Assembly: GCA_046482325.1 (NCBI GenBank)
Contig: JAWOFF010000107.1
Span: 1,244 to 65,243, forward strand
DNA: 64,000 bases
Origin: Desulfosalsimonadaceae bacterium
GTDB taxonomy: Bacteria > Desulfobacterota > Desulfobacteria > Desulfobacterales > Desulfosalsimonadaceae
Direction of reading: 5' to 3'
The notes beneath the pieces are model-generated. The model did no database searches. It was not told the DNA's origin and saw nothing but the letters and a program-made list of their open reading frames with translations. Each line of letters begins with the position of its first letter. The stretch's first letter is position 1. Positions 1-64,000 of the stretch are shown here, one piece after another. The position numbers and the translations under genes were made by a program.

Positions 1-2
1 AG

Positions 3-494
3 GTCAGTCCAAGTCAGGCCCTGCTTGATCTGCAGGTACAAAACGGCGGCAGAAGCAAAACCACTGTGATGATCAAAGAACTGCAGATGGATCCGGTAAA
101 ATTTAAATTTCTGCATGTTGATTTTTATGAAGTAAAAATGGACCAGCAGATCACCACCACCGTTCCGGTTGCTGCCGTGGGCACTTCTAAAGGAGTGGAA
201 GAAGGCGGCATTCTGCAGATCATCCGCAGGGAGCTGGAGGTAAACTGCCTGCCGGGCGATATCCCGGAACAGGTGGAAATTGACATCACGGATCTGGACT
301 TAGGCGACTCCGTTCATGTGGAAGACATCAGTCAGAGCGGAAAAATTGAGATTCCCTATGAAACCAATTTTACCATTCTGACGATTGTCAGCCCGGCCAT
401 GGAAAAAGAAGAGGAACCAGAGGCTGAAGAGGGCGAAGAAGGTGAGGAAGCCGAAGGCGGCGAAGAAACGGGCGGAGAAGGGGAAGAAGAATAG
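3..494 (+). CDS. rplY: 50S ribosomal protein L25 (Ctc form), N-terminus cut by window edge, acidic E/G-rich C-terminal tail
   Basis: The frame of track ORF 66..494 stays open back to nt 3. Ctc-type sequence is present (VPVAAVGTSKGVEEGGILQ, LEVNCLPGDIPE). pth follows directly, a common arrangement. Confidence 0.85.
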   Translation, partial: VSPSQALLDLQVQNGGRSKTTVMIKELQMDPVKFKFLHVDFYEVKMDQQITTTVPVAAVGTSKGVEEGGILQIIRRELEVNCLPGDIPEQVEIDITDLDLGDSVHVEDISQSGKIEIPYETNFTILTIVSPAMEKEEEPEAEEGEEGEEAEGGEETGGEGEEE

Positions 495-538
495 CCGCCC
501 CGCCCGGGCAGCCGGCCCTTCTTTTCTGCAGTAAAACG

Positions 539-1108
539 ATGAGTAAAGCTCTCTGGTTGATAGCCGGCCTTGGCAACCCCGGCCGCAGGTATGCCCGCTC
601 CCGGCACAATGCGGGATTTATGGCGGCCGACCGCATCGCGCGGAGGTGGGGGGTGCAGATGGGACGCAACAAATTTGATGCGGACTTCGGGACGGGAAAA
701 ATTGACGGGACCGATGCGGTTTTGATAAAACCTATAACATATATGAACCGCAGCGGAGTTGCGATCAGCCGTGCAGCCGGTTTTTTTCAGATACCTTTGG
801 ATCATGTGCTGGTGATCCACGATGATATTGATATTGGATATGGACAAATCAAAATCAAAAAGAAAGGAGGGCATGGAGGACATAACGGCTTGCGGTCTAT
901 CAAAGATGCCTTTGGCTCCGGGGATTTCCCCCGGATCAAGGTGGGCATCGGTCGCCCCGATGAACCAATGGCGATAAGTGACTATGTTCTGGGGAATTTT
1001 TCTGCCAGCGAACTTGCGGACTTTGAGCCGGTGCTGGATCAAACGGCAGAAGCTGCGGCTGTAATTCTGCTGCAAGGTACGGACCAAGGCATGAACCGTT
1101 TCAATTAA
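539..1108 (+). CDS. pth: peptidyl-tRNA hydrolase
   Basis: 189 aa with the LIAGLGNPG..Y..SRHNAGF N-terminus and a GGHGGHNGLRSI motif. Confidence 0.95.
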   Translation: MSKALWLIAGLGNPGRRYARSRHNAGFMAADRIARRWGVQMGRNKFDADFGTGKIDGTDAVLIKPITYMNRSGVAISRAAGFFQIPLDHVLVIHDDIDIGYGQIKIKKKGGHGGHNGLRSIKDAFGSGDFPRIKVGIGRPDEPMAISDYVLGNFSASELADFEPVLDQTAEAAAVILLQGTDQGMNRFN

Positions 1109-1115
1109 CGTTATC

Positions 1116-1282
1116 CAAGGTATGATGCTCTCGTAAAAAGTCAATTTGGGATGGCAAAGTAAAAAGTTCAAGATCAAGGCGACGCAAATCCCGAGGAATG
1201 CAGCGTACATAGGAGTACGTGAAATTCCGAGGGATACAGCGCAACGCAGATATTGGACTTTTTACAAAGCCATCAAGGTATG
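1116..1282. mobile_element. MITE-like element: 149-bp body (1125..1273) with imperfect terminal inverted repeats, flanked by 9-bp direct repeats CAAGGTATG
   Basis: Direct repeats CAAGGTATG lie at 1116..1124 and 1274..1282. The left end ATGCTCTCGTAAAAAGTCAAT (1125..1145) matches the reverse complement of the right end ATGGCTTTGTAAAAAGTCCAAT (1252..1273) at about 17 of 22 positions. Internal repeats are GTAAAAAGT(T)CAA (1133, 1159, inverted at 1253) and AAATCCCGAGGAATGCAGCG / AAATTCCGAGGGATACAGCG. Confidence 0.45.
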
Positions 1283-1315
1283 TTTTTTTAACTGATTAGT
1301 TAAGGGAGGGTTGAC

Positions 1316-3385
1316 ATGGAATGGATATTGAATAATATCCCGCTGAGTTGCACAATTGTTGGATTTATTGGAATTGCGTATTCGCTTATTGTGGCCGGAG
1401 CTATTAAAAAAGCTCCGAAAGGCGATCCCAAAATGATCGAAATCGCCAATGCCATTGAGGAGGGCTCCATTGCCTACCTGAATCGGCAGATGAAAAGCAT
1501 GGCGATTGTCGGGATCATTATTTTCGTGCTAATTTTTCTGGGCCTGGGCGCAAAAACGGCCGTAGGCTTTTTGGTGGGTGCAGTAGCCTCCTATCTCGCC
1601 GGCTATATCGGCATGCGGGTCTCAGTGCTGGCAAATCTCCGGGTGGCCGAAGCCTGTAAAAAAGGGCTGGCAGCGGGCCTGAGCCTGGCCTTCAAAGGCG
1701 GCTCGGTTACCGGCATGCTGGTGGCGGGCCTTGCCCTTGCCTCCATCGCCGGCTTCTTTACCTACATGACCGCCAGCAGCCCGCAGGACATGCCGCTTGT
1801 TGAACAGGTAGTTCCCCTTGTTGCACTCGGCTTCGGCGGCAGTCTGGTCTCCATCTTTGCCAGGCTCGGGGGCGGCATTTTTACCAAAGGTGCCGACGTG
1901 GGCGCCGACCTGGTCGGCAAAGTTGAAGCCGGCATTCCCGAGGACGATCCCCGCAACCCGGCCACCATTGCTGACAATGTGGGCGATAACGTGGGCGATT
2001 GTGCCGGTATGGCAGCCGACCTTTTCGAGACATACGCGGTAACCGTTGTCGCAGCCATGCTGCTGGGAGCGCTGATCTTTGCAGAAAACACCATGGCAGT
2101 TCACTTTCCGCTGCTGCTGGGCGCGGTATCCATTATTGCCTCCATCATCGCCACTTTCTTTGTCCGGATGGGCAAAAGTGAATACATCATGGGCGCCCTG
2201 TACAAAGGAATGTTCGGAGCCGCCATTCTGGCAGCCATTGCATTCTACTTTGTAACAACAAGCATTATGACAGAAATGAACGGCATCCCGGCCATCAACC
2301 TGTTTTACTCTGCGCTGATCGGTCTGGTTTTGACCGTTATCATCGTTATTATCACCGAGTATTATACCGGCACATACAAACCGGTTAAAGGCATTGCAGA
2401 AGCCTCCACCACCGGCCACGGCACCAACATTATCGCTGGTCTTGCAGTAAGTCTGCAGTCCACCGCAGCCCCGGTGTTTGCAATCTGTATAGCTATCGGC
2501 CTTGCTTACGGATTTGCCGGACTCTACGGCATCGCCATTGCCACAGTGGCAATGCTGTCCATGACCGGTATGGTTATCGCCATTGACGCTTACGGCCCGA
2601 TCACCGACAATGCCGGCGGGATTGCCGAAATGGCGGAAATGGACGACTCCGTGCGCGCTGTCACCGACCCCCTCGACGCAGTCGGCAACACCACCAAGGC
2701 GGTTACCAAGGGCTATGCCATCGGCTCCGCCGGGCTCGCCGCACTGGTTCTGTTCGCCTCCTATACGCAGGAATTTGTCCTGCAAGCAGAAAAAGCAGCC
2801 GAGGAATCAGGCGGTCTTGCCGAAACGATCTCCTTTGATCTCTCCAATGTGGACGTTATCATCGGGCTCTTCCTCGGCGGACTGCTGCCTTACCTGTTCG
2901 GCTCCATGGCCATGCAGGCAGTGGGACGCGCCGGCAGCGCTGTTGTTGACGAAGTCCGCCGCCAGTTCCGCGAACTGCCGGGAATCATGGAAGGCACTGC
3001 CAAACCGGATTATCACACCTGTGTGGACATTGTCACCAAACACGCTCTCAAAGAAATGATGGTTCCCGCACTACTGCCGGTCGTTGCACCGATACTGGTC
3101 GGCTTCCTGCTGGGCAAAGTAGCGCTCGGCGGCCTTTTGATCGGCTCCATTATCACCGGTCTGTTTGTGGCCATTTCCATGACCACCGGCGGCGCCGCCT
3201 GGGATAACGCTAAAAAATACATTGAAGACGGCTTTTTCGGCGGCAAGGGAAGTGATGCACATAAAGCAGCTGTTACCGGCGATACAGTCGGCGACCCGTA
3301 CAAGGATACGGCAGGTCCGGCAATCAACCCCATGATCAAGATCCTCAATGTTGTGGCTCTGCTCATGGTGCCGTTTTTGATGTAA
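1316..3385 (+). CDS. hppA: membrane-bound proton-translocating pyrophosphatase, K+-independent type
   Basis: 689 aa and TM-rich, with [27 protein letters not shown] and [21 protein letters not shown] motifs. [10 protein letters not shown] carries Lys rather than Ala, the K+-independent signature. SD GGGAGGG lies upstream. Confidence 0.95.
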
Positions 3386-3416
3386 TTTGCAGTACGTGAC
3401 TTGAATGCAACTGGAA

Positions 3417-3454
3417 GAGGGGTTACGGAGCAATCCGTCAACCCCTCTTTTTTT
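3417..3454 (+). terminator. rho-independent terminator of hppA
   Basis: GAGGGGTT (3417..3424) pairs with AACCCCTC (3440..3447). An inner ACGGA/TCCGT pairing is also possible. A T7 run follows at 3448..3454. Confidence 0.8.
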
Positions 3455-3455
3455 A

Positions 3456-3484
3456 TTGAATCAAGCCGCAAAAGATGGTATAAA
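3456..3484 (+). promoter_or_regulatory. candidate sigma70 promoter of carD
   Basis: TTGAAT (3456..3461), a 17-nt spacer, then TGgTATAAA (extended -10, hexamer 3479..3484), about 50 nt upstream of the carD ATG. Confidence 0.45.
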
Positions 3485-3533
3485 AATATTTTATGCAAAG
3501 AAACCATCAAAAGCACTTTAGTGGTGAATTGTT

Positions 3534-4073
3534 ATGGCCAAAAAAGCGGAAGCCCAGAAACAGAACTTTAAGGAATTTGAGGTGGGGGATCTTGCGGTAT
3601 ATCCGGCACACGGCGTAGGACGCATCGAATCCATTGAAAGCCGGACCATTAACGGAGATAAACACAACTTCTATATTATGAAGATCATTGACAACGGCAT
3701 GGTGATTATGATCCCCACCAACAATGTCGAGTCAGTCGGTCTTCGCGAGGTAATCCGGGAAGACGAGATCCCGGAAATCTACTCCGTGCTGAGACAGAAA
3801 AAAGAAGACATCTTCGACAACCAGACATGGAACCGGCGGTATAAGGAATACATGGATAAGATCAAAACCGGCTCGCTCTACGATGTTGCCGAGGTATTCC
3901 GGGATCTTTTTGTGCTGAAACTAGCGAAGGACCTGTCTTTTGGCGAACGCAAGCTGCTGGACACAGCCCGGGGACTGCTGCTCAGGGAGCTCTGCATTGC
4001 CAGGGATGCCGATGAGACAGCCACCTGGAACGAAATCGAATCCCTGTTTACACCCCCTGCCCAATCGCAGTAA
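3534..4073 (+). CDS. carD: CarD/CdnL-family RNA-polymerase-binding transcription regulator
   Basis: 179 aa. The N-terminal FEVGDLAVYPAHGVGRIESIE...NFYIMKI matches the CarD_CdnL_TRCF domain. Confidence 0.9.
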   Translation: MAKKAEAQKQNFKEFEVGDLAVYPAHGVGRIESIESRTINGDKHNFYIMKIIDNGMVIMIPTNNVESVGLREVIREDEIPEIYSVLRQKKEDIFDNQTWNRRYKEYMDKIKTGSLYDVAEVFRDLFVLKLAKDLSFGERKLLDTARGLLLRELCIARDADETATWNEIESLFTPPAQSQ

Positions 4074-4080
4074 TTTCTCC

Positions 4081-5106
4081 ATGAATGGCGGGAGGGACTT
4101 TACGTTCCAGTTCCATGCCGAAGCCGATGCAGGCAGGAGGCTGGATATCCTGACTGCCGAGCGACACCCTCAGTTGTCTCGCAGCACCGCAGCCCGCCTA
4201 ATCCGTGAGGGACGCATCCGCGTCAACGGCAAGCCGTGCAAGCCCGGCTATAAGCCTGCGCCAGGGGACAGGATAAGCGGTGAAATCTTCGAACCCGTCA
4301 AGGAGGCCCTCCCTCTTGAGGCCGAGGCCATCGATCTTGACGTCATCTTTGCGGATGCGCACTGCCTGGCTGTAAACAAGCCTCCTGCAATGGTTGTGCA
4401 TCCCTCCCCCGGACACACCGTCGGAACTTTTGCCGGCGCTCTGCTCTACCATTTTCCGGAAATCCAGGGGGTAGGCACCGCGGCAGAGCGGCCGGGAATT
4501 GTACACCGCCTGGACAAAGACACCTCCGGGCTTATCCTTGCTGCAAAAACCCCTTCCGCCTTTCAAAACCTGACTGAACAATTCAAAAAGCGCCGTATTG
4601 AAAAACACTATCTGGCCCTGACCTATGGACGGCCGCCGCAGGAGAGCGGACGCATTGATCTGCCCATAGGCCGCCACCGGGAGGACAGGAAAAAAATGTC
4701 CGCCAGAAGGCACACAAAGGCCCGGCACGCCTTAACCTTCTGGCGGCTTTGCTGTTTCTGGGAGGGGATCTCGCTTATAGAATACCGGATAGCAACCGGC
4801 CGTACCCATCAGATCCGGGTACACAGTTCCGCCATAGGCTGCCCCATTGTAGGCGACAGAGTATATGGCCCGAAAAAGCCTTCCAGGCTTTTGCACAACC
4901 CGAGACTCCGGAATGTTAGCCAGGCGGCGTCGCGCCAGATGCTGCACGCCTGGAAGCTGCGCTTTATGCACCCGGAAAGCGGAAGTCCGGTCTGTATCCA
5001 GGCGGAGCCGGCTGCGGATATGCAGTTGATACTGGAGAGGCTGCGTGAAGAGTCCGGCCGGGACTGCTTTACAAAAACAACGGTCATCGGGCCGGAGGAT
5101 CATTAG
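4081..5106 (+). CDS. rluD: RluA/RluD-family 23S rRNA pseudouridine synthase
   Basis: S4-like N-terminus (RLDILTAE...AARLIREGRIRVNGK) and catalytic GIVHRLDKDTSG. The start is set at ATG 4081, just after the carD stop, rather than the track start at 3940, which overlaps carD. Confidence 0.85.
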   Translation: MNGGRDFTFQFHAEADAGRRLDILTAERHPQLSRSTAARLIREGRIRVNGKPCKPGYKPAPGDRISGEIFEPVKEALPLEAEAIDLDVIFADAHCLAVNKPPAMVVHPSPGHTVGTFAGALLYHFPEIQGVGTAAERPGIVHRLDKDTSGLILAAKTPSAFQNLTEQFKKRRIEKHYLALTYGRPPQESGRIDLPIGRHREDRKKMSARRHTKARHALTFWRLCCFWEGISLIEYRIATGRTHQIRVHSSAIGCPIVGDRVYGPKKPSRLLHNPRLRNVSQAASRQMLHAWKLRFMHPESGSPVCIQAEPAADMQLILERLREESGRDCFTKTTVIGPEDH

Positions 5107-5132
5107 CCTGTCCCCTTAATAGAGGCCGGGCA

Positions 5133-5705
5133 TTATCCCTTGCGTCTTAGCGCCAGGGTACACCGCTTATCCTCTTTATCAAAGGTTAGAACGATCTCCT
5201 GGTCATCGCCCTTATTCTCCGCCAATTGCCTGTACCTACTCTTGATTCGCCTTTCGAACTCCTCGGGCGACTCCTGGTTCCCGCCTCCGAATTCATCCAG
5301 TTTCTTTTGCTGAAAATTCCAGAATGACCTCATTGAAGGGGAACTGGGGCCCCGGGGCTGTTCGGATTCCGGCTGTGATGAGGGCTCATTCAGGCCGGCT
5401 CCAAACTGTCGTCCCTGTCGATAGGCTGCCTCGGCGTTCTCCCAAAGCTGCTGCCAGGCCTTTTGATGATAATAGACCTTCCACTGCAGGTTATCCAACT
5501 GGTATTCAAGCTGCTTGGTGGAAACTACGGGGGGAACCCTGTAGCGCTGAATTTTTTCGACAAGTTCCATATGGCGGGGGTGCGGTTTGTTCCGCCGATC
5601 TGCCAGATAAGCTCTCAGCTTGCCATCCATGGCTTCCACCTGCCTCTCCAGCTCAGTAAGTTCTTTTTCCACCGCTGTTCGCCTTTGCTCTGTTGATTCA
5701 GCCAT
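5133..5705 (-). CDS. hypothetical protein with a coiled-coil N-terminus
   Basis: 190-aa ORF in an otherwise unoccupied region. Charged heptad-like N-terminus (EKELTELERQVEAMDGKL). I recognise no family. Confidence 0.55.
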   Translation of the reverse strand: MAESTEQRRTAVEKELTELERQVEAMDGKLRAYLADRRNKPHPRHMELVEKIQRYRVPPVVSTKQLEYQLDNLQWKVYYHQKAWQQLWENAEAAYRQGRQFGAGLNEPSSQPESEQPRGPSSPSMRSFWNFQQKKLDEFGGGNQESPEEFERRIKSRYRQLAENKGDDQEIVLTFDKEDKRCTLALRRKG

Positions 5706-5969
5706 AGCATCCAGCCCCTACGCATTTCGTATTTTTAGCCCATCAAATATTCATTAGAATACAAGGAGTTACCCAAGGCTGCGCCTATTTCCCTCTATCA
5801 GTTCCGGCTCAAATTGTAAAGCAGGGGCCTGGCCGGCCACTGGCACAAAAAAAGCGCGCCGTTTGCCGTAAAAGGTAAAAACAGACGCGCCTTGCAGAAG
5901 AGGATATGGACGGCAAAACCGGCTTTCCTGCCATTAATTCCGCAATAACGGATGTTGGGGAAAAAAGTA

Positions 5970-8042
5970 CTACGAAGCCATTACATCCGGATTGTAGCAA
6001 AGCCTGCAGCAATCCAGACAGCGATCAGCTTCGGAAAGAGCGCTTTGTTCGCTGATTACCAGATCTACCTCATCAAAGGTATGAATCCGCTCGGAAACAG
6101 GCAATTCGGGGGTTTGCACGCGCCGCCGGTCCCGTTTTACACCTTCCACCGAATCAAAAATGGTTTCCTGGATGTGTTTGTTCAAGATCGCCTTCGGCTC
6201 CGGAGTTACAGGCTTGTTTCGCAAAAACAGATTGATGGAGCGGGCAGCCTTGCGTCCCCCGCCGATGGCGTCAACAACAAGCGCCGGTCCGGTTGCGGCG
6301 TCACCCGCAGCAAAAATATAGGGCACATTGGTCTGATGGGTGGCGGGGTCCACCTCGAAAGTGTTCCAGCGGGTCATGGACAAATCATCCAGCCGGTCGC
6401 CCTTCCCACGGAATTCAGCCAGCGGCGCCTGGCCTATGGCCGTAATGATGGTTTCAACCTCCAGCACCGTCTCTGAGCCCTCAATGGGAACCGGCCGTCG
6501 CCGTCCACTGGCATCCGGCTCACCAAGTTCCATTTTTAAATACTCCAGTCCGCAGACCCTTTCCTGTTCATCGCCCATCACGCGGTTGGGAGACGCCAAA
6601 AAAATATACTCAATGCCCTCATGTTCAGCAGCCTCTATTTCCACGTCATTTGCGGGCATCTCATTTCGTGTGCGGCGATAAACCAGGTAAACCTTTTCAC
6701 AGCCCTTGCGCACGAGGGTTCTCGCACAGTCAATAGCCGTATTGCCGCCCCCGATAACAGCGGCGCGCCTGCCAACGGCAACGGACTCTTCATTGCCGAC
6801 CCGGGAAAGAAAGTCAATCCCTGTAAAGCATCCGGGCAGATTCTCTCCCGGGATCTTTAACTGATAATCGTTCCATGCTCCGATGCTGAAAAATACGGCG
6901 TCGAAACCTGCGGCAATCAGGGATCCAAATTCAAAATCGCGCCCAAGCCGGACGTTGGTGTGATGCTCAATGCCGGTGTTTAAGATCCCCTCGATCTCCC
7001 AGTCCAGGACTTTTTTGGGCAGACGGTATTCAGGAATCCCATAGCGCAGCATGCCTCCCAGCCGGGGCATAGCCTCGAATATGCCGGGATGATGCCCGAC
7101 CCTGCGCAGAAAATACGCACAGCTCAATCCTGCCGGTCCTCCGCCAATCACCGCCACCCGTTTTCCGGTATCCGGGGCGGTCTCAATAGGTATACGCCTG
7201 CCGGCGTTCATTTCATAGTCTGCGACAAAACGCTTGAGGTGATTGATGGCTACCGGCTCATCCTCAATGCCCCGGCGGCACCAGGACTCACAGGGATGGG
7301 GGCAAACCCTGCCGCAGGTCAGCAGAAGGGGATTTCGCTCCCGGATTGTATTGACTGCTTCTTCATACTCACCGGTTTTGATATGCTGAATATAACGGGG
7401 AATGTCAATTTCTGCGGGGCAGGTCTGCGCACAGGGAGCCACGGCATCCTCAGTTGTGTTTAAATGCAGCAGGCGCTCGGACATGGTCCGCACCTTCAAA
7501 ATCGGCTTGGGACAGGCACGCTCACACGCTCCGCAGCCAACGCATTTCTCCTTGTTCACAACAGGATAGCCCTGCTCTCCCATCTTTATGGCATCAAAGG
7601 TGCAGGCCCGGATACAGTCGCCAAAACCCAGACAGCCGATCCAGCAATCCCTTTTGCCGCCGAACATGGCAGCTGCTGCTTTGCAGCTGTTTAGACCTTT
7701 ATAAAAAAACCGATCCGTAGCCCTGCTTCCGCCGGTGCAGTCATTATACGATTTCAGCGGCTCCGCGGATCCGGCTTCCAATCCCATAATCGCTGCGATT
7801 TCCGCCACATTTTCCGAACTGTTCAGTATACAGACCGAAGGAGGGGCTTCCCCTTTGACAATGGCCTCTGCAGCCGCGGCACAGCCGGTGTATCCGCATC
7901 CGCCGCAATTGGCGCCGGCCAGCAGACCTTCCACCTTGGCGATCCTCGGATCCTCATAGACATAGAATATGCGCGAAGCAAAACTCAGAGCCAATCCTAT
8001 AACAAGGCCGAGTCCCAGCGTAAAAAGTACAGATTCGAGCAC
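5970..8042 (-). CDS. rnfB: RnfB-like Fe-S subunit fused to a GltD/NfnB-like NAD(P)H-dependent FAD/Fe-S oxidoreductase
   Basis: 690 aa. It has an N-terminal TM helix, an RnfB-type CGGCGYTGC...C Fe-S domain and a ferredoxin domain (CVGCGACERACP), roughly nt 7475..8042. The rest is glutamate-synthase-small-chain-like: Cys-rich Fer4_20-like segment, VAVIGGGPAGLSCA (FAD) and AAVIGGGNTAIDCA (NAD(P)H). It is the last gene of the rnf operon. Confidence 0.85.
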   Translation of the reverse strand: MLESVLFTLGLGLVIGLALSFASRIFYVYEDPRIAKVEGLLAGANCGGCGYTGCAAAAEAIVKGEAPPSVCILNSSENVAEIAAIMGLEAGSAEPLKSYNDCTGGSRATDRFFYKGLNSCKAAAAMFGGKRDCWIGCLGFGDCIRACTFDAIKMGEQGYPVVNKEKCVGCGACERACPKPILKVRTMSERLLHLNTTEDAVAPCAQTCPAEIDIPRYIQHIKTGEYEEAVNTIRERNPLLLTCGRVCPHPCESWCRRGIEDEPVAINHLKRFVADYEMNAGRRIPIETAPDTGKRVAVIGGGPAGLSCAYFLRRVGHHPGIFEAMPRLGGMLRYGIPEYRLPKKVLDWEIEGILNTGIEHHTNVRLGRDFEFGSLIAAGFDAVFFSIGAWNDYQLKIPGENLPGCFTGIDFLSRVGNEESVAVGRRAAVIGGGNTAIDCARTLVRKGCEKVYLVYRRTRNEMPANDVEIEAAEHEGIEYIFLASPNRVMGDEQERVCGLEYLKMELGEPDASGRRRPVPIEGSETVLEVETIITAIGQAPLAEFRGKGDRLDDLSMTRWNTFEVDPATHQTNVPYIFAAGDAATGPALVVDAIGGGRKAARSINLFLRNKPVTPEPKAILNKHIQETIFDSVEGVKRDRRRVQTPELPVSERIHTFDEVDLVISEQSALSEADRCLDCCRLCYNPDVMAS

Positions 8043-8137
8043 GACTTTCCTCTTAATTGTTCAGAATTCCAGATTAGGCAGCGGAAGATGCCCCGCGCCT
8101 TGCAGCCCAGGCCAGTGGAGCAGGATGCACCCCGGCT

Positions 8138-8713
8138 TTATACCATCCCCTTGAAAGCCATAAATGCCAGGGATAAAACGCCTGCTGTTACCAGACCGAT
8201 AGAGGTATCCTGCAATGGTTTCGGCACCCTTGCCAGGATAATCCGTTCCCGCACACCGGCAAAGAGAATAAGGGCCAGCCCAAAGCCAAGGGCATAGGCG
8301 ATAGAAGCGATAAGCGCCTGCAGAAAGGTGTATTCCTCCTGCACGTTTATCAGGCAGACACCCATAACTGCGCAGTTTGTGGTAATAAGAGGCAGAAAAA
8401 TGCCAAGCCCTGCATACAGGGCGGGAATGCTTTTCTTGAGAAACATTTCAACAAATTGCACCAGCGATGCAATGACCAGAATAAAAGCAATGGTGCGCAA
8501 AAATTCAATGCCCAGGGTAGCCAGAAAACAGGTGTTTATCACCCAGGTGATAACACCGGCCATGACCATAACAAAGAGGACCGCCATGGCCATGCCCACG
8601 GCCGTCTCCATTTTTTTGGAAGTGCCCAGGAAAGGACAGTTCCCCAGATACTGCGCCAGCACAATGTTGTTTATAAAGATACAACTGATGACCAGAACAA
8701 AGATATCGCCCAT
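8138..8713 (-). CDS. rnfA: Rnf complex subunit A
   Basis: 191 aa, collinear with E. coli RsxA (FINNIVLAQYLGNCPFLG, GIFLPLITTNCAVMG, AGVLSLAFMAFKG). Confidence 0.95.
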   Translation of the reverse strand: MGDIFVLVISCIFINNIVLAQYLGNCPFLGTSKKMETAVGMAMAVLFVMVMAGVITWVINTCFLATLGIEFLRTIAFILVIASLVQFVEMFLKKSIPALYAGLGIFLPLITTNCAVMGVCLINVQEEYTFLQALIASIAYALGFGLALILFAGVRERIILARVPKPLQDTSIGLVTAGVLSLAFMAFKGMV

Positions 8714-8749
8714 TATTTAACTCCTGTGTGAACTTCCACCGCGCCGGCC

Positions 8750-9343
8750 TTAACGGCTTCCGGCCAGATTCATCAGGCAGAGCATGAGCCCGAGGCACAC
8801 AAATGCCCCGGGTGCTTCCACCATGAAGGTAAGAGGCTCAAATGAAGGACCGAAAACTTCCATCCCGTAAAACGTTCCTTCGCCCAGCACTTCACGCACA
8901 GCCCCCAGCGCTCCGAGCGAAAGGGTGAACCCGATGCCGATGCCGAGGCCATCTGCCACCGCGTACACCGGCTTGTGCTTGGAGGCAAAGGCCTCCGCCC
9001 GGCCGAGGACTACGCAATTAACAACAATCAGCGGAATAAAAATTCCCAGCTGCAGGTATAGGGGATAGGCAAAAGCCTGCATCAGCAGTTCCACCACTGT
9101 AACAAAAGTAGCAATGATGATGATATAGCAGGCGATACGGATTTTGGGTGGAATCACGTTGCGAAGCAGCGAAACCAGGAGGTTGGAGCAGACCAGCACA
9201 AAGGTCGTCGCAACACCCATTCCCAGACCGTTGGGTACGGATTTGGTCACCGCAAGGACCGGGCAGAGCCCGAGGACCAGACGAAAGGGTGGAATCTCCT
9301 CCCATAAGCCTTTGGTAAATTCCTGAGCCAGTGTCTTTGCCAT
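8750..9343 (-). CDS. rnfE: Rnf complex subunit E
   Basis: 197 aa with LVLGLCPVLAVT and GIFIPLIVVNCVVLGRAEAFA motifs. Confidence 0.95.
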   Translation of the reverse strand: MAKTLAQEFTKGLWEEIPPFRLVLGLCPVLAVTKSVPNGLGMGVATTFVLVCSNLLVSLLRNVIPPKIRIACYIIIIATFVTVVELLMQAFAYPLYLQLGIFIPLIVVNCVVLGRAEAFASKHKPVYAVADGLGIGIGFTLSLGALGAVREVLGEGTFYGMEVFGPSFEPLTFMVEAPGAFVCLGLMLCLMNLAGSR

Positions 9344-9358
9344 AATCTTTATTTCCTT

Positions 9359-9952
9359 CTATCCGGAAAAAGTTGACAACTGTTTTTGAATCCGGGGTTT
9401 TACCTTATTGTAAAGATTCCCGGCTCTTCTGACGGCCGTACATACAGCCCGGGAGGTAATAGTGGCACCGGCCATGGGGATTATATCTCCGCCATCCTTT
9501 TTCACATTCGTCTCAGTGCCGATTTCCACTCCCTGGAACTGCTTTTTGAAATCTTCATGGGTCTCTACCCGGGCGCCCACGCCGGGCGTTTCATTATGGG
9601 TGGTAACGCTGACGCCATGGATTTTACCGGTTCTCACGTTTACGGCAACCATTGTTCCCACATCGCCCCCGTAGCCGCTGCCTTTGGTTTCAAAGGCCAC
9701 CACTCCGGGCTCTCCCTCATAAACGCCCACAAAAAAATTTCTTTCAGTTCCGTCAACCTGGAGCGAGAACCGATCCTGAATCGGATTATTGGAAGCGCCT
9801 TCCAAAATCTTCTTGATGGCCGGCCCCTTGACGAATTTGAGAACCTGGCTGTCAATACGATCCTGCGTGTTGTTCCGGATGGCAGCCAGCAATCCACCGG
9901 AGAAGCTGCTCAGAATTGTCAGCACAAGAACCATTTTTACCATTTCACGCAT
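9359..9952 (-). CDS. rnfG: Rnf complex subunit G (FMN-binding, periplasmic)
   Basis: 197 aa with an N-terminal anchor and an FMN_bind-type domain. It retains the flavinylation motif in AGATITSRAV. Confidence 0.9.
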   Translation of the reverse strand: MREMVKMVLVLTILSSFSGGLLAAIRNNTQDRIDSQVLKFVKGPAIKKILEGASNNPIQDRFSLQVDGTERNFFVGVYEGEPGVVAFETKGSGYGGDVGTMVAVNVRTGKIHGVSVTTHNETPGVGARVETHEDFKKQFQGVEIGTETNVKKDGGDIIPMAGATITSRAVCTAVRRAGNLYNKVKPRIQKQLSTFSG

Positions 9953-10913
9953 AATTGATCACCTTTCGCAAGGTCTTGGGTCGGATTTTATCAATTATCG
10001 GGTTGATAAGATTAATCAACAGAATGGCAAACACGACCCCGTCGATATGAGTGCCAATATTACGGATAAGAACCGTCAAAAAACCGCCAAGCGCTCCATA
10101 CAGCAACATGGGGATAAAGTTTACCGGTGATGAAGAATCATCTGTGGCCAGAAAGAAAGCGCCCAGCAGGGAATATCCGGTCAGAACATGAAAGCCGGCC
10201 CCGGCATATACCTGCGGGTTGGCCTGATGAAAAACAAAAGCTGTAATAAACATCCCGGCGATAAAGGAAAGCGCGATTTCCCAGCGGATATAGCCCCGGA
10301 GCATAAGATAAATCCCGCCGATAATCAACCCCAGCGCACAAGAGGTTCCAATGCCGCCCACCTGCCGGCCGAGCAGCAAATCGGCGGCAGAGAACCCTTC
10401 CACAGCGGCGGATCCGAATGATTTGGCCAGCAATAATGGAAAAACGGGATTGAAATCAAACTGGTAATTGACAAGTGCTTTATTAAAATCGAGGAAGCCG
10501 GGCCAGGAAATCAGCAGTACCGCAAATGCAAAGGCCACCGGATTAAAGGGATTTCCCCCCAGTCCGCCGAAAATCTGCTTGCCAATGACCACCATAAAAA
10601 GAGTCCCTACAACAACCACCCACCAGGGAGTAACAGCGGGCAGCATCATGGCAAACAGCATACCCAGCAGTGCGGCATTTCCATCGCCTATGGAGACCGG
10701 CCGCCGGGTTAAAAAATTCATTATGAGCTCCCAGATCATGGCCGAGGCGATCGAGAGCGCAACCAATGCCAGGGCGGCAAGACCGTATTGAAACAGGCCC
10801 GGGATTACCGCCAGCAGGGTGGCCAACAGGATATTGTAATTTTTGAGCGAAATCTGACTTCCGCTGTGCCAGAACGGGGCATGGGATACAGTCAGTTTGA
10901 TGGACTCAGGCAT
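9945..10913 (-). CDS. rnfD: Rnf complex subunit D
   Basis: 322 aa, collinear with RsxD/NqrB (PWWVVVVGTLFMVVIGKQIFGGLGGNPFNP, GAFFLATD). It overlaps rnfC and rnfG by 8 nt each. Confidence 0.9.
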   Translation of the reverse strand: MPESIKLTVSHAPFWHSGSQISLKNYNILLATLLAVIPGLFQYGLAALALVALSIASAMIWELIMNFLTRRPVSIGDGNAALLGMLFAMMLPAVTPWWVVVVGTLFMVVIGKQIFGGLGGNPFNPVAFAFAVLLISWPGFLDFNKALVNYQFDFNPVFPLLLAKSFGSAAVEGFSAADLLLGRQVGGIGTSCALGLIIGGIYLMLRGYIRWEIALSFIAGMFITAFVFHQANPQVYAGAGFHVLTGYSLLGAFFLATDDSSSPVNFIPMLLYGALGGFLTVLIRNIGTHIDGVVFAILLINLINPIIDKIRPKTLRKVINYA

Positions 10914-12189
10914 TGCTCTCCTCCGCTTTCATGCGCTCCAGCATGTGTTTGCCAAGTTTGATATGCTGAAAAATGGGAATCCGGGACTCACAGACAAAAG
11001 CGCACAGTCCGCATTCGATGCAGGCATCCAGCTCGGCCTGGGCGGCCGCCTGTTCATACTGCTCCGCCTCCAGCAGCCGGACCAGTATATTCACCGGGAT
11101 ATTAACAGGACATACCCTAACGCATTCACCGCAATTTATACAGGCCGTGCCCGAAGATTCCGGTATCCGGGAACTGTCCTGAATCATGATCACATCAGTA
11201 TCAGCTGCAACCGGCTGTTCTATGGTATAGACCGCGGTTCCGGTCATGGGGCCGCCGAAAATAAGCCGGTCGCCTTCCTCCAGAGTTTCGTTGAAGGTGT
11301 CCAGTATATTTTTAACCGGGGTTCCCATCGGTACGGAAACCATCCGTCTGCTGCCGTCTTTGGAGATAAAAGTCGCCATCTTGGTCAGGGGAAGCCGGCC
11401 TGTATTAAAGGCAGCCCCGATAGCGGATACCGCCTCCGCATTAAAAAAGGCCACATCCGCATTTCTCCCCTCGCCTCCGGCCTTTATCTCATCAGAGAGA
11501 ATGTGGCGGACAATCAGTTCCGGGTTTGCGGTCGGATATTCCGAATCCACTGTTTTTACGCCCGCGCCGGCGGCTCCGGCCACCTGTACCAGATGCTCGG
11601 GAACGGCCAGTATAACATTCTGAATGCCCGTCATTTTTCTGAGGGCATCGATGCCGGTTTTAATCGATTCAATGCTGGTTTTGACAAAATACTGGTTTGT
11701 AATGGCCAGAAGATCGTGTTCGGCTCCGAGAACCACAATCGCCTTAATCCGCCGGCCGGGATCAAAAAAGGGAGAGAAATCAGGTTTTCCGGGAAGTCCT
11801 TTCAGGAAACAGGCTGCTGCCTCAAGGCTGGGGTTCTTGCTCTGCTTCTTGAACTCTTCGTCAGGGACCTGCTCGGACTCCGGATCCACAGTAATGCTGA
11901 CTGCAGTCATCTTCTTCTGCATCATGCCAATAAAAGGCCTGACATCTGTGATTTTTCCGGATCTGCTGGCCAGGCCGTAATCGTCCGAATCCGCCGTGGC
12001 CCGGAGGCACTGGCCGCTTTTTACGTGTTCGCCCGCTGCAACTGCAAGATCCTGGCTATGCTCCAGCGGAGCGTCCAGCAAAAGTTGAATTTTTTCAGAT
12101 ACCGGGACATCAGCGGGCTCGGCGTCGCTGTCCACAATGGCCTCGTATGTCAGCCTCGGTTTGATAAAGCCAAAAAATGATCTTTTCAT
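10906..12189 (-). CDS. rnfC: RnfC-like subunit (N-terminal barrel, SLBB-like region, 2x[4Fe-4S]) lacking a recognisable NADH/FMN glycine motif
   Basis: 427 aa with CINCGECVRVCP and CIECGLCAFVCE near the C-terminus and an RnfC_N-like start. GLPGKPDFSP stands where GLGGAGFPT is expected. Confidence 0.8.
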   Translation of the reverse strand: MKRSFFGFIKPRLTYEAIVDSDAEPADVPVSEKIQLLLDAPLEHSQDLAVAAGEHVKSGQCLRATADSDDYGLASRSGKITDVRPFIGMMQKKMTAVSITVDPESEQVPDEEFKKQSKNPSLEAAACFLKGLPGKPDFSPFFDPGRRIKAIVVLGAEHDLLAITNQYFVKTSIESIKTGIDALRKMTGIQNVILAVPEHLVQVAGAAGAGVKTVDSEYPTANPELIVRHILSDEIKAGGEGRNADVAFFNAEAVSAIGAAFNTGRLPLTKMATFISKDGSRRMVSVPMGTPVKNILDTFNETLEEGDRLIFGGPMTGTAVYTIEQPVAADTDVIMIQDSSRIPESSGTACINCGECVRVCPVNIPVNILVRLLEAEQYEQAAAQAELDACIECGLCAFVCESRIPIFQHIKLGKHMLERMKAEESNA

Positions 12190-12262
12190 GGATCAAAACC
12201 TTTACCGGTCTTTCCTGGTTGTAAAGTGTCAAGTATACGCGATCATTCCGCCACCGCTCAGC

Positions 12263-12898
12263 TTAATAGGCGTGGCACTGACTGCAGTCGGATTTTGCGG
12301 GCCCCGCCCCAAAATCCTCATGACAGCCCGCGCACTGGGTATGAAAGGCCTCGGTGCGATTCCGGGGAACATGGCATCCCGAGCACCGGCTCCGATCAGG
12401 CACGACACCATAGTCCTCGTGGCATCCTATACACTGCCTGTGGAAGGCTTCCTTTCTGCCGGGCATCCCGCCATTGCCCATGCCCTCCTGATGGCAGGCA
12501 GTGCAGGCCTGGGGCTGCTGAGAATCCCCCTCCTCGTAGTTGTGGTGGCAGTCGCTGCAATACAGGCCGTACTGCCGGGCATGGGCCTCATGGCTAAACA
12601 TCCCTTTTTCGCCCAGGGCCGGCTTATACTTGCTTTCTGCACCATGGCAGCTACCGCACTCCCCCGGCTTCTCTTCGCCGGCCTCCTGAAAGGCATGATG
12701 GCAATCCTCACAGTACAATCCATAGGAGTCGCTGTGGGTCTGGTGGGCGAACAATACGTCGTCGCCTGTAGCTGCAAACATTTTACGGACCGGAACTTCC
12801 GGGCTTTTCGAGGGAAACGCGGCATAGCCCAGAATACCGACGACAAGGCAGACAGCTAATAAACCGTACGCCAAATTCCGTTCGTTTTTCGAAGTCAT
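12263..12898 (-). CDS. membrane-anchored octahaem c-type cytochrome (cytochrome c3-like)
   Basis: 211 aa with an N-terminal hydrophobic anchor. Eight CxxCH motifs counted by hand (CEDCH, CGSCH, CSDCH, CTACH, CIGCH, CSGCH, CAGCH, CSQCH). It is the first gene of the rnf operon. Confidence 0.9.
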   Translation of the reverse strand: MTSKNERNLAYGLLAVCLVVGILGYAAFPSKSPEVPVRKMFAATGDDVLFAHQTHSDSYGLYCEDCHHAFQEAGEEKPGECGSCHGAESKYKPALGEKGMFSHEAHARQYGLYCSDCHHNYEEGDSQQPQACTACHQEGMGNGGMPGRKEAFHRQCIGCHEDYGVVPDRSRCSGCHVPRNRTEAFHTQCAGCHEDFGAGPAKSDCSQCHAY

Positions 12899-13212
12899 GC
12901 GATTTAATTCCTTTCCACAACCGAGTACCTGCCGCCTCCAACCCCTTTTCAGCCGGGAGGGGCAGCCTTTGCCTCCCTCCGCACCTTAAAATCCGGGGGC
13001 TTTTTTTCAAATAAAGGCTTGTTCCGAACAGCCGAACTGCCTGCCCGGCTTGCAAAAGAACGTAAAGACTTTTTCGTATTAAGTTACAAGAGTTTTGTCA
13101 AGGACTTTATAGAAGGCCGGGATGCGTGAATCGCTACGGCGTCGCAATTGCCGCACCGCTCATGCGCCACACCCATGCGCTCGGCTTCTTTTGCGGAACA
13201 GGGGCATTCGCC

Positions 13213-14463
13213 CTAGTCCGCTTTTCTGCGCAGAAATGTCGGTATATCCAGATCCGTGTCATAGTTGAAATTGCTTCCGCCTGCATCCTCCCCTCCGGCT
13301 TTTTTGGCCTGCTTGCCGCAAGATCCGCCCCTGGATCCCGAAGAAGACCCGCTTTTCTGCTTTTTGGCCTCATTGCGGATGACTGTTGGAATATCGTAAT
13401 CATCCATTTTCATGTCCTCCTCGGTCAGGTCCCGGACCTTGCCCCTTGGCTGAAAGCCCTCTGCGGGGAACTTATGGACCTTGTCCTTAACCTCCTGCAT
13501 ATTCCGATCGCCTATGCCGGTGGCAATAACGGTGACCCGCATTTCATCTCCAAGGGAGTCGTCCACCGCAGTACCCCATATCAGTTCTACATCATCATTG
13601 TTGATCTCGTTATAAATGCGGTCCGATGCCTCCATGGTCTCCTCCATGGTAAGATCCGAATTGCAGGTGATATTCATCAGCACCCCGCGGGCACCAACAA
13701 TCGAATTATCCTCAAGAAGGGGGTGGGAAATGGCCCGTTCCGCCGCTTCAAGGGCCCGGTTCTCTCCGCTTGCCACGCCGATACCCATAATGGCCATCCC
13801 CGCCTTGCTCATGGTGGTTTTAACGTCCGCAAAATCCAGGTTGATCAGGCCCGGATTCATAATCAGATCGGTAATTCCCTTTACACAATGATGCAGGATT
13901 TCATCGGCTTTTTTAAACATTTCAATAAGGGTTGCCTTTTTTGAGGCAAGCCCGCGCAGCCGGTCATTGGGAATTGTGATAACTGTATCCGCCACCTCCC
14001 GCAGTTTGGAGATGCCCTCATCTGCATAGCGGCTTCGCTTTTTTGCCTCAAAGGTAAAGGGTTTGGTCACCACTGCCACCGTAAGTGCGCCCATCTCTTT
14101 GCAAAGCTCCGCGATTACCGGAGCCGCCCCGGTGCCGGTGCCGCCGCCGAGACCGGCTGCTATAAAGACCATGTGGCTGTCCGCCAATGCCTCCCGCAGA
14201 AGCTCCGTTGATTCCACGGCCGCCTCCCTGCCGACATTCGGATCGGCCCCGGCTCCCAGACCCTGAGTCAGTTCCTCGCCAAGCTGAATCTTGGTGTTGG
14301 CCTTGGCTTTGGCAAGCGCCTGGGCATCCGTATTGGCGGCTATGAACTTGACACCCTCCAGATTGGCGTCGATCATATTGTCAATAGCGTTGTTACCGCC
14401 GCCGCCGACTCCGATCACCTTGATTTTGGCTGAATTGTTGTTTTCCACATAGGTAAAATTCAT
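13213..14463 (-). CDS. ftsZ: cell division GTPase FtsZ
   Basis: GVGGGGNNAIDNM and GGGTGTGAAPVIA motifs, with a C-terminal DLDIPTFLRRKAD peptide. The start is set at ATG 14463 (MNFTYVE), preceded by AAGGAGG, rather than the track start at 14496. Confidence 0.95.
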   Translation of the reverse strand: MNFTYVENNNSAKIKVIGVGGGGNNAIDNMIDANLEGVKFIAANTDAQALAKAKANTKIQLGEELTQGLGAGADPNVGREAAVESTELLREALADSHMVFIAAGLGGGTGTGAAPVIAELCKEMGALTVAVVTKPFTFEAKKRSRYADEGISKLREVADTVITIPNDRLRGLASKKATLIEMFKKADEILHHCVKGITDLIMNPGLINLDFADVKTTMSKAGMAIMGIGVASGENRALEAAERAISHPLLEDNSIVGARGVLMNITCNSDLTMEETMEASDRIYNEINNDDVELIWGTAVDDSLGDEMRVTVIATGIGDRNMQEVKDKVHKFPAEGFQPRGKVRDLTEEDMKMDDYDIPTVIRNEAKKQKSGSSSGSRGGSCGKQAKKAGGEDAGGSNFNYDTDLDIPTFLRRKAD

Positions 14464-14523
14464 GGCGTCACCTCCTTGTATGTTTCGGGATAGCAATATT
14501 TGCCTTAATCTTCACTGTTGCTT

Positions 14524-15750
14524 CTATATGATTTCTTTCACCCAGGCTTTCATGCGCTTCATGATCCGGTTGAAAATATTGTTGTCGCGAATCCGGAACT
14601 TCTTTTTCTCCTGATTGCGGGCCCCATATATGACAAGCCCCACGCCCGTGGCGTACATGGGACTGTTTACCACATCCACCAGGCCGCTCACCCCCTGCGG
14701 CCGGCCGATGCGCACGGGCTGCTCGAAAACAGATTCGGCAATTTCGGATATGCCTTCCAGAAGCGAGGCTCCTCCGGTCAGAACAACCCCGGAGGCAATG
14801 GCATTTTTCAGGCCCGCCTGCATCAGCTCCCGCTTGACCAGCGTAAATATCTCTTCAACACGCGGTTCCAGAATCTCCGCCAGGATCTGCCGCGGCAACT
14901 TGCGCCCTCCGCGTCCGGAACGATCTGAAATCTCTATGGTTTCGTCGTTTCCGATCCTGTCCGCAATACAGGTACCGTACTTGAGCTTAATGCGTTCGGC
15001 TTCGGCCATCGGGGTCCGCAGTCCCACGGAGATGTCGTTTGTCATGTTGTTGCCGCCAAGCGACAGCACAAAGGTATGTTTTACATTGTTAGCGGAAAAC
15101 ACCGCCAAATCCGTAGTGCCGCCCCCAATGTCGATCAGACCGGCCCCAACCTCTTTTTCCTCAGGGCTCAGCACCGATTCGCAGGAGGCAATCGGTTCAA
15201 GTATGATATCGCAGACATCCAGACCTGCCTTATTTGCGCACTTGACAATATTTTGCGCCGATGTCACGGCGCCGGTCACAATATGGATGCGCGCTTCCAG
15301 GCGCACGCCCGCCATGCCCACGGGGTTGTTAATTCCCCCCTCCCCGTCGACTATAAACTCCTGGGGAAGCACGTGAATGACCTCCCGGTCCATGGGAATG
15401 GCAACAGCCCGGGCCGCTTCAATCACACGGTTCACATCGGCCTGGGTAATTTCCTCGCCCTTTATTGCAATGACGCCGTTGCTGTTAAATCCTGTCACGT
15501 GTCCGCAGGCGATGCCGGCATAGACGGAGGAAATTTCGCATCCCGCCATGAGTTCGGCCTCCTCGACCGCTTTTTTTATCGATTCCACGGTGGATTCGAT
15601 ATTGACGACAACGCCCTTGCGCAGTCCGACAGATGGATGGCTCCCGATTCCGATAATATTTACCGTGTCGGCTTCCAGCTCGGCAACCACGGCACAGATC
15701 TTCGTGGTACCGATATCGAGTCCGACAACAAGCTCCTCCTTTGCCTTCAC
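14524..15750 (-). CDS. ftsA: cell division protein FtsA
   Basis: 408 aa, actin-like ATPase (VVGLDIGTTKICAVV, DIGGGTTD), located between ftsQ and ftsZ. Confidence 0.95.
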   Translation of the reverse strand: MKAKEELVVGLDIGTTKICAVVAELEADTVNIIGIGSHPSVGLRKGVVVNIESTVESIKKAVEEAELMAGCEISSVYAGIACGHVTGFNSNGVIAIKGEEITQADVNRVIEAARAVAIPMDREVIHVLPQEFIVDGEGGINNPVGMAGVRLEARIHIVTGAVTSAQNIVKCANKAGLDVCDIILEPIASCESVLSPEEKEVGAGLIDIGGGTTDLAVFSANNVKHTFVLSLGGNNMTNDISVGLRTPMAEAERIKLKYGTCIADRIGNDETIEISDRSGRGGRKLPRQILAEILEPRVEEIFTLVKRELMQAGLKNAIASGVVLTGGASLLEGISEIAESVFEQPVRIGRPQGVSGLVDVVNSPMYATGVGLVIYGARNQEKKKFRIRDNNIFNRIMKRMKAWVKEII

Positions 15751-15751
15751 C

Positions 15752-16624
15752 TTAAACCTCCTTGTTGGCTTCGCTGCTTTTCTGTTCTGCCGGGGTTGCT
15801 ACAATGCGTTTCGGGTTTTGTGCATTCAGGTATTCAAGGGGCTGCAACTCCCTGTTTGCCTCTATATAGGCAAAAATCCGCCGGATCCGCTGAAGCTTTT
15901 GTTCATAGCCGTCGTATCCCAGATGAATTCTCTCTGCAGGCCCGTTGCTCCAAACGGTAAGTCCCATTTCCCGGTCCACGGCAATCTCATGCACCGCAAG
16001 GCCCCGCGGGCCGGCCCCGTCTTCCAGGCATTGCAGAAGACTCATGACAGCCGAGGAAACCTTTGTCCGTGATCCATCTGGCTTTTTCCAGTCCGCGCAC
16101 TCAAGCCCTGAAATAATCGGCAAGCCCGTCATTTCAGGGGGGGCCGCTTCTTTAAAGATTGACCCCCTGGAATCAATAAGAAAAAACCGCCCCACATCCA
16201 GAACGGCCAGGGGCCTGTGCTCACGCACAGAAACGCTCAGGCGCGAAGGCAGCTCCCGCCTGACAGAGGCAGAACGAATCCAGGGATATGCAACGAGCCG
16301 CTTTCTGACCATGGAAAGGTTTACTGCAATAATATTGACCTCCCCTTCCAGGCCAGCCGTATCAAGCACCATTTCCCTGGAGAGCCTTTCCATGCCGCGG
16401 ACATTGATGGACTCGGCATTGAAATAGTCGCACTGGATCAGGGCGTCATGGAAAAAAATAAAGGCCGCTGCCAGCAAAAAAAAACCCGCCATGGCAAGCA
16501 GGGCCGTACCCCCCGCCTTAAGAGCCGGCCAAAAAGAGACTCTTTGCCTGGCGCTTCCTTTTTTCAGACGGTTTTTCCGGTTGTTTTTATTCACCGACAA
16601 TTCGCACCTCCGGCTCCAGCGCAA
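15752..16624 (-). CDS. ftsQ: cell division protein FtsQ
   Basis: 290 aa, basic N-terminus, one TM helix, and a POTRA-like region (INVRGMERLSREMVL). The dcw position supports the call. The exact start is uncertain. Confidence 0.8.
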   Translation of the reverse strand: MRWSRRCELSVNKNNRKNRLKKGSARQRVSFWPALKAGGTALLAMAGFFLLAAAFIFFHDALIQCDYFNAESINVRGMERLSREMVLDTAGLEGEVNIIAVNLSMVRKRLVAYPWIRSASVRRELPSRLSVSVREHRPLAVLDVGRFFLIDSRGSIFKEAAPPEMTGLPIISGLECADWKKPDGSRTKVSSAVMSLLQCLEDGAGPRGLAVHEIAVDREMGLTVWSNGPAERIHLGYDGYEQKLQRIRRIFAYIEANRELQPLEYLNAQNPKRIVATPAEQKSSEANKEV

Positions 16625-17543
16625 CGAAAAATTTCCTGTACACCGCTTCCCGGACAGTTTCCATAAGCCGCAGGATATCCGCAGCCGTCGCCCCGCCCCG
16701 GTTTACAATAAAGTTGGCATGTTTCTCCGACACCTGCGCCCCGCCGACCTCCATACCCTTCATCCCGGCCTTTTCTATTAGCCTGCCGGCAGGCTCGCCG
16801 TCCTGCGGATTTTTAAAAAAGCAACCTGCACTGGCAGCACCCAGCGGCTGACGCTCTTTGCGCTCTGTGAGCAGGGTCTTTGCCTCCTGCTCCAGCTCCA
16901 GGCGATCCCCCGGCCTCACGGCAAAGCAGCCCTCCACAATAACCGGCGGGTGCAGCGCATCCCCTTCGAAGCCCGGTATTTCAAGCCTTCTATAGGAAAA
17001 GCGCAGTGCGGAGCGGGGAAAACGTTCTACACTACCGTCTCCGAACAAAACCCACGCCTCTGCCAGCACATCGGCAACTGCTCCGCCGGCTGCACCGGCG
17101 TTCATAACCATCGCACCTCCCACGGTGCCGGGGATCCCGGCGGCAAAATTTAAGCCGGCAAGCCCGTTTTCCCTTGCAAAGCGGCAAAGGCGGCCAAGGT
17201 TCTCCCCTGCCATGGCCCGTATCAAGCGGGCGGACCGCTCCGGTCCGGACTCCAGCAAAAGCCCCTTCAGAGCCCGCCCGGTATCGATAACCACCCCTCT
17301 TATGCCGCGGTCTCTTACCAGGAGGTTGGAGCCGCCGCCGATCAGGGTGTAGGGTGCGCCTTCCGCAATCAGCCACCGGACAAGGCCGAAAAAATCCTCC
17401 TGGTCACAGGGGCTTACAAAAATATCCGCGGGGCCTCCCACCCGGAGCCAGGTATGGGAGGCCATGGGTTCGTCAAAAAGGACCCTGCCCCTTACCTGCT
17501 CTTTTAAAGCGCTGCAGAATGTGAGACTGCATTCCATAAGCAT
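16587..17543 (-). CDS. murB: UDP-N-acetylenolpyruvoylglucosamine reductase
   Basis: FAD-binding MurB sequence (HTWLRVGGPADIF, LIGGGSNLLV, and a C-terminus with GAQVSEKHANFIVN). I prefer ATG 17543, which is 5 nt after the murC stop, to the track's TTG at 17600 inside murC. Confidence 0.9.
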   Translation of the reverse strand: MLMECSLTFCSALKEQVRGRVLFDEPMASHTWLRVGGPADIFVSPCDQEDFFGLVRWLIAEGAPYTLIGGGSNLLVRDRGIRGVVIDTGRALKGLLLESGPERSARLIRAMAGENLGRLCRFARENGLAGLNFAAGIPGTVGGAMVMNAGAAGGAVADVLAEAWVLFGDGSVERFPRSALRFSYRRLEIPGFEGDALHPPVIVEGCFAVRPGDRLELEQEAKTLLTERKERQPLGAASAGCFFKNPQDGEPAGRLIEKAGMKGMEVGGAQVSEKHANFIVNRGGATAADILRLMETVREAVYRKFFVALEPEVRIVGE

Positions 17544-17548
17544 TTGTA

Positions 17549-18931
17549 TTATCTGTTTTTCTTCTGCATCCGGCGCAAAAACTCGACTCCGGTCTGCCAA
17601 ACGTTGCCCGCCCCCAGTGTCAGAACGATGTCTCCGTCCGCGGCGTTTCCCTCTAAAAAAGTCACAGCGTCGTCTATCGCGTCAAAACAGGATACATCCT
17701 TGTGGCCATGGTGGCGGACCCCGTCGGCCAGTCCGCAATGATCCACGCCCTTGATTTCGGCTTCGCCGGCCGGGTACACCGGCAGGAGCACCAGCTTATC
17801 GCACTCGTAGAAGGAGCGGGTAAAATCGTCGAAAAGAGCCTGTGTCCGGCTGTAGCGGTGGGGCTGGAACACCACGATCAGACGTTTTACCGACCAGCTT
17901 TTGCGTATGGCCTCGAGCGTCGTCTTGATTTCCGTTGGATGGTGGCCATAATCGTCAATTACTTTCACCCCCGCAGCCTCGCCCTTCTCTTCCAGCCGCC
18001 GCTGCACGCCCTCCACCTTCTCAAGCGCCGCACGGATGCGATCAAAGGAAACCTCAAGCTCCATCCCCACTGCGATACTTGCCAGGGCGTTATAGATGTT
18101 GTGGAGACCCGGCAGATTCAACTCCACCTCGCCTACCTCGCCCCCCCGGTTATATACGCGGAAACGGCTTTTGCGGGCCTCAAACGCCACGTCTCTTGCC
18201 TGGATATCGGCCTGGGCGCTCAAGCCATATGTAATGCAGCGCTTGCGGATAAATGGAATGATGTCCTGGACCGCTTCGTTGTCCAGACACAGCACCGCCA
18301 CCCCGTAGAAGGGCAGCCGGTCGATAAATTCCAGAAAAACCTTTTTGATGGCTTCCAGATCACCGTAGAAGTCCACATGCTCCAGATCAATATTTGTCAC
18401 CACCGCAATGGAGGGTGAAAACTTCAAAAAGGAGCCGTCGCTCTCGTCTGCTTCTGCCACGATAAAATCGCCCTGGCCCAGAACGGCGTTGGTATTGATC
18501 TGCTTGAGCTTGCCGCCGATTACAACCGTGGGGTCCAGGCCGCCTCCTGCCAGGACGCTGGCCAGCAGCGAGGTGGTTGAGGTCTTGCCGTGGGCGCCGG
18601 CCACGGCAACGCTGTATTTCAGCCTCATGAGCTCGGCCAGCATCTCCGCACGGGGTATGACAGGGATAGAGGCATCCATCGCCGCACGCACTTCCGGGTT
18701 GTCCCTGGAAATCGCGGAGGATGTCACCACCACGTCCACGCCCTCCACCTGGGCGGGGTGATGGCCCTGGTAAATCCTGCCGCCCAGTGCGGCCAGCCGC
18801 TCGGTTACATCTGAAGCCGCGATGTCGGAGCCGGATACCCGGTAGCCCAGATTCAGCAAAAGCTCGGCAATGCCGCTCATTCCAATACCGCCGATACCGA
18901 CGAAATAAATATGATACCTTTTGCGATACAT
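17549..18931 (-). CDS. murC: UDP-N-acetylmuramate--L-alanine ligase
   Basis: 460 aa with HIYFVGIGGIGMSGIAE and GAHGKTSTTS motifs. Confidence 0.95.
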   Translation of the reverse strand: MYRKRYHIYFVGIGGIGMSGIAELLLNLGYRVSGSDIAASDVTERLAALGGRIYQGHHPAQVEGVDVVVTSSAISRDNPEVRAAMDASIPVIPRAEMLAELMRLKYSVAVAGAHGKTSTTSLLASVLAGGGLDPTVVIGGKLKQINTNAVLGQGDFIVAEADESDGSFLKFSPSIAVVTNIDLEHVDFYGDLEAIKKVFLEFIDRLPFYGVAVLCLDNEAVQDIIPFIRKRCITYGLSAQADIQARDVAFEARKSRFRVYNRGGEVGEVELNLPGLHNIYNALASIAVGMELEVSFDRIRAALEKVEGVQRRLEEKGEAAGVKVIDDYGHHPTEIKTTLEAIRKSWSVKRLIVVFQPHRYSRTQALFDDFTRSFYECDKLVLLPVYPAGEAEIKGVDHCGLADGVRHHGHKDVSCFDAIDDAVTFLEGNAADGDIVLTLGAGNVWQTGVEFLRRMQKKNR

Positions 18932-18942
18932 AAACCTCTCCG

Positions 18943-20115
18943 CTATCCGCCCGCATCTCCGGATTTTTTTTGTTTTCCGCCCGGGCGGCCCCGCCCAAGG
19001 CAGTTCAGCATGTCTTCTGCTATGGCGCGCGCCGCATCCGGCCTGGCAAAAGCCCGCATCCGTTCCTGCATCTGCATACGGACGCCCTCCTCCCTTGCAT
19101 AATAGTTGATTCGGCCGGCCAAAAGGCGTCCGTCGGCGGCCTCCTGAGGGATCACCTCGGCTGCGCCCTCATCCTCCAGGGCTTTGGCGTTATAATACTG
19201 GTGATTGTCCGCAGCATAGGGATAAGGAATAAACACCGCAGGAATCCCGGCAGCCGCAACCTCGGCGACAGAGGTCGCCCCAGCCCGGCAGATGATAAAA
19301 TCAGCCGCTGCGTAGCAGGCGGCCATATCGTCGAAAAAAGCCTCCACCAAGGCGTCGATCCCGGCATCTTCATAGCCCTGCCGAACCATTTCCAGATCCG
19401 CCGTACCTGTTTGATGAATAAAGCGCATGGTTTCCGGCGATTTCAGACCGGGCAGCGCTGCAAGAGCCGCTGTATTGATTTTGTGCGCTCCCTGGCTGCC
19501 GCCTGCAATCAGAACATTAAACTTCTGCTTATCTTTTCCCGCTGCCTCTTTGCCGATATCACTGCGGATGGGATTTCCTGTAAAGCGGGTGTCTGCGCAG
19601 CGCTTTCCTGTCACCGTATCCGGAAAGGAAACATAGATCCGGTCGGCAAAACGGGCCAGCAACCGGTTGGTCATGCCGGCAATGCGGTTTTGCTCGTGTA
19701 CGGCCCGGAAAATGCGGGCCGCCCAGGCTGCAAGGATCACCGGCGCTGCGGAATATGCGCCCATCCCGAGGACAGCATCAGGTTTAAAACGCAAAAAAAT
19801 ACCAAACGAAGCCGCAAAACCAGCGGGCACCTTTATCAGCGCCAGCATTTTGGCTTTAAAGCCCACCCCCTTGAAACCGGCTGCAGCAATTTCCACTGTT
19901 TCATAGTCGGTCCGGGACAACACGCGCCTTTCAATGGGCCGCCCCGTGGTTACGAAAAGCACCCGGCTTTTCGGCAGCCTGCGCTTTATTGCATCCGCAA
20001 CAGCAATACCCGGGAACAGGTGCCCTCCAGTGCCGCCGCCTGCCACAATCAGGCGCAGACCCTGCAGCTCCTCGGGGCTTTGCTCAGTTCTATGTCCGTC
20101 TTCTGCTGTATTCAT
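18943..20115 (-). CDS. murG: undecaprenyldiphospho-muramoylpentapeptide beta-N-acetylglucosaminyltransferase
   Basis: 390 aa with the GGGTGGHLFPG motif. ATGA overlap with the ftsW stop. Confidence 0.95.
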   Translation of the reverse strand: MNTAEDGHRTEQSPEELQGLRLIVAGGGTGGHLFPGIAVADAIKRRLPKSRVLFVTTGRPIERRVLSRTDYETVEIAAAGFKGVGFKAKMLALIKVPAGFAASFGIFLRFKPDAVLGMGAYSAAPVILAAWAARIFRAVHEQNRIAGMTNRLLARFADRIYVSFPDTVTGKRCADTRFTGNPIRSDIGKEAAGKDKQKFNVLIAGGSQGAHKINTAALAALPGLKSPETMRFIHQTGTADLEMVRQGYEDAGIDALVEAFFDDMAACYAAADFIICRAGATSVAEVAAAGIPAVFIPYPYAADNHQYYNAKALEDEGAAEVIPQEAADGRLLAGRINYYAREEGVRMQMQERMRAFARPDAARAIAEDMLNCLGRGRPGGKQKKSGDAGG

Positions 20116-21266
20116 TTCTTACGTGAGAGTCCGATATTCATTAAGATTCCCACCAAAAGGAGATTGAAAAACAACGAACTGCCGCCGTAGCTTAGAAACG
20201 GCAGCGCCAGTCCCTTTGTGGGCAGCAGACTCAAATTGACGCCCATATTGACCACCGCCTGCAGGGCAATGGAAACCGTGATTCCCAGGGCAAGAAGGGA
20301 GCCGAAAAAATCCGGGCGGCTGCGCGCAATTTCAACGCCCCGCCACAGGATGATGATATAGAGGCTCAGGACAATAAGGATCCACAGCCATCCGCCTTCC
20401 TCACCGATTACAGAAAAGATAAAATCGGTATGCGGTGCGGGCAGATAAAAAAGCTTCTGATAGCCCTGGCCGAAACCCTTGCCCACAAGCCCCCCGGATC
20501 CAAAGGCCATAAGGGAATGAATGATCTGGTAGCCCTCGTCCAGCGGATACTTCCAGGGATCCAGAAAAGTCATATACCGCTTCAGCCGATACTGCGAGCT
20601 CATTATCAGATAGAGCACAAAGGGGGCCAGAACAAGAGAGCTCGCTGTCAGGTGTCTTACGCGGACCCGTCCTGCATACATAACAATCCATGTCAGCACC
20701 CACATGATCACCATGGAGCCGAAGTCCGGCTGAATCAGCACCAGGGCGGACAGAAGGCAGAGAATGAGCACATGGGGGAGAAAACCGATGTTTAGCTCAT
20801 CCACCCGCTCCTGCTTTTTGCTTAGCGAATAGGCCATGAAAACCACAAGCGCCATCTTGGCAAACTCCACAGGCTGAAAGCTTACCCCCCAGATCCGCAG
20901 CCAGCGGGTTGCGCCCCCGGCCGTCTGGCCCACCCCCTTTATCAGCACCGCCGACAAGCAGACGGTGGCAGCCAGCAGCAGCAGATAGGTCATGGGCCGG
21001 TAAATCCGGTAGGGGACAAAGCGCAGCACTATCATGCCCAGGCAGCCGAAGCCGGCAAAGAGAAGCTGTTTCTCAAAAAAATAGTATTCGTCGCCGAACT
21101 GTTTGAGCGCGATCTCACAGCTTGCGCTATAGACCATGGCCACCCCGATGCCCACCAGCAGCAGCACCGGAATCAAGAGGGCGTAATCGCAGACGGCAGC
21201 CCCTGGCTGCGTCCCCGTCGAACGCCGCTTTCCGCCCGAAGCTTTGTTTTTTTCAGAATCAGCCAT
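20112..21266 (-). CDS. ftsW: SEDS-family peptidoglycan glycosyltransferase FtsW
   Basis: FtsW/RodA/SpoVE family (LPFLSYGGSSL) in the dcw position. The start is set at ATG 21266 (MADSEKNK), overlapping the murD stop by 8 nt, instead of 21341. Confidence 0.9.
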   Translation of the reverse strand: MADSEKNKASGGKRRSTGTQPGAAVCDYALLIPVLLLVGIGVAMVYSASCEIALKQFGDEYYFFEKQLLFAGFGCLGMIVLRFVPYRIYRPMTYLLLLAATVCLSAVLIKGVGQTAGGATRWLRIWGVSFQPVEFAKMALVVFMAYSLSKKQERVDELNIGFLPHVLILCLLSALVLIQPDFGSMVIMWVLTWIVMYAGRVRVRHLTASSLVLAPFVLYLIMSSQYRLKRYMTFLDPWKYPLDEGYQIIHSLMAFGSGGLVGKGFGQGYQKLFYLPAPHTDFIFSVIGEEGGWLWILIVLSLYIIILWRGVEIARSRPDFFGSLLALGITVSIALQAVVNMGVNLSLLPTKGLALPFLSYGGSSLFFNLLLVGILMNIGLSRKK

Positions 21267-22632
21267 GTGCGCGCGCCTCCATCTTTCGGACGCATGCAAT
21301 AAAATCGTCACCCCTGCGGGCATAGCTTTCATACATATCAAAGCTTGCGCAGGCCGGCGAAAGCAGCACGGTATCCCCGGCTTCTCCCAGGGCGGCCGAT
21401 GTGCGAACGGCTTCAGCCATATCCGCAGCCCGGCTGACCGGCGCTTTTTCGTCCAGCTCGTTCTCGATTGCGCCTGCAGCTTCTCCCATCACGATTAAAT
21501 GTTTCACACGTCCCGGCAGCAGTGGTTTGAGCTCGGCGTACCCTCCACCTTTCTCCCGCCCTCCCATAATAAGAATCACCGGTGTGGAAAAGGATTCCAG
21601 CGCCCGAACCACAGCGTTCACATTGGTGGCCTTGGAATCGTCTATGTAGGCGACCCCCTTTATGACCTCCACCGGCGACATGCGATGGGAAAGCCCGTGA
21701 AAGCCCTGCACCGTTTTTTCAATGCTCTCCGCGGAAACGCCCGCGGCTGCGGCGGCCAGACCGGCGGCAGCAATGTTTTCCCGGTTGTGAGCCCCGATCA
21801 GCGGGATATGACTGCAATCAAGGAAATACGGCTTGCGCCGCGGAAGGCAAAACCGAATCCGGCTGTCCTCCTGGAAGGCTGCTGCCCGGCTGTTTTCCGA
21901 GCGTGCATAGCCCAGCACCCGGGCCTCTATCTGCGGGATAAGCCCTGCCGCGGCAGGGTCTTCCAGGTTGAGCACGGCGGTATCAGAGGCTTTCTGATTT
22001 TCAAAAATCCGCGCCTTGGACGCGACATAGGCAGAAAAATCCGTGTACCGGTCAAGGTGATCGGCTGTAATGTTTAACAGCAGCGCCACATGGGGGCGGA
22101 ATGAAACGATGGTGTCCAGCTGAAAACTGCTTAGCTCAACCACGGCAAAATCGGCCGCTTCCTGCTGATCTGCGTAGGCAATAAGGGGAGTGCCCAGGTT
22201 TCCGCCCACAAACACCGTAAACCCTGCATCCTCCAGCATCTGCCCGGCAAGCAGCGTTGTTGTTGATTTTCCGTTGGTTCCGGTTACCGCGATAATCGGT
22301 GTCCGGATAAAACGGCAGGCCAGCTCGATTTCCCCGATGACCGGCACGCCTTTTTGCGCTGCCCGTTCAAACGGCTCCATTGTGTGATCAACGCCCGGAC
22401 TCACGACGATCATATCAGCGGACTGCATGCAACCTTCCGGATGAGCGCCCAGTTCCATGGAAATGTCCGCGCCTTCGAGATCCGAAAGATCAGACAGGGC
22501 TTCTTGCAGGCTTTCCGGTGGCGCGCTGTCTGTCACCGTGATCCTGGCGCCCCGACGGGCAAGAAAGCGCACAACCGCGCGGCCTGTACTCCCGAGCCCC
22601 ACCACGACGATATGTTTGCCTGCAGTATCCAA
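21259..22632 (-). CDS. murD: UDP-N-acetylmuramoylalanine--D-glutamate ligase
   Basis: 457 aa with VVGLGSTGRAV and TGTNGKSTTT motifs. Confidence 0.95.
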   Translation of the reverse strand: MDTAGKHIVVVGLGSTGRAVVRFLARRGARITVTDSAPPESLQEALSDLSDLEGADISMELGAHPEGCMQSADMIVVSPGVDHTMEPFERAAQKGVPVIGEIELACRFIRTPIIAVTGTNGKSTTTLLAGQMLEDAGFTVFVGGNLGTPLIAYADQQEAADFAVVELSSFQLDTIVSFRPHVALLLNITADHLDRYTDFSAYVASKARIFENQKASDTAVLNLEDPAAAGLIPQIEARVLGYARSENSRAAAFQEDSRIRFCLPRRKPYFLDCSHIPLIGAHNRENIAAAGLAAAAAGVSAESIEKTVQGFHGLSHRMSPVEVIKGVAYIDDSKATNVNAVVRALESFSTPVILIMGGREKGGGYAELKPLLPGRVKHLIVMGEAAGAIENELDEKAPVSRAADMAEAVRTSAALGEAGDTVLLSPACASFDMYESYARRGDDFIACVRKMEARAHG

Positions 22633-22640
22633 TTGCCAGC

Positions 22641-23720
22641 CTATCTAAGCTTCAGTGTACTGATTGCAATAAGCGCCATAAGAATCGAAACAATCCAGAA
22701 CCGCACAATTACCTTGGCCTCCGGCCAGCCTTTTAGCTCAAAATGATGATGGAGCGGCGCCATAAGAAAAATCCGCCGGCCCCCGCTCATCTTGAAATAG
22801 CCTACCTGAACAATGACCGAGAGCGCCTCCACAACAAAAATACCGCCCACAATCATCATGAGGATCTCCTGCTTGGTGATAACTGCAACAGTGCCGAGAA
22901 CTGCGCCCAAAGGCAGCGAACCCACGTCGCCCATAAAAACCTCTGCCGGATAGGTGTTAAACCAGAGAAAGCCCATTCCTGCCCCTGCAATGGCCCCGCA
23001 GATGATGGTAACCTCTCCGCTGCCATGGACGTAGGGAATCTGCAGATATTCGGCGATCCGGCTGTGACCGGCCACGTAAGCAAAAAGCATGTAGGTTGCC
23101 GCCGCTATGACCACGGGCCCGATTGCCAGCCCGTCCAGCCCGTCCGTAAGATTGACCGCATTGGACGTTCCCACAATAACAAGGGCGGCAAAGACTACAT
23201 AGCCAACCCCCAGGTCCGGGCGAAAGGTCTTAAAGAAGGGCACGGTCACACAGGAGTCAAAATCCGGACTTATATAGATCAGGGCCCCTGCGCTGACAGC
23301 CACCAGAAACTGAAAAAGCAGCTTCTCTCTGCCGGAGAGGCCCCGGTTCCGCTTTTGAATCTGCTTGAGGTAATCATCCGTGAAACCTATGGCGAAATAG
23401 CCGCAGGCTACCAGGAGTATGATCCATATATAAGAGTTTCGCAGATCCACCCAGAGAAGGACTCCCGCCAGAATAGCCGCCATAATCAGAACCCCTCCCA
23501 TTGTAGGCGTGCCTGCCTTGTCCTGATGGGCCTCAGGGCCCGCGCGCCGGATGTACTGTCCGATCTGCTTTTCACTGAGCTTGCCTATCACCCAGGGGCC
23601 CAGCAGAAAACAGATCAGAAACGCCGTAAGGCTCGCATAAATGGTGCGGAAGGTAATATAGCGAAATACATTAAAGGCAGATATGTCCGCATGCAGGGAA
23701 AACAGGAGATGATACAGCAT
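22641..23720 (-). CDS. mraY: phospho-N-acetylmuramoyl-pentapeptide transferase
   Basis: 359 aa polytopic membrane protein with [13 protein letters not shown] and APLHHHFE motifs. Confidence 0.95.
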
Positions 23721-23722
23721 AA

Positions 23723-25159
23723 TCAGACACTTCCCTCTGTAGTTGAAAAAGGCTCCCGCTGAACGAGCGCTTTTGCGATCTCATCCATGCCGGTGCTGCG
23801 CGAGCCTTTCACCAGCACCCAGTCGCCAGGGGCCAGCTCCCGGCAGAGCCTGTTGAAAATCTCGTCTTTGCTGCCCGCAAAAACAACTCCCGCATCCATT
23901 CCTCCAGCCCTTGCGCCGCCGGCAAAATCTCCGGCAAAATCTCCGCTTGTTAACAAGTGGTCCACGCCCATAAGCGCCGCCTGGCGGCCAGCCTCGTAAT
24001 GAAGCGCGGCGGCCCCCTCCCCGAGCTCCAGCATATCTCCCGCGACCAGAAAAGTCCTACCGCCTGCCCTGGCAGCAGTAAGCACCTCGATGGCCGCCTT
24101 CATGGATGCCGGATTGGCATTATAGGCATCGTCGATCACGTGTATTCCCCGGGCGGTAAGATTGTGGGCCATTCTGCCGCCAAGCGGCCGGAAACTCTCA
24201 AGCCCCGCTTTTACTGCCTCCCCGGAAACTCCAAGCACATAAGCGGTTCCTGCAGCCGCCAGCGCGTTGGAAACCATATGACGGCCCGGCACCTGCAGGG
24301 CTACCGCGACAGAGCAGCCCGGCAAAATGAGTTCAAACGCGCTGGCCGTACCCCTTTGCTCCACGGATTCTGCCCTCACATGGGCTTTTGCAGAGAACCC
24401 GAACCAGCATATGCGGTTTTGTGTTTTCCGGGAGAGGCGCTCTGCGTAAGCATCGTCAGCATTTAATACCACCGTACCGGAGGGCCGCACATGCTCAAAA
24501 AGCTCGGCTTTGGCTGCCATTACCTGGTCTACGCCCCTTACCCCCTCCAGGTGGGCCGGTCCGATATTGGTGATTACACCTACGTCAGGCTCGCTGATCT
24601 CGGCAAGCCCCCGGATCTCGCCCGGATGATTCATGCCAAGCTCGACAATGGCGGTTCGATGCGTGCAATCCAGCCGCAGAAGGGTAAGCGGCAGGCCGAT
24701 CTCGTTGTTCAGGTTGCCCCGGGTGAAAATGATATTGCGCTCCCGGCCCAGAATGGCCGCAACAAGCTCCTTTGTGGTGGTTTTGCCGTTAGAGCCTGTA
24801 ATCGCGGCAACCTGCACCTCCAGCCGCCTGCGGTGAAAGCTGGCCAGCTCGCCCAGCGCCTGGATGGTATCATCCACCAGAATGCAGCAGCCGCCGCTGC
24901 GCGCCCATTGGACAAGCATCCCGTGATCTGGCGGGACATCCTCCACGATGAGGCCTTTTATCCCTGTATTCATAAGCTTCGGTATAAAGGCGTGGCCGTC
25001 ATAGCGTTCTCCCTTGACGGCAACAAACACCTGATCCCTGGAGATAACGCGAGAATCGATGCAGATGCCCGAAAAAACGCCCTCCGGGGAGCCGGCCACA
25101 AGGGCGCCGCCCGTAGCTGCCAAAAGATCATTGATATGCCAGTTGTCCCTTTTCTGCAT
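23723..25159 (-). CDS. murF: UDP-N-acetylmuramoyl-tripeptide--D-alanyl-D-alanine ligase
   Basis: 478 aa with a [11 protein letters not shown] motif, in the dcw position. Confidence 0.95.
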
Positions 25160-26709
25160 CAGTTCATCGAAAGTGCGCGTATGGCGGTTTCCCGGTCATC
25201 AAAGGGCAGAACTTGGCTGCCCACGAGCTGATAGTCTTCATGGCCTTTCCCGGCAATAAGAACGCAGTCGCCCGGCTCTGCCGCCTGTATAGCCAGGAAA
25301 ATGCCTTTTTCCCGGTCCGGCTCAATTGCGTATCCGGCTTCTGCAGCCTTTGCGGATCTGAGATGCGCCGGGGAAAAACGCCGCTGCATAACCCGGCTAA
25401 CCCCGCCTTCGATGGCCGCGATAATCTGCATGGGAGATTCACTGCGGGGGTTATCCGAGGTGATCAGCGCGATATCGCTCATCTTTGCCGCAATCTCCCC
25501 CATTTTCGGCCGTTTGCCCGGGTCCCTGTCCCCTCCGCAGCCGAAAACGCAGATAATCCGGCCGGTAATAATGCGGCCGAGGGTGTCGAGCACATTTTCC
25601 AGCGCAGCAGGCGTATGGGCATAATCCACGAACACGTGCCGGCCGGTTGCATCCGAAATCCGCTCCAGCCGTCCGGGAACAGAGGAAAAGCTGCAAAGAG
25701 CCTTTCCAATCACCGAAGGTGCGATGCCCAGGGCTACTCCGGCAGCGGCGGCACAAAGCAGATTTTCCAGGTTAAACCGCCCAACAAGTCCGGAACTAAT
25801 GTATATGGCCCCCGCCGGCGTCTGAATGCAGAGGTCAATTCCTTCCGGGCCAAAGGAGACGTTTTCCGGATATACGCTGTGATTGCTATCCATTCCCACT
25901 TGCATCTGCAGACAGTCGTGCGGAGCTGCGGCCGCCATGGCCGGGCCCGCCGGATCGGACATATTGATCACGGCAGCACATGCTGCCCGCTCTTGTCTCT
26001 GCCGGAGTAAATCTTTGAACAGCAGCTTTTTGGCATCCCTGTAAGCATCCATATCCGAGTGAAAATCCAGGTGATCCCGGCTCAGATTGCTGAATATCCC
26101 CGCATCGAACCCGCATCCCCGCACCCTGTCCAGCGCCAGGCCGTGGGAGGAAACCTCCATTACCACATGGCTGACCCCGGCCGTATGCATATCCGCCAGG
26201 ATCCGCTGCAGGTCTGTTGCCTCCGGCGTTGTCAGGGAATTTTCCCACACCTTTCCACCGTATCTGCAGTTAATCGTTCCAATAACACCGGGCCGGGCAC
26301 CGCCTGCAGCCAGGATATGCTCCAGCAGATAAGCGATCGTGGTTTTCCCGTTTGTGCCGGTAATTCCGATCATAACCATCTTTTCAGAAGGGCTGCCAAA
26401 AAAGCTGGATGCAAGCTGTCCCAGAGCCCTGCGGGAGCTGGCAACCCTGAAAAAAACAGTCCCCGAGGGGACATCCGCCTCCTTCTCCGCTACGATCGCG
26501 CAGGCACCCCGGGATACGGCATCAGCTATAAAATCATGGCCGTCCGCATTCGTACCCTGTATGGCCACAAAAATACTGCCGGGTTCCACTCTGTCTGAGC
26601 GGTGCTCCACAGAGGCAACCTCTCTGTCTTCTCGGCCTGCCACGGGAAAACGGCTGTTTTCCCGGTCCATAAGCGATAAAATAGACTGCATGCAGGCACT
26701 CAGCTTCAT
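25159..26709 (-). CDS. murE: UDP-N-acetylmuramoyl-L-alanyl-D-glutamate--2,6-diaminopimelate ligase
   Basis: 516 aa with a GITGTNGKTT motif. DNPRSE near the C-terminus is typical of DAP-adding MurE. Confidence 0.95.
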   Translation of the reverse strand: MKLSACMQSILSLMDRENSRFPVAGREDREVASVEHRSDRVEPGSIFVAIQGTNADGHDFIADAVSRGACAIVAEKEADVPSGTVFFRVASSRRALGQLASSFFGSPSEKMVMIGITGTNGKTTIAYLLEHILAAGGARPGVIGTINCRYGGKVWENSLTTPEATDLQRILADMHTAGVSHVVMEVSSHGLALDRVRGCGFDAGIFSNLSRDHLDFHSDMDAYRDAKKLLFKDLLRQRQERAACAAVINMSDPAGPAMAAAAPHDCLQMQVGMDSNHSVYPENVSFGPEGIDLCIQTPAGAIYISSGLVGRFNLENLLCAAAAGVALGIAPSVIGKALCSFSSVPGRLERISDATGRHVFVDYAHTPAALENVLDTLGRIITGRIICVFGCGGDRDPGKRPKMGEIAAKMSDIALITSDNPRSESPMQIIAAIEGGVSRVMQRRFSPAHLRSAKAAEAGYAIEPDREKGIFLAIQAAEPGDCVLIAGKGHEDYQLVGSQVLPFDDRETAIRALSMN

Positions 26710-28460
26710 GCTCCCGGCTCCCGGCTCTTTACAGCCAAGTCATAATGTCTGTCTTTGTGATGCGGCGGCACATCCATGTAATTGAAAGCCTCCAGAATAA
26801 TGCTTCGGAATGCGGGCGCCGCCACTACCCCGCCGAAATGCTGCTTCCGGGGTTCGTTTACAACCACCAGAGCGGCCAGCTCAGGTTCGTCCTTGGGAGA
26901 AAACCCGACAAATACGGCATTGTACTCGCAGTTTTCATAAGTGCCTTCATCAGTTAGCTTCTGGGCGGTCCCGGTTTTGCCGCAAACCGGATAGCCCGCA
27001 GGAACCGCCTTGCTGCCGGTGCCTTCGCTGCTGGTAGCGGCAAACATCATGGATTTGAGCTGTTCCGCTGTATCCACGGATATGGCACGCCCCCTGTTTT
27101 CAGGCTCCAGACTCTCAAGCACCTTTCCGTTCTCATCGGTTATTGCCCTGACCATGCGGGGCTTCATTAGAATTCCGCGATTGGCGATAGCGGAGACGGC
27201 GCTTATCAATTGTACGGCAGAAACCGAAACTCCCTGACCAAAGGCGATATTGGCGCGATCAATAGTACGCCAGTTCTGATAATGGCGTAGCCGGCCCGAA
27301 GTTTCACCGGGGCAGTCTATTCCGGTTTTCTGCCCGAACCCGAAATCCTTCAGGGTCTTGTAGAGGCTCTCCGCGCCTGTTTTTTCCGCAATCTTGGCGG
27401 CCCCTATATTGCTGGAGTACTTGACTACTTCCCTAAGGGGGAGCATCTCATGGGGATGGATATCTTTAATTACATGGCCGCCGGTGCGGTACCTTCCGTC
27501 TTCGCAGTCAATAAGCGTATGCGGAGAAAGCCTGCCGGATTCCAGGGCAGCGCCGATGGTAAAAATTTTCATTGCGGATCCGGGTTCAAAGGGATCGGTT
27601 ATGGCCCGGTTCCGCCACCGGTATCGGGGATAGTCGCTAAAGGAGTTGGGATTAAAGGTCGGATAATGGGCAATAGCGCGTATCGCTCCGGTGCCGGGAA
27701 CCATTACCACCGCCAGCCCGGATCGGGCGCGGTATTTCTTTACCGCGGCTTCAAGCGCGTTTTCCGTGATGTACTGAATGTTTGCATCAATGGTCAGGAC
27801 CACGTTCCTGCCTGTTTCACGGGATGAGCTTTCGACTTCCCGGTAAAAAATACGGCCTATGGCGTCCTTTGCAATTGTGCACTGCTTTTTCTCGCCCTGC
27901 AAGTAGTCGTTGTAATAATATTCCAGCCCCTCCAGTCCGCCTCCCTCCACGCCGGTAAAACCCAAAACCTGGGCTGCAAGGCTTTTGTTCGGATACAGCC
28001 GGCTGAAACCGGGAATGTATTCCAGCCCCTCAATCGCCAGTGATTTCAACTTTTCCGCCTGCATTGATGAGACTTTACGGTCCAGCCATACAAAGGCTGT
28101 ATCGCGGCCAAGCTTTCTTTTAACTGAACTCCGGCTTAGATCAAGGGTGTCCGCAATTTTCCCCGAGGCGCCGCCGGGGGAATCCACGGCTTCGGGGTGG
28201 GCTCCCACAGCGACCGTGCGCATACTCACCGCAAGTTCCTTCATATTCACGTCATAAATCGTCCCCCTCCTTCCATCAGCCTGCACCGCCCTTTTGCATT
28301 CTCCTGAAGCCAGCCGGGACAAATCCGTGTCTTGAACAACCTGCACGTAGAATGCTTTCAGGCCGATAATAAGATAGCAAAGGGTAAACAGCACCCCCAC
28401 TACCATGATCCGGCAGTTGCGCCGCCTGATGCGTTCTCCGGTGATCTTGTTCTGCTTCAT
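26706..28460 (-). CDS. ftsI: penicillin-binding protein 3-type transpeptidase FtsI
   Basis: 584 aa with an N-terminal TM helix and SAMK (SxxK), SSN and KTGT motifs. Confidence 0.9.
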   Translation of the reverse strand: MKQNKITGERIRRRNCRIMVVGVLFTLCYLIIGLKAFYVQVVQDTDLSRLASGECKRAVQADGRRGTIYDVNMKELAVSMRTVAVGAHPEAVDSPGGASGKIADTLDLSRSSVKRKLGRDTAFVWLDRKVSSMQAEKLKSLAIEGLEYIPGFSRLYPNKSLAAQVLGFTGVEGGGLEGLEYYYNDYLQGEKKQCTIAKDAIGRIFYREVESSSRETGRNVVLTIDANIQYITENALEAAVKKYRARSGLAVVMVPGTGAIRAIAHYPTFNPNSFSDYPRYRWRNRAITDPFEPGSAMKIFTIGAALESGRLSPHTLIDCEDGRYRTGGHVIKDIHPHEMLPLREVVKYSSNIGAAKIAEKTGAESLYKTLKDFGFGQKTGIDCPGETSGRLRHYQNWRTIDRANIAFGQGVSVSAVQLISAVSAIANRGILMKPRMVRAITDENGKVLESLEPENRGRAISVDTAEQLKSMMFAATSSEGTGSKAVPAGYPVCGKTGTAQKLTDEGTYENCEYNAVFVGFSPKDEPELAALVVVNEPRKQHFGGVVAAPAFRSIILEAFNYMDVPPHHKDRHYDLAVKSREPGA

Positions 28461-28786
28461 GGCAGCACCACCATTTGTTCCGGCTCAGGGGTTCTCAGAT
28501 TAAACTGCCGGGCCGCCGCCCTGCTCAGGCTCTGGGGGGCAGTCAGCCTGGCCAGCTCGACCTGCAGGCTTTTCTGCATTTCCAGGAGCTCCTCCTGCCG
28601 CTTCTCGGCTGCGGTGATTTCATAACCGGTACGGATGCACTGTACCCCGCACCAGGTGTGAAAAAAAAACTCGACAAGAAAAATCAGGAGGAGCAGCAGA
28701 AACATCCGGACGAGCCCGGGGCTCAAGCGGGTGGATGGGGATTTTTTGTTTGTTTTCAGATTGCCCGCCACAGCCATGCCCCCCAT
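28457..28786 (-). CDS. ftsL: FtsL-like cell division protein
   Basis: 109 aa, single TM helix followed by a coiled-coil segment, located between rsmH and ftsI. Confidence 0.75.
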   Translation of the reverse strand: MGGMAVAGNLKTNKKSPSTRLSPGLVRMFLLLLLIFLVEFFFHTWCGVQCIRTGYEITAAEKRQEELLEMQKSLQVELARLTAPQSLSRAAARQFNLRTPEPEQMVVLP

Positions 28787-28789
28787 TGA

Positions 28790-29728
28790 TTACAATTTCT
28801 CCGCAACCCTCAGGCAGGCGCTCCTGGCCAGGGGGTTGCGCTGGATTTCCTCAGCCCCCGGCCGCTTGACTTTCTTTGTCAGCACCCGAAGCTTCGGCTC
28901 GTTGCCGCAAACGCATTCCGGAAAATCCCGCGGGCAGGTACAGGGATTTTCCAGGGACTTGAAACGATGTTTGACAATGCGGTCTTCAAGTGAATGAAAC
29001 GAGATTATGCAGATCCGGCCGCCGGGCTGCAAAAGCTCCACTGCAGCGGCAAGAAACCGGTCCAGCGCCTCTAGCTCCTGATTCACCGCAATACGAAGCG
29101 CCATAAAAATTTTTGTGGCCGGATGAATTTTGCGCTTGCCAAGAACCCGCCCGGGAACCGCTGCACGCACCAGCTCCACAAGCTCGCCGGTGGTGGCAAT
29201 CCGCTGTTTTTTGCGGCGGGCTACGATTTTATCAGCAATAGGCCCGGCCCATCTTTCTTCGCCGTAGTTTTTGAAAATCTGCTTCAGCGCACGGGCGGAT
29301 TCCTCGTTGACAATATCCGCCGCCCGCCGCGGGCCGTCTTCATTCATCCGCATATCCAGAGGCTCTTCATGCCTGAAACTGAATCCGCGTCCGCTGGATT
29401 CCAACTGATACAGCGAAACCCCGAGATCCGCCAGAATAGCATCGACAGCCCGGATACCTATCTTCGCCAGTATCTCCGGCAGATTTACAAAATTGTCGCG
29501 GACCAGGTGAATATTTGCTTCGTAAGGCCGCAGCTTTTGGGCCGCCGCTTCAATTGCGCCTCTGTCCTGATCAATGCCAATCAACAGCCCATCCGGCAGA
29601 ATTTTGTTTATGACGGCGGCTGCATGTCCGGCCCCGCCGACTGTGCAGTCAACACAGATACTTCCCGGCCGGCAATTCAGGCAGGCGAGAACCTCATCGA
29701 CCATTACTGGGGTGTGGCGATATTGCAT
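28790..29728 (-). CDS. rsmH: 16S rRNA (cytosine1402-N4)-methyltransferase
   Basis: 312 aa with HTPVMVDEVL, DCTVGGAGHA and SFHSLEDRIVK motifs. Confidence 0.95.
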   Translation of the reverse strand: MQYRHTPVMVDEVLACLNCRPGSICVDCTVGGAGHAAAVINKILPDGLLIGIDQDRGAIEAAAQKLRPYEANIHLVRDNFVNLPEILAKIGIRAVDAILADLGVSLYQLESSGRGFSFRHEEPLDMRMNEDGPRRAADIVNEESARALKQIFKNYGEERWAGPIADKIVARRKKQRIATTGELVELVRAAVPGRVLGKRKIHPATKIFMALRIAVNQELEALDRFLAAAVELLQPGGRICIISFHSLEDRIVKHRFKSLENPCTCPRDFPECVCGNEPKLRVLTKKVKRPGAEEIQRNPLARSACLRVAEKL

Positions 29729-29732
29729 CGGA

Positions 29733-30182
29733 TCAAAGCCCTAATTTGGCAATTTCGCTTTGAACCTCCTCATCCTGCATATCCTCTTCTTCAAGCTTAA
29801 GATTCTCTTCCTCCCAACGCTGCCTTGACCAGATTTCAAAATGATCCAGCACGCCGACCAGAACGATTTCTTTTTGAAGCCTGGCATAATTTCGCAGCTC
29901 AGGGGGAATCAAAATCCGACCCTGCCTGTCCACCGGGCAATGCTGCACCGCACCAATAAAAACCCGCCTGAAGCGGCGCATGGCCTCGCTTTTTTCCGCA
30001 AGCGAGTGGATGCGCTCTTCAATTTTTTCCCATTCATCCACTGGATATGCAAACAGGGCCTTATCCAGGCGCGTCACCATCAGGGCCTGCTCCTTCTTGG
30101 TCTGCAGGATCTCCCGGAACCTGACCGGAATGATAAGCCGCCCCTTTGTATCGATGTTATGATTGGAACTTCCCCTGAACAA
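29733..30182 (-). CDS. mraZ: transcriptional regulator MraZ
   Basis: 149 aa. MFRGSSNHNIDTKGRLIIP and a second GRILIP repeat. TTG start. Confidence 0.95.
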   Translation of the reverse strand: MFRGSSNHNIDTKGRLIIPVRFREILQTKKEQALMVTRLDKALFAYPVDEWEKIEERIHSLAEKSEAMRRFRRVFIGAVQHCPVDRQGRILIPPELRNYARLQKEIVLVGVLDHFEIWSRQRWEEENLKLEEEDMQDEEVQSEIAKLGL

Positions 30183-30192
30183 TGGTCCTGCT

Positions 30193-30217
30193 CTCCATTA
30201 ACATCCATTTTAATCCA
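30193..30217 (-). promoter_or_regulatory. candidate MraZ operator: three direct TGGAN repeats with 10-bp phasing
   Basis: The minus strand reads TGGAT-taaaa-TGGAT-gttaa-TGGAG (plus-strand 30213..30217, 30203..30207, 30193..30197). It sits between the candidate -10 and the mraZ TTG start. Confidence 0.4.
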
Positions 30218-30225
30218 CATTTCTT

Positions 30226-30256
30226 ATAATACTACAGAAAGAATTCGTTATGTCAA
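30226..30256 (-). promoter_or_regulatory. candidate dcw (Pmra-like) promoter
   Basis: The minus strand has TTGACA (30256..30251). TAGTAT follows after a 16-nt spacer (30234..30229), or TATTAT after 19 nt (30231..30226). The region is an AT-rich island. Confidence 0.4.
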
Positions 30257-30480
30257 CAGGAAAACGATTTATATCTATTTTTTTTTCTAATAATTATTAG
30301 CAGTTAATTTTATATATACAGATGAATAAATAGTGGATATTTGTGGGAGGCTTGAAAAACAACGGTTTATCCGGCACTATTCTGGAAAACTTATAAAACA
30401 CAGGCCGGGCAGCTCTGCCTGAATCGGGCAGCCGAAACGAAAACACCAGGTGTCTGGTTCAAGGGATCCGCACGGAGGCT

Positions 30481-30515
30481 AACGAATAAACGGGTGCTAT
30501 GGAAACCCGGCACCC
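30481..30515 (-). terminator. weak candidate terminator downstream of mrpG
   Basis: On the minus strand GGGTGC pairs with GCACCC across a 12-nt loop, then G and TTTATTCGTT follow. The 6-bp stem and interrupted U-tract make this weak. Confidence 0.25.
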
Positions 30516-30582
30516 CGGAGACCGGTACCGACAGGGGAAACAGGCAGGCAGCACATGCGGCGGGGCTGCCGGAGGGATCTGT

Positions 30583-30966
30583 TCAGGAGGGATCGTTTTC
30601 GGCTGGCGGGACCTTATTCTGCTCTTCCCTGTCCGGCCCGTGCCACTGGCAGACATTTGCAAACTCATCAATCCAGGTTTTATGCCAAAGGTTCACCCTG
30701 CTGCAGTAGGCGGCGCGACCTATGAGGTGGGCCGCCACAGGAGCCGTCAGCAGTAGAAAAAAAACAGCGGCAAGCGCCCGCAGCGTAATCGGGGGCTCTG
30801 AATAGAAGGCGCCCACAGCCAGAAAAACAAGCCCGGCGCCCAAAGCCCCTGCCTTGGTTGCTGCATGCATCCGGATAATGGTATCCTGGAGGCGCAGCAT
30901 ACCGACAGATGCTATAAAGGCGAAGATCGCACCACTCAGCAGCAGAAAAGCCGTAATAATCTCCAT
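30583..30966 (-). CDS. mrpG: Mrp-type cation/H+ antiporter subunit G
   Basis: 127 aa, MnhG-like (FAFIASVGMLRLQDTIIRMHAATKAGALG). Confidence 0.9.
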   Translation of the reverse strand: MEIITAFLLLSGAIFAFIASVGMLRLQDTIIRMHAATKAGALGAGLVFLAVGAFYSEPPITLRALAAVFFLLLTAPVAAHLIGRAAYCSRVNLWHKTWIDEFANVCQWHGPDREEQNKVPPAENDPS

Positions 30967-31286
30967 CAGGAGCTATCCTCTTCTTTTTCTGTTTCTCCGG
31001 GCCCGCCCCCGGCCATCCGCTCCCGGAAACGGGCCAGGGCCACTGTACCAAGAAAAGCAATCAGCGCATAAGCGATGGCCACATCCAGAAATGCCCGCTC
31101 CCCCGTATAGATGGCAAAAACGCCCAGGCAGGAGACGATCAGAACCGATATCAGGTCCATGGCAACAATCCGGTCCGCGGCATCCGGACCGATAAGCAGC
31201 CTGATAAATGCAAATAAAATTGCAAGCGACAAAAGAACCAGCGCAAGCTCTGCTGTACGGGCAAGAAGAACGCTTTCCACAGCCAT
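30966..31286 (-). CDS. mrpF: Mrp antiporter subunit F
   Basis: 106 aa, MnhF-like (LLIGPDAADRIVAMDL). Confidence 0.85.
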   Translation of the reverse strand: MAVESVLLARTAELALVLLSLAILFAFIRLLIGPDAADRIVAMDLISVLIVSCLGVFAIYTGERAFLDVAIAYALIAFLGTVALARFRERMAGGGPGETEKEEDSS

Positions 31287-31762
31287 CAGCGAATCGCCTC
31301 CAGAACACGTTTTTCAATTCCCTGCTTGATTTGCCTGCGGGCTGCCTCCACATCATCCAGAAACATCACATGCACATACAGACATTTGCGGTCTCCGGAC
31401 ACGTCCAGGCTCAGGGTACCGGGCGTGAGTGAGACAAGGTTGGCCACCAGCATGATCTCAAAATCCGTCTGCGCATCAAGGCTCACTGCAATCACTCCCG
31501 GCCGGCTTGTCGGCCGGGGCGTGACGACATCCCAGAGCACCCGCAGGTTGGAGACCAGGAGCTGACCGATAAAATAGGCGGCCAGCCGCAGAATGCGGAC
31601 GACCCGGCCAAAATAGGCGCTTGGCCCGTATAAGGGACGGGTAACCCACAGGGCCAGGTAGCCGATGGCAAAGCCGGCCGCAAACCCGCTCAGGTTAACC
31701 TGTCCCATGATCGCGCAGAATCCCGCTGCAAGAAAAAGATTCAGCAGAAATAAATGGCTCAT
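31286..31762 (-). CDS. mrpE: Mrp antiporter subunit E
   Basis: 158 aa, MnhE-like, overlapping its neighbours. Confidence 0.85.
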   Translation of the reverse strand: MSHLFLLNLFLAAGFCAIMGQVNLSGFAAGFAIGYLALWVTRPLYGPSAYFGRVVRILRLAAYFIGQLLVSNLRVLWDVVTPRPTSRPGVIAVSLDAQTDFEIMLVANLVSLTPGTLSLDVSGDRKCLYVHVMFLDDVEAARRQIKQGIEKRVLEAIR

Positions 31763-33258
31763 ACGCCCCCCAGCACGGCTTCTACATAAATTTCAGGATG
31801 AAGCAGCTCATGAGCTGCAGCCGAAGCTATTTCCAAAAAAGGAGCCGGGAAAAGTCCGAGCATCAGGGTAACTGCTGCAAGAGCGCCAACCGGAAGCATC
31901 ATCCAGCCATGGCCGGCCCGGCCCTTATCCGCGGGCTCCTGCTCTTGTTCCGCGGGAGCCGGCTTCCAGAAAGCCTCCTGCCATATCTTTGTCATGGAGT
32001 AAATGGTAAGCAGCCCCACAACAGCAGCTGCGGCGGCAGCCACATAGGCCCCGGACTCAAGGCTTGCCCTGATCAGCATCATCTTGGCCCAGAAGCCGGA
32101 GAGAGGCGGAAATCCGGCAAGGGAGAAAGCGGGGACGAAAAACAAAAAAGCAAGAAATCCCCGGCTTCCGTAGAAACCGCCCAGCCGCGAAAGCTCGAAG
32201 GATCCGCCGACTCTGCGGCAGATACCGCTTACAAGAAAAAGGTTGGTTTTTACAATCATATGGTGGAGCAGATAAAACACTGAACCGGCAAGTGCCAGCG
32301 GTGTGAAAAGCGCGAGCCCCAGCACCATGTAGCCCACCTGGCTGACAATATGAAAGGAGAGAATCCGCCGGAACTCCTGAAATGCAGCAGCGCCGAGCAC
32401 CCCCGTTATCATGGTAAAAACAGCCGCCACAAGAAGAAGACCATGAGTATAGGCCATATTAAAGGTAAAGACGAGGGTAAACATTCGAATCAACGCATAG
32501 ACTCCAACCTTGGTCAAAAGCCCCGCCAGTATGGCAGAAACCGCCACCGGCGGAGTGTGATAAGAGACCGGCAGCCAGAAAAAAAGCGGAAACAGACCTG
32601 CCTTAATGCCAAAACCCGCCATGAAAACCGCGGCCACCGCTGTAAGAAGGGCCTTGTCCGGCACACTCTGTACCTGCAGATACAGATCGGCCATGTTCAG
32701 GGTGCCGGTGATGCCATAGAGAAAGCCCAGGCCGCTTATAAACAGAAGGGTTGAGAAAAGATTGATCATGACGTATTTCACCCCGCCGTCAAACTGCTCC
32801 TTTTTCCGGCCCAGTACCAAAAGCCCGAATGAGGCCATCAGCATCACCTCAAACCAGACGTAGAGATTGAACAAATCGCCCGTCACAAAGGCGCCGCATA
32901 CCCCGCCGATCAGGATATGCAGCAGGGGATAAAATCCGGCGGCGACAAGCCGCGGGGCGATCTCCGCTTTTGCATAAACCGTGACGGCAAGGCCAAGTGT
33001 TGCCGTCACCGCGATCATAATGGCGCTCAGATGATCCGCAACAAAGGTTATACCGAAAGGCGCGGGCCAGGAGCCGATCTGCACGCTCATGATACCGCTG
33101 TTTGCGATCCGCACAAGAAGGGCAATACATATCCCGAAATGAACTACTCCGCCAAAGCCGGCAAGCCTCTGCTGCTTTCCTGAGTCACGGCGCAGCCCCA
33201 GGCTTGCCGCAGCAAGGCCGAAGGGCAGAATAACAGGCAGTACCAGGAGCCAGCTCAT
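31759..33258 (-). CDS. mrpD: Mrp antiporter subunit D (NuoN/ND2-like)
   Basis: 499 aa polytopic protein of the proton-antiporter-like family. Confidence 0.9.
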   Translation of the reverse strand: MSWLLVLPVILPFGLAAASLGLRRDSGKQQRLAGFGGVVHFGICIALLVRIANSGIMSVQIGSWPAPFGITFVADHLSAIMIAVTATLGLAVTVYAKAEIAPRLVAAGFYPLLHILIGGVCGAFVTGDLFNLYVWFEVMLMASFGLLVLGRKKEQFDGGVKYVMINLFSTLLFISGLGFLYGITGTLNMADLYLQVQSVPDKALLTAVAAVFMAGFGIKAGLFPLFFWLPVSYHTPPVAVSAILAGLLTKVGVYALIRMFTLVFTFNMAYTHGLLLVAAVFTMITGVLGAAAFQEFRRILSFHIVSQVGYMVLGLALFTPLALAGSVFYLLHHMIVKTNLFLVSGICRRVGGSFELSRLGGFYGSRGFLAFLFFVPAFSLAGFPPLSGFWAKMMLIRASLESGAYVAAAAAAVVGLLTIYSMTKIWQEAFWKPAPAEQEQEPADKGRAGHGWMMLPVGALAAVTLMLGLFPAPFLEIASAAAHELLHPEIYVEAVLGGV

Positions 33259-33653
33259 AGGCTGCCCTCCCCATGTAGTTTGTCCGCATGAGCCGATTGC
33301 TCCTCCGGCGGTTCGGCATAGTCCATTTTTTCAGTATCCACCGTGCCCAGAGACTGATAGCAGCGATAGAACAGGATAAACACGAAGGTTAGAAGGGCAA
33401 AACCAATGACAATGGCTGTCAGGATAAGAGCCTGTGGCAGTGCATTGGCCACGGGCTCTGCAGGGATGCCCGCACTTTCGCCGATAAGCGGCGGATTGGA
33501 GCTTGAGAGCCGGCCGGCCGCAAAAAGGATCAGGTTGACAGCATTGGTTGCCAGCATCAACCCGAATATGAAACGGATGATATTGCCCGAGAGCATCAGA
33601 TAAATGCAGGCTGCCGCCATTAAGCCGCACAAAAAAGACAGAACCGTTTCCAT
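33255..33653 (-). CDS. mrpC: Mrp antiporter subunit C (NuoK-like)
   Basis: The start is set at ATG 33653 (METVLSF), 1 nt after the mrpB stop. The protein is small with three TM helices. Confidence 0.85.
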   Translation of the reverse strand: METVLSFLCGLMAAACIYLMLSGNIIRFIFGLMLATNAVNLILFAAGRLSSSNPPLIGESAGIPAEPVANALPQALILTAIVIGFALLTFVFILFYRCYQSLGTVDTEKMDYAEPPEEQSAHADKLHGEGSL

Positions 33654-33654
33654 G

Positions 33655-34068
33655 TCAACTCTCTTCCAGCGCCAGGACAAGGGTTAGAATGGTTCCCAGC
33701 ACAATGGCATAAACCCCGGCATCAAAAAAAAACGGGGTCCCCACGGCCAGTTTTTTCTCTCCAATTTCAGCAGCGGAGAACCAAAGGCCGGTAAGAAAAG
33801 GTGCTCCGGCAAAAGCAGCCGCCAGACCGGATAAAAGCACCAGGAACAGGCCAAAGACAATCAAAACCCGCGGATCGATGCGGATAGCCCGCCGCACCGA
33901 TTCGGCCCCTTCGGATATGGCATAAAGGGCAAAGCCGGTTCCTGCCACAAGAGCCCCGGAAAAACCGCCACCCGGCGCGTTGTGCCCGCGGAGCAGAAGA
34001 TAGACCGAAAACACCAGGATCAGGCTCACCAGAAGCCGCGTGGCGATTCGAAGTATCAAAGACTGCAT
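33655..34068 (-). CDS. mrpB: Mrp antiporter subunit B
   Basis: 137 aa, MnhB-like membrane protein. Confidence 0.85.
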
Positions 34069-36326
34069 CAGTTGCTCCGCTTTTTCTCGATCAAGGCATA
34101 GGCCGCCAGACCGGCTGCCGCCACCACGGTGACCTCGCCCAGGGTGTCCATGCTGCGGAAATCCACAAGGATCACATTGACGATATTTTTCCCGTGCGCG
34201 GCGAGATAGCTGTTGTGCTCAAAAAATGCAGTGACCGAGCGGTCCAGCGGGATCGAGAGCACAGCCAGCATCAGCACTGCTACCATCACGCCGGTGCCCG
34301 CGGCCAGCAGCCCGTCAAAAACGCGGCGCATCCGCTGCGGCCGGGGCTGTTTCTCCATTCGGGGCAGGCGCAGCAGGATCATGGAGACAATGATTACCGT
34401 AAGGGTTTCCACAAGGAGCTGGGTAAGGGCCAGGTCCGGAGCGCCGAAACTGACAAAAATAAGAGCTATGGCCGCCCCCACAACCCCCATGGCACAGATC
34501 GCAAGCAGCATGATGCGGGTTGCCACCACCGTCATCACGGCCATCGCTATAACACTCACCAGCAGCCACTGCCACAAAGGGAGCCCTGGCACTGACAGAG
34601 CCGGCAGGTCAGGGGCCCCCGTCAGGTAGCCATACCCCGCGCTAAACAAAAAAGCGGCCACTACAATAAAAAAATAGTGATGCAGGGAGCCGTTCTGCAA
34701 AAGCCGCGTCTGCATTCGTCCCGCGGCGGAAACAGCTTGCAGGCACCAGTCATAAACCCCGGAGGCGGTTGCAGGAAAGCGGTTTGCGGCGGCGCTGAGC
34801 CAGTTTGAGAGACTGCGGCGCCGGAGATAAAAACAAAGCCCCAGCAAAAGGGTGAGAGCACTCAAAAGAAGCGGTTCATTGATGCCGTGAAAGAGCGAAA
34901 GCTTGATGTCTTTTCCGGAGACATCAAAAGCGCGCACCGCGGGCTGCACCAGCCAGTGCCCCACCTGATCCGGTACAAGGCCGAAAACAATGCCCAGGCC
35001 GCCCAGAACCACGGGACCGCACCACATGCAGACCGGCGCTTCCCCCCGAGATGCCGGGAAATTACCTGTTTTCCCCAGGAAAGGGCCTATGGCAACAATG
35101 CCGGCAATCGCCGTCATAAGGGCATTGGAGAAAACAGCCGCTCCTGCCGCCAAGGCGGGGCAAAGGGCTTCGGCCAGGGCCCCCTTGTACATGATCTCCT
35201 TTCCTATAAATCCAAAAAACAATGGAAACCCGGCCATGGAAAGGCAGGCGGCAAAAACGGCAAAAGCGGTGGCCGGCATGGATTTCATAAGCCCGCCCAG
35301 CGCGGAGACCTCCCTGGTCCCGGTCTGGTGGTCGATGATGCCCGCAGCCAGGAAAAGACCTGATTTATACAGTGAGTGCACCAGCAGGAAAGTAATGGCA
35401 GCAGTGAGCGAGGGACTTGCGCTCCCGCCCAGAAACATGGTCATAAGACCCAGGGCGGTAAGCGTGGTATAGGCCAGAATCTTTTTCAGATCTGTCTGAA
35501 AGATAGCAAGCAAAACGCTGCCCGCTGCAGTCACAGCACCGACCACCATGAGCGGCGCGGTCCAGGCCATGGTCCCTCCGAGAATCGGATGAAAACGGGC
35601 CAGCAGGTAGATGCCGGCCTTTACCATGGTTGCAGAATGGAGAAAAGCGCTTATGGGCGCAGGCGCCGCCATTGCATCCGGGAGCCAGAAATGAAAGGGA
35701 AACAGGGCGGACTTGGTAAACGCCCCCAGAAAAATCAGGACAAGCACCGTCCCGTAGAGGCGATGGTTCTTCAGCACATCAGAGAGCCCGATCATCTCGG
35801 ACATTGTATATGTGCCGGCCATTATTTTAAGCAGCAGAAAGCCGGCCAGAAGGGCCAGGCCGCCCGCTCCGGTTACCAGAAGCGCCTGTCGCGCGCTTCT
35901 TCGTGCCTCCGGCTTGTCATGCTCAAAACCGATCAAAAGAAAGGAGAAAACCGTGGTCAGCTCCCAGAATACAAAAAGCGCAATCACGTTATCTGCAGTT
36001 ACAAGACCCGCCATGGAGAGCATAAATGAGTGCAGAAACACGAAAAAGCGTCCGGTATAACCGTGGCCGTGCAGGTAGTCCACGGCATAGACAGAGACAA
36101 AGAAACCGACGGCGCTGGCGATCAGCACAAAAAGAACGGCAAGCCCATCTACCAAAAAAGAGAGGTTCACCCCCAGGCCGGGCGCCCAGGGCAGCTCGAA
36201 ACGGAAGACGCCGCCAGCCGCGGTTTCCGGGACTGCCGCACAGGCGAGCGCAAAAACGGCCAGAGGCAGCACGGAGCTGGCCCTGGCCAGATGCTTTGTG
36301 CGGTTACTTTCGTGCATGTGCTTCAT
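34068..36326 (-). CDS. mrpA: Mrp antiporter subunit A (NuoL/ND5-like)
   Basis: 752 aa polytopic protein and first gene of mrpABCDEFG. All neighbouring genes overlap or abut. Confidence 0.9.
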
Positions 36327-36421
36327 TTCCGCAAACAGCCTGTATCCGCCCGAACCCGGGGCGCTGCAAGGGGTTTAGATATCGGTTCTCTGCATACAAG
36401 CAACGAAAAGATCCCTTCTGT

Positions 36422-36450
36422 ATATTAGCAGCAGCCGGCCGGGATTGCAA
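36422..36450 (-). promoter_or_regulatory. candidate sigma70 promoter of the mrp operon
   Basis: The minus strand has TTGCAA (36450..36445), a 17-nt spacer, then TAATAT (36427..36422), about 95 nt upstream of the mrpA ATG. Confidence 0.4.
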
Positions 36451-36523
36451 AAAATCCGCACCCGTCCATCCGACCAGGGCATTCAGGCCGGTTTAGGTTG
36501 CAGGCACACCGGCCCCGTGATAC

Positions 36524-37987
36524 ATGCATATTATACGGGGGAAGAGATCACCAGACAATAAACAAGAAACCTTTGCTATGAGCTATTTACAAAATTCGAA
36601 TCTCTATGATGTGGTAATTGTCGGCGGCGGTCCCGCAGGCCTGTTTGCCGCTCATCTCCTCTCCGGCGACACAGACCTGCGGATTCTTCTGATTGAACAG
36701 GGAAAGCCGCCCCGGCACCGGCAATGCCCCGTCCAAACCGGCGGACAATGCCAGAAGTGCCAGCCCTGCCAGATACTCTCAGGCATTGGCGGCGCCGGCC
36801 TCTTCTCCGACGGCAAGCTCAATTTCATTGAACGGCTGGGAAAAACCGATCTCACACAGTTCATGCCCTCAGAGCAGGCAAAAGAGCTTATCCGGGAGAC
36901 GGAAGAAATCTTCAACATCTACGGAATGGACGGCACGGTTTATCCCACGGACATGGAAAAGGCCAAGTGCCTCCGCCGCGACGCCAAGAAGGCGGGCATG
37001 GATCTTCTCCTGATCCGGCAGAAGCATCTGGGCACCGAATGCCTGCCCTACTATATCGCCCAAATGACAGAAGTCCTGAAAGAGCGGATTGCGATTCACA
37101 CCTCCGAGGCTGTAACCGATATCAACCTGGCGGTGGACGGCAGAAAAGAGATAAAAACAGACAGGGAACGATACACGGCAGACAACGTCATTCTCGCTCC
37201 CGGCCGGGCAGGTGCGGAGTGGACCACCACCCTGGCCCGCAAATTCGGCATTGACACCACGCAGCGGGGCATTGAGGTGGGAGTCCGCGCAGAGGTACAC
37301 GCAGACATCACCAGGGAGTTGTGCAGCACGATCTATGATCCGGTATTTTTAATTCAAACCGGAAAATACGACGACTCCACCCGGACTTTCTGCACCAACC
37401 AGGGCGGGTACGTAACCCAGGAGTTCTACCAGGATTTTGTCTGCGTAAACGGCCACGCCCAGGCAGTGGAGAAATCGGAAAACAGCAATTTTGCATTCCT
37501 GTCCAAGGTGGTGCTCACAGACCCTATAACCGACAACCAGTCCTACGGGGAGTCCATCGGCCGGCTGGCGAGCCTGATCGGAGGGGGAAAGCCGCTGCTG
37601 CAGAGGTTCGGGGACCTGAAACGCGGCCGGCGAAGCACCTGGCACCGCGTGCGCAAAAGCTATATCGAGCCAACGCTCAAGGCCGTAGTATGCGGCGATA
37701 TTGCCATGGCCCTGCCGGAGCGGATTCTTGCCAACGTGGTAGAGGGGCTGGAAAAGCTCAATCAGGTGGTGCCGGGCGTTGCAAACGATGAGACCCTGCT
37801 TTATGCGCCGGAAATCAAGTTTTTTGCAACCCAGATAAAAACCAGCGACCAGCTGGAGACAAAAATCCCCGGCCTCTTTGTTGCAGGCGACGGCCCGGGC
37901 GTTGCAGGCAATATCGTATCTGCAGCGGCCACCGGCCTGATTCCGGCCAAAACCATTCTGCGCCGGCAGCAGGAGCAGGGCGGCTAA
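36524..37987 (+). CDS. FAD-dependent oxidoreductase (uncharacterised COG2509-like dehydrogenase)
   Basis: YDVVIVGGGPAGLFAA dinucleotide-binding motif and a C-terminal GLFVAGDGPGVAGNIVSAAATG. An alternative start at ATG 36578 (MSYLQNS) is plausible. Confidence 0.8.
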   Translation: MHIIRGKRSPDNKQETFAMSYLQNSNLYDVVIVGGGPAGLFAAHLLSGDTDLRILLIEQGKPPRHRQCPVQTGGQCQKCQPCQILSGIGGAGLFSDGKLNFIERLGKTDLTQFMPSEQAKELIRETEEIFNIYGMDGTVYPTDMEKAKCLRRDAKKAGMDLLLIRQKHLGTECLPYYIAQMTEVLKERIAIHTSEAVTDINLAVDGRKEIKTDRERYTADNVILAPGRAGAEWTTTLARKFGIDTTQRGIEVGVRAEVHADITRELCSTIYDPVFLIQTGKYDDSTRTFCTNQGGYVTQEFYQDFVCVNGHAQAVEKSENSNFAFLSKVVLTDPITDNQSYGESIGRLASLIGGGKPLLQRFGDLKRGRRSTWHRVRKSYIEPTLKAVVCGDIAMALPERILANVVEGLEKLNQVVPGVANDETLLYAPEIKFFATQIKTSDQLETKIPGLFVAGDGPGVAGNIVSAAATGLIPAKTILRRQQEQGG

Positions 37988-38011
37988 AGCGCCAGCCCCT
38001 CCGGCCCATGC

Positions 38012-38878
38012 CTATGCGGATTTCAGCCAGCCCAGGATGCCGTCTACAGAGTTTTTCACGAAAAACCTTTCGCGCTCCCGGGCTTCTTCATCCAGCGCAT
38101 TGAAGCGGGCAAAAAGGGGGTCCCGCTGCGCAAGCGCCCATGTAATGGCCTCAAAATCCGGGTTTTCTGCATGCTCGGAGATAACCTCAATCCACAGTTT
38201 GAGCTGCTGCCTGGCCAGTTCGGCAATTTTCTTTCCGTCCGGGTGACTGCCGTGATGGGCAAAACACACACGGCGCTCCGTTTCCGGGGCAATCCGGTCC
38301 ATGGAGGCAAAAAAAGCCTCTGCGGAGAACCGGGGCGGAGTGGCGGGGCGCAGGTAAAAATCGTCTGCCAGCTCCTGGTGGACGCCAAACAGTTCGCCGC
38401 AGAACAGCCAGTCCTCAAACACAAAACAGAGGTGATGGGAGGCGTGCCCGGGCGTATCAATAGCCCTGATGCCCTCGCCGAAGTCGATTTTCCCGGTGCT
38501 TGTGATGCGATGTTCCGCCACGGGCCGGATCTCGCCATAGACTTCCGCCACGCGGCCCAGGGTTTTCAACGAGCCCTGCCAGAGTCTGGAGGGATCAATA
38601 AGGTGGGGGACCGCCTTTTCGTGGCACAGAATCTGTGCTTCCGGATAGCGCTTGGCCAGGTGCCCGATACCGCCTGCGTGGTCCATGTGAATATGGGTCA
38701 GAAGGATCCAGTCCAGCCGCTCCACCCCTCGTTCGGCCAGCTGCCGGCACAAATCGTCAATGGTGCATGCAGGGCCGGGATCGACCAGAAAAGCCCCCTC
38801 AGGGCCCTTATATAGCCAGGCGGAAATAAAACGGGTGTAGCCCAGAGAAGGGATATCCAAACCGAGAAGATCCAGCAT
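38012..38878 (-). CDS. MBL-fold metallo-hydrolase
   Basis: 288 aa with the THIHMDHAGG (HxHxDH) motif. Confidence 0.85.
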   Translation of the reverse strand: MLDLLGLDIPSLGYTRFISAWLYKGPEGAFLVDPGPACTIDDLCRQLAERGVERLDWILLTHIHMDHAGGIGHLAKRYPEAQILCHEKAVPHLIDPSRLWQGSLKTLGRVAEVYGEIRPVAEHRITSTGKIDFGEGIRAIDTPGHASHHLCFVFEDWLFCGELFGVHQELADDFYLRPATPPRFSAEAFFASMDRIAPETERRVCFAHHGSHPDGKKIAELARQQLKLWIEVISEHAENPDFEAITWALAQRDPLFARFNALDEEARERERFFVKNSVDGILGWLKSA

Positions 38879-38891
38879 TTTCTGCGTCCTT

Positions 38892-39974
38892 TCAAAATGT
38901 GGCCAAAGCCTCTGTGGCGGCCTCTTTCACTGTTGCGGAATAGGCGCCTTCGACTACAGCCTCCAGCTTGGGCCGAACCCCTGTCTGGCCGGTTTCACCG
39001 AAGAGATACAAAATATCGCCCTTTACCGGATCCTCCACCTCGTCAAACTGCCGCCACAGTTCTCCCACCACCTCACGGATCAAATCGCTGCGCCTGCCGG
39101 CCAGATACTCTACAGTAACCATGGCCCCCAGCCTCACGGGCCACAAAACATGGGTGAGCAGCTCATAGAAGGCCGGAAAAATTTTGCCCGCCTCAGCCAT
39201 CATTTCCGCAAGCTCCGCCGCCTTTCCGTCATAGAGGATCTGCTTTAAGGTTTCGCTGCCAAGCTGGGCGGGGTCCCGGTTCACAAGCATATCAATAATT
39301 TCGGGAATCTGAATTGAGCCCGTCCAGCGAATCTGGTCGTCAAGAAAGACCGTCGGCACAGAGCTCACCTTGTCGGCTGCAGCCAGTTCAGGGAACATGC
39401 CCCCGTCGATTACAAACAAATGAATCATCTCCTGCTGCATGGCCAGTCCGGCAATGGATTCCACGGTTTGCGGACAGAAAGGGCAGGCGGCTGTAATATA
39501 AGCTTTTATCACAGCGGGCATGCCAAGCTTCTCCAGCACCTGCGTATCCGAGAAATGCCTTGATCCGGCCGCTTCCCCGCCACCCGAGAGCACACGCAAA
39601 AAGGGCTCCAGCTCATGGCCCTGCGGTACCGCCTGATACGTAATATTGGGGGAAATCTGGATTTTTGGCAGCTCATCTTCACCCTCCTGCTGGGTGGTTA
39701 CATGAAGCGCAGGAACAAGCCCGGCAATCTGCCGGGCAAAATCGTAAAACTGGCTGCTGCGGCTGTCGCTGCTCAAAATTACGTTCATGGGCCGAGGCGA
39801 GTCGATACGATTCGCCCATTGGGTTATGGTTTTTTCATCATTTCCCGTCATGAAAAAAATCCCTGCCTGTTTTTTATCTGATTTGCATTTCTTCGGTTTA
39901 TCCTCCTGCATTATACTGCCGTTTTGGCTATCCATACCGAATCTGTACGGAAATGACAATATGAATGTTTCCAT
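38892..39974 (-). CDS. thioredoxin-fold protein (AhpF-N/PDO-like double Trx fold, CPFC site) with a helical C-terminal domain
   Basis: 360 aa. AACPFCPQT followed by VSSVPTVFLD is typical of glutaredoxin-like Trx folds. The C-terminal third is helical-repeat-like, which I have not verified. The start is uncertain. Confidence 0.65.
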   Translation of the reverse strand: METFILSFPYRFGMDSQNGSIMQEDKPKKCKSDKKQAGIFFMTGNDEKTITQWANRIDSPRPMNVILSSDSRSSQFYDFARQIAGLVPALHVTTQQEGEDELPKIQISPNITYQAVPQGHELEPFLRVLSGGGEAAGSRHFSDTQVLEKLGMPAVIKAYITAACPFCPQTVESIAGLAMQQEMIHLFVIDGGMFPELAAADKVSSVPTVFLDDQIRWTGSIQIPEIIDMLVNRDPAQLGSETLKQILYDGKAAELAEMMAEAGKIFPAFYELLTHVLWPVRLGAMVTVEYLAGRRSDLIREVVGELWRQFDEVEDPVKGDILYLFGETGQTGVRPKLEAVVEGAYSATVKEAATEALATF

Positions 39975-39997
39975 GGGACAAAACCGTATTTTAAGGT

Positions 39998-40025
39998 TTT
40001 ACACCCCCGAAATCCATGTTATATT
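39998..40025 (+). promoter_or_regulatory. candidate promoter of the AdoMetDC-speE operon
   Basis: TTTACA (39998..40003), a 16-nt spacer, then TGtTATATT (hexamer 40020..40025). The track ATG at 40016 lies inside this -10 region. Confidence 0.4.
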
Positions 40026-40075
40026 TTATATCTTTTCGGACAACGCCCAGCAAAAAGAGTACAAGGATACATAAA

Positions 40076-41008
40076 TTGCCGACGCAATTTGAAGGACCGG
40101 AAAAAAAACTGGAAGTTATTCTTACCCGCCCGATCGCGGGACTGCAAAGCAACGAGGACGGACGTTGGGACCGGATTGTGCGCGCCTCCGGCTCGGAAAT
40201 CATAAGCAAGGCGAGCACCGATGTAATGGACGCCTACCTGCTGGCCGAATCCAGTCTTTTTATCTGGGACAACCGCATCCTGATCATTACCTGCGGCCAG
40301 ACCAGTCTGATTAATACCATTCCCGAAATCCTGAAAGTGGTGGATGAAGACGATGTGGCTCTGCTGTTCTATGAGCGCAAAAACCTTTTGTTCCCCAACT
40401 CCCAGTTGTCGGATTTTGAAACCGAGGCAGCCAGAATATCCGGATTTTTCCCGGGCAAAAGCTATAGGCTGGGGCCTGCAAATCATGACCATGTCCATAT
40501 ATTCTATTCCTCGCATGCGACAATCAGCGCGGGTGAAGATGCCACGCTGGAGCTGCTGATGCATGACCTGCATCCGGATGCCCTGCTGATGTATACCCCG
40601 GAAGGAGGTCAGACTTCCGATGACATTATACGGCTGACAGGCATCGATCGACTGTACACGGGCATGACCATAGACGCTTTCCTGTTCGAGCCTTTCGGCT
40701 ATTCCCTAAACGCTGTATCCGGAAGCGATTATTTCACCATACACGTGACACCTCAGAGCCAGGGCTCCTACGCCAGTTTTGAAACCAACCTGATAAGCGG
40801 GGACTTAAGCAATCTTATAAATCGCGTGCTCGGCATTTTCCAGCCGGGAAGGTTCTCTTTTGTTTTAACAAGCTCTGTAAATGACCGGCGTATCTCCGTG
40901 GACTCCTCGGCATTCGACGATGTCGCGGGCTTCCGCCCGACGGAGAAGAGCATCTACGAGTTTGACTGTGGCTACCAGGTCCGGTTTTCCAATTTCATCC
41001 GCAAATAG
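40076..41008 (+). CDS. S-adenosylmethionine decarboxylase proenzyme, eukaryote-type (class 2, SAM_decarbox family)
   Basis: Collinear with human AMD1 by eye: FEGPEKKLEV, AYLLAESSLFI (ES|S self-cleavage site), ITCGQT, LFYERKNL, TLELLMHDLHP, FEPFGYSLNA, YFTIHVTPQSQGSYASFETN. I prefer the TTG start at 40076 (AAGGA is 8 nt upstream, giving MPTQFEGPEK). The track ORF starts at ATG 40016. Confidence 0.85.
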   Translation: MPTQFEGPEKKLEVILTRPIAGLQSNEDGRWDRIVRASGSEIISKASTDVMDAYLLAESSLFIWDNRILIITCGQTSLINTIPEILKVVDEDDVALLFYERKNLLFPNSQLSDFETEAARISGFFPGKSYRLGPANHDHVHIFYSSHATISAGEDATLELLMHDLHPDALLMYTPEGGQTSDDIIRLTGIDRLYTGMTIDAFLFEPFGYSLNAVSGSDYFTIHVTPQSQGSYASFETNLISGDLSNLINRVLGIFQPGRFSFVLTSSVNDRRISVDSSAFDDVAGFRPTEKSIYEFDCGYQVRFSNFIRK

Positions 41009-41030
41009 CATATAAAGGGAAAAAACAGCA

Positions 41031-41921
41031 ATGAACGCCTTGAATCTATGGGTCCGTGAAATCCACCAGGATGCGGTGGCCCTTTCCTTTAAAGTTGAAA
41101 AAACCCTTTTTTCCGGAACCAGCCGGTACCAGCAGGTAGATGTCGTACAAACCGCAGATCACGGTGCGATGCTGTTAAATGACGGAATCGTCATGGTCTC
41201 GGAAAGAGACGAATACGTATACCATGAAATGATCGCACATGTTCCCCTTTTTGTGCATCCCGACCCATCGCGGGTGCTTGTTATCGGAGGCGGAGACGGC
41301 GGCACGGTGCGGGAGATTGTCAAGCATGAATCCGTCTCCCGGGTGGTGATGGTGGAAATCGATGAAATGGTGATAAACGCCTGCAGAGAGCACATGCCTT
41401 CCATCAGCTATGCCCTTGATGACCCAAGGGTTGAGCTGATTGTGGACGACGGCGTCAAGTTTGCGGCCAGCACCAGCGAAACCTTTGATGTGGTTTTAAT
41501 CGATTCCACGGACCCCATAGGACCGGCAGCGCCCTTGTTTGACCGCCGGTTCTACGAAAACGTCTCGAGCCTGCTTTCGGACAAGGGCATCATGATCAGC
41601 CAGGCGGAATCGCCCTTTTACGACTTTAAAATTCAATCAAGCATGCTGGGCAACCAGCGGCCTTTTTTTGAACGGCTCCACCTGTATACATTCACCAATC
41701 TTACGTATCCGGGCGGATTGTGGAGCTTTGGCTTCGGCTCCAGGGGCCTCTGCCCGATCACCGATTTTGATCCTGACCGCGCAGAAGCCCGGAATGTGCA
41801 TACCCTTTACTACACACCGGATATTCATGTAGCCTCCTTCGTGTTGCCAAAATTCGTGAAGGATAATCTCTCCGGCGTACTCGATCCCCTGCCCCGTGTG
41901 CGCCGGTTTGCAAACATTTAA
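41031..41921 (+). CDS. speE: spermidine synthase
   Basis: 296 aa with YHEMIAHVPL, VLVIGGGDGGTVREIVKH and DSTDPIGPA motifs. Confidence 0.95.
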   Translation: MNALNLWVREIHQDAVALSFKVEKTLFSGTSRYQQVDVVQTADHGAMLLNDGIVMVSERDEYVYHEMIAHVPLFVHPDPSRVLVIGGGDGGTVREIVKHESVSRVVMVEIDEMVINACREHMPSISYALDDPRVELIVDDGVKFAASTSETFDVVLIDSTDPIGPAAPLFDRRFYENVSSLLSDKGIMISQAESPFYDFKIQSSMLGNQRPFFERLHLYTFTNLTYPGGLWSFGFGSRGLCPITDFDPDRAEARNVHTLYYTPDIHVASFVLPKFVKDNLSGVLDPLPRVRRFANI

Positions 41922-41962
41922 CCCTCAATAAAGGAGGTCGCCGCTGGCGGCGGAATACACCC

Positions 41963-42640
41963 ATGAGCATCAACACGGTAAGCCGCATAGACAATCACGT
42001 AAAGCTCCGGCGTACGCTTATCAGCGTCTCTGACAAAAACGGGCTGGAAAATCTGGTGCCGGAACTGCTCAGACTGGCCCCGGACCTGGAGATCCTGTCA
42101 ACTGGCGGGACATACAAAAAAATTGCCGGCTTTCTGCCGGAAAGCGCTGCTTCGGCTCTGCTGCCTGTCTCTGAATATACAGGCCAGCCGGAAACACAGG
42201 GAGGGCTGGTGAAGACCCTGGATTTCAAGATCTACCTGGGACTGCTCACGGAAACCTATAACGAATCGCATCAGGCGGACCTGGCAAGAACCGGAGCCGG
42301 TCCTGTTGACTTGGTTGTGGCCAATCTCTACCCCTTTAAGCAGACGATCTCCCAAGAGGGGGTCACGGTGGAGGCGGCCCGCGGCAACATCGATATCGGC
42401 GGGCCATGCATGATCCGGGCGGCAGCCAAGAACTTTCTGCGGGTGGCCGCTGTGGTGGACCCGGCTGATTATTCCCTGCTTCTGGATGAACTGGCCGGCA
42501 CCGGGGGCTTTACCACGCTGGAAACCAGGAGCGCGCTTGCCAAGAAAGCATTTGCCCATACAGCCGGCTATGACAGTGCAATCGCCGAATACCTGCAGGG
42601 CCGCTCCGCCGATGAAATCAAAAACACCTACAATATCTGA
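41963..42640 (+). CDS. purH: IMP cyclohydrolase (stand-alone MGS-like N-terminal domain of PurH)
   Basis: 225 aa with SVSDKNGLENL, LSTGGTYKKI, DLVVANLYPF and NIDIGGPCMIRAAAKNF. It ends at the position of the PurH interdomain linker. Confidence 0.9.
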   Translation: MSINTVSRIDNHVKLRRTLISVSDKNGLENLVPELLRLAPDLEILSTGGTYKKIAGFLPESAASALLPVSEYTGQPETQGGLVKTLDFKIYLGLLTETYNESHQADLARTGAGPVDLVVANLYPFKQTISQEGVTVEAARGNIDIGGPCMIRAAAKNFLRVAAVVDPADYSLLLDELAGTGGFTTLETRSALAKKAFAHTAGYDSAIAEYLQGRSADEIKNTYNI

Positions 42641-42704
42641 ACACTTATGCACTAGTAATAAATTATTCCTATATCTGAACCAAACAAGCCGGGAGGGCGA
42701 GCAC

Positions 42705-43955
42705 ATGGCTGATGACATCAAGCAAATGTATAAAACCATCATGGACGACCACTTTCCGCCTCGCATGGAAATCAGCTTTGTAGACGAGAAAAGCCGCCAG
42801 ACACTTTTTTATGAAAAAGTCGACTGGGTAATCGGCAACGTGCGCAAGGGCCTGCGCTACGGGGAAAACCCGGGCCAGGAAGCCGCCCTTTACCGCCTTG
42901 TAAACGGCAACCTGGTCCTTGGCGGGACCCGGACCATCGCCCCGGGCAGGCATCTGGTCTCTGACGTTGAGCTTCTGCAGTCCGGCAAGCATCCGGGAAA
43001 AACCAACCTCACAGACGCGGACAACGCCTTAAATATCCTCCGTTACCTGACGGGGCAGCCGGCCGCGATCATTGTAAAGCACAACAACCCCTGCGGAGCC
43101 GCGATATCCGACTCCCTGGCCGATGCCTACCACAAGGCCTACATGGCCGACCGGGTAGCGGCCTTCGGCGGATGCATCGCTGTAAACCGTGCGCTTGACA
43201 AACAGACTGCCGGCGCCATTGCGGAACAGTACGCAGAGGTGGTTGCCGCCCCGGAGTTTGAGCAGGGGGTGATGGACATCCTTGCCCGCAGAAAGAACCT
43301 GCGTGTATTAAAAATTGAAAACATGGCGCGGCTTCAGGAATTTGCCGCCCAGCGCACAGTGGAATTTAAAAGCCTGATCGACGGCGGCATCATCACCCAG
43401 TTCTCCTACGTGCCGGAGGCCCGCTCACAGGCGGATTTCGAACCGGCTGAATGCGAATACAAGGGCGAGACCTACCGTATCGAGCGCCAGCCTACCGGGC
43501 AGGAGTACGCAGATCTTGTCTTCGGCTGGCTCCTGGAATCCGGAGTAACCTCCAACTCCGTCATTTATGTAAAAAACGGGGTATCAGTTGGCATAGGCAC
43601 CGGTGAGCAGGACCGGGTTGGCGTTGCTGAAATCGCGCGGGACAAGGCTTACCGAAAACTGGCGGATCGCTATTGCTTCGAGGCATGGGACACTGCATAC
43701 AACAATCTCAAGGATCCCGAAAAAAAGGCCGCTATTGACGAGCGGGTGGCCGGAGAAAAAGGCGGTCTCGAGGGGGCTGCCATGATAAGTGATGCCTTTT
43801 TCCCCTTCCGCGACGGCGTGGATGTAGGGCTGAGCGAGGGAGTTTCCGCAGTAGTCCAGCCAGGGGGCTCACTCAATGATTATCAGTCCATCCAGGCCTG
43901 CAACGAAGCAGGGGCAACCATGGTGTTTACCGGCCAGCGCAGTTTTAAACACTGA
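42705..43955 (+). CDS. purH: AICAR formyltransferase (stand-alone C-terminal domain of PurH)
   Basis: Start at ATG 42705 with SD GGGAGGG. LRYGENPGQEAALY, IVKHNNPCGAA, GIGTGEQDRV and SDAFFPFRDGVD motifs. The track start at 42486 overlaps the previous gene. Confidence 0.9.
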   Translation: MADDIKQMYKTIMDDHFPPRMEISFVDEKSRQTLFYEKVDWVIGNVRKGLRYGENPGQEAALYRLVNGNLVLGGTRTIAPGRHLVSDVELLQSGKHPGKTNLTDADNALNILRYLTGQPAAIIVKHNNPCGAAISDSLADAYHKAYMADRVAAFGGCIAVNRALDKQTAGAIAEQYAEVVAAPEFEQGVMDILARRKNLRVLKIENMARLQEFAAQRTVEFKSLIDGGIITQFSYVPEARSQADFEPAECEYKGETYRIERQPTGQEYADLVFGWLLESGVTSNSVIYVKNGVSVGIGTGEQDRVGVAEIARDKAYRKLADRYCFEAWDTAYNNLKDPEKKAAIDERVAGEKGGLEGAAMISDAFFPFRDGVDVGLSEGVSAVVQPGGSLNDYQSIQACNEAGATMVFTGQRSFKH

Positions 43956-43973
43956 GAGCTTTTTGCTTTGCCG

Positions 43974-45377
43974 TCAAATTTGACGGACCTTTATCATGTT
44001 CGTGGTGCCGGGCTCCCACAAGGGGTGGCCCGCGGTAATTACCAGAAGATCGCCTTCTTTTACATGTCCCGTCTCCCGCGCCTTACGAACCGCAGCATCC
44101 AACATTTCATCAACATCTCTGGCCCGGGGGACAAAACTGGGCATACAGCCCCAGTAAAGGCAGAGCCGCCGCACCGTCTGCCTGTCCGGAGAAAGTGCAA
44201 TAATCCGGCTTCGCGGACGAAATCTCGAAATTTGAGCCGCCGTAAATCCGGACTGGGTGGAGGCCACAATGGCTGCGGCTTTCAAATGATCGGCCAGGGT
44301 ACAGGCGGCATGAGCGACGGACTCCGATACATGGATATCGGTGATCATGGAGAATGATTTCTCGTAAGTATATGATTCTTCAGAGCTTTTGGCTATCCTG
44401 TGCATATAGGACACAGAGGCCACAGGATAAGCACCGCTGGCAGTTTCCTCAGACAGCATAACCGCATCGGTGCCGTCCAGCACGGCATTTGCTACATCTG
44501 TTGCCTCCGCCCGCGTTGGGCGAGGGGCGTCCACCATGGAACGTAGCATCTGGGTGGCTATAATCACCGGCTTTCCGGCGGCATTGGCCTTGCGCACAAG
44601 CTGCTTCTGGATCTCCGGCACCCGCTCGAGAGGAATCTCGACGCCGAGATCGCCGCGTGCCACCATGATACCGTCGGCAGCGGCGATAATGGCATCCATG
44701 TTTTTTACCGCCTCGTGTTTTTCGATCTTCGCAATCAGGGGGGTCTGCCTGCCACTGCGGCGGATCAGCTCCCTTGCCTCGAAAATATGTTCGGGCCTGC
44801 GCACAAAGGAAAGAGCTACAAAATCCACATCCTGGCTCAATCCGAACTTCAGGTCCTCCTTGTCCTTGTCGGTAAGCGCCGGGGCCCGTATCGTTCCCGA
44901 GGGCAGGTTGATCCCCTTGTGCGAGGTCAGCACCCCGCCTATCACAACCCGGCATTCTATATCCGTATCCGTTGTACGCAGCACATCCAGCTCCATCATG
45001 CCGTCAGCCAGCAGGATCACATCGCCTTTTTCCACGTCCTGGGGAAGCTGGGCATAGCTTACCGAAACCCGGTTTTTCCCCCCGTTTGCCGACTGGTTGG
45101 TAAGCGTCAGGGTATCGCCAGGCTCCAGCCGGATCCCCGGCGGATCAATGGCTCCGACCCGGATTTTGGGTCCGCAAAGATCCTGAAGAATGGCTACAGG
45201 CGTATCCTCTGCATCAGAAAACGAGCGGAGCTGCTCAATCACTGAGGCATGGCTCCCGTGGCTGCCATGAGAAAAATTAAGGCGGGCCACGTTCATCCCT
45301 TCGGCAATCATGTCCTTCAGGACCTTTTTATCCCGGCTGGAGGGGCCGATGGTGCATACGATTTTGGTTCTGGCCAT
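43974..45377 (-). CDS. pyk: pyruvate kinase
   Basis: 467 aa with TKIVCTIGPSS, NFSHGSH and MVARGDLGVEIP motifs. Confidence 0.95.
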   Translation of the reverse strand: MARTKIVCTIGPSSRDKKVLKDMIAEGMNVARLNFSHGSHGSHASVIEQLRSFSDAEDTPVAILQDLCGPKIRVGAIDPPGIRLEPGDTLTLTNQSANGGKNRVSVSYAQLPQDVEKGDVILLADGMMELDVLRTTDTDIECRVVIGGVLTSHKGINLPSGTIRAPALTDKDKEDLKFGLSQDVDFVALSFVRRPEHIFEARELIRRSGRQTPLIAKIEKHEAVKNMDAIIAAADGIMVARGDLGVEIPLERVPEIQKQLVRKANAAGKPVIIATQMLRSMVDAPRPTRAEATDVANAVLDGTDAVMLSEETASGAYPVASVSYMHRIAKSSEESYTYEKSFSMITDIHVSESVAHAACTLADHLKAAAIVASTQSGFTAAQISRFRPRSRIIALSPDRQTVRRLCLYWGCMPSFVPRARDVDEMLDAAVRKARETGHVKEGDLLVITAGHPLWEPGTTNMIKVRQI

Positions 45378-45396
45378 AGCTTTTTCGCCTCCCGCT

Positions 45397-47385
45397 TTAT
45401 CCCAGCATCACAGCTATCTTGTCCTGCCTGGCATTGACATGCTGAATGGTCACCTGGATAAGGTCTCCGGGCTTGAGTTCCCAGCTGCCGGATACCGGCA
45501 TCCGGCATTCCAGAAGGTACGCGGTGAGGAGGATGCCGTATTTGTTCCATTTCTTATCCAGCACAATCGCCTCTTCCTTGTGCCCGATTCGCTCTTCCAG
45601 GTACTTGAGCATCCAGTAGCGGAATCGCCGGGCCTGTGCGATGGCGGCATGTGACAGCGGCTGCTGGACCTGCTGTATAAGCTTTTCGATATCCGCTGCG
45701 CTGTAGCCCTGCTCCAGTTGAAAACAGGAACGGATCTGACGCTGGGTGACCAGGTCAAAGTACTTGCGGATGGGGGAGGTTGCCGTAACATAGGCGTCCA
45801 GGCCCAGCCCGGAATGGTGCTCCGCCTGAGTGGTTAGCACAACCCGGGAGAGCATCCGGCGCTGCATCCAGTTCTGAAAAAGCGTTGCCTCGTCCGGATC
45901 CCTGTAGAGCTTTCCCCGGGGCTCCGGCTGGGCCCGGAATACGGCGGGGACTTGGTTTTTCTGCAGAAACCGGGCCATGATCCAGTTGGCCATGATCATC
46001 ATCTCCGAGACCAGCAGCCGGGAGGGACTGCTGCGATCCAGCCTCTTTATGCTGATCTCACCCGAATCAAACACCCTGAGGCTTATTTCAGGCAGCGAGA
46101 TCAGCATCGCTCCGTCATAGAGGCGCTGATCCCGAAATCGCCTGGCAAGCTTGTGGAGCCGCTTAAGAGCCGGATCTGAGTCGGAGCACGAATCCGCTTC
46201 ATTGTAGCTTAGCTGCCGCTTGACCGAAGCATAGGCGGGCACGATCTCCTCGTCGCAGATGCCTCCGGTGGGGGTGACGGTAAAAAATATGCTGATCACC
46301 GGGCGGATGGCCCCCTCCTTAAGGCTGCAGATATCCTCAGCCATACGGGGCGGGAGCATTGGAATCTTTAAGTCCGGCATGTAAATGGAGGTGCCGCGCT
46401 GCATGATTTCCCTGTCAATAACGCCCCCCCGGACAACATAATGGCCCACGTCGGCAATATGGACGCCCACGCGGTGACCCTTATCAACAGGTTCGATGCT
46501 CAGGGCGTCGTCATAGTCCAGTGTTCCCTGGCCGTCTATGGTTATAAGATCCAGCCCGGCCAGATCCATCCTCTCCCTGCCGCCCAAATCACTGGTGCCC
46601 ACCGGCGGAAGATTGGATGCAGTCTCGTTTACAGGGGCGGAAAACTCTGTGGCGATCTCAAAGCGGTCCAGCTCCAGGTTCTGGTTCGTGGTCCAGACGC
46701 CCAGACGGACCAGGGCGTCAAAGATTACATCCGGATTCTCAACCCCGGCCTTTGCCACCAGGGCCTTGGCAAAGGAGTAGAACTGACTTTCCTTCCCGAA
46801 AAGGTAATAGGACTTTAAGGCCTCTGTAATATAGTGAAAGGATTCCGGCGGAGGCGGAGACTGGCCCGTGAGCAGGCGCCTGAACCATTCCCCGCCGTCT
46901 GCAATCAGTCTGGCCCGCTGCTCGCTCTGCTTCTGCCGGGCGATCTTTTCTTCGACCTCCTCCGGGGAATGGGGAAAAAAGAAGTCATAATCAAACTTAA
47001 AGTATATGCGGCTCTCAAAGCAGGCGCGTATCACAGCGGCCTCATGGTCGCCGTTGGCATTGTCCGGAAAGCAAAGTCCGGTCATGGTTTTAAGATCCAC
47101 CCATTCGTTAAGAGGCGTTAAAACCTCCCACAGTTCCCGGATATCAATGCTTTCCTTGATTGCCCGGCGGCGGGCGGCGGTTTCTTTGAGATCCTGGACG
47201 AGCCGGTCCCGATCCCTGTTGACGCTGATCCGGGTCCTGGATGCATGACAGAGACGACTGCACTTCTGATTGAGCTCCCGTCCCTTCTCATTCAACAGGC
47301 GCACCCGCTGCTGCTGGTCCTCAAGGACCACCGCGCAGAGGATCTGTTGCTGTTCAATATACTCAACGATTCGTCCGGCTTCCAT
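45397..47385 (-). CDS. RNB-domain 3'-5' exoribonuclease (RNase II/R family)
   Basis: 662 aa with TIDGQGTLDYDDALS, HIADVGHYV and GTSIYMPDLKIPMLP motifs. Confidence 0.85.
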   Translation of the reverse strand: MEAGRIVEYIEQQQILCAVVLEDQQQRVRLLNEKGRELNQKCSRLCHASRTRISVNRDRDRLVQDLKETAARRRAIKESIDIRELWEVLTPLNEWVDLKTMTGLCFPDNANGDHEAAVIRACFESRIYFKFDYDFFFPHSPEEVEEKIARQKQSEQRARLIADGGEWFRRLLTGQSPPPPESFHYITEALKSYYLFGKESQFYSFAKALVAKAGVENPDVIFDALVRLGVWTTNQNLELDRFEIATEFSAPVNETASNLPPVGTSDLGGRERMDLAGLDLITIDGQGTLDYDDALSIEPVDKGHRVGVHIADVGHYVVRGGVIDREIMQRGTSIYMPDLKIPMLPPRMAEDICSLKEGAIRPVISIFFTVTPTGGICDEEIVPAYASVKRQLSYNEADSCSDSDPALKRLHKLARRFRDQRLYDGAMLISLPEISLRVFDSGEISIKRLDRSSPSRLLVSEMMIMANWIMARFLQKNQVPAVFRAQPEPRGKLYRDPDEATLFQNWMQRRMLSRVVLTTQAEHHSGLGLDAYVTATSPIRKYFDLVTQRQIRSCFQLEQGYSAADIEKLIQQVQQPLSHAAIAQARRFRYWMLKYLEERIGHKEEAIVLDKKWNKYGILLTAYLLECRMPVSGSWELKPGDLIQVTIQHVNARQDKIAVMLG

Positions 47386-47432
47386 AAGCTGCCTGGATAT
47401 CAGGGGGCTTGGGCAAAGTCAAACACAGTCCG

Positions 47433-48674
47433 TCATTTGCGCTTTACAACCAGCGTCTTTATCCGGTGGCCCTCCATTTCTTTTACGGTTATGATGTACT
47501 TATCTATGACAATCTGCTCCTTCTCCCCGGGAATCCGCCCGATCTGCTCCAGGATGTAACCGGAGAAGGTCTCGTAATCAGGGGACTCGGGGATATTCAT
47601 ATGAAGCCTGGCGTTTACCGTGGGAACATCGGCAGCGCCCAGCACCAGCCATTCCCTGTTGCGGATTTTCACCACCGGGGGCTTGACAATATCGGTTTCA
47701 TCAACGATATCTCCCACGATGGCCTCCAGCACATCCTCCAGGGTCACAATGCCGGAGACCTCGCCGTACTCGTCGACAACAATGGCTGCGTGATCCTTGC
47801 GCTTTTTGAACTGGTTCAGCAGCTGGTCCAGCTTCTTATTCTCAGGAACAAAATAGGGCTCGCGCATAATGCGCTCTATGCTTATGCTCGCCGGAGAGCT
47901 CGTATGCTCGCGGAACAGGTCCTTAATGTTAACAATGCCTGCAACATGGTCAATATCTCCTTTAATTACCGGAATACGGGTAAATCCCGATTTTAAAATG
48001 CGCTCGATCTCGGGTTCGGCCGATTTGTCAATGACGAACATGTCCGCACTCGGGGTCATGATCTCCGATACGCTGATGTCGTCGAGCTTTACGATATTGT
48101 TGATCAGTTCCTTTTCCTCCGGGTTGATCTGGCCTTCATCATGGACGAACTCAACGAAAGTGATCAGCTCTTCCTCGGTTACGTGCGGCGCATTGCCGAT
48201 CCGGCCGGCAACTTTAGGAATAAAGTTCAAAAAGACAATCAGCGGATAGAAGACAAAAGAGAGCCAGTAAATCGGCATAATAACGGCCTTTGCCACCATC
48301 ACGTTATTGCGGGTGGCTACCGTTTTGGGAAAAATCTCACCAAATACCAGGATCAGAAAGGTCATGACGCCGGTTGCCGCTCCTATGGCATTGGCAAATG
48401 CCCGGCCCGGCACAAGCTCCCCGATAAAACTTATGGCAATGGCGGTGGCAAGCGAGGAGGCCGCGATGTTGACAAGGTTGTTGCCGATTAAAATCGTGGT
48501 TAAAAGCGTATGCGGACGGTCCTTCATATAAAGTATCATGCGGTTCAGCCGGCCGGCCTCCTTTGCCAGATGTTTTGCCCTTGCTGTAGAAATTGAGAAA
48601 AGAGCGGTCTCAGATGAGGAAAAAAAACCTGACAGCACAAGCAGCACCGCCAGCAGAATTAATTGTGTCGTCAT
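47433..48674 (-). CDS. CNNM/DUF21-CBS-CorC_HlyC family membrane protein (hemolysin/CorB-like)
   Basis: 413 aa. The N-terminal SGFFSSSETALFS TM domain, a CBS pair and a C-terminal transporter-associated domain are present. Confidence 0.85.
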   Translation of the reverse strand: MTTQLILLAVLLVLSGFFSSSETALFSISTARAKHLAKEAGRLNRMILYMKDRPHTLLTTILIGNNLVNIAASSLATAIAISFIGELVPGRAFANAIGAATGVMTFLILVFGEIFPKTVATRNNVMVAKAVIMPIYWLSFVFYPLIVFLNFIPKVAGRIGNAPHVTEEELITFVEFVHDEGQINPEEKELINNIVKLDDISVSEIMTPSADMFVIDKSAEPEIERILKSGFTRIPVIKGDIDHVAGIVNIKDLFREHTSSPASISIERIMREPYFVPENKKLDQLLNQFKKRKDHAAIVVDEYGEVSGIVTLEDVLEAIVGDIVDETDIVKPPVVKIRNREWLVLGAADVPTVNARLHMNIPESPDYETFSGYILEQIGRIPGEKEQIVIDKYIITVKEMEGHRIKTLVVKRK

Positions 48675-48750
48675 TTGCAGCTACTCCTGTATGCCCGGCT
48701 GCCGGGATTTAGAACAAAGCCCTCCTGGCTGCCCGGATAAAACATGCTCC

Positions 48751-51378
48751 TTATTCGGCCGGCGTCCCCTTCTGCAGGGCAGGACTGGTTTCTCTAATGT
48801 GTAAATCCCTCTGAGGAAAGGGAATCTGAATGCCAAGTTCTCTGAATTTCTTGTCGATGTCAAAACGGATATCTGTCTCCACATTAAGAAAATAATTGAT
48901 GTGCACCCATACACGCAACTTAAAAATCAGGGCGCTTTCTCCAAAGTCAGAAAACAGCACCTCCGGCTGTGGTCTGCGGTAGACGCGGGGATGATTGATG
49001 GCAATGCTGTTGAGTGTCTCGCGGACCAGAACGATATCAGAGCCATAGGCAACGCCCACGATAATGGAGCGCCGCACACGGGCATCCTTGAAGCTCCAGT
49101 TGGTAAGCTGGCGGCTCACAAAATCGGAGTTTGGGATGATCAGGTCGGCGTTGTCATAGGTCTTGACCTGGGTGGCGCGCACGTTGATTTTTGTCACTGT
49201 GCCCCAGATGCCGTTGATTTCAATGACGTCACCTACCTGGATGGGTCGTTCAAACAACAGAATAATACCGCTTATAAAATTGTTGAAAATATTCTGAAGT
49301 CCAAAGCCGATTCCGATACCCACGGCACCGAACAAAAAAGCCAGGGATGCCGCACTGATGCCGATGACCCGGAATACGATCATAATGCCTACCACCCAGA
49401 CGATATAACCATTGATCGTGGTGATCGAGTCCTTAAGCCCCGGCTCCATATCACGGTGGGACAGGAGCTTTTCCTTTAACAGGGACTTCCACACGATCGC
49501 CACGGTGTGGGTCAGCAATATCGCCAACACCGCTACCGCCAGGTCAAGGAGGCTGATCCGGATCTCTCCCAGACTGACCTCGTAGTTGACGGCAAAGAAA
49601 AAATCCGCCAGAAAAGTTCCCCTCGCCCCCCAGGCAACGGGGACGGCCAGCACCGCAAGAACCAGCAGACCAGTCTTGCCCAGGCGGATCAGAAGCCGAC
49701 GGATGGGCATGGGCCTTTCCTCTTCGGGCTCGAAGAAATCCTGCTCTCCTGTTTCCGCTTCCCGCACCGTGGAGAGTTCCTTTAACACCCTGTAGAAAAT
49801 CCCCAGCCACAAAAGCGCGACTGCAGTCCGGCAAAGGGATGTATACCAGAGACCGGCCATTGCTCCGTAGCCCGCCATTTCAAACCCCAGACCGACAATT
49901 ACCACGAGGTAGCCCGCAGCCGGCAACAAGGGGTGGATATAGGCAAACCACCGGCTTTGCCCGATCGGTGAGTCTTTGGCATAAAAATGGAATCTGCGCC
50001 AGAAGATAAAGCTCCATACCAGAAGCAACAGTTCAAAGGCAAAGCGCATGAGCACCAGCATCACACAGGTTTCACAAACTCCTGTCTTGAGAAGGTAGTA
50101 GACAATGCCAAAGGCCAGAATGCCGTAGAGCAGAACCCTGAAATAGGCACGCAGAAACCGGTAAAACGCGATCTCCGTATCCGCCCAGAGAGCGTCGAAA
50201 AAATTTATTCCCCAGCGGATCACCAGGATGGCAAAAAGTATATTCTCTAAAAAATCCAGAGTGATAAACAGCGGCGTGTATTGATAGGCAGCTTTAACCG
50301 GGAAAAAATGGATAAACAGCATCGCCCCTGCCATAAAAAGCGAGCGCCGGATGAGGCGAAGACCCATATACTGCCAGAAACAGCCCTTCTCCAGGCTCGT
50401 ATCCCGAAGCCGTGTAACAAACCGGCGGCAGAACCAGAGCATCCCCATAAGCGCTGCCAGGAGCAGAAAGTAAATGAGCGCAAACAGCGCATAGTCCCCC
50501 TTATCCCATATGCTGATCTCGCTCCAATAGGAATATGAGAACCAGCGCTGCATCTTTGTAATCAGCCTGGCCGCCTCGGCCTGGATCTGCTCCAGCCCCG
50601 CCCGGCTTATGGGGTTGACATTGCGCTTTAACAGCCGCTTTTGTTCACGCTCGGCGAGCACCTGCTCAAACATCCGCTCTGTCTGCTCGTACTCGGAGCG
50701 CATGCTCAGGGTTTTCTCCAGCAGATCTTCATAGACAGTCGCGCCATCCCGTAAAACCCTCTGCTGGGCGGAGAGAATCGCGATCAGGTCCTTGAGCTGG
50801 CTGCTAATCCCCCGCGCCTGCTCTGAGCGGTCGGTTTCCCCGGTCTCTTTTAGCTGCTCCTCATAGGAATTCAATTTGCTGCTGATATTTTCCTTTTTGC
50901 GGCGCAGCCGGGTAAGCTCCTCCTCCAGCTCGGCCGCGCGCTCGGAGAGCTTGTTCAGAGCTGCCAGGTGCTGGCCGTGAGCCTCGCGAAGCTCATAGGC
51001 TGCTATCGTGGGCAGCCCCAGCATGTTGCGGTGGGCGCTGAGCTGAAGCCGGTAGGAGTTCAGGCGCTCGCGGCACAACTGCCCAAACTCCCTTGCATCA
51101 CTTAGCTCCCGCGAGAGTTCCCTTAGCTGCTGCTGCTCCGCCTTGAGGCTTTCCGCGAGGGATTGATCCAGAAGCTCGTAGGAAGAAGAAACATCTCCCA
51201 CTTCCCCCTGCGAAGGATGCTCCATCTGGGCTCGGGCAAAACGGCCGCCCGCGGCCAGCAGGCACAAACACAACAGTACCAGCGCCGCCGGACGTGCAAC
51301 GGCTGCTATTCGTATTCGGACGCAGCCGCCGCTCATGGCGACTGCTTCTCTATACCCGGCATTTTTCTCCAATTTCAT
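48751..51378 (-). CDS. MscK/KefA-like mechanosensitive channel (MscS family)
   Basis: 875 aa with a signal/anchor, a long coiled-coil periplasmic region, multiple TM helices and a C-terminal MscS core (GFGLQNIFNNFISGIILLFERPIQVGDVIE). The start is uncertain. Confidence 0.85.
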   Translation of the reverse strand: MKLEKNAGYREAVAMSGGCVRIRIAAVARPAALVLLCLCLLAAGGRFARAQMEHPSQGEVGDVSSSYELLDQSLAESLKAEQQQLRELSRELSDAREFGQLCRERLNSYRLQLSAHRNMLGLPTIAAYELREAHGQHLAALNKLSERAAELEEELTRLRRKKENISSKLNSYEEQLKETGETDRSEQARGISSQLKDLIAILSAQQRVLRDGATVYEDLLEKTLSMRSEYEQTERMFEQVLAEREQKRLLKRNVNPISRAGLEQIQAEAARLITKMQRWFSYSYWSEISIWDKGDYALFALIYFLLLAALMGMLWFCRRFVTRLRDTSLEKGCFWQYMGLRLIRRSLFMAGAMLFIHFFPVKAAYQYTPLFITLDFLENILFAILVIRWGINFFDALWADTEIAFYRFLRAYFRVLLYGILAFGIVYYLLKTGVCETCVMLVLMRFAFELLLLVWSFIFWRRFHFYAKDSPIGQSRWFAYIHPLLPAAGYLVVIVGLGFEMAGYGAMAGLWYTSLCRTAVALLWLGIFYRVLKELSTVREAETGEQDFFEPEEERPMPIRRLLIRLGKTGLLVLAVLAVPVAWGARGTFLADFFFAVNYEVSLGEIRISLLDLAVAVLAILLTHTVAIVWKSLLKEKLLSHRDMEPGLKDSITTINGYIVWVVGIMIVFRVIGISAASLAFLFGAVGIGIGFGLQNIFNNFISGIILLFERPIQVGDVIEINGIWGTVTKINVRATQVKTYDNADLIIPNSDFVSRQLTNWSFKDARVRRSIIVGVAYGSDIVLVRETLNSIAINHPRVYRRPQPEVLFSDFGESALIFKLRVWVHINYFLNVETDIRFDIDKKFRELGIQIPFPQRDLHIRETSPALQKGTPAE

Positions 51379-51406
51379 TGAATCCCGGTCGCAATCGGAT
51401 TATAAT
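51378..51406 (+). promoter_or_regulatory. candidate sigma70 promoter of the ABC exporter operon
   Basis: TTGAAT (51378..51383), a 17-nt spacer, then TATAAT (51401..51406), about 100 nt upstream of ATG 51509. Confidence 0.5.
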
Positions 51407-51508
51407 AGGTATTTTTGGATTACACAGGCTGGGATCTAGCCAATTGTTTTCTGCCGTGAAACTCTTTACTTATAGCATAATGGATCTGTCGGAAACAAAG
51501 AAAAAGCA

Positions 51509-53242
51509 ATGCAGTCCTTCAAACTGTTAAAACCATATTTCTATCAGCGCCGCAGGCTGATAGCCGCAGGCATTCTCTGCCTAATGGCCGTGGATATTCT
51601 CCAGCTGTTTATTCCCCGGGTGATAAAATGGGCGGTAGATGATCTGACAGCCCGCTCTATCGATTGGGCCGGGCTTGCCACCTATGCCGGAGAAATCCTT
51701 CTCATCGCGGGCTTCATGGCCATACTGCGCTTTACCTGGCGCCGCCTGTTAATCGGCACTTCCCGGGTAGTGGAAGAGGGGCTGCGCAACCGGCTGTTTG
51801 CCCACCTCCAGACGCTGACGGCCTCCTATTTTGAGCAGGTCAAAACCGGCGACCTGATGGCACATGCCACAAATGACATCAACAACATCCGCATGGCTGT
51901 CGGCATGGGCATGGTGGCCTTTACCGACGCCGTGTTCCTGGGGTTGGCCGCAATCGGCTTTATGGCTTATATCAACATAAAACTTACTTTGTTCGCACTG
52001 ATCCCCATGCCGATAATCATCTTTATGACCCGCAAGCTCGGCCAGAAAATGCACCGTCGCTACACCACCGTCCAGCAGAGCTTCTCCGCCCTCACCGAGA
52101 CGGCACGTGAGAGCTTTTCCGGCATCCGCATCGTCAAGGCCTATACTATGGAAGACACGGAATACCGGCGCCTGGAGAAAAACTCCTCCGACTATATCCG
52201 GCAGAACCTCAGGCTGGTGCGCATTACCGGAGGCTTTTTCCCCATGATGCTGCTCTTTACAAACATCAGCCTGACCATTGTCATCTTTCTTGGCGGCAGG
52301 CAAACCATTTCCGGGCTTATCACGGCCGGGGATTTCGTTGCCTTCATTAACTACCTGAACCTGCTCACCTGGCCCATGATGGCCATGGGATGGGTAACCA
52401 ATCTCATTCAGCGGGGAGCGGCGAGTCTGGACCGTATAGACCGGATCCTGCAAACACGGCCGGAAATTACCGAAGCCCCGGAGGCGGTGCCCATATCCAC
52501 AGCAAACGGGGATCTCCGTTTTGAGTCGGTTTCATTCACTTATCCCGGACATGCGGAACAGGCGCTTTCGGATTTGTCCTTTCATATCGCGCCCGGCCGG
52601 ATACTGGGCATCGTGGGCCCTCAGGGCAGCGGCAAAACCAGTTTATTGAAGCTGATTCCCAGACTCTATGACGTGAGTAGCGGCCGCATCACCATGGACG
52701 GAACCGACATCCGCCGAATCAGGATAGAAGACCTTCGTCGCCAGATCGGATTTGTCCCCCAGGAGCCGTTTCTGTTTTCCGGAACCATTCGCGAAAACGT
52801 GGCTTTCGGCAAAACCGCGGACGACAATGCAATAATGAAGGCACTGGAAGCCGCCTGCCTCGGGGAAACTGTTGCGGCACTTCCCGAGGGCCTGGAAACT
52901 ATTGTGGGCGAAAAGGGCGTAACACTCTCCGGCGGGCAGAAGCAGCGCATCGTGCTCGCCCGCGCCCTTATACAAAATCCGCCGGTGCTCCTGCTTGACG
53001 ATCCTGTTGGCCAGGTGGACGCAAGAACCGCCTCCGGCATCATAGACACCATCAGCTCGCTGTCCGGCCGGCGCAGCATTGCTATAGCCTCGCACAGAAT
53101 TTCCGCGGTCTCTTTCGCCGACAGGATCATGGTCCTGGACCAGGGACGGTGCACGGCCTTTGGAACTCACAGGCAGCTGCTTGAACAAAGCTTCTATTAC
53201 GCCCGGACCGACATGCTGCAGAGGCTGGAAAACCAGGATTGA
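51509..53242 (+). CDS. ABC exporter fused permease/ATPase subunit (MdlA-like half transporter)
   Basis: 577 aa with a six-TM exporter domain, Walker A GPQGSGKTSL and signature LSGGQKQR. It overlaps the next gene by 4 nt. Confidence 0.9.
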   Translation: MQSFKLLKPYFYQRRRLIAAGILCLMAVDILQLFIPRVIKWAVDDLTARSIDWAGLATYAGEILLIAGFMAILRFTWRRLLIGTSRVVEEGLRNRLFAHLQTLTASYFEQVKTGDLMAHATNDINNIRMAVGMGMVAFTDAVFLGLAAIGFMAYINIKLTLFALIPMPIIIFMTRKLGQKMHRRYTTVQQSFSALTETARESFSGIRIVKAYTMEDTEYRRLEKNSSDYIRQNLRLVRITGGFFPMMLLFTNISLTIVIFLGGRQTISGLITAGDFVAFINYLNLLTWPMMAMGWVTNLIQRGAASLDRIDRILQTRPEITEAPEAVPISTANGDLRFESVSFTYPGHAEQALSDLSFHIAPGRILGIVGPQGSGKTSLLKLIPRLYDVSSGRITMDGTDIRRIRIEDLRRQIGFVPQEPFLFSGTIRENVAFGKTADDNAIMKALEAACLGETVAALPEGLETIVGEKGVTLSGGQKQRIVLARALIQNPPVLLLDDPVGQVDARTASGIIDTISSLSGRRSIAIASHRISAVSFADRIMVLDQGRCTAFGTHRQLLEQSFYYARTDMLQRLENQD

Positions 53243-55224
53243 GTGAGGAAATGGACAACAAAGCCCAATTCAGCGAAAAACAGCTCGGAAAATCCCAGGA
53301 TATGCGGCTGCTCCGCCGGCTCTACCCATTTGCCCGGCCCTACCGCCTGCTGCTTCTTGCCACCTTGGGCCTAATGATTCTTATAACGGTATGCGAACTC
53401 GGCATTCCCTATATTACCAAAATCGCCATAGACAGCTACATAGTGCCCGGATACGGCGGACAGGAGCGGCAGGCAGAAAAAGAATGGCCGGTTTTGGAGG
53501 TGGACCTCTCAAACCCGGAGATATCCGTCATTGTGGAGGCCCATCCCGGGAAATTCGATATATCCGGAGGCACGGCTGCAATCGAGTACCGGAAAACTGC
53601 GGAACTGCCCCCCGGCCAGGCAGCCAGGCTGCGGCAGTCTGATATGGACGGCCTTGTATATGCCGCCGTGGCGCTGTTGTTCATCGTCTTTCTCAACTTC
53701 GGGGCCAGTTTTTTCCAGGTTTTTTTAATGGAAACCATCGGCCAGGGGATCATGCATGATCTCCGGATGAACCTGTTCTCGCACTTGCAGAGCCTCTCCC
53801 TGCGCTTTTTTACGCAAAACCCCACTGGCAGACTGGTAACACGGGTGACCAACGACATCCAGAACATGCATGAAATGTTTACCTCGGTTATCATTTTCGT
53901 CCTCAAGGACCTGTTTTTGGTTACCGGCATTACCATTGTGTTGTTTTCCATCGACTGGCAGCTGGCCCTTGCCTCCTATGCAATATTCCCCTTTGTATTC
54001 TACGCGGCCGGCAAATTTGCCGGTACGGCCCGGGGTGCCTTCCGCACCCTGAGGGTCAAGCTGGCTGAAATCAATTCGCAGTTCGCAGAAACCATCGGCG
54101 GTATGGCCGTAGTCCAGCTGTTCCGCCGGGAAACGGCCAACTTTGCCGCGTTCCGGAATTTAAACCACGATTATTTCTCCGCGGGCATGCGCCAGATAAC
54201 GGTGTTTGCCTTTTTCATGCCATTTATTGAGCTGATGAGTTCGGTGGTGCTGGCCGTGGTCATCTTCTACGGGGGAACAAGCCTTCTTGCCGGGCGCATC
54301 ACTCTTGGGACCCTTGTCGTGTTTATTTCCTACCTGCGGATGTTTTTCCGGCCCATACGCGATATCGCGGAAAAATACAACATCACCTTAAATGCCATGT
54401 CCTCCGCCGAGCGCATATTCCTGCTGCTGGAGGAAAACGACCGGGAAGGCAGAAAGCAGGAGCGGCAGGAGACAGAGCTTATGCCCGTCCCGGAAAAAAT
54501 AGAGGAGATTACATTTGACCGCGTATGGTTTTCTTATACCCCCGGACAACCGGTCTTGCAGGACATCTCCCTCTCCATCCGGGGCGGCAAGACCGTTGCG
54601 GTTGTCGGCCCCACGGGCGCAGGCAAAACATCGCTGATCAACCTGATCGCGCGCTTCTATGAACCGGATGCAGGCAGTATCCGCCTCAACGAAGAAGCCA
54701 TTGAAAACTTCCCGATTGAAAAACTGCGCTCAAAAATCGCCCTGGTCATGCAGGATCCTTTCCTGTTTTCCGGCTCCATAAAAGAAAACATTTTTCCCGG
54801 CAGGGCTTCTTCTGTCAGTGAGGAAACCTTTCACCGTGTTCTGGAACACGCCAACTGCAGCGGCTTTATCAAGCGCCTCCCTGATGGCGAAAACACTCCG
54901 CTCTCGGAAGGCGCGAGCTCGCTTTCCAGCGGCCAGCGACAGCTGCTCGCCATCGCACGGGCCCTGGCAATGGATCCGGAACTGATAATTTTTGACGAGG
55001 CCACCTCATACATCGACTCGGAAACCGAGCAGCAGATCCAGCAGGCGCTCGCCAACCTGCTGGCCGGCCGCACCGCCATCCTGATTGCCCACCGGCTGTC
55101 CACCGCCAAAATCGCAGATACCATCCTGGTCATGAATCACGGTTGCATTATCGAATCCGGCACCCACGAGCAGCTCATGGCGGCAAACGGCTTTTACAGG
55201 CGGATGGTGGAAATCCAGGGATAA
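53239..55224 (+). CDS. ABC exporter fused permease/ATPase subunit (MdlB-like half transporter) with an enlarged first external loop
   Basis: 661 aa with Walker A GPTGAGKTSL and signature LSSGQRQL. About 70 extra residues lie between TM1 and TM2. Confidence 0.9.
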   Translation: MSEEMDNKAQFSEKQLGKSQDMRLLRRLYPFARPYRLLLLATLGLMILITVCELGIPYITKIAIDSYIVPGYGGQERQAEKEWPVLEVDLSNPEISVIVEAHPGKFDISGGTAAIEYRKTAELPPGQAARLRQSDMDGLVYAAVALLFIVFLNFGASFFQVFLMETIGQGIMHDLRMNLFSHLQSLSLRFFTQNPTGRLVTRVTNDIQNMHEMFTSVIIFVLKDLFLVTGITIVLFSIDWQLALASYAIFPFVFYAAGKFAGTARGAFRTLRVKLAEINSQFAETIGGMAVVQLFRRETANFAAFRNLNHDYFSAGMRQITVFAFFMPFIELMSSVVLAVVIFYGGTSLLAGRITLGTLVVFISYLRMFFRPIRDIAEKYNITLNAMSSAERIFLLLEENDREGRKQERQETELMPVPEKIEEITFDRVWFSYTPGQPVLQDISLSIRGGKTVAVVGPTGAGKTSLINLIARFYEPDAGSIRLNEEAIENFPIEKLRSKIALVMQDPFLFSGSIKENIFPGRASSVSEETFHRVLEHANCSGFIKRLPDGENTPLSEGASSLSSGQRQLLAIARALAMDPELIIFDEATSYIDSETEQQIQQALANLLAGRTAILIAHRLSTAKIADTILVMNHGCIIESGTHEQLMAANGFYRRMVEIQG

Positions 55225-55250
55225 TGGCGAAAAAACCTTCCTGATAGTTC

Positions 55251-55279
55251 TTGTCAAAAGAGGAATAAAATGGTATTAA
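55251..55279 (+). promoter_or_regulatory. candidate promoter of fhs
   Basis: TTGTCA (55251..55256), a 17-nt spacer, then TATTAA (55274..55279). SD AAGGAG lies before ATG 55357. Confidence 0.35.
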
Positions 55280-55356
55280 TTATTTTTAATGTAAGGTATG
55301 AGTCGTAACTTGCGAATAATATTGATTATTAACCTAAACGCCAAAGGAGAAAAGAC

Positions 55357-57120
55357 ATGGCATATGATGTAAGCAAAATGGCCGACTGGCAGATTTCCGA
55401 AGCGGCGGAGCAGAACATGCCCATGCCCGAGGAGTGGCAGGACAAGCTGGGACTCTCCCGGGAAGAGATGATCCCCATGGGCCGGCTGTCCAAGCTCGAC
55501 TTTCTTAAAATCATGAACCGGATGCAGGACAAACCGGACGGGAAATACATCGAGGTCACCGCCATCACGCCCACCCCGCTCGGAGAGGGCAAAAGCACCA
55601 CATCCGTGGGTCTCATGGAGGGGCTGGGCAAGCGCGGCAAAAGCGTGGGGGGTGCCCTGCGCCAGCCTTCCGGCGGACCGACCATGAATATCAAGGGATC
55701 TGCAGCCGGCGGCGGCAATGCCATCCTGATTCCCATGACCGAGTTCTCCCTGGGTCTGACCGGCGATATCAACGACATCATGAACGCCCACAACCTGGCC
55801 ATGGTCGCAATGACCGCCAGGATGCAGCATGAACGCAATTACGGCCCGGAAAAAATCGAGAGGCTCTCCGGCATTCCGGCCTTAAACATTGATCCCAACC
55901 GCGTGGAGATGAACTGGATTATCGACTACTGCGCCCAGGCCCTGCGAAAGATGGTCATCGGCCTCGGCGGCCGCGCCAACGGCTACACAATGGAATCCGG
56001 CTTCAACATCGCGGTCAGCTCCGAGTGCATGGCTATCCTGGCCGTTGCCAAAGATCTGGCCGATCTCAGAGAGAAATTAGGCAACATCACGGTGGGCTTT
56101 GACTTAAACGGCAACCGCGTCACCACCGGCGACCTGAAGGTCGGCGGCGCCATGACCGCCTGGATGAGAAACACCATCAACCCCACGCTGATGTGCACTG
56201 CCGAATACCAGCCCTGCTTCGTGCACGCGGGACCCTTCGCCAACATCGCTGTCGGCCAGTCCTCCATCATTGCCGACCGGGTCGGCCTGAAGATGTTTGA
56301 CTACCATGTCACAGAGAGTGGCTTTGCCGCGGATATCGGTTTTGAGAAGTTCTGGAACGTCAAATGCCGCAACAGTGGACTTAAACCCCACGTTTCCGTG
56401 CTTACCTCCACCATCCGGGCACTGAAGATGCATGGCGGTGGCCCCAAGGTCATTCCGGGCCGTCCCCTGCCCGAGGAATACACCAAGGAAAACCTGGAGC
56501 TCCTGGAAAAAGGCATTGAAAACATGGTCCACATGATCGGCGTAATCCGCAAGGCCGGGATTAACCCGGTGGTCTGCGTCAACTGCTTCCCCACAGACAC
56601 CAAGGCGGAAATTGATCTTGTAAAGAAACGGGCCGAGGAAGCCGGCGCCCGCTGCGCCCCCTCCACCCATTTCATGGACGGCGGCGACGGCGCCCTTGAA
56701 CTTGCGGATGCCGTGATCGAGGCCTGCGAGGAAGAATCCAGGTTTGATTTCCTATATTCCATGGATAAGACCCTGCGCGAGCGCGTAGACATTATTGCCC
56801 GCGAGGTCTACGGAGCAGACGGCGTGGATTGGCTGCCGGATGCCGAGAAGAAACTCGAAATGGTCGATGCAGATCCCCAGTTCAAGGAGTACGCTACCAT
56901 GATGGCCAAGACGCACCTGAGCCTGTCTCATGAGCCAACCTGGAAGGGCGTTCCCAAAAACTGGAGACTCCCCGTACGCGATATTTACATCTACTCCGGC
57001 TCCAAGTTCCTGGTACCTGTTGCCGGCGCCATCCCCTTTATGCCCGGCACAAGCTCCAACCCGGCCTACACCAAGGTCGATGTGGACACCGAAACCGGCA
57101 AGGTCTCAGGCCTGTTCTAG
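55357..57120 (+). CDS. fhs: formate--tetrahydrofolate ligase
   Basis: 587 aa with the [17 protein letters not shown]-loop region and collinear FTHFS sequence. Confidence 0.95.
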
Positions 57121-57147
57121 AAAAATTCCAGAACGCCGGACCCACTC

Positions 57148-57184
57148 AAAAGCCCCGGGAGGCAGAGGCCTTCCGGGGCTTTTT
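57148..57184. terminator. bidirectional rho-independent terminator between the convergent fhs and speB genes
   Basis: AGCCCCGG (57151..57158) pairs with CCGGGGCT (57173..57180), extended by GAGG/CCTT. AAAA lies on the left and TTTT on the right. Confidence 0.8.
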
Positions 57185-57226
57185 CGCTTCGCGCATGGAT
57201 CTTACGGCTTTCGCTTGCGCTCCCGA

Positions 57227-58099
57227 TTATTTCACGCAGTACACAAACAGTTTGGTGGCGAGTTTGGCCGCGGTGAATTCGGATACTACGGAGCCTTCCA
57301 CCTTGGCCAGCTCGTTGATATCAGCAGCCACCACGTTTTTCTCCGTACCGACCCGCCGGATGAGCTCAACTGCCTGGCGGTAGTTCATCCCGCCGGGCAC
57401 GGGCGTACCTGTACCGGGCATGACGCTGGGGTCCAGACCGTCAAGATCAATGCTTATGTATACGTTATCCGGCAGCGCGTATATCACGTCATCCATCCAG
57501 GAGTCATCGCCCGGACTGAGATTGTGGGCGTAAAACGGATACAGGTGATGTGTCTTGATATAGTCGTATTCCTCCGGACAGAAGGAGCGTATGCCCACCT
57601 GGACAAACGGAAGCTTTAGATCCTCGCCGATCCGGCGCATCACGCATGCGTGGTTATAGCGGCTGCCGTTCCAGTGATCGCGCAGGTCCAAATGCGCATC
57701 CACCTGCAGCACGCCCACCTCCGGATACCGCTTAGCCACAGCCCTGCTTAAACCAATGGTAATGGCGTGATCTCCGCCAACGGAAAACAGAAACTGATCG
57801 CCGGCCAGATACTTTGCTGCGGTCTCCTCAATTGCCGTCACCGCCTGCTCCGGCTCCTCTCCCGGAAACAAACCGGGAAGTGTATGAATTCCCAGATGAC
57901 GCCAATCAACCAGTGTTTCCTCATCCAAACACTCTAGTTCACACGAGGCCTGCAGCAGGTGATAGGGTCCCCGGCCGGCTCCGATGCCAAAAGAAGGGGC
58001 CACTTCGTAATAAATGGGCAACACCACCACCTGTGCCTCCCCGATATCCAGGGTGTGGATCGCCTCGCCGCCAAACGGAATAAAGGTCTGCTGTGTCAT
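57227..58099 (-). CDS. speB: agmatinase (ureohydrolase family)
   Basis: 290 aa with GGDHAITIG, VDAHLDLRD and SIDLDGLDPS metal-binding motifs. It abuts pdaD. Confidence 0.9.
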   Translation of the reverse strand: MTQQTFIPFGGEAIHTLDIGEAQVVVLPIYYEVAPSFGIGAGRGPYHLLQASCELECLDEETLVDWRHLGIHTLPGLFPGEEPEQAVTAIEETAAKYLAGDQFLFSVGGDHAITIGLSRAVAKRYPEVGVLQVDAHLDLRDHWNGSRYNHACVMRRIGEDLKLPFVQVGIRSFCPEEYDYIKTHHLYPFYAHNLSPGDDSWMDDVIYALPDNVYISIDLDGLDPSVMPGTGTPVPGGMNYRQAVELIRRVGTEKNVVAADINELAKVEGSVVSEFTAAKLATKLFVYCVK

Positions 58100-58644
58100 T
58101 ATTTCACAAATATGGCTGCTGCCAGTACGGTTGTCCAGAGCTGGCCCTCCGCGCCGAGGGCTGCCTGGCTGATATGCCTGGAATGAATGATTTTGCCCGA
58201 CATCTTGTATATATCACGGCGTTCATCATAATCCTTATCCGGATCAAATTCAATACCCAAAGTATTGGCCAGCATGGAAGCGGCAATATCTTCTGCAAAC
58301 TCGCCGGCTTCGGTCTCGGTCTGCCCGTAGCCGTGATGCTCGGACAAGTAGCCGTAGCGTTCATTGCCCTCCGGCAGGGCCAGGCCGATGCTTGCCACCA
58401 GTCTTCGGCCGGGCTCCCGGCTTTCCTCCTTGGCCATTACACAATGGGTGATTTCGCCGGCCTCAAGCTTGGCAAGCCCCTCTTCCTTGTCCAGGATCCT
58501 GCAACCCGGCGGAAAAATAGAGGATACCTGCACAAGGTTCAAATGCGCGATGCCCGCATCGCGCAGAGCATTCTCAAACGAGGCCAGCTGCGCTTTATCC
58601 CTCCCCACGCCTTTTGTAAAAAAAATATATCTCGGCACATACAT
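58099..58644 (-). CDS. pdaD: pyruvoyl-dependent arginine decarboxylase
   Basis: 181 aa. [14 protein letters not shown] and [12 protein letters not shown] (Ser-Ser self-cleavage region) are typical of PvlArgDC. Confidence 0.9.
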
Positions 58645-58723
58645 GGCTACCGCTCCCTCTGTTTCCCGATACTGCCCGCTCCCAATGGAACCAGACCAAC
58701 AGGGACGACACAGGCAACTAATT

Positions 58724-58753
58724 TTTGTAATTTGCTGAAGGGGAATTTGTCAA
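58724..58753 (-). promoter_or_regulatory. candidate promoter of pdaD-speB
   Basis: The minus strand has TTGACA (58753..58748), an 18-nt spacer, then TACAAA (58729..58724). It overlaps the divergent plus-strand promoter. Confidence 0.3.
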
Positions 58754-58760
58754 ATATAAT
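58732..58760 (+). promoter_or_regulatory. candidate sigma70 promoter reading toward 58893
   Basis: TTGCTG (58732..58737), a 17-nt spacer, then consensus TATAAT (58755..58760). Confidence 0.5.
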
Positions 58761-58825
58761 CGCAAAAAGCGTATCACCTGCCGGATGATTTTCTACGGCC
58801 ACCTCTTGCCAACCGCAAGGCGAAC

Positions 58826-58878
58826 CTGATATAGAAATAGTTGTTGCCCGGCCCTGTCCGCAATTTATTCTATATCAG
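58826..58878. repeat. perfect 11-bp inverted repeat CTGATATAGAA / TTCTATATCAG separated by 31 nt
   Basis: Arms at 58826..58836 and 58868..58878. It lies in the leader between the candidate promoter and ATG 58893. Confidence 0.8.
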
Positions 58879-58892
58879 ATTGCCGCATAAAT

Positions 58893-59183
58893 ATGAAGAT
58901 GAAACTGGATTTAAGCCGCCACTGCATTGAAACCGAAATGAAACGGCAGTACAACAAGGCCCTGTCCCAATACTTCAAGGCGAAGACCGATGCGGACAGG
59001 CAGCCCCTGGAGGCCCGAATCGATATGCTGCAGAAGGGCCTGGAAAACTTTGACTTCAACCGCCTGCGCGCCGGATATCCTGAGCTGCGTGGCGATATTG
59101 AAGCCGAGATCAGCCTTGCCTCGCAAGAAGAAGAAAAGCCCCCGCTCATTCTGATTAATGGAGAAAAAATCGATGCATATTAA
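58893..59183 (+). CDS. hypothetical small protein (96 aa), coding status uncertain
   Basis: Open frame in an unoccupied region with no clear SD. I recognise no family. It overlaps the next ORF. Confidence 0.35.
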   Translation: MKMKLDLSRHCIETEMKRQYNKALSQYFKAKTDADRQPLEARIDMLQKGLENFDFNRLRAGYPELRGDIEAEISLASQEEEKPPLILINGEKIDAY

Positions 59184-59676
59184 TATCAACAGACATGCCA
59201 GGCTGTATCGCCACAGCGGCGGTGGCCCGGGCGGAGCCGGCAGCCCGGGAGGGGGAGATCCGGCGATTTTCTGGCTGCTTATCAAATGGCTCTGCCTGAC
59301 AGCGGCCATCCTGCTGACAGCCTATTTAATCGACGGCATCCACGTGGCGGGATTCGCCCATGCCCTTGGCACCGCAGCCGTACTCAGCGTATTAAACGTG
59401 GTCCTGCGCCCCATCCTGTTTATCCTGACCCTGCCCATCACCATCATGACCATGGGCCTTTTCACCTTTATCCTGAACGCCCTGATGCTCAAGATCGCCT
59501 CCGTCCTGATTCCCGGCTTTTCAGTAATCGGCTTCTGGTCCGCTGTATTCGGGGCCCTCATCATAAGCGTTGTCAACTGGATTCTAAACCTTCTCCTACA
59601 GGACTCGATCAGCAGGACCGGCGGCCCGGAGGACAACACCATTGATCTCAAAAAACACGACGACCACTGGAAATAA
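59158..59676 (+). CDS. DUF360 / phage-holin-4-like (YvlD-type) four-TM membrane protein with a Gly-rich N-terminal extension
   Basis: The core AILLTAYLIDGIHVAGF...VLNVVLRPILFILTLPITIMTMGLFTFILNALML is typical of the family. An alternative start at ATG 59173 is preceded by GGAG. Confidence 0.75.
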   Translation: MEKKSMHININRHARLYRHSGGGPGGAGSPGGGDPAIFWLLIKWLCLTAAILLTAYLIDGIHVAGFAHALGTAAVLSVLNVVLRPILFILTLPITIMTMGLFTFILNALMLKIASVLIPGFSVIGFWSAVFGALIISVVNWILNLLLQDSISRTGGPEDNTIDLKKHDDHWK

Positions 59677-59682
59677 GGACCG

Positions 59683-59706
59683 AAAAAAGCCGGGCCGGCC
59701 GGCGCG
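59683..59706 (-). terminator. rho-independent terminator of the 62879..59730 minus-strand gene string
   Basis: On the minus strand GCCGG pairs with CCGGC (GC-only stem, 5-nt loop), followed by TTTTTT (plus-strand A6 at 59683..59688). Confidence 0.55.
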
Positions 59707-59729
59707 GACCTCCCAGCCCCGCAGCATCT

Positions 59730-61064
59730 TTACGCGAAGAAGTAGCTGCAGGCCAGCACCGCCCCCATAATCCCGGCAAAATCAGCCGTAAGGGCCGCAG
59801 CCATGGTATGCCTGATGCGGCGGACCTGTACGGCCCCGAAATACACGGCAATCACGTAAAAGGTGGTTTCGGTCGAGCCCTGAAACGTGCTGACAAGATA
59901 ACCCACGTAACTGTCCGGGCCCACGGCGGGGTCCTGTATAATCGAGGCCAGAATACCGTATGCCCCGGAGCCGGAAAGCGGCCGAAGAAGCGCCATGGGC
60001 AGGGCTTCCGCCGGGAGGCCGATTTTTGCGGTAAAACCGCCCAAAGCCGCCACCATTGCATCCATTGCCCCGCTTGCCCGGAACATCCCGACGGCCACGA
60101 GGATGGCCACCAGGTAGGGAATAATTTTTACCGCCACCTGAAAGCCGTCCTTCGCCCCTTCCACAAACACCTCATAAATCCTCACCCGCCGGATCAGGCC
60201 GAAAAGGAGAAAGCCGAGCATCAGGGAGGGAATAATCCAGGGCGAGACCCGCCTGCCATAGACCACGGTGAGGGGAATCAGGCAGACAACAACGCCAAGA
60301 GCCAAAAGGCTAACCCAGAGGGGGTAACCGGTGGATACGTCATAGCGGCCGTCTATCTCTCCTTCGGCAGACAGGTCATCGGCAGAGACAGAAGCCGCCT
60401 CATCCCGCCCGCCCCCGAGCCCGTCGCCGGATATCTGCGCCTGCCTGCCCGGCTCCGGTGAGGCAAAGCGGGCATAGAGCTTTGCCGCAATAACGGCCAC
60501 CACTGAGGACCCCATGGTCGCAAGCAGCGTTGTGGGCAGAATCCCCGCGGGGTCGACGGAGCCGGCCGCCGCACGAAGCGCAATAACGCCTGTGGGAAGC
60601 AGGGTAATATTGGAGGTGTTTATGGCCAGAAAAAGGGCCATGGAATCTGTGGCTGTGCCCTTTTCGGGATTCAGCTTGTCCAGCTCCTGCATGGCCCGGA
60701 TGCCGAAGGGGGTGGCGGCATTTCCCAGACCCAGGGCATTTGCTGACATATTCAGAATCATTGCGCCCATCGCAGGATGATCCGGCGGGACATCCGGGAA
60801 AAGACGCACCATGACCGGCCGGATCAGCCGGGATAGAATCTGCAGGAGCCCGCCTTCCTCCGCCACCTTCATCAGGCCCAGAAAAAGGGTCATCACCCCG
60901 ATAAGGCCGATTGCGAGCTCCACCGCGCCGCCGGCCGAATCCACCACCGCCTTCGAGAGCTCCTGGATGGGAAGGCTATCCGCATCCGCGGGCAACCCGC
61001 TTAACTGGCGGATGGCCGCAAAAACAAAAGCAACTGCCACAATGGCAAAAAAAACCGTATTCAT
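59730..61064 (-). CDS. nucleoside-recognition (Gate) domain membrane protein, SpmA/SpmB-like fusion
   Basis: 444 aa polytopic protein with two Gate-like halves separated by a hydrophilic linker. Its start overlaps the methyltransferase stop (ATGA). Confidence 0.75.
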   Translation of the reverse strand: MNTVFFAIVAVAFVFAAIRQLSGLPADADSLPIQELSKAVVDSAGGAVELAIGLIGVMTLFLGLMKVAEEGGLLQILSRLIRPVMVRLFPDVPPDHPAMGAMILNMSANALGLGNAATPFGIRAMQELDKLNPEKGTATDSMALFLAINTSNITLLPTGVIALRAAAGSVDPAGILPTTLLATMGSSVVAVIAAKLYARFASPEPGRQAQISGDGLGGGRDEAASVSADDLSAEGEIDGRYDVSTGYPLWVSLLALGVVVCLIPLTVVYGRRVSPWIIPSLMLGFLLFGLIRRVRIYEVFVEGAKDGFQVAVKIIPYLVAILVAVGMFRASGAMDAMVAALGGFTAKIGLPAEALPMALLRPLSGSGAYGILASIIQDPAVGPDSYVGYLVSTFQGSTETTFYVIAVYFGAVQVRRIRHTMAAALTADFAGIMGAVLACSYFFA

Positions 61065-62125
61065 CAGCGGCTCAGCCCATCTTCTGCTGCCCGGCAGGAA
61101 ACGACAAACCGGTCCGCGCCCTTGCTTTCTATGCGCTCGGGGCGGTGAAACCAGATATCGGTCTCCTGGCGCGTCATAACCGGAAATCCGTAGAAACGGC
61201 TCCTGTATTTTAACTCTTTGCCTTCTGCCAGACGCTGGCGAACAAACTCCTCGTGCCCGGCCAGTCGCTCGGATACGATCTTATTGCCTGCGTCAACGAC
61301 ATTTTCCGCGGCCCTGCGGATGGCCGGAAAAAAACCGGCCTCCAGTTCCAGGCCGATGCTGCTGCGGGCGGCAGCCATGGCTGCAAAACAGGTTGTGCCA
61401 GCGCCCAGAAAGGGATCTAGCACAGTATCACCTGCGACCGAATACATGCTGATCAAGCGGTAGGGCAGATCCAGGGGGAAAGCCCCGGAGCGCGAGCGCA
61501 CCTCTTTTTCCTGCATCTGCTGGCGCGTGCCCTTTAAATCCAGCCAGATATCCGAGAACCACCTGTTTCTCTCTTCCCAGAAAATTGCGCTTCTGTACCG
61601 GCGCGCCTTTTGGGCGGGTGTGACAAAGGCGCGCCTGCCCCCTTTTCGCAGTATGAGGACATACTCATGCTCAAGTGTCACATAAGCTCCCGCCGGGAGC
61701 ATGCCGGAGCCCATGAACTTGTTTGGGGCGTTGGTCTGCTTTCGCCAGAGAATCGCGGGCAGCGGGGAAAGACCGTTTTCATATAGGCTGAGCAGCACCC
61801 GGGCATGATTGGGATACAGCATAAACTCTTCGCCCACTTTCCGGGCTGCATCCCCGATATTGATGCAGGCAAAGCCGCCGGGCCTTAGCACCCGCCCCAC
61901 CTCCTCCCATACCGGGTCCAGCACCCGGTGCATGGCCTCAAAAGCGCGGCTGCCGTCGCCTGCCTCCAGGGCAGCACCAATGCTGCTGTTCTGCCGGATA
62001 AAGGTTTGATCCCACATCTCGATCATGGGATACGGAGGCGAGGTGACCACAAGCTCCACGCTCTCATCGGCCACCGCCCACATCTCACGGGCATCGGCAT
62101 AATACAGGCTGTGCTCGGTCTGCAT
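61064..62125 (-). CDS. beta-class N4/N6 DNA methyltransferase (N6_N4_Mtase family) with no adjacent restriction gene
   Basis: 353 aa. Motif IV is VVTSPPYP near the N-terminus and motif I is VLDPFLGAGTT late in the sequence, the beta-class order. There is a C-terminal extension of about 90 aa. Confidence 0.8.
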   Translation of the reverse strand: MQTEHSLYYADAREMWAVADESVELVVTSPPYPMIEMWDQTFIRQNSSIGAALEAGDGSRAFEAMHRVLDPVWEEVGRVLRPGGFACINIGDAARKVGEEFMLYPNHARVLLSLYENGLSPLPAILWRKQTNAPNKFMGSGMLPAGAYVTLEHEYVLILRKGGRRAFVTPAQKARRYRSAIFWEERNRWFSDIWLDLKGTRQQMQEKEVRSRSGAFPLDLPYRLISMYSVAGDTVLDPFLGAGTTCFAAMAAARSSIGLELEAGFFPAIRRAAENVVDAGNKIVSERLAGHEEFVRQRLAEGKELKYRSRFYGFPVMTRQETDIWFHRPERIESKGADRFVVSCRAAEDGLSR

Positions 62126-62165
62126 AAAACTCTGTGGTGAAAACAGGTTAGGGGGGTTCTCCGGC

Positions 62166-62879
62166 CTATATGTCCTGCGGCTCCCCGCCGCGTTCTCCTT
62201 CGGCCCCGGCTGCTGCCAGGGTATCTCTGACGATCCGCAGGATTTCCTCCGGCGTATCCGCCATCTTCATAATATGGATATCCTCGGGCGAGATCATACC
62301 GTTGCCCAATAACTGGCATTTGATCCAGTCAATCAGGCCGCACCAGTATGCGGAATCAAAGAGAATCACCGGCAGCGGCTTGATCCGGTAGGTCTGAATC
62401 AGAGTTACCGCCTCAAACAGTTCATCCAGCGTCCCGAAACCGCCCGGCATGATGATATAAGCCATGGCATATTTGACAAACATCACCTTTCGGGTGAAAA
62501 AATACTTGAATTCCAGCTTCACATTGGCGTAGTCGTTTGGTTTCTGCTCCATGGGCAGCTTGATGTTCAGGCCTATGGACTGACCGTTGTGGCCGGCCGA
62601 AGCCGCGCCCTTATTGCCGGCTTCCATGATGCCCCCGCCCCCGCCTGTAATCACGGCGAAGCCGTTTTCCACCAGCAGCTCCGCCGTGCGGACGGCAGCC
62701 TGATAGTAATGACATCCGCTGCTCATGCGGGCCGACCCGAAAAGGCTCACAGCCGGCCCTATATCGTGCAGGGTCTCTATGCCGTCCACAAACTCGCCCA
62801 TAATCTTGAACAGGCGCCAGGACTCGCCGAGCTTGAATTCGTCTATCAGATACTGATGTACAGGCTTTCTGTCTTTCAT
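62166..62879 (-). CDS. LOG-family (TIGR00730) nucleotide 5'-monophosphate nucleosidase
   Basis: 237 aa with GGGGGIMEAGNKGA and PGGFGTLDELFE motifs. Confidence 0.9.
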   Translation of the reverse strand: MKDRKPVHQYLIDEFKLGESWRLFKIMGEFVDGIETLHDIGPAVSLFGSARMSSGCHYYQAAVRTAELLVENGFAVITGGGGGIMEAGNKGAASAGHNGQSIGLNIKLPMEQKPNDYANVKLEFKYFFTRKVMFVKYAMAYIIMPGGFGTLDELFEAVTLIQTYRIKPLPVILFDSAYWCGLIDWIKCQLLGNGMISPEDIHIMKMADTPEEILRIVRDTLAAAGAEGERGGEPQDI

Positions 62880-62891
62880 TGGATAAAACTC

Positions 62892-62913
62892 CCTGCCGGC
62901 ATCCTGCCGGCAT
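62892..62913. repeat. perfect tandem duplication of the 11-mer CCTGCCGGCAT containing the palindrome TGCCGGCA
   Basis: Copies at 62892..62902 and 62903..62913. The two 8-bp palindromes can pair as a hairpin with a 3-nt loop. It sits between the glutaredoxin-like stop and the LOG SD/ATG. Confidence 0.8.
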
Positions 62914-62925
62914 CAATCACGCCCG

Positions 62926-63144
62926 TCAGCTTCTGCCCTTAAAGCCGATGGAGACTTCCCCGCCGTCAACAATCACGGGAATCCGGCGGCTGCCGCCGGT
63001 ATACGCCAGCATGGTTTCAAGCTCCTCCCTATCCGCTGACACGTCAATATATTTTACATCCCGGAATTTTTTTTCGTAAGCTTCCCGAGCCGCGCGTGTA
63101 AACGGTCATCTGGATTTGCCGAAAATAATGATGCAGTCGCCCAC
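62926..63144 (-). CDS. glutaredoxin-like protein with in-frame TGA at the first CxxC position (candidate selenoprotein, UPFT site)
   Basis: Hand translation gives (GTG)GDCIIIFGKSR-TGA-PFTRAAREAYEKKFRDVKYIDVSADREELETMLAYTGGSRRIPVIVDGGEVSIGFKGRS-stop. GGAGG lies 4 nt before GTG 63144. The TGA is at 63108..63106. This ORF is not in the six-frame track because of the TGA. Confidence 0.65.
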
Positions 63145-63244
63145 GCCCCCTCCGTCGATATAATTTTATTTGAATTCAATAAGTTGAGGTAAAAGTAAAT
63201 TGTATTTAGGTATCAGCGGCGCAAGAGGATGTCAATGATTTCCT

Positions 63245-63274
63245 TTGACAAAAAGCGGCAAAGCCTGCTATATA
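63245..63274 (+). promoter_or_regulatory. candidate strong promoter of ptsH-ptsI
   Basis: Consensus TTGACA (63245..63250), an 18-nt spacer ending in TGc, then TATATA (63269..63274), an extended -10. Confidence 0.55.
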
Positions 63275-63307
63275 ATTTTAGTTATCATATTGAAAACAAT
63301 CAAAAAG

Positions 63308-63588
63308 ATGCATGAGATAAAAAAGCGCTGAAAAGAAATATTACCATCACCAATGAACTCGGTCTTCACGCAAGGCCCGCCGCAATGGTGGCCGAGTTGG
63401 CGGGCAAAGCCGAATCCAATGTCTGGTTGATCAAAAATGATCAATACGCGGATGCCTCGAGCATCATCGACATCCTCTCACTGGCCTGCTTGCAGGGCTC
63501 AACCATCATCCTTCAAATCGAAGATCCAGCGGATGAAGAAATACTGAATCAGCTTCACGAGCTGTTCCAATCCGGCTTTGGAGAATAA
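63308..63588 (+). CDS. ptsH: HPr-family phosphocarrier protein; the intact reading frame needs a -1 shift (or one extra A) in the A6 run 63319..63324
   Basis: The HPr frame (ALKRNITITNELGLHARPAAMVAEL...ASSIIDILSL) is open from 63316 but has no ATG/GTG/TTG before the His15 motif. ATG 63308 (MHEIKK) is in the +1-offset frame and stops at TGA 63329. The track ORF 63385..63588 starts after the active-site His. Confidence 0.6.
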
Positions 63589-64000
63589 ATGACGCCGAGA
63601 GAACGCGAAATTGTATTAAACGGCATCAGTGGATCGCCCGGGATCTGCATTGGCAAGGCCTATCTTGTGGACCGGGAGGGGGTTGATGTAATAGAGAAGT
63701 ACTACATCCCCGAAGATCAGGTCCCAAACGAAGTTTCACGGTTTAAAAACGCCGCTAAAAAGGCCAAAAACGAACTGGCCCAGGTACTGCAGAGCCTGCC
63801 CGAGGATCTGCGCCAGCAGGCCTATATCCTTGAGACCCACATGCTTTTGCACAAGGACAAGATGCTCTACGGCAAAACCATTGAGCTTATCGAATCCAGC
63901 AGGGTCAATGCCGAATGGGCCCTCAAAGAAGCCACCTCCCGGGCAAAGAACATGTTCGAGGCCATCACAGATCCCTATCTGCGCAGCCGCTCCGCTGATG
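63589..64000 (+). CDS. ptsI: phosphoenolpyruvate-protein phosphotransferase (Enzyme I), 3'-truncated by window edge
   Basis: The ATG follows the ptsH TAA directly. The frame is open to nt 64000 (checked by hand). N-terminus LNGISGSPGICIGKAYL is typical of EI. Confidence 0.85.
   Translation, partial: MTPREREIVLNGISGSPGICIGKAYLVDREGVDVIEKYYIPEDQVPNEVSRFKNAAKKAKNELAQVLQSLPEDLRQQAYILETHMLLHKDKMLYGKTIELIESSRVNAEWALKEATSRAKNMFEAITDPYLRSRSAD

Follow-up and report, generated by a model that had tools for sequence, protein, structure and literature searches.

Does a short glutaredoxin-like reading frame that is interrupted by an in-frame TGA encode a selenoprotein and, if so, where does the protein end? 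The question is raised by a minus-strand locus in the 64,000-nucleotide stretch of Desulfosalsimonadaceae bacterium DNA that we analysed (contig JAWOFF010000107.1; hereafter the window). A sequence-only reading had proposed a 72-codon gene that begins at GTG 63144 behind a GGAGG, carries a TGA (63108..63106) as a selenocysteine (Sec) codon in a U-P-F-T site, ends at 62926 and is invisible to stop-to-stop ORF calling. Read directly, the minus-strand translation from GTG 63144..63142 is VGDCIIIFGKSR*PFTRAAREAYEKKFRDVKYIDVSADREELETMLAYTGGSRRIPVIVDGGEVSIGFKGRS*RA*. The start codon, the GGAGG (63153..63149) and the in-frame TGA of the U-P-F-T site (UGA1) are all confirmed, and homologues have an ATG at the position aligned with GTG 63144, 12 codons ahead of the Sec/Cys codon. 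The stop-to-stop ORF listing indeed contains a mere 38-aa fragment (62926..63042) at this locus. The end of the gene, by contrast, had been misplaced: the supposed stop (TGA 62928..62926; UGA2) is a second Sec codon, followed by CGG GCG TGA to give the C-terminus U-R-A-stop. We take the real coding sequence to be 63144..62917 (75 aa) because the TGA-X-X-stop arrangement recurs in every close homologue. The locus is thus very probably a real gene for a small glutaredoxin-like selenoprotein with two Sec codons, in its identity as well as in the gene model given here (Table). Ordinary gene callers miss such a gene wholly, since 12 codons precede UGA1 and UGA2 resembles a stop; spotting UGA1 alone still leaves the protein truncated, with the family-defining residue lost.

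Table. Positions of the two-Sec gene, its putative recoding elements and the downstream gene in the window.
Feature	Position	Strand	Basis or remark
Corrected coding sequence	62917..63144	-	75 codons plus stop, with Sec13 and Sec73; translation, NF041114, PF00462, homologous loci
Product, M/V-GDCIIIFGKSR-U-PFTRAAREAYEKKFRDVKYIDVSADREELETMLAYTGGSRRIPVIVDGGEVSIGFKGRS-U-RA		-	UXX-star selenoprotein family 1 member
Shine-Dalgarno-like GGAGG	63149..63153	-	4 nt 5' of the GTG start; read directly
UGA1 (Sec13)	63106..63108	-	opens the U-P-F-T active-site motif; aligned column TGA in 29 loci, TGC/TGT in 60
SECIS1 candidate, CGCGGCUCGGGAAGCUUACG	63075..63094	-	begins 11 nt past UGA1; in the A-A-R-E-A-Y codons
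UGA2 (Sec73)	62926..62928	-	antepenultimate residue; TGA-X-X-stop in 73 of 89 loci
True stop, TGA	62917..62919	-	sequence reading and homologue comparison
SECIS2, UGCCGGC-AGGAU-GCCGGCA	62894..62912	-	13 nt past UGA2; dG about -13.6 kcal/mol
LOG/TIGR00730-family gene	62166..62879	-	downstream; TIGR00730 135.3 bits versus a cut-off of 96.35

With Cys written for Sec, the 75-aa form of the protein scored 97.9 bits and the 72-aa form 95.9 bits against the NCBIfam model NF041114, 'UXX-star selenoprotein family 1' (cut-off 72 bits), and the parent model NF041212, 'Uxx-star family glutaredoxin-like (seleno)protein', was passed as well (79.2 bits versus a cut-off of 66). The protein ends in Sec-X-X-stop, as the UXX-star family is defined, and in its glutaredoxin-like domain the CxxC motif is replaced by U/C-x-x-T, here U-P-F-T with a Thr that is invariant in the alignment. 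Everything tested agrees with family 1, namely a glutaredoxin-like domain of about 75 aa, the U/C-P-x-T motif, a C-terminal U-X-X-stop and two Sec; there is no difference of kind, and identity to two database proteins is 57–59%. The same family was given with UxxT as 'Distant Grx-like protein 1' in a 2022 review (PMC9312934), and a 2026 review equates NF041114 with 'Distant Grx-like protein 1', UxxT, 2 Sec (PMC13188914). Since the family is already curated, its two-Sec content included, it is the sequence that is new here and not the kind.

The comparison with related families sharpens this assignment. UXX-star families 2 and 3 and the HUGP/GUXX-star fusion likewise combine a glutaredoxin-like domain with a U-X-X-stop ending, and the window protein is below the cut-offs of NF041211 (58.8 versus 100), NF047338 (47.7 versus 97) and NF045501 (33.6 versus 325). 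The protein is glutaredoxin-like, as initially described, with a Pfam PF00462 (Glutaredoxin) match of 36.7 bits against a cut-off of 22.9 when Cys is written for the first TGA; the NrdH model TIGR02194 gave 21.6 bits against a cut-off of 85.75. The NrdH and YruB glutaredoxin-like redoxins (TIGR02194, TIGR02196) resemble the window protein in size (about 75 aa) and in fold, whereas they have CxxC and no Sec where the window protein has U-P-F-T; the TIGR02196 score was 29.1 versus a cut-off of 88.55, and that for the glutaredoxin model TIGR02181 (Grx3) was 28.4 versus 90. A classical dithiol glutaredoxin or NrdH is accordingly ruled out by the motif, U-P-F-T and not CxxC, and by scores below the family cut-offs. 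The CP(Y/F)C motif that had been expected in Cys-containing relatives is also absent from them, the relatives having C-P-[FH]-T. The selenoprotein glutaredoxins (UxxC, Clostridium oremlandii Grx1, PF00462) share with the window protein the glutaredoxin fold and Sec at the first active-site position; unlike them, the window protein has Thr for the second active-site Cys, an extra C-terminal Sec and, judged from the model of a homologue, no C-terminal helix.

A likeness of another sort is to animal thioredoxin reductase, a large flavoenzyme with a eukaryotic-type SECIS, whose C-terminal Gly-Cys-Sec-Gly-stop forms a flexible tail that shuttles redox equivalents. Expression of this tail in E. coli, reportedly achieved by Arner et al. 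in 1999, used a bacterial SECIS placed directly past the stop codon. As in thioredoxin reductase, Sec lies 2 or 3 residues from the C-terminus in the window protein, and as in the E. coli construct the SECIS lies 3' of the stop. Unlike thioredoxin reductase, the host is an 8-kDa glutaredoxin fold, and the bacterial 3'-UTR SECIS is natural here.

The comparative evidence comes from 89 loci, that is, the window and 88 homologous loci, of which 8 were obtained from a GTDB genome scan and 80 from a metagenome scan. All 8 GTDB loci are from Desulfobacteraceae, Desulfobacterales, Thermodesulfobacteriota or 'Deltaproteobacteria' MAGs, and the nearest MAG locus (L001, uncultured Desulfobacteraceae) has 83% identity. 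The nearest named relatives belong to the Desulfobacteraceae/Desulfobacterales lineage, which has been described as among the richest in selenoproteins (PMC13188914). The NF041114 cut-off was exceeded by all sampled subgroups. At the active-site column (position 13), which always lies within [U/C]-[PQ]-x-T, the codon is TGA in 29 of the 89 loci and a Cys codon (TGC/TGT) in the other 60. At position 73, TGA-X-X-stop is found in 73/89 loci and Cys-X-X-stop in one (L058), while L060 is unclear and 14 loci are tail-less. The first 'stop' in the tail is invariably TGA, and the tail's last residue is V, A, I or L throughout; for the final stop, TGA (48), TAA (9) and TAG (7) all occur. Judged from the aligned codons, Sec/Cys pairing is shown at both columns, and the Cys/Sec pair among orthologues at the UGA1 column, which had been named as the decisive check, was found.

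In 24 Sec-form loci we find again both TGAs, set exactly 60 codons apart in a frame that is open elsewhere, which is far beyond chance. Across the 59 codons from one UGA to the other, these 24 Sec forms have neither a further stop nor a frameshift, and dN/dS relative to the window is 0.14–0.36 over the same codons; by this measure the codons downstream of UGA1 are under purifying selection. A decayed gene in orthologues, an outcome that would have spoken for a pseudogene, was seen in none of the homologous loci. The central proposal of the sequence-only reading, a glutaredoxin-like selenoprotein whose active-site motif opens with Sec, is therefore supported by the 29 TGA and 60 Cys loci and by the dN/dS values.

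Several homologues merit separate mention. The protein database contains two relatives: P0001, which has Trp at both Sec positions, i.e. TGA was taken as Trp by the gene caller, and P0002, which is filed at NCBI under the name 'UXX-star selenoprotein family 1' and carries CPFT. The sole Cys form of the C-terminal position is found in L058 (1507-1695), which reads C-M-V-TAA. In L060 the TGA is followed by ACG ACG CCG, with no stop nearby. Four loci (L056, L062, L063 and L064) make up a separate two-Sec clade with U-Q-Y-T ... GW-U-E-V-stop. Fourteen marine CPHT relatives (L067, L072, L075, L077-L083 and L085-L088) have no X-X-stop tail; they end right after GYTG[ED] with TAA or TGA as the stop, and they just pass NF041114 (76.2 versus 72). 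Automatic naming of these tail-less marine relatives as 'UXX-star selenoprotein' would be wrong.

Past UGA2 lies a strong hairpin, SECIS2, that the sequence-only reading, with its single SECIS, had missed. Since two codons and a stop are all that follows UGA2, this element lies wholly in the 3' UTR. Drawn with 8 bp, the hairpin in the window is UGCCGGCA-GGA-UGCCGGCA, at -13.6 kcal/mol. A hairpin occupies this position in 52 of 55 distinct homologue sequences, its stem beginning 12–20 nt from the U of UGA2, and the median dG is -8.6 kcal/mol as compared with -3.2 in shuffles. In a MAFFT alignment of 49 sequences the stems fell into register unguided, with one invariant loop G followed by G or U, so that the apical loop consensus is N-G-K-N-N. 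In this alignment 90.4% of cells are paired and all eight pairs show compensatory changes; doubly changed cells number 82 versus 28 in shuffles, and none of 500 shuffles reached the observed covariation. When the partner strand was slid by 1–3 columns as a control, pairing dropped to 20–51%. RNAalifold independently returned a 6-bp stem with a 5-nt loop. A covariance model (R1) was built from 32 SECIS2 sequences, with the window and its two closest relatives left out; its best hit in both strands of the window (128 kb) was 62913..62892, at 21.3 bits and an E-value of 0.04. R1's second-best hit (39717..39738), with the loop AGAUU, lacks any UGA or Cys on its upstream side and was rejected as a chance match. 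The hairpin was not called by a terminator scan, and there is no T-run 3' of it in most homologues.

The hairpin downstream of UGA1, SECIS1, had been noted before as beginning 11 nt after the UGA and as weak in its stem; it is present at 63094..63075, and we agree on its weakness (about -2.8 kcal/mol). Its core pairs are G63090:C63080, C63089:G63079 and U63088:A63078, beneath the apical loop CGGGA (63087..63083). Every one of the 17 distinct Sec forms has the core pairs G:C, C:G and N:N'. The third of these pairs varies (U:A in 14, G:C in 2 and C:G in 1), and a fourth pair covaries, with 3–5 mismatches whichever register is chosen. The loop is CGUGA or CGGGA in 17/17 Sec forms, 18 nt past the UGA, and matches the N-G-K-N-N consensus of SECIS2. 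The 3-bp core together with the C-G-K-G-A (xGK) loop is found in 17/17 distinct Sec forms versus 6/35 Cys forms (p = 5e-9 by Fisher's test, with no correction for phylogeny). In the separate clade with U-Q-Y-T as its Sec site, the loop is CGUGC, lies 19 nt past UGA1 and tops a 6-bp lower stem. The element is mostly dictated by the Ala-Arg-Glu-Ala codons. In the window, synonymous recodings of the peptide fold more stably than the actual sequence (z = +1.3), and the Sec forms as a group have no excess stability over synonymous recoding (mean z = -0.26). Because synonymous randomisation gave no signal, we dropped the energy argument and used the Sec-versus-Cys association instead. The SECIS2-derived model R1 did not detect SECIS1. 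A conserved SECIS-like structure after UGA1, as earlier expected, has the core, the loop and one covarying pair in its favour, and the lack of excess stability and of detection by R1 against it; SECIS1 is probably a real element, though a weak one.

These data can be set against four other explanations of the locus. It is very unlikely that the product is a 72-residue protein with Sec13 as its single Sec, ending at TGA 62928..62926, and that the downstream hairpin is a terminator or unrelated. In favour of such a protein, 14 of the 41 long ORFs in the window end in an ordinary TGA stop, and the hairpin is G+C-rich and lies just past the coding region; however, the codon is TGA in 73 of 73 tailed loci, whereas the final stop and the stops of tail-less loci vary between TGA, TAA and TAG. 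Between it and the next stop there are invariably two sense codons, of which the last encodes V, A, I or L, and L058 has a Cys codon in place of this TGA (C-M-V-TAA). The hairpin, too, stands at a fixed distance from UGA2 with an invariant loop G and no terminator call, and U-X-X-stop is the defining feature of the curated family. We give equally little weight to the converse possibility that UGA2 alone is decoded as Sec, UGA1 being read poorly or not at all (near-cognate suppression or a non-functional element). Against this stand the same short element in all 17 distinct Sec forms, with pairs that covary (UA/GC/CG), a loop that shares with SECIS2 both the N-G-K-N-N consensus and the distance from the UGA (18–19 nt), and the independent U-Q-Y-T clade with its CGUGC loop 19 nt past UGA1; moreover, selection could act on nothing downstream if UGA1 were not read through. 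What speaks for it is that SECIS1 has just 3–4 apical pairs in the window, at about -2.8 kcal/mol, and escapes R1.

A decayed glutaredoxin pseudogene, its active-site Cys codon turned into a stop by mutation, would have in its favour that standard ORF calling yields nothing but fragments here and that SECIS1 is weak. Yet 29 loci from several clades share this TGA, additional stops and frameshifts are absent and dN/dS past the TGA is 0.14–0.36, while the hairpin and its loop are found where the codon is TGA (17/17 Sec versus 6/35 Cys forms); contradicted by these comparative data, a pseudogene is most improbable. Least credible is an alternative genetic code with UGA as a sense codon for Trp or Gly. 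Trp does stand at both positions in the database entry of homologue P0001, but TGA ends 14 of 41 long window ORFs, which contradicts the reading, and the aligned homologue residue is Cys, never Trp or Gly. The two-Sec gene model is the one that we retain.

Genes for Sec decoding were sought in the window. ARAGORN found no tRNA or tRNA-Sec in the 64 kb, Rfam at gathering thresholds gave no matches in the window, and no SelA, SelB or SelD was found among the 10 window proteins tested. Size-matched neighbouring ORFs considered as selA or selB turned out to encode, among others, pyruvate kinase and an RNase II-like protein. A search of the window for other TGA-interrupted ORFs (at least 60 codons on each side) and for UGAs upstream of R1 hits gave no credible second selenoprotein. 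The second-best R1 hit falls inside a gene (38892..39974, minus strand) for a 360-aa protein with a CPFC motif, an uninterrupted ORF and thus a Cys form, with a weak match to the AhpF N-terminal domain; it scored 64.5 bits against TIGR02187, 'PDO_seleno_TRX' (cut-off 185), a family that has selenoprotein members. On the same strand, at least 14 tightly packed or overlapping ORFs at 21259..36326 look like one large operon.

The UXX-star gene is divergent from ptsH-ptsI and is followed by the LOG-family gene, beyond which lies a DNA methyltransferase gene. These neighbours recur in homologous loci (ptsI in 20, ptsH in 16, LOG in 16 and the methyltransferase in 7), and the order ptsI-ptsH, UXX-star, LOG/TIGR00730, methyltransferase is kept in 16–20 loci (window 62166..63999, loci L001-L030). 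This synteny may reflect shared ancestry within the Desulfobacterales rather than function. A promoter scan found one sigma-70-like site (63303..63275, minus strand), no more than in shuffles. The ATG of the LOG-family gene lies 37 nt past the UXX-star stop and 14 nt past SECIS2, and co-transcription of the two genes is probable. The AGGGAG Shine-Dalgarno of LOG abuts the SECIS2 stem. Because the LOG start is 14 nt from the stem and its Shine-Dalgarno abuts it, SelB binding or the SECIS2 hairpin itself could influence LOG translation.

On the other side of the locus, the start of ptsH (HPr; 63308..63588, plus strand) is irregular. There is no in-frame ATG, GTG or TTG before the His15 region, the frame being open from the stop at 63313..63315, and from CTG 63328 the protein scores 80.8 bits against TIGR01003 (cut-off 47.9). 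Compared with L001 and L009, the nearest relatives, the ATG at 63308..63310 is one base out of frame, with 20 nt instead of 21 nt to the CTG, and an A6 run (63319..63324) adjoins the discrepancy. The irregularity could stem from a miscounted homopolymer in the assembly, from a genuine frameshift or from initiation at the CTG.

The fold was approached through an AlphaFold model of the homologue P0001, with Trp at both Sec sites, which was built from a two-sequence alignment and has a mean pLDDT of 75.7. The model has the order strand-helix-strand-helix-strand-strand, with residues 72-75 disordered. It ends after strand 63-68 and the disordered tail and so has no C-terminal helix, the glutathione-binding region in glutaredoxins; the window protein has about 7 residues past the corresponding final strand. 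The best PDB matches of the model are glutaredoxins and NrdH, including 3ic4, 7c10 (C. oremlandii cGrx1) and 1h75, with TM-scores of about 0.67–0.71; 4hs1 is a further structural match. The model suggests that the window protein has a glutaredoxin core that lacks the C-terminal helix and has a flexible tail with Sec73 in its place.

In the scheme that we propose, translation would initiate at GTG 63144. UGA 63108..63106 would be decoded as Sec13, directed by the in-frame hairpin 11–30 nt downstream, and UGA 62928..62926 as Sec73, directed by the strong hairpin with the N-G-K-N-N loop in the 3' UTR, 13 nt past the UGA. The flexible tail would then bring Sec73 to Sec13, the two forming a diselenide (a selenenylsulfide in the Cys13 forms) as a redox couple; alternatively, Sec13 and Sec73 would jointly coordinate a soft metal or metalloid through their selenolates. 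Sec13 would be the most likely partner of Sec73, because the resolving Cys position of CxxC is an invariant Thr and the tail replaces the helix. Taken by itself, this mechanism, be it a redox or a metal-binding pair, is put forward tentatively, with rather less than even confidence. Its specific form is no likelier: an intramolecular Sec13–Sec73 diselenide in which the U-X-X tail stands in for both the resolving Cys and the glutathione-binding helix, and which serves a dedicated partner. Natural diselenide redox centres are very rare, and a very low potential is expected of them.

The two Sec positions differ in their tolerance of Cys, which is found at position 73 in 1 of 74 loci versus 60 of 89 at position 13. 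Because Cys is nearly absent at position 73 (73 Sec to 1 Cys) and frequent at position 13 (29 to 60), the alignment suggests that the catalytic group which cannot be spared is the tail selenol rather than the classical active site. If the diselenide reading is true, the dedicated partner would lie in soft metal or metalloid handling or in redox control of the probably co-transcribed LOG-family nucleotide hydrolase. As it stands, the locus leaves the knowledge of selenoproteins unchanged and supplies a new Desulfobacteraceae-type member for a family whose function is little known. It also brings together two bacterial SECIS solutions in a single gene of 228 nt, the one, probably real though weak, squeezed into conserved codons and the other placed in the 3' UTR.
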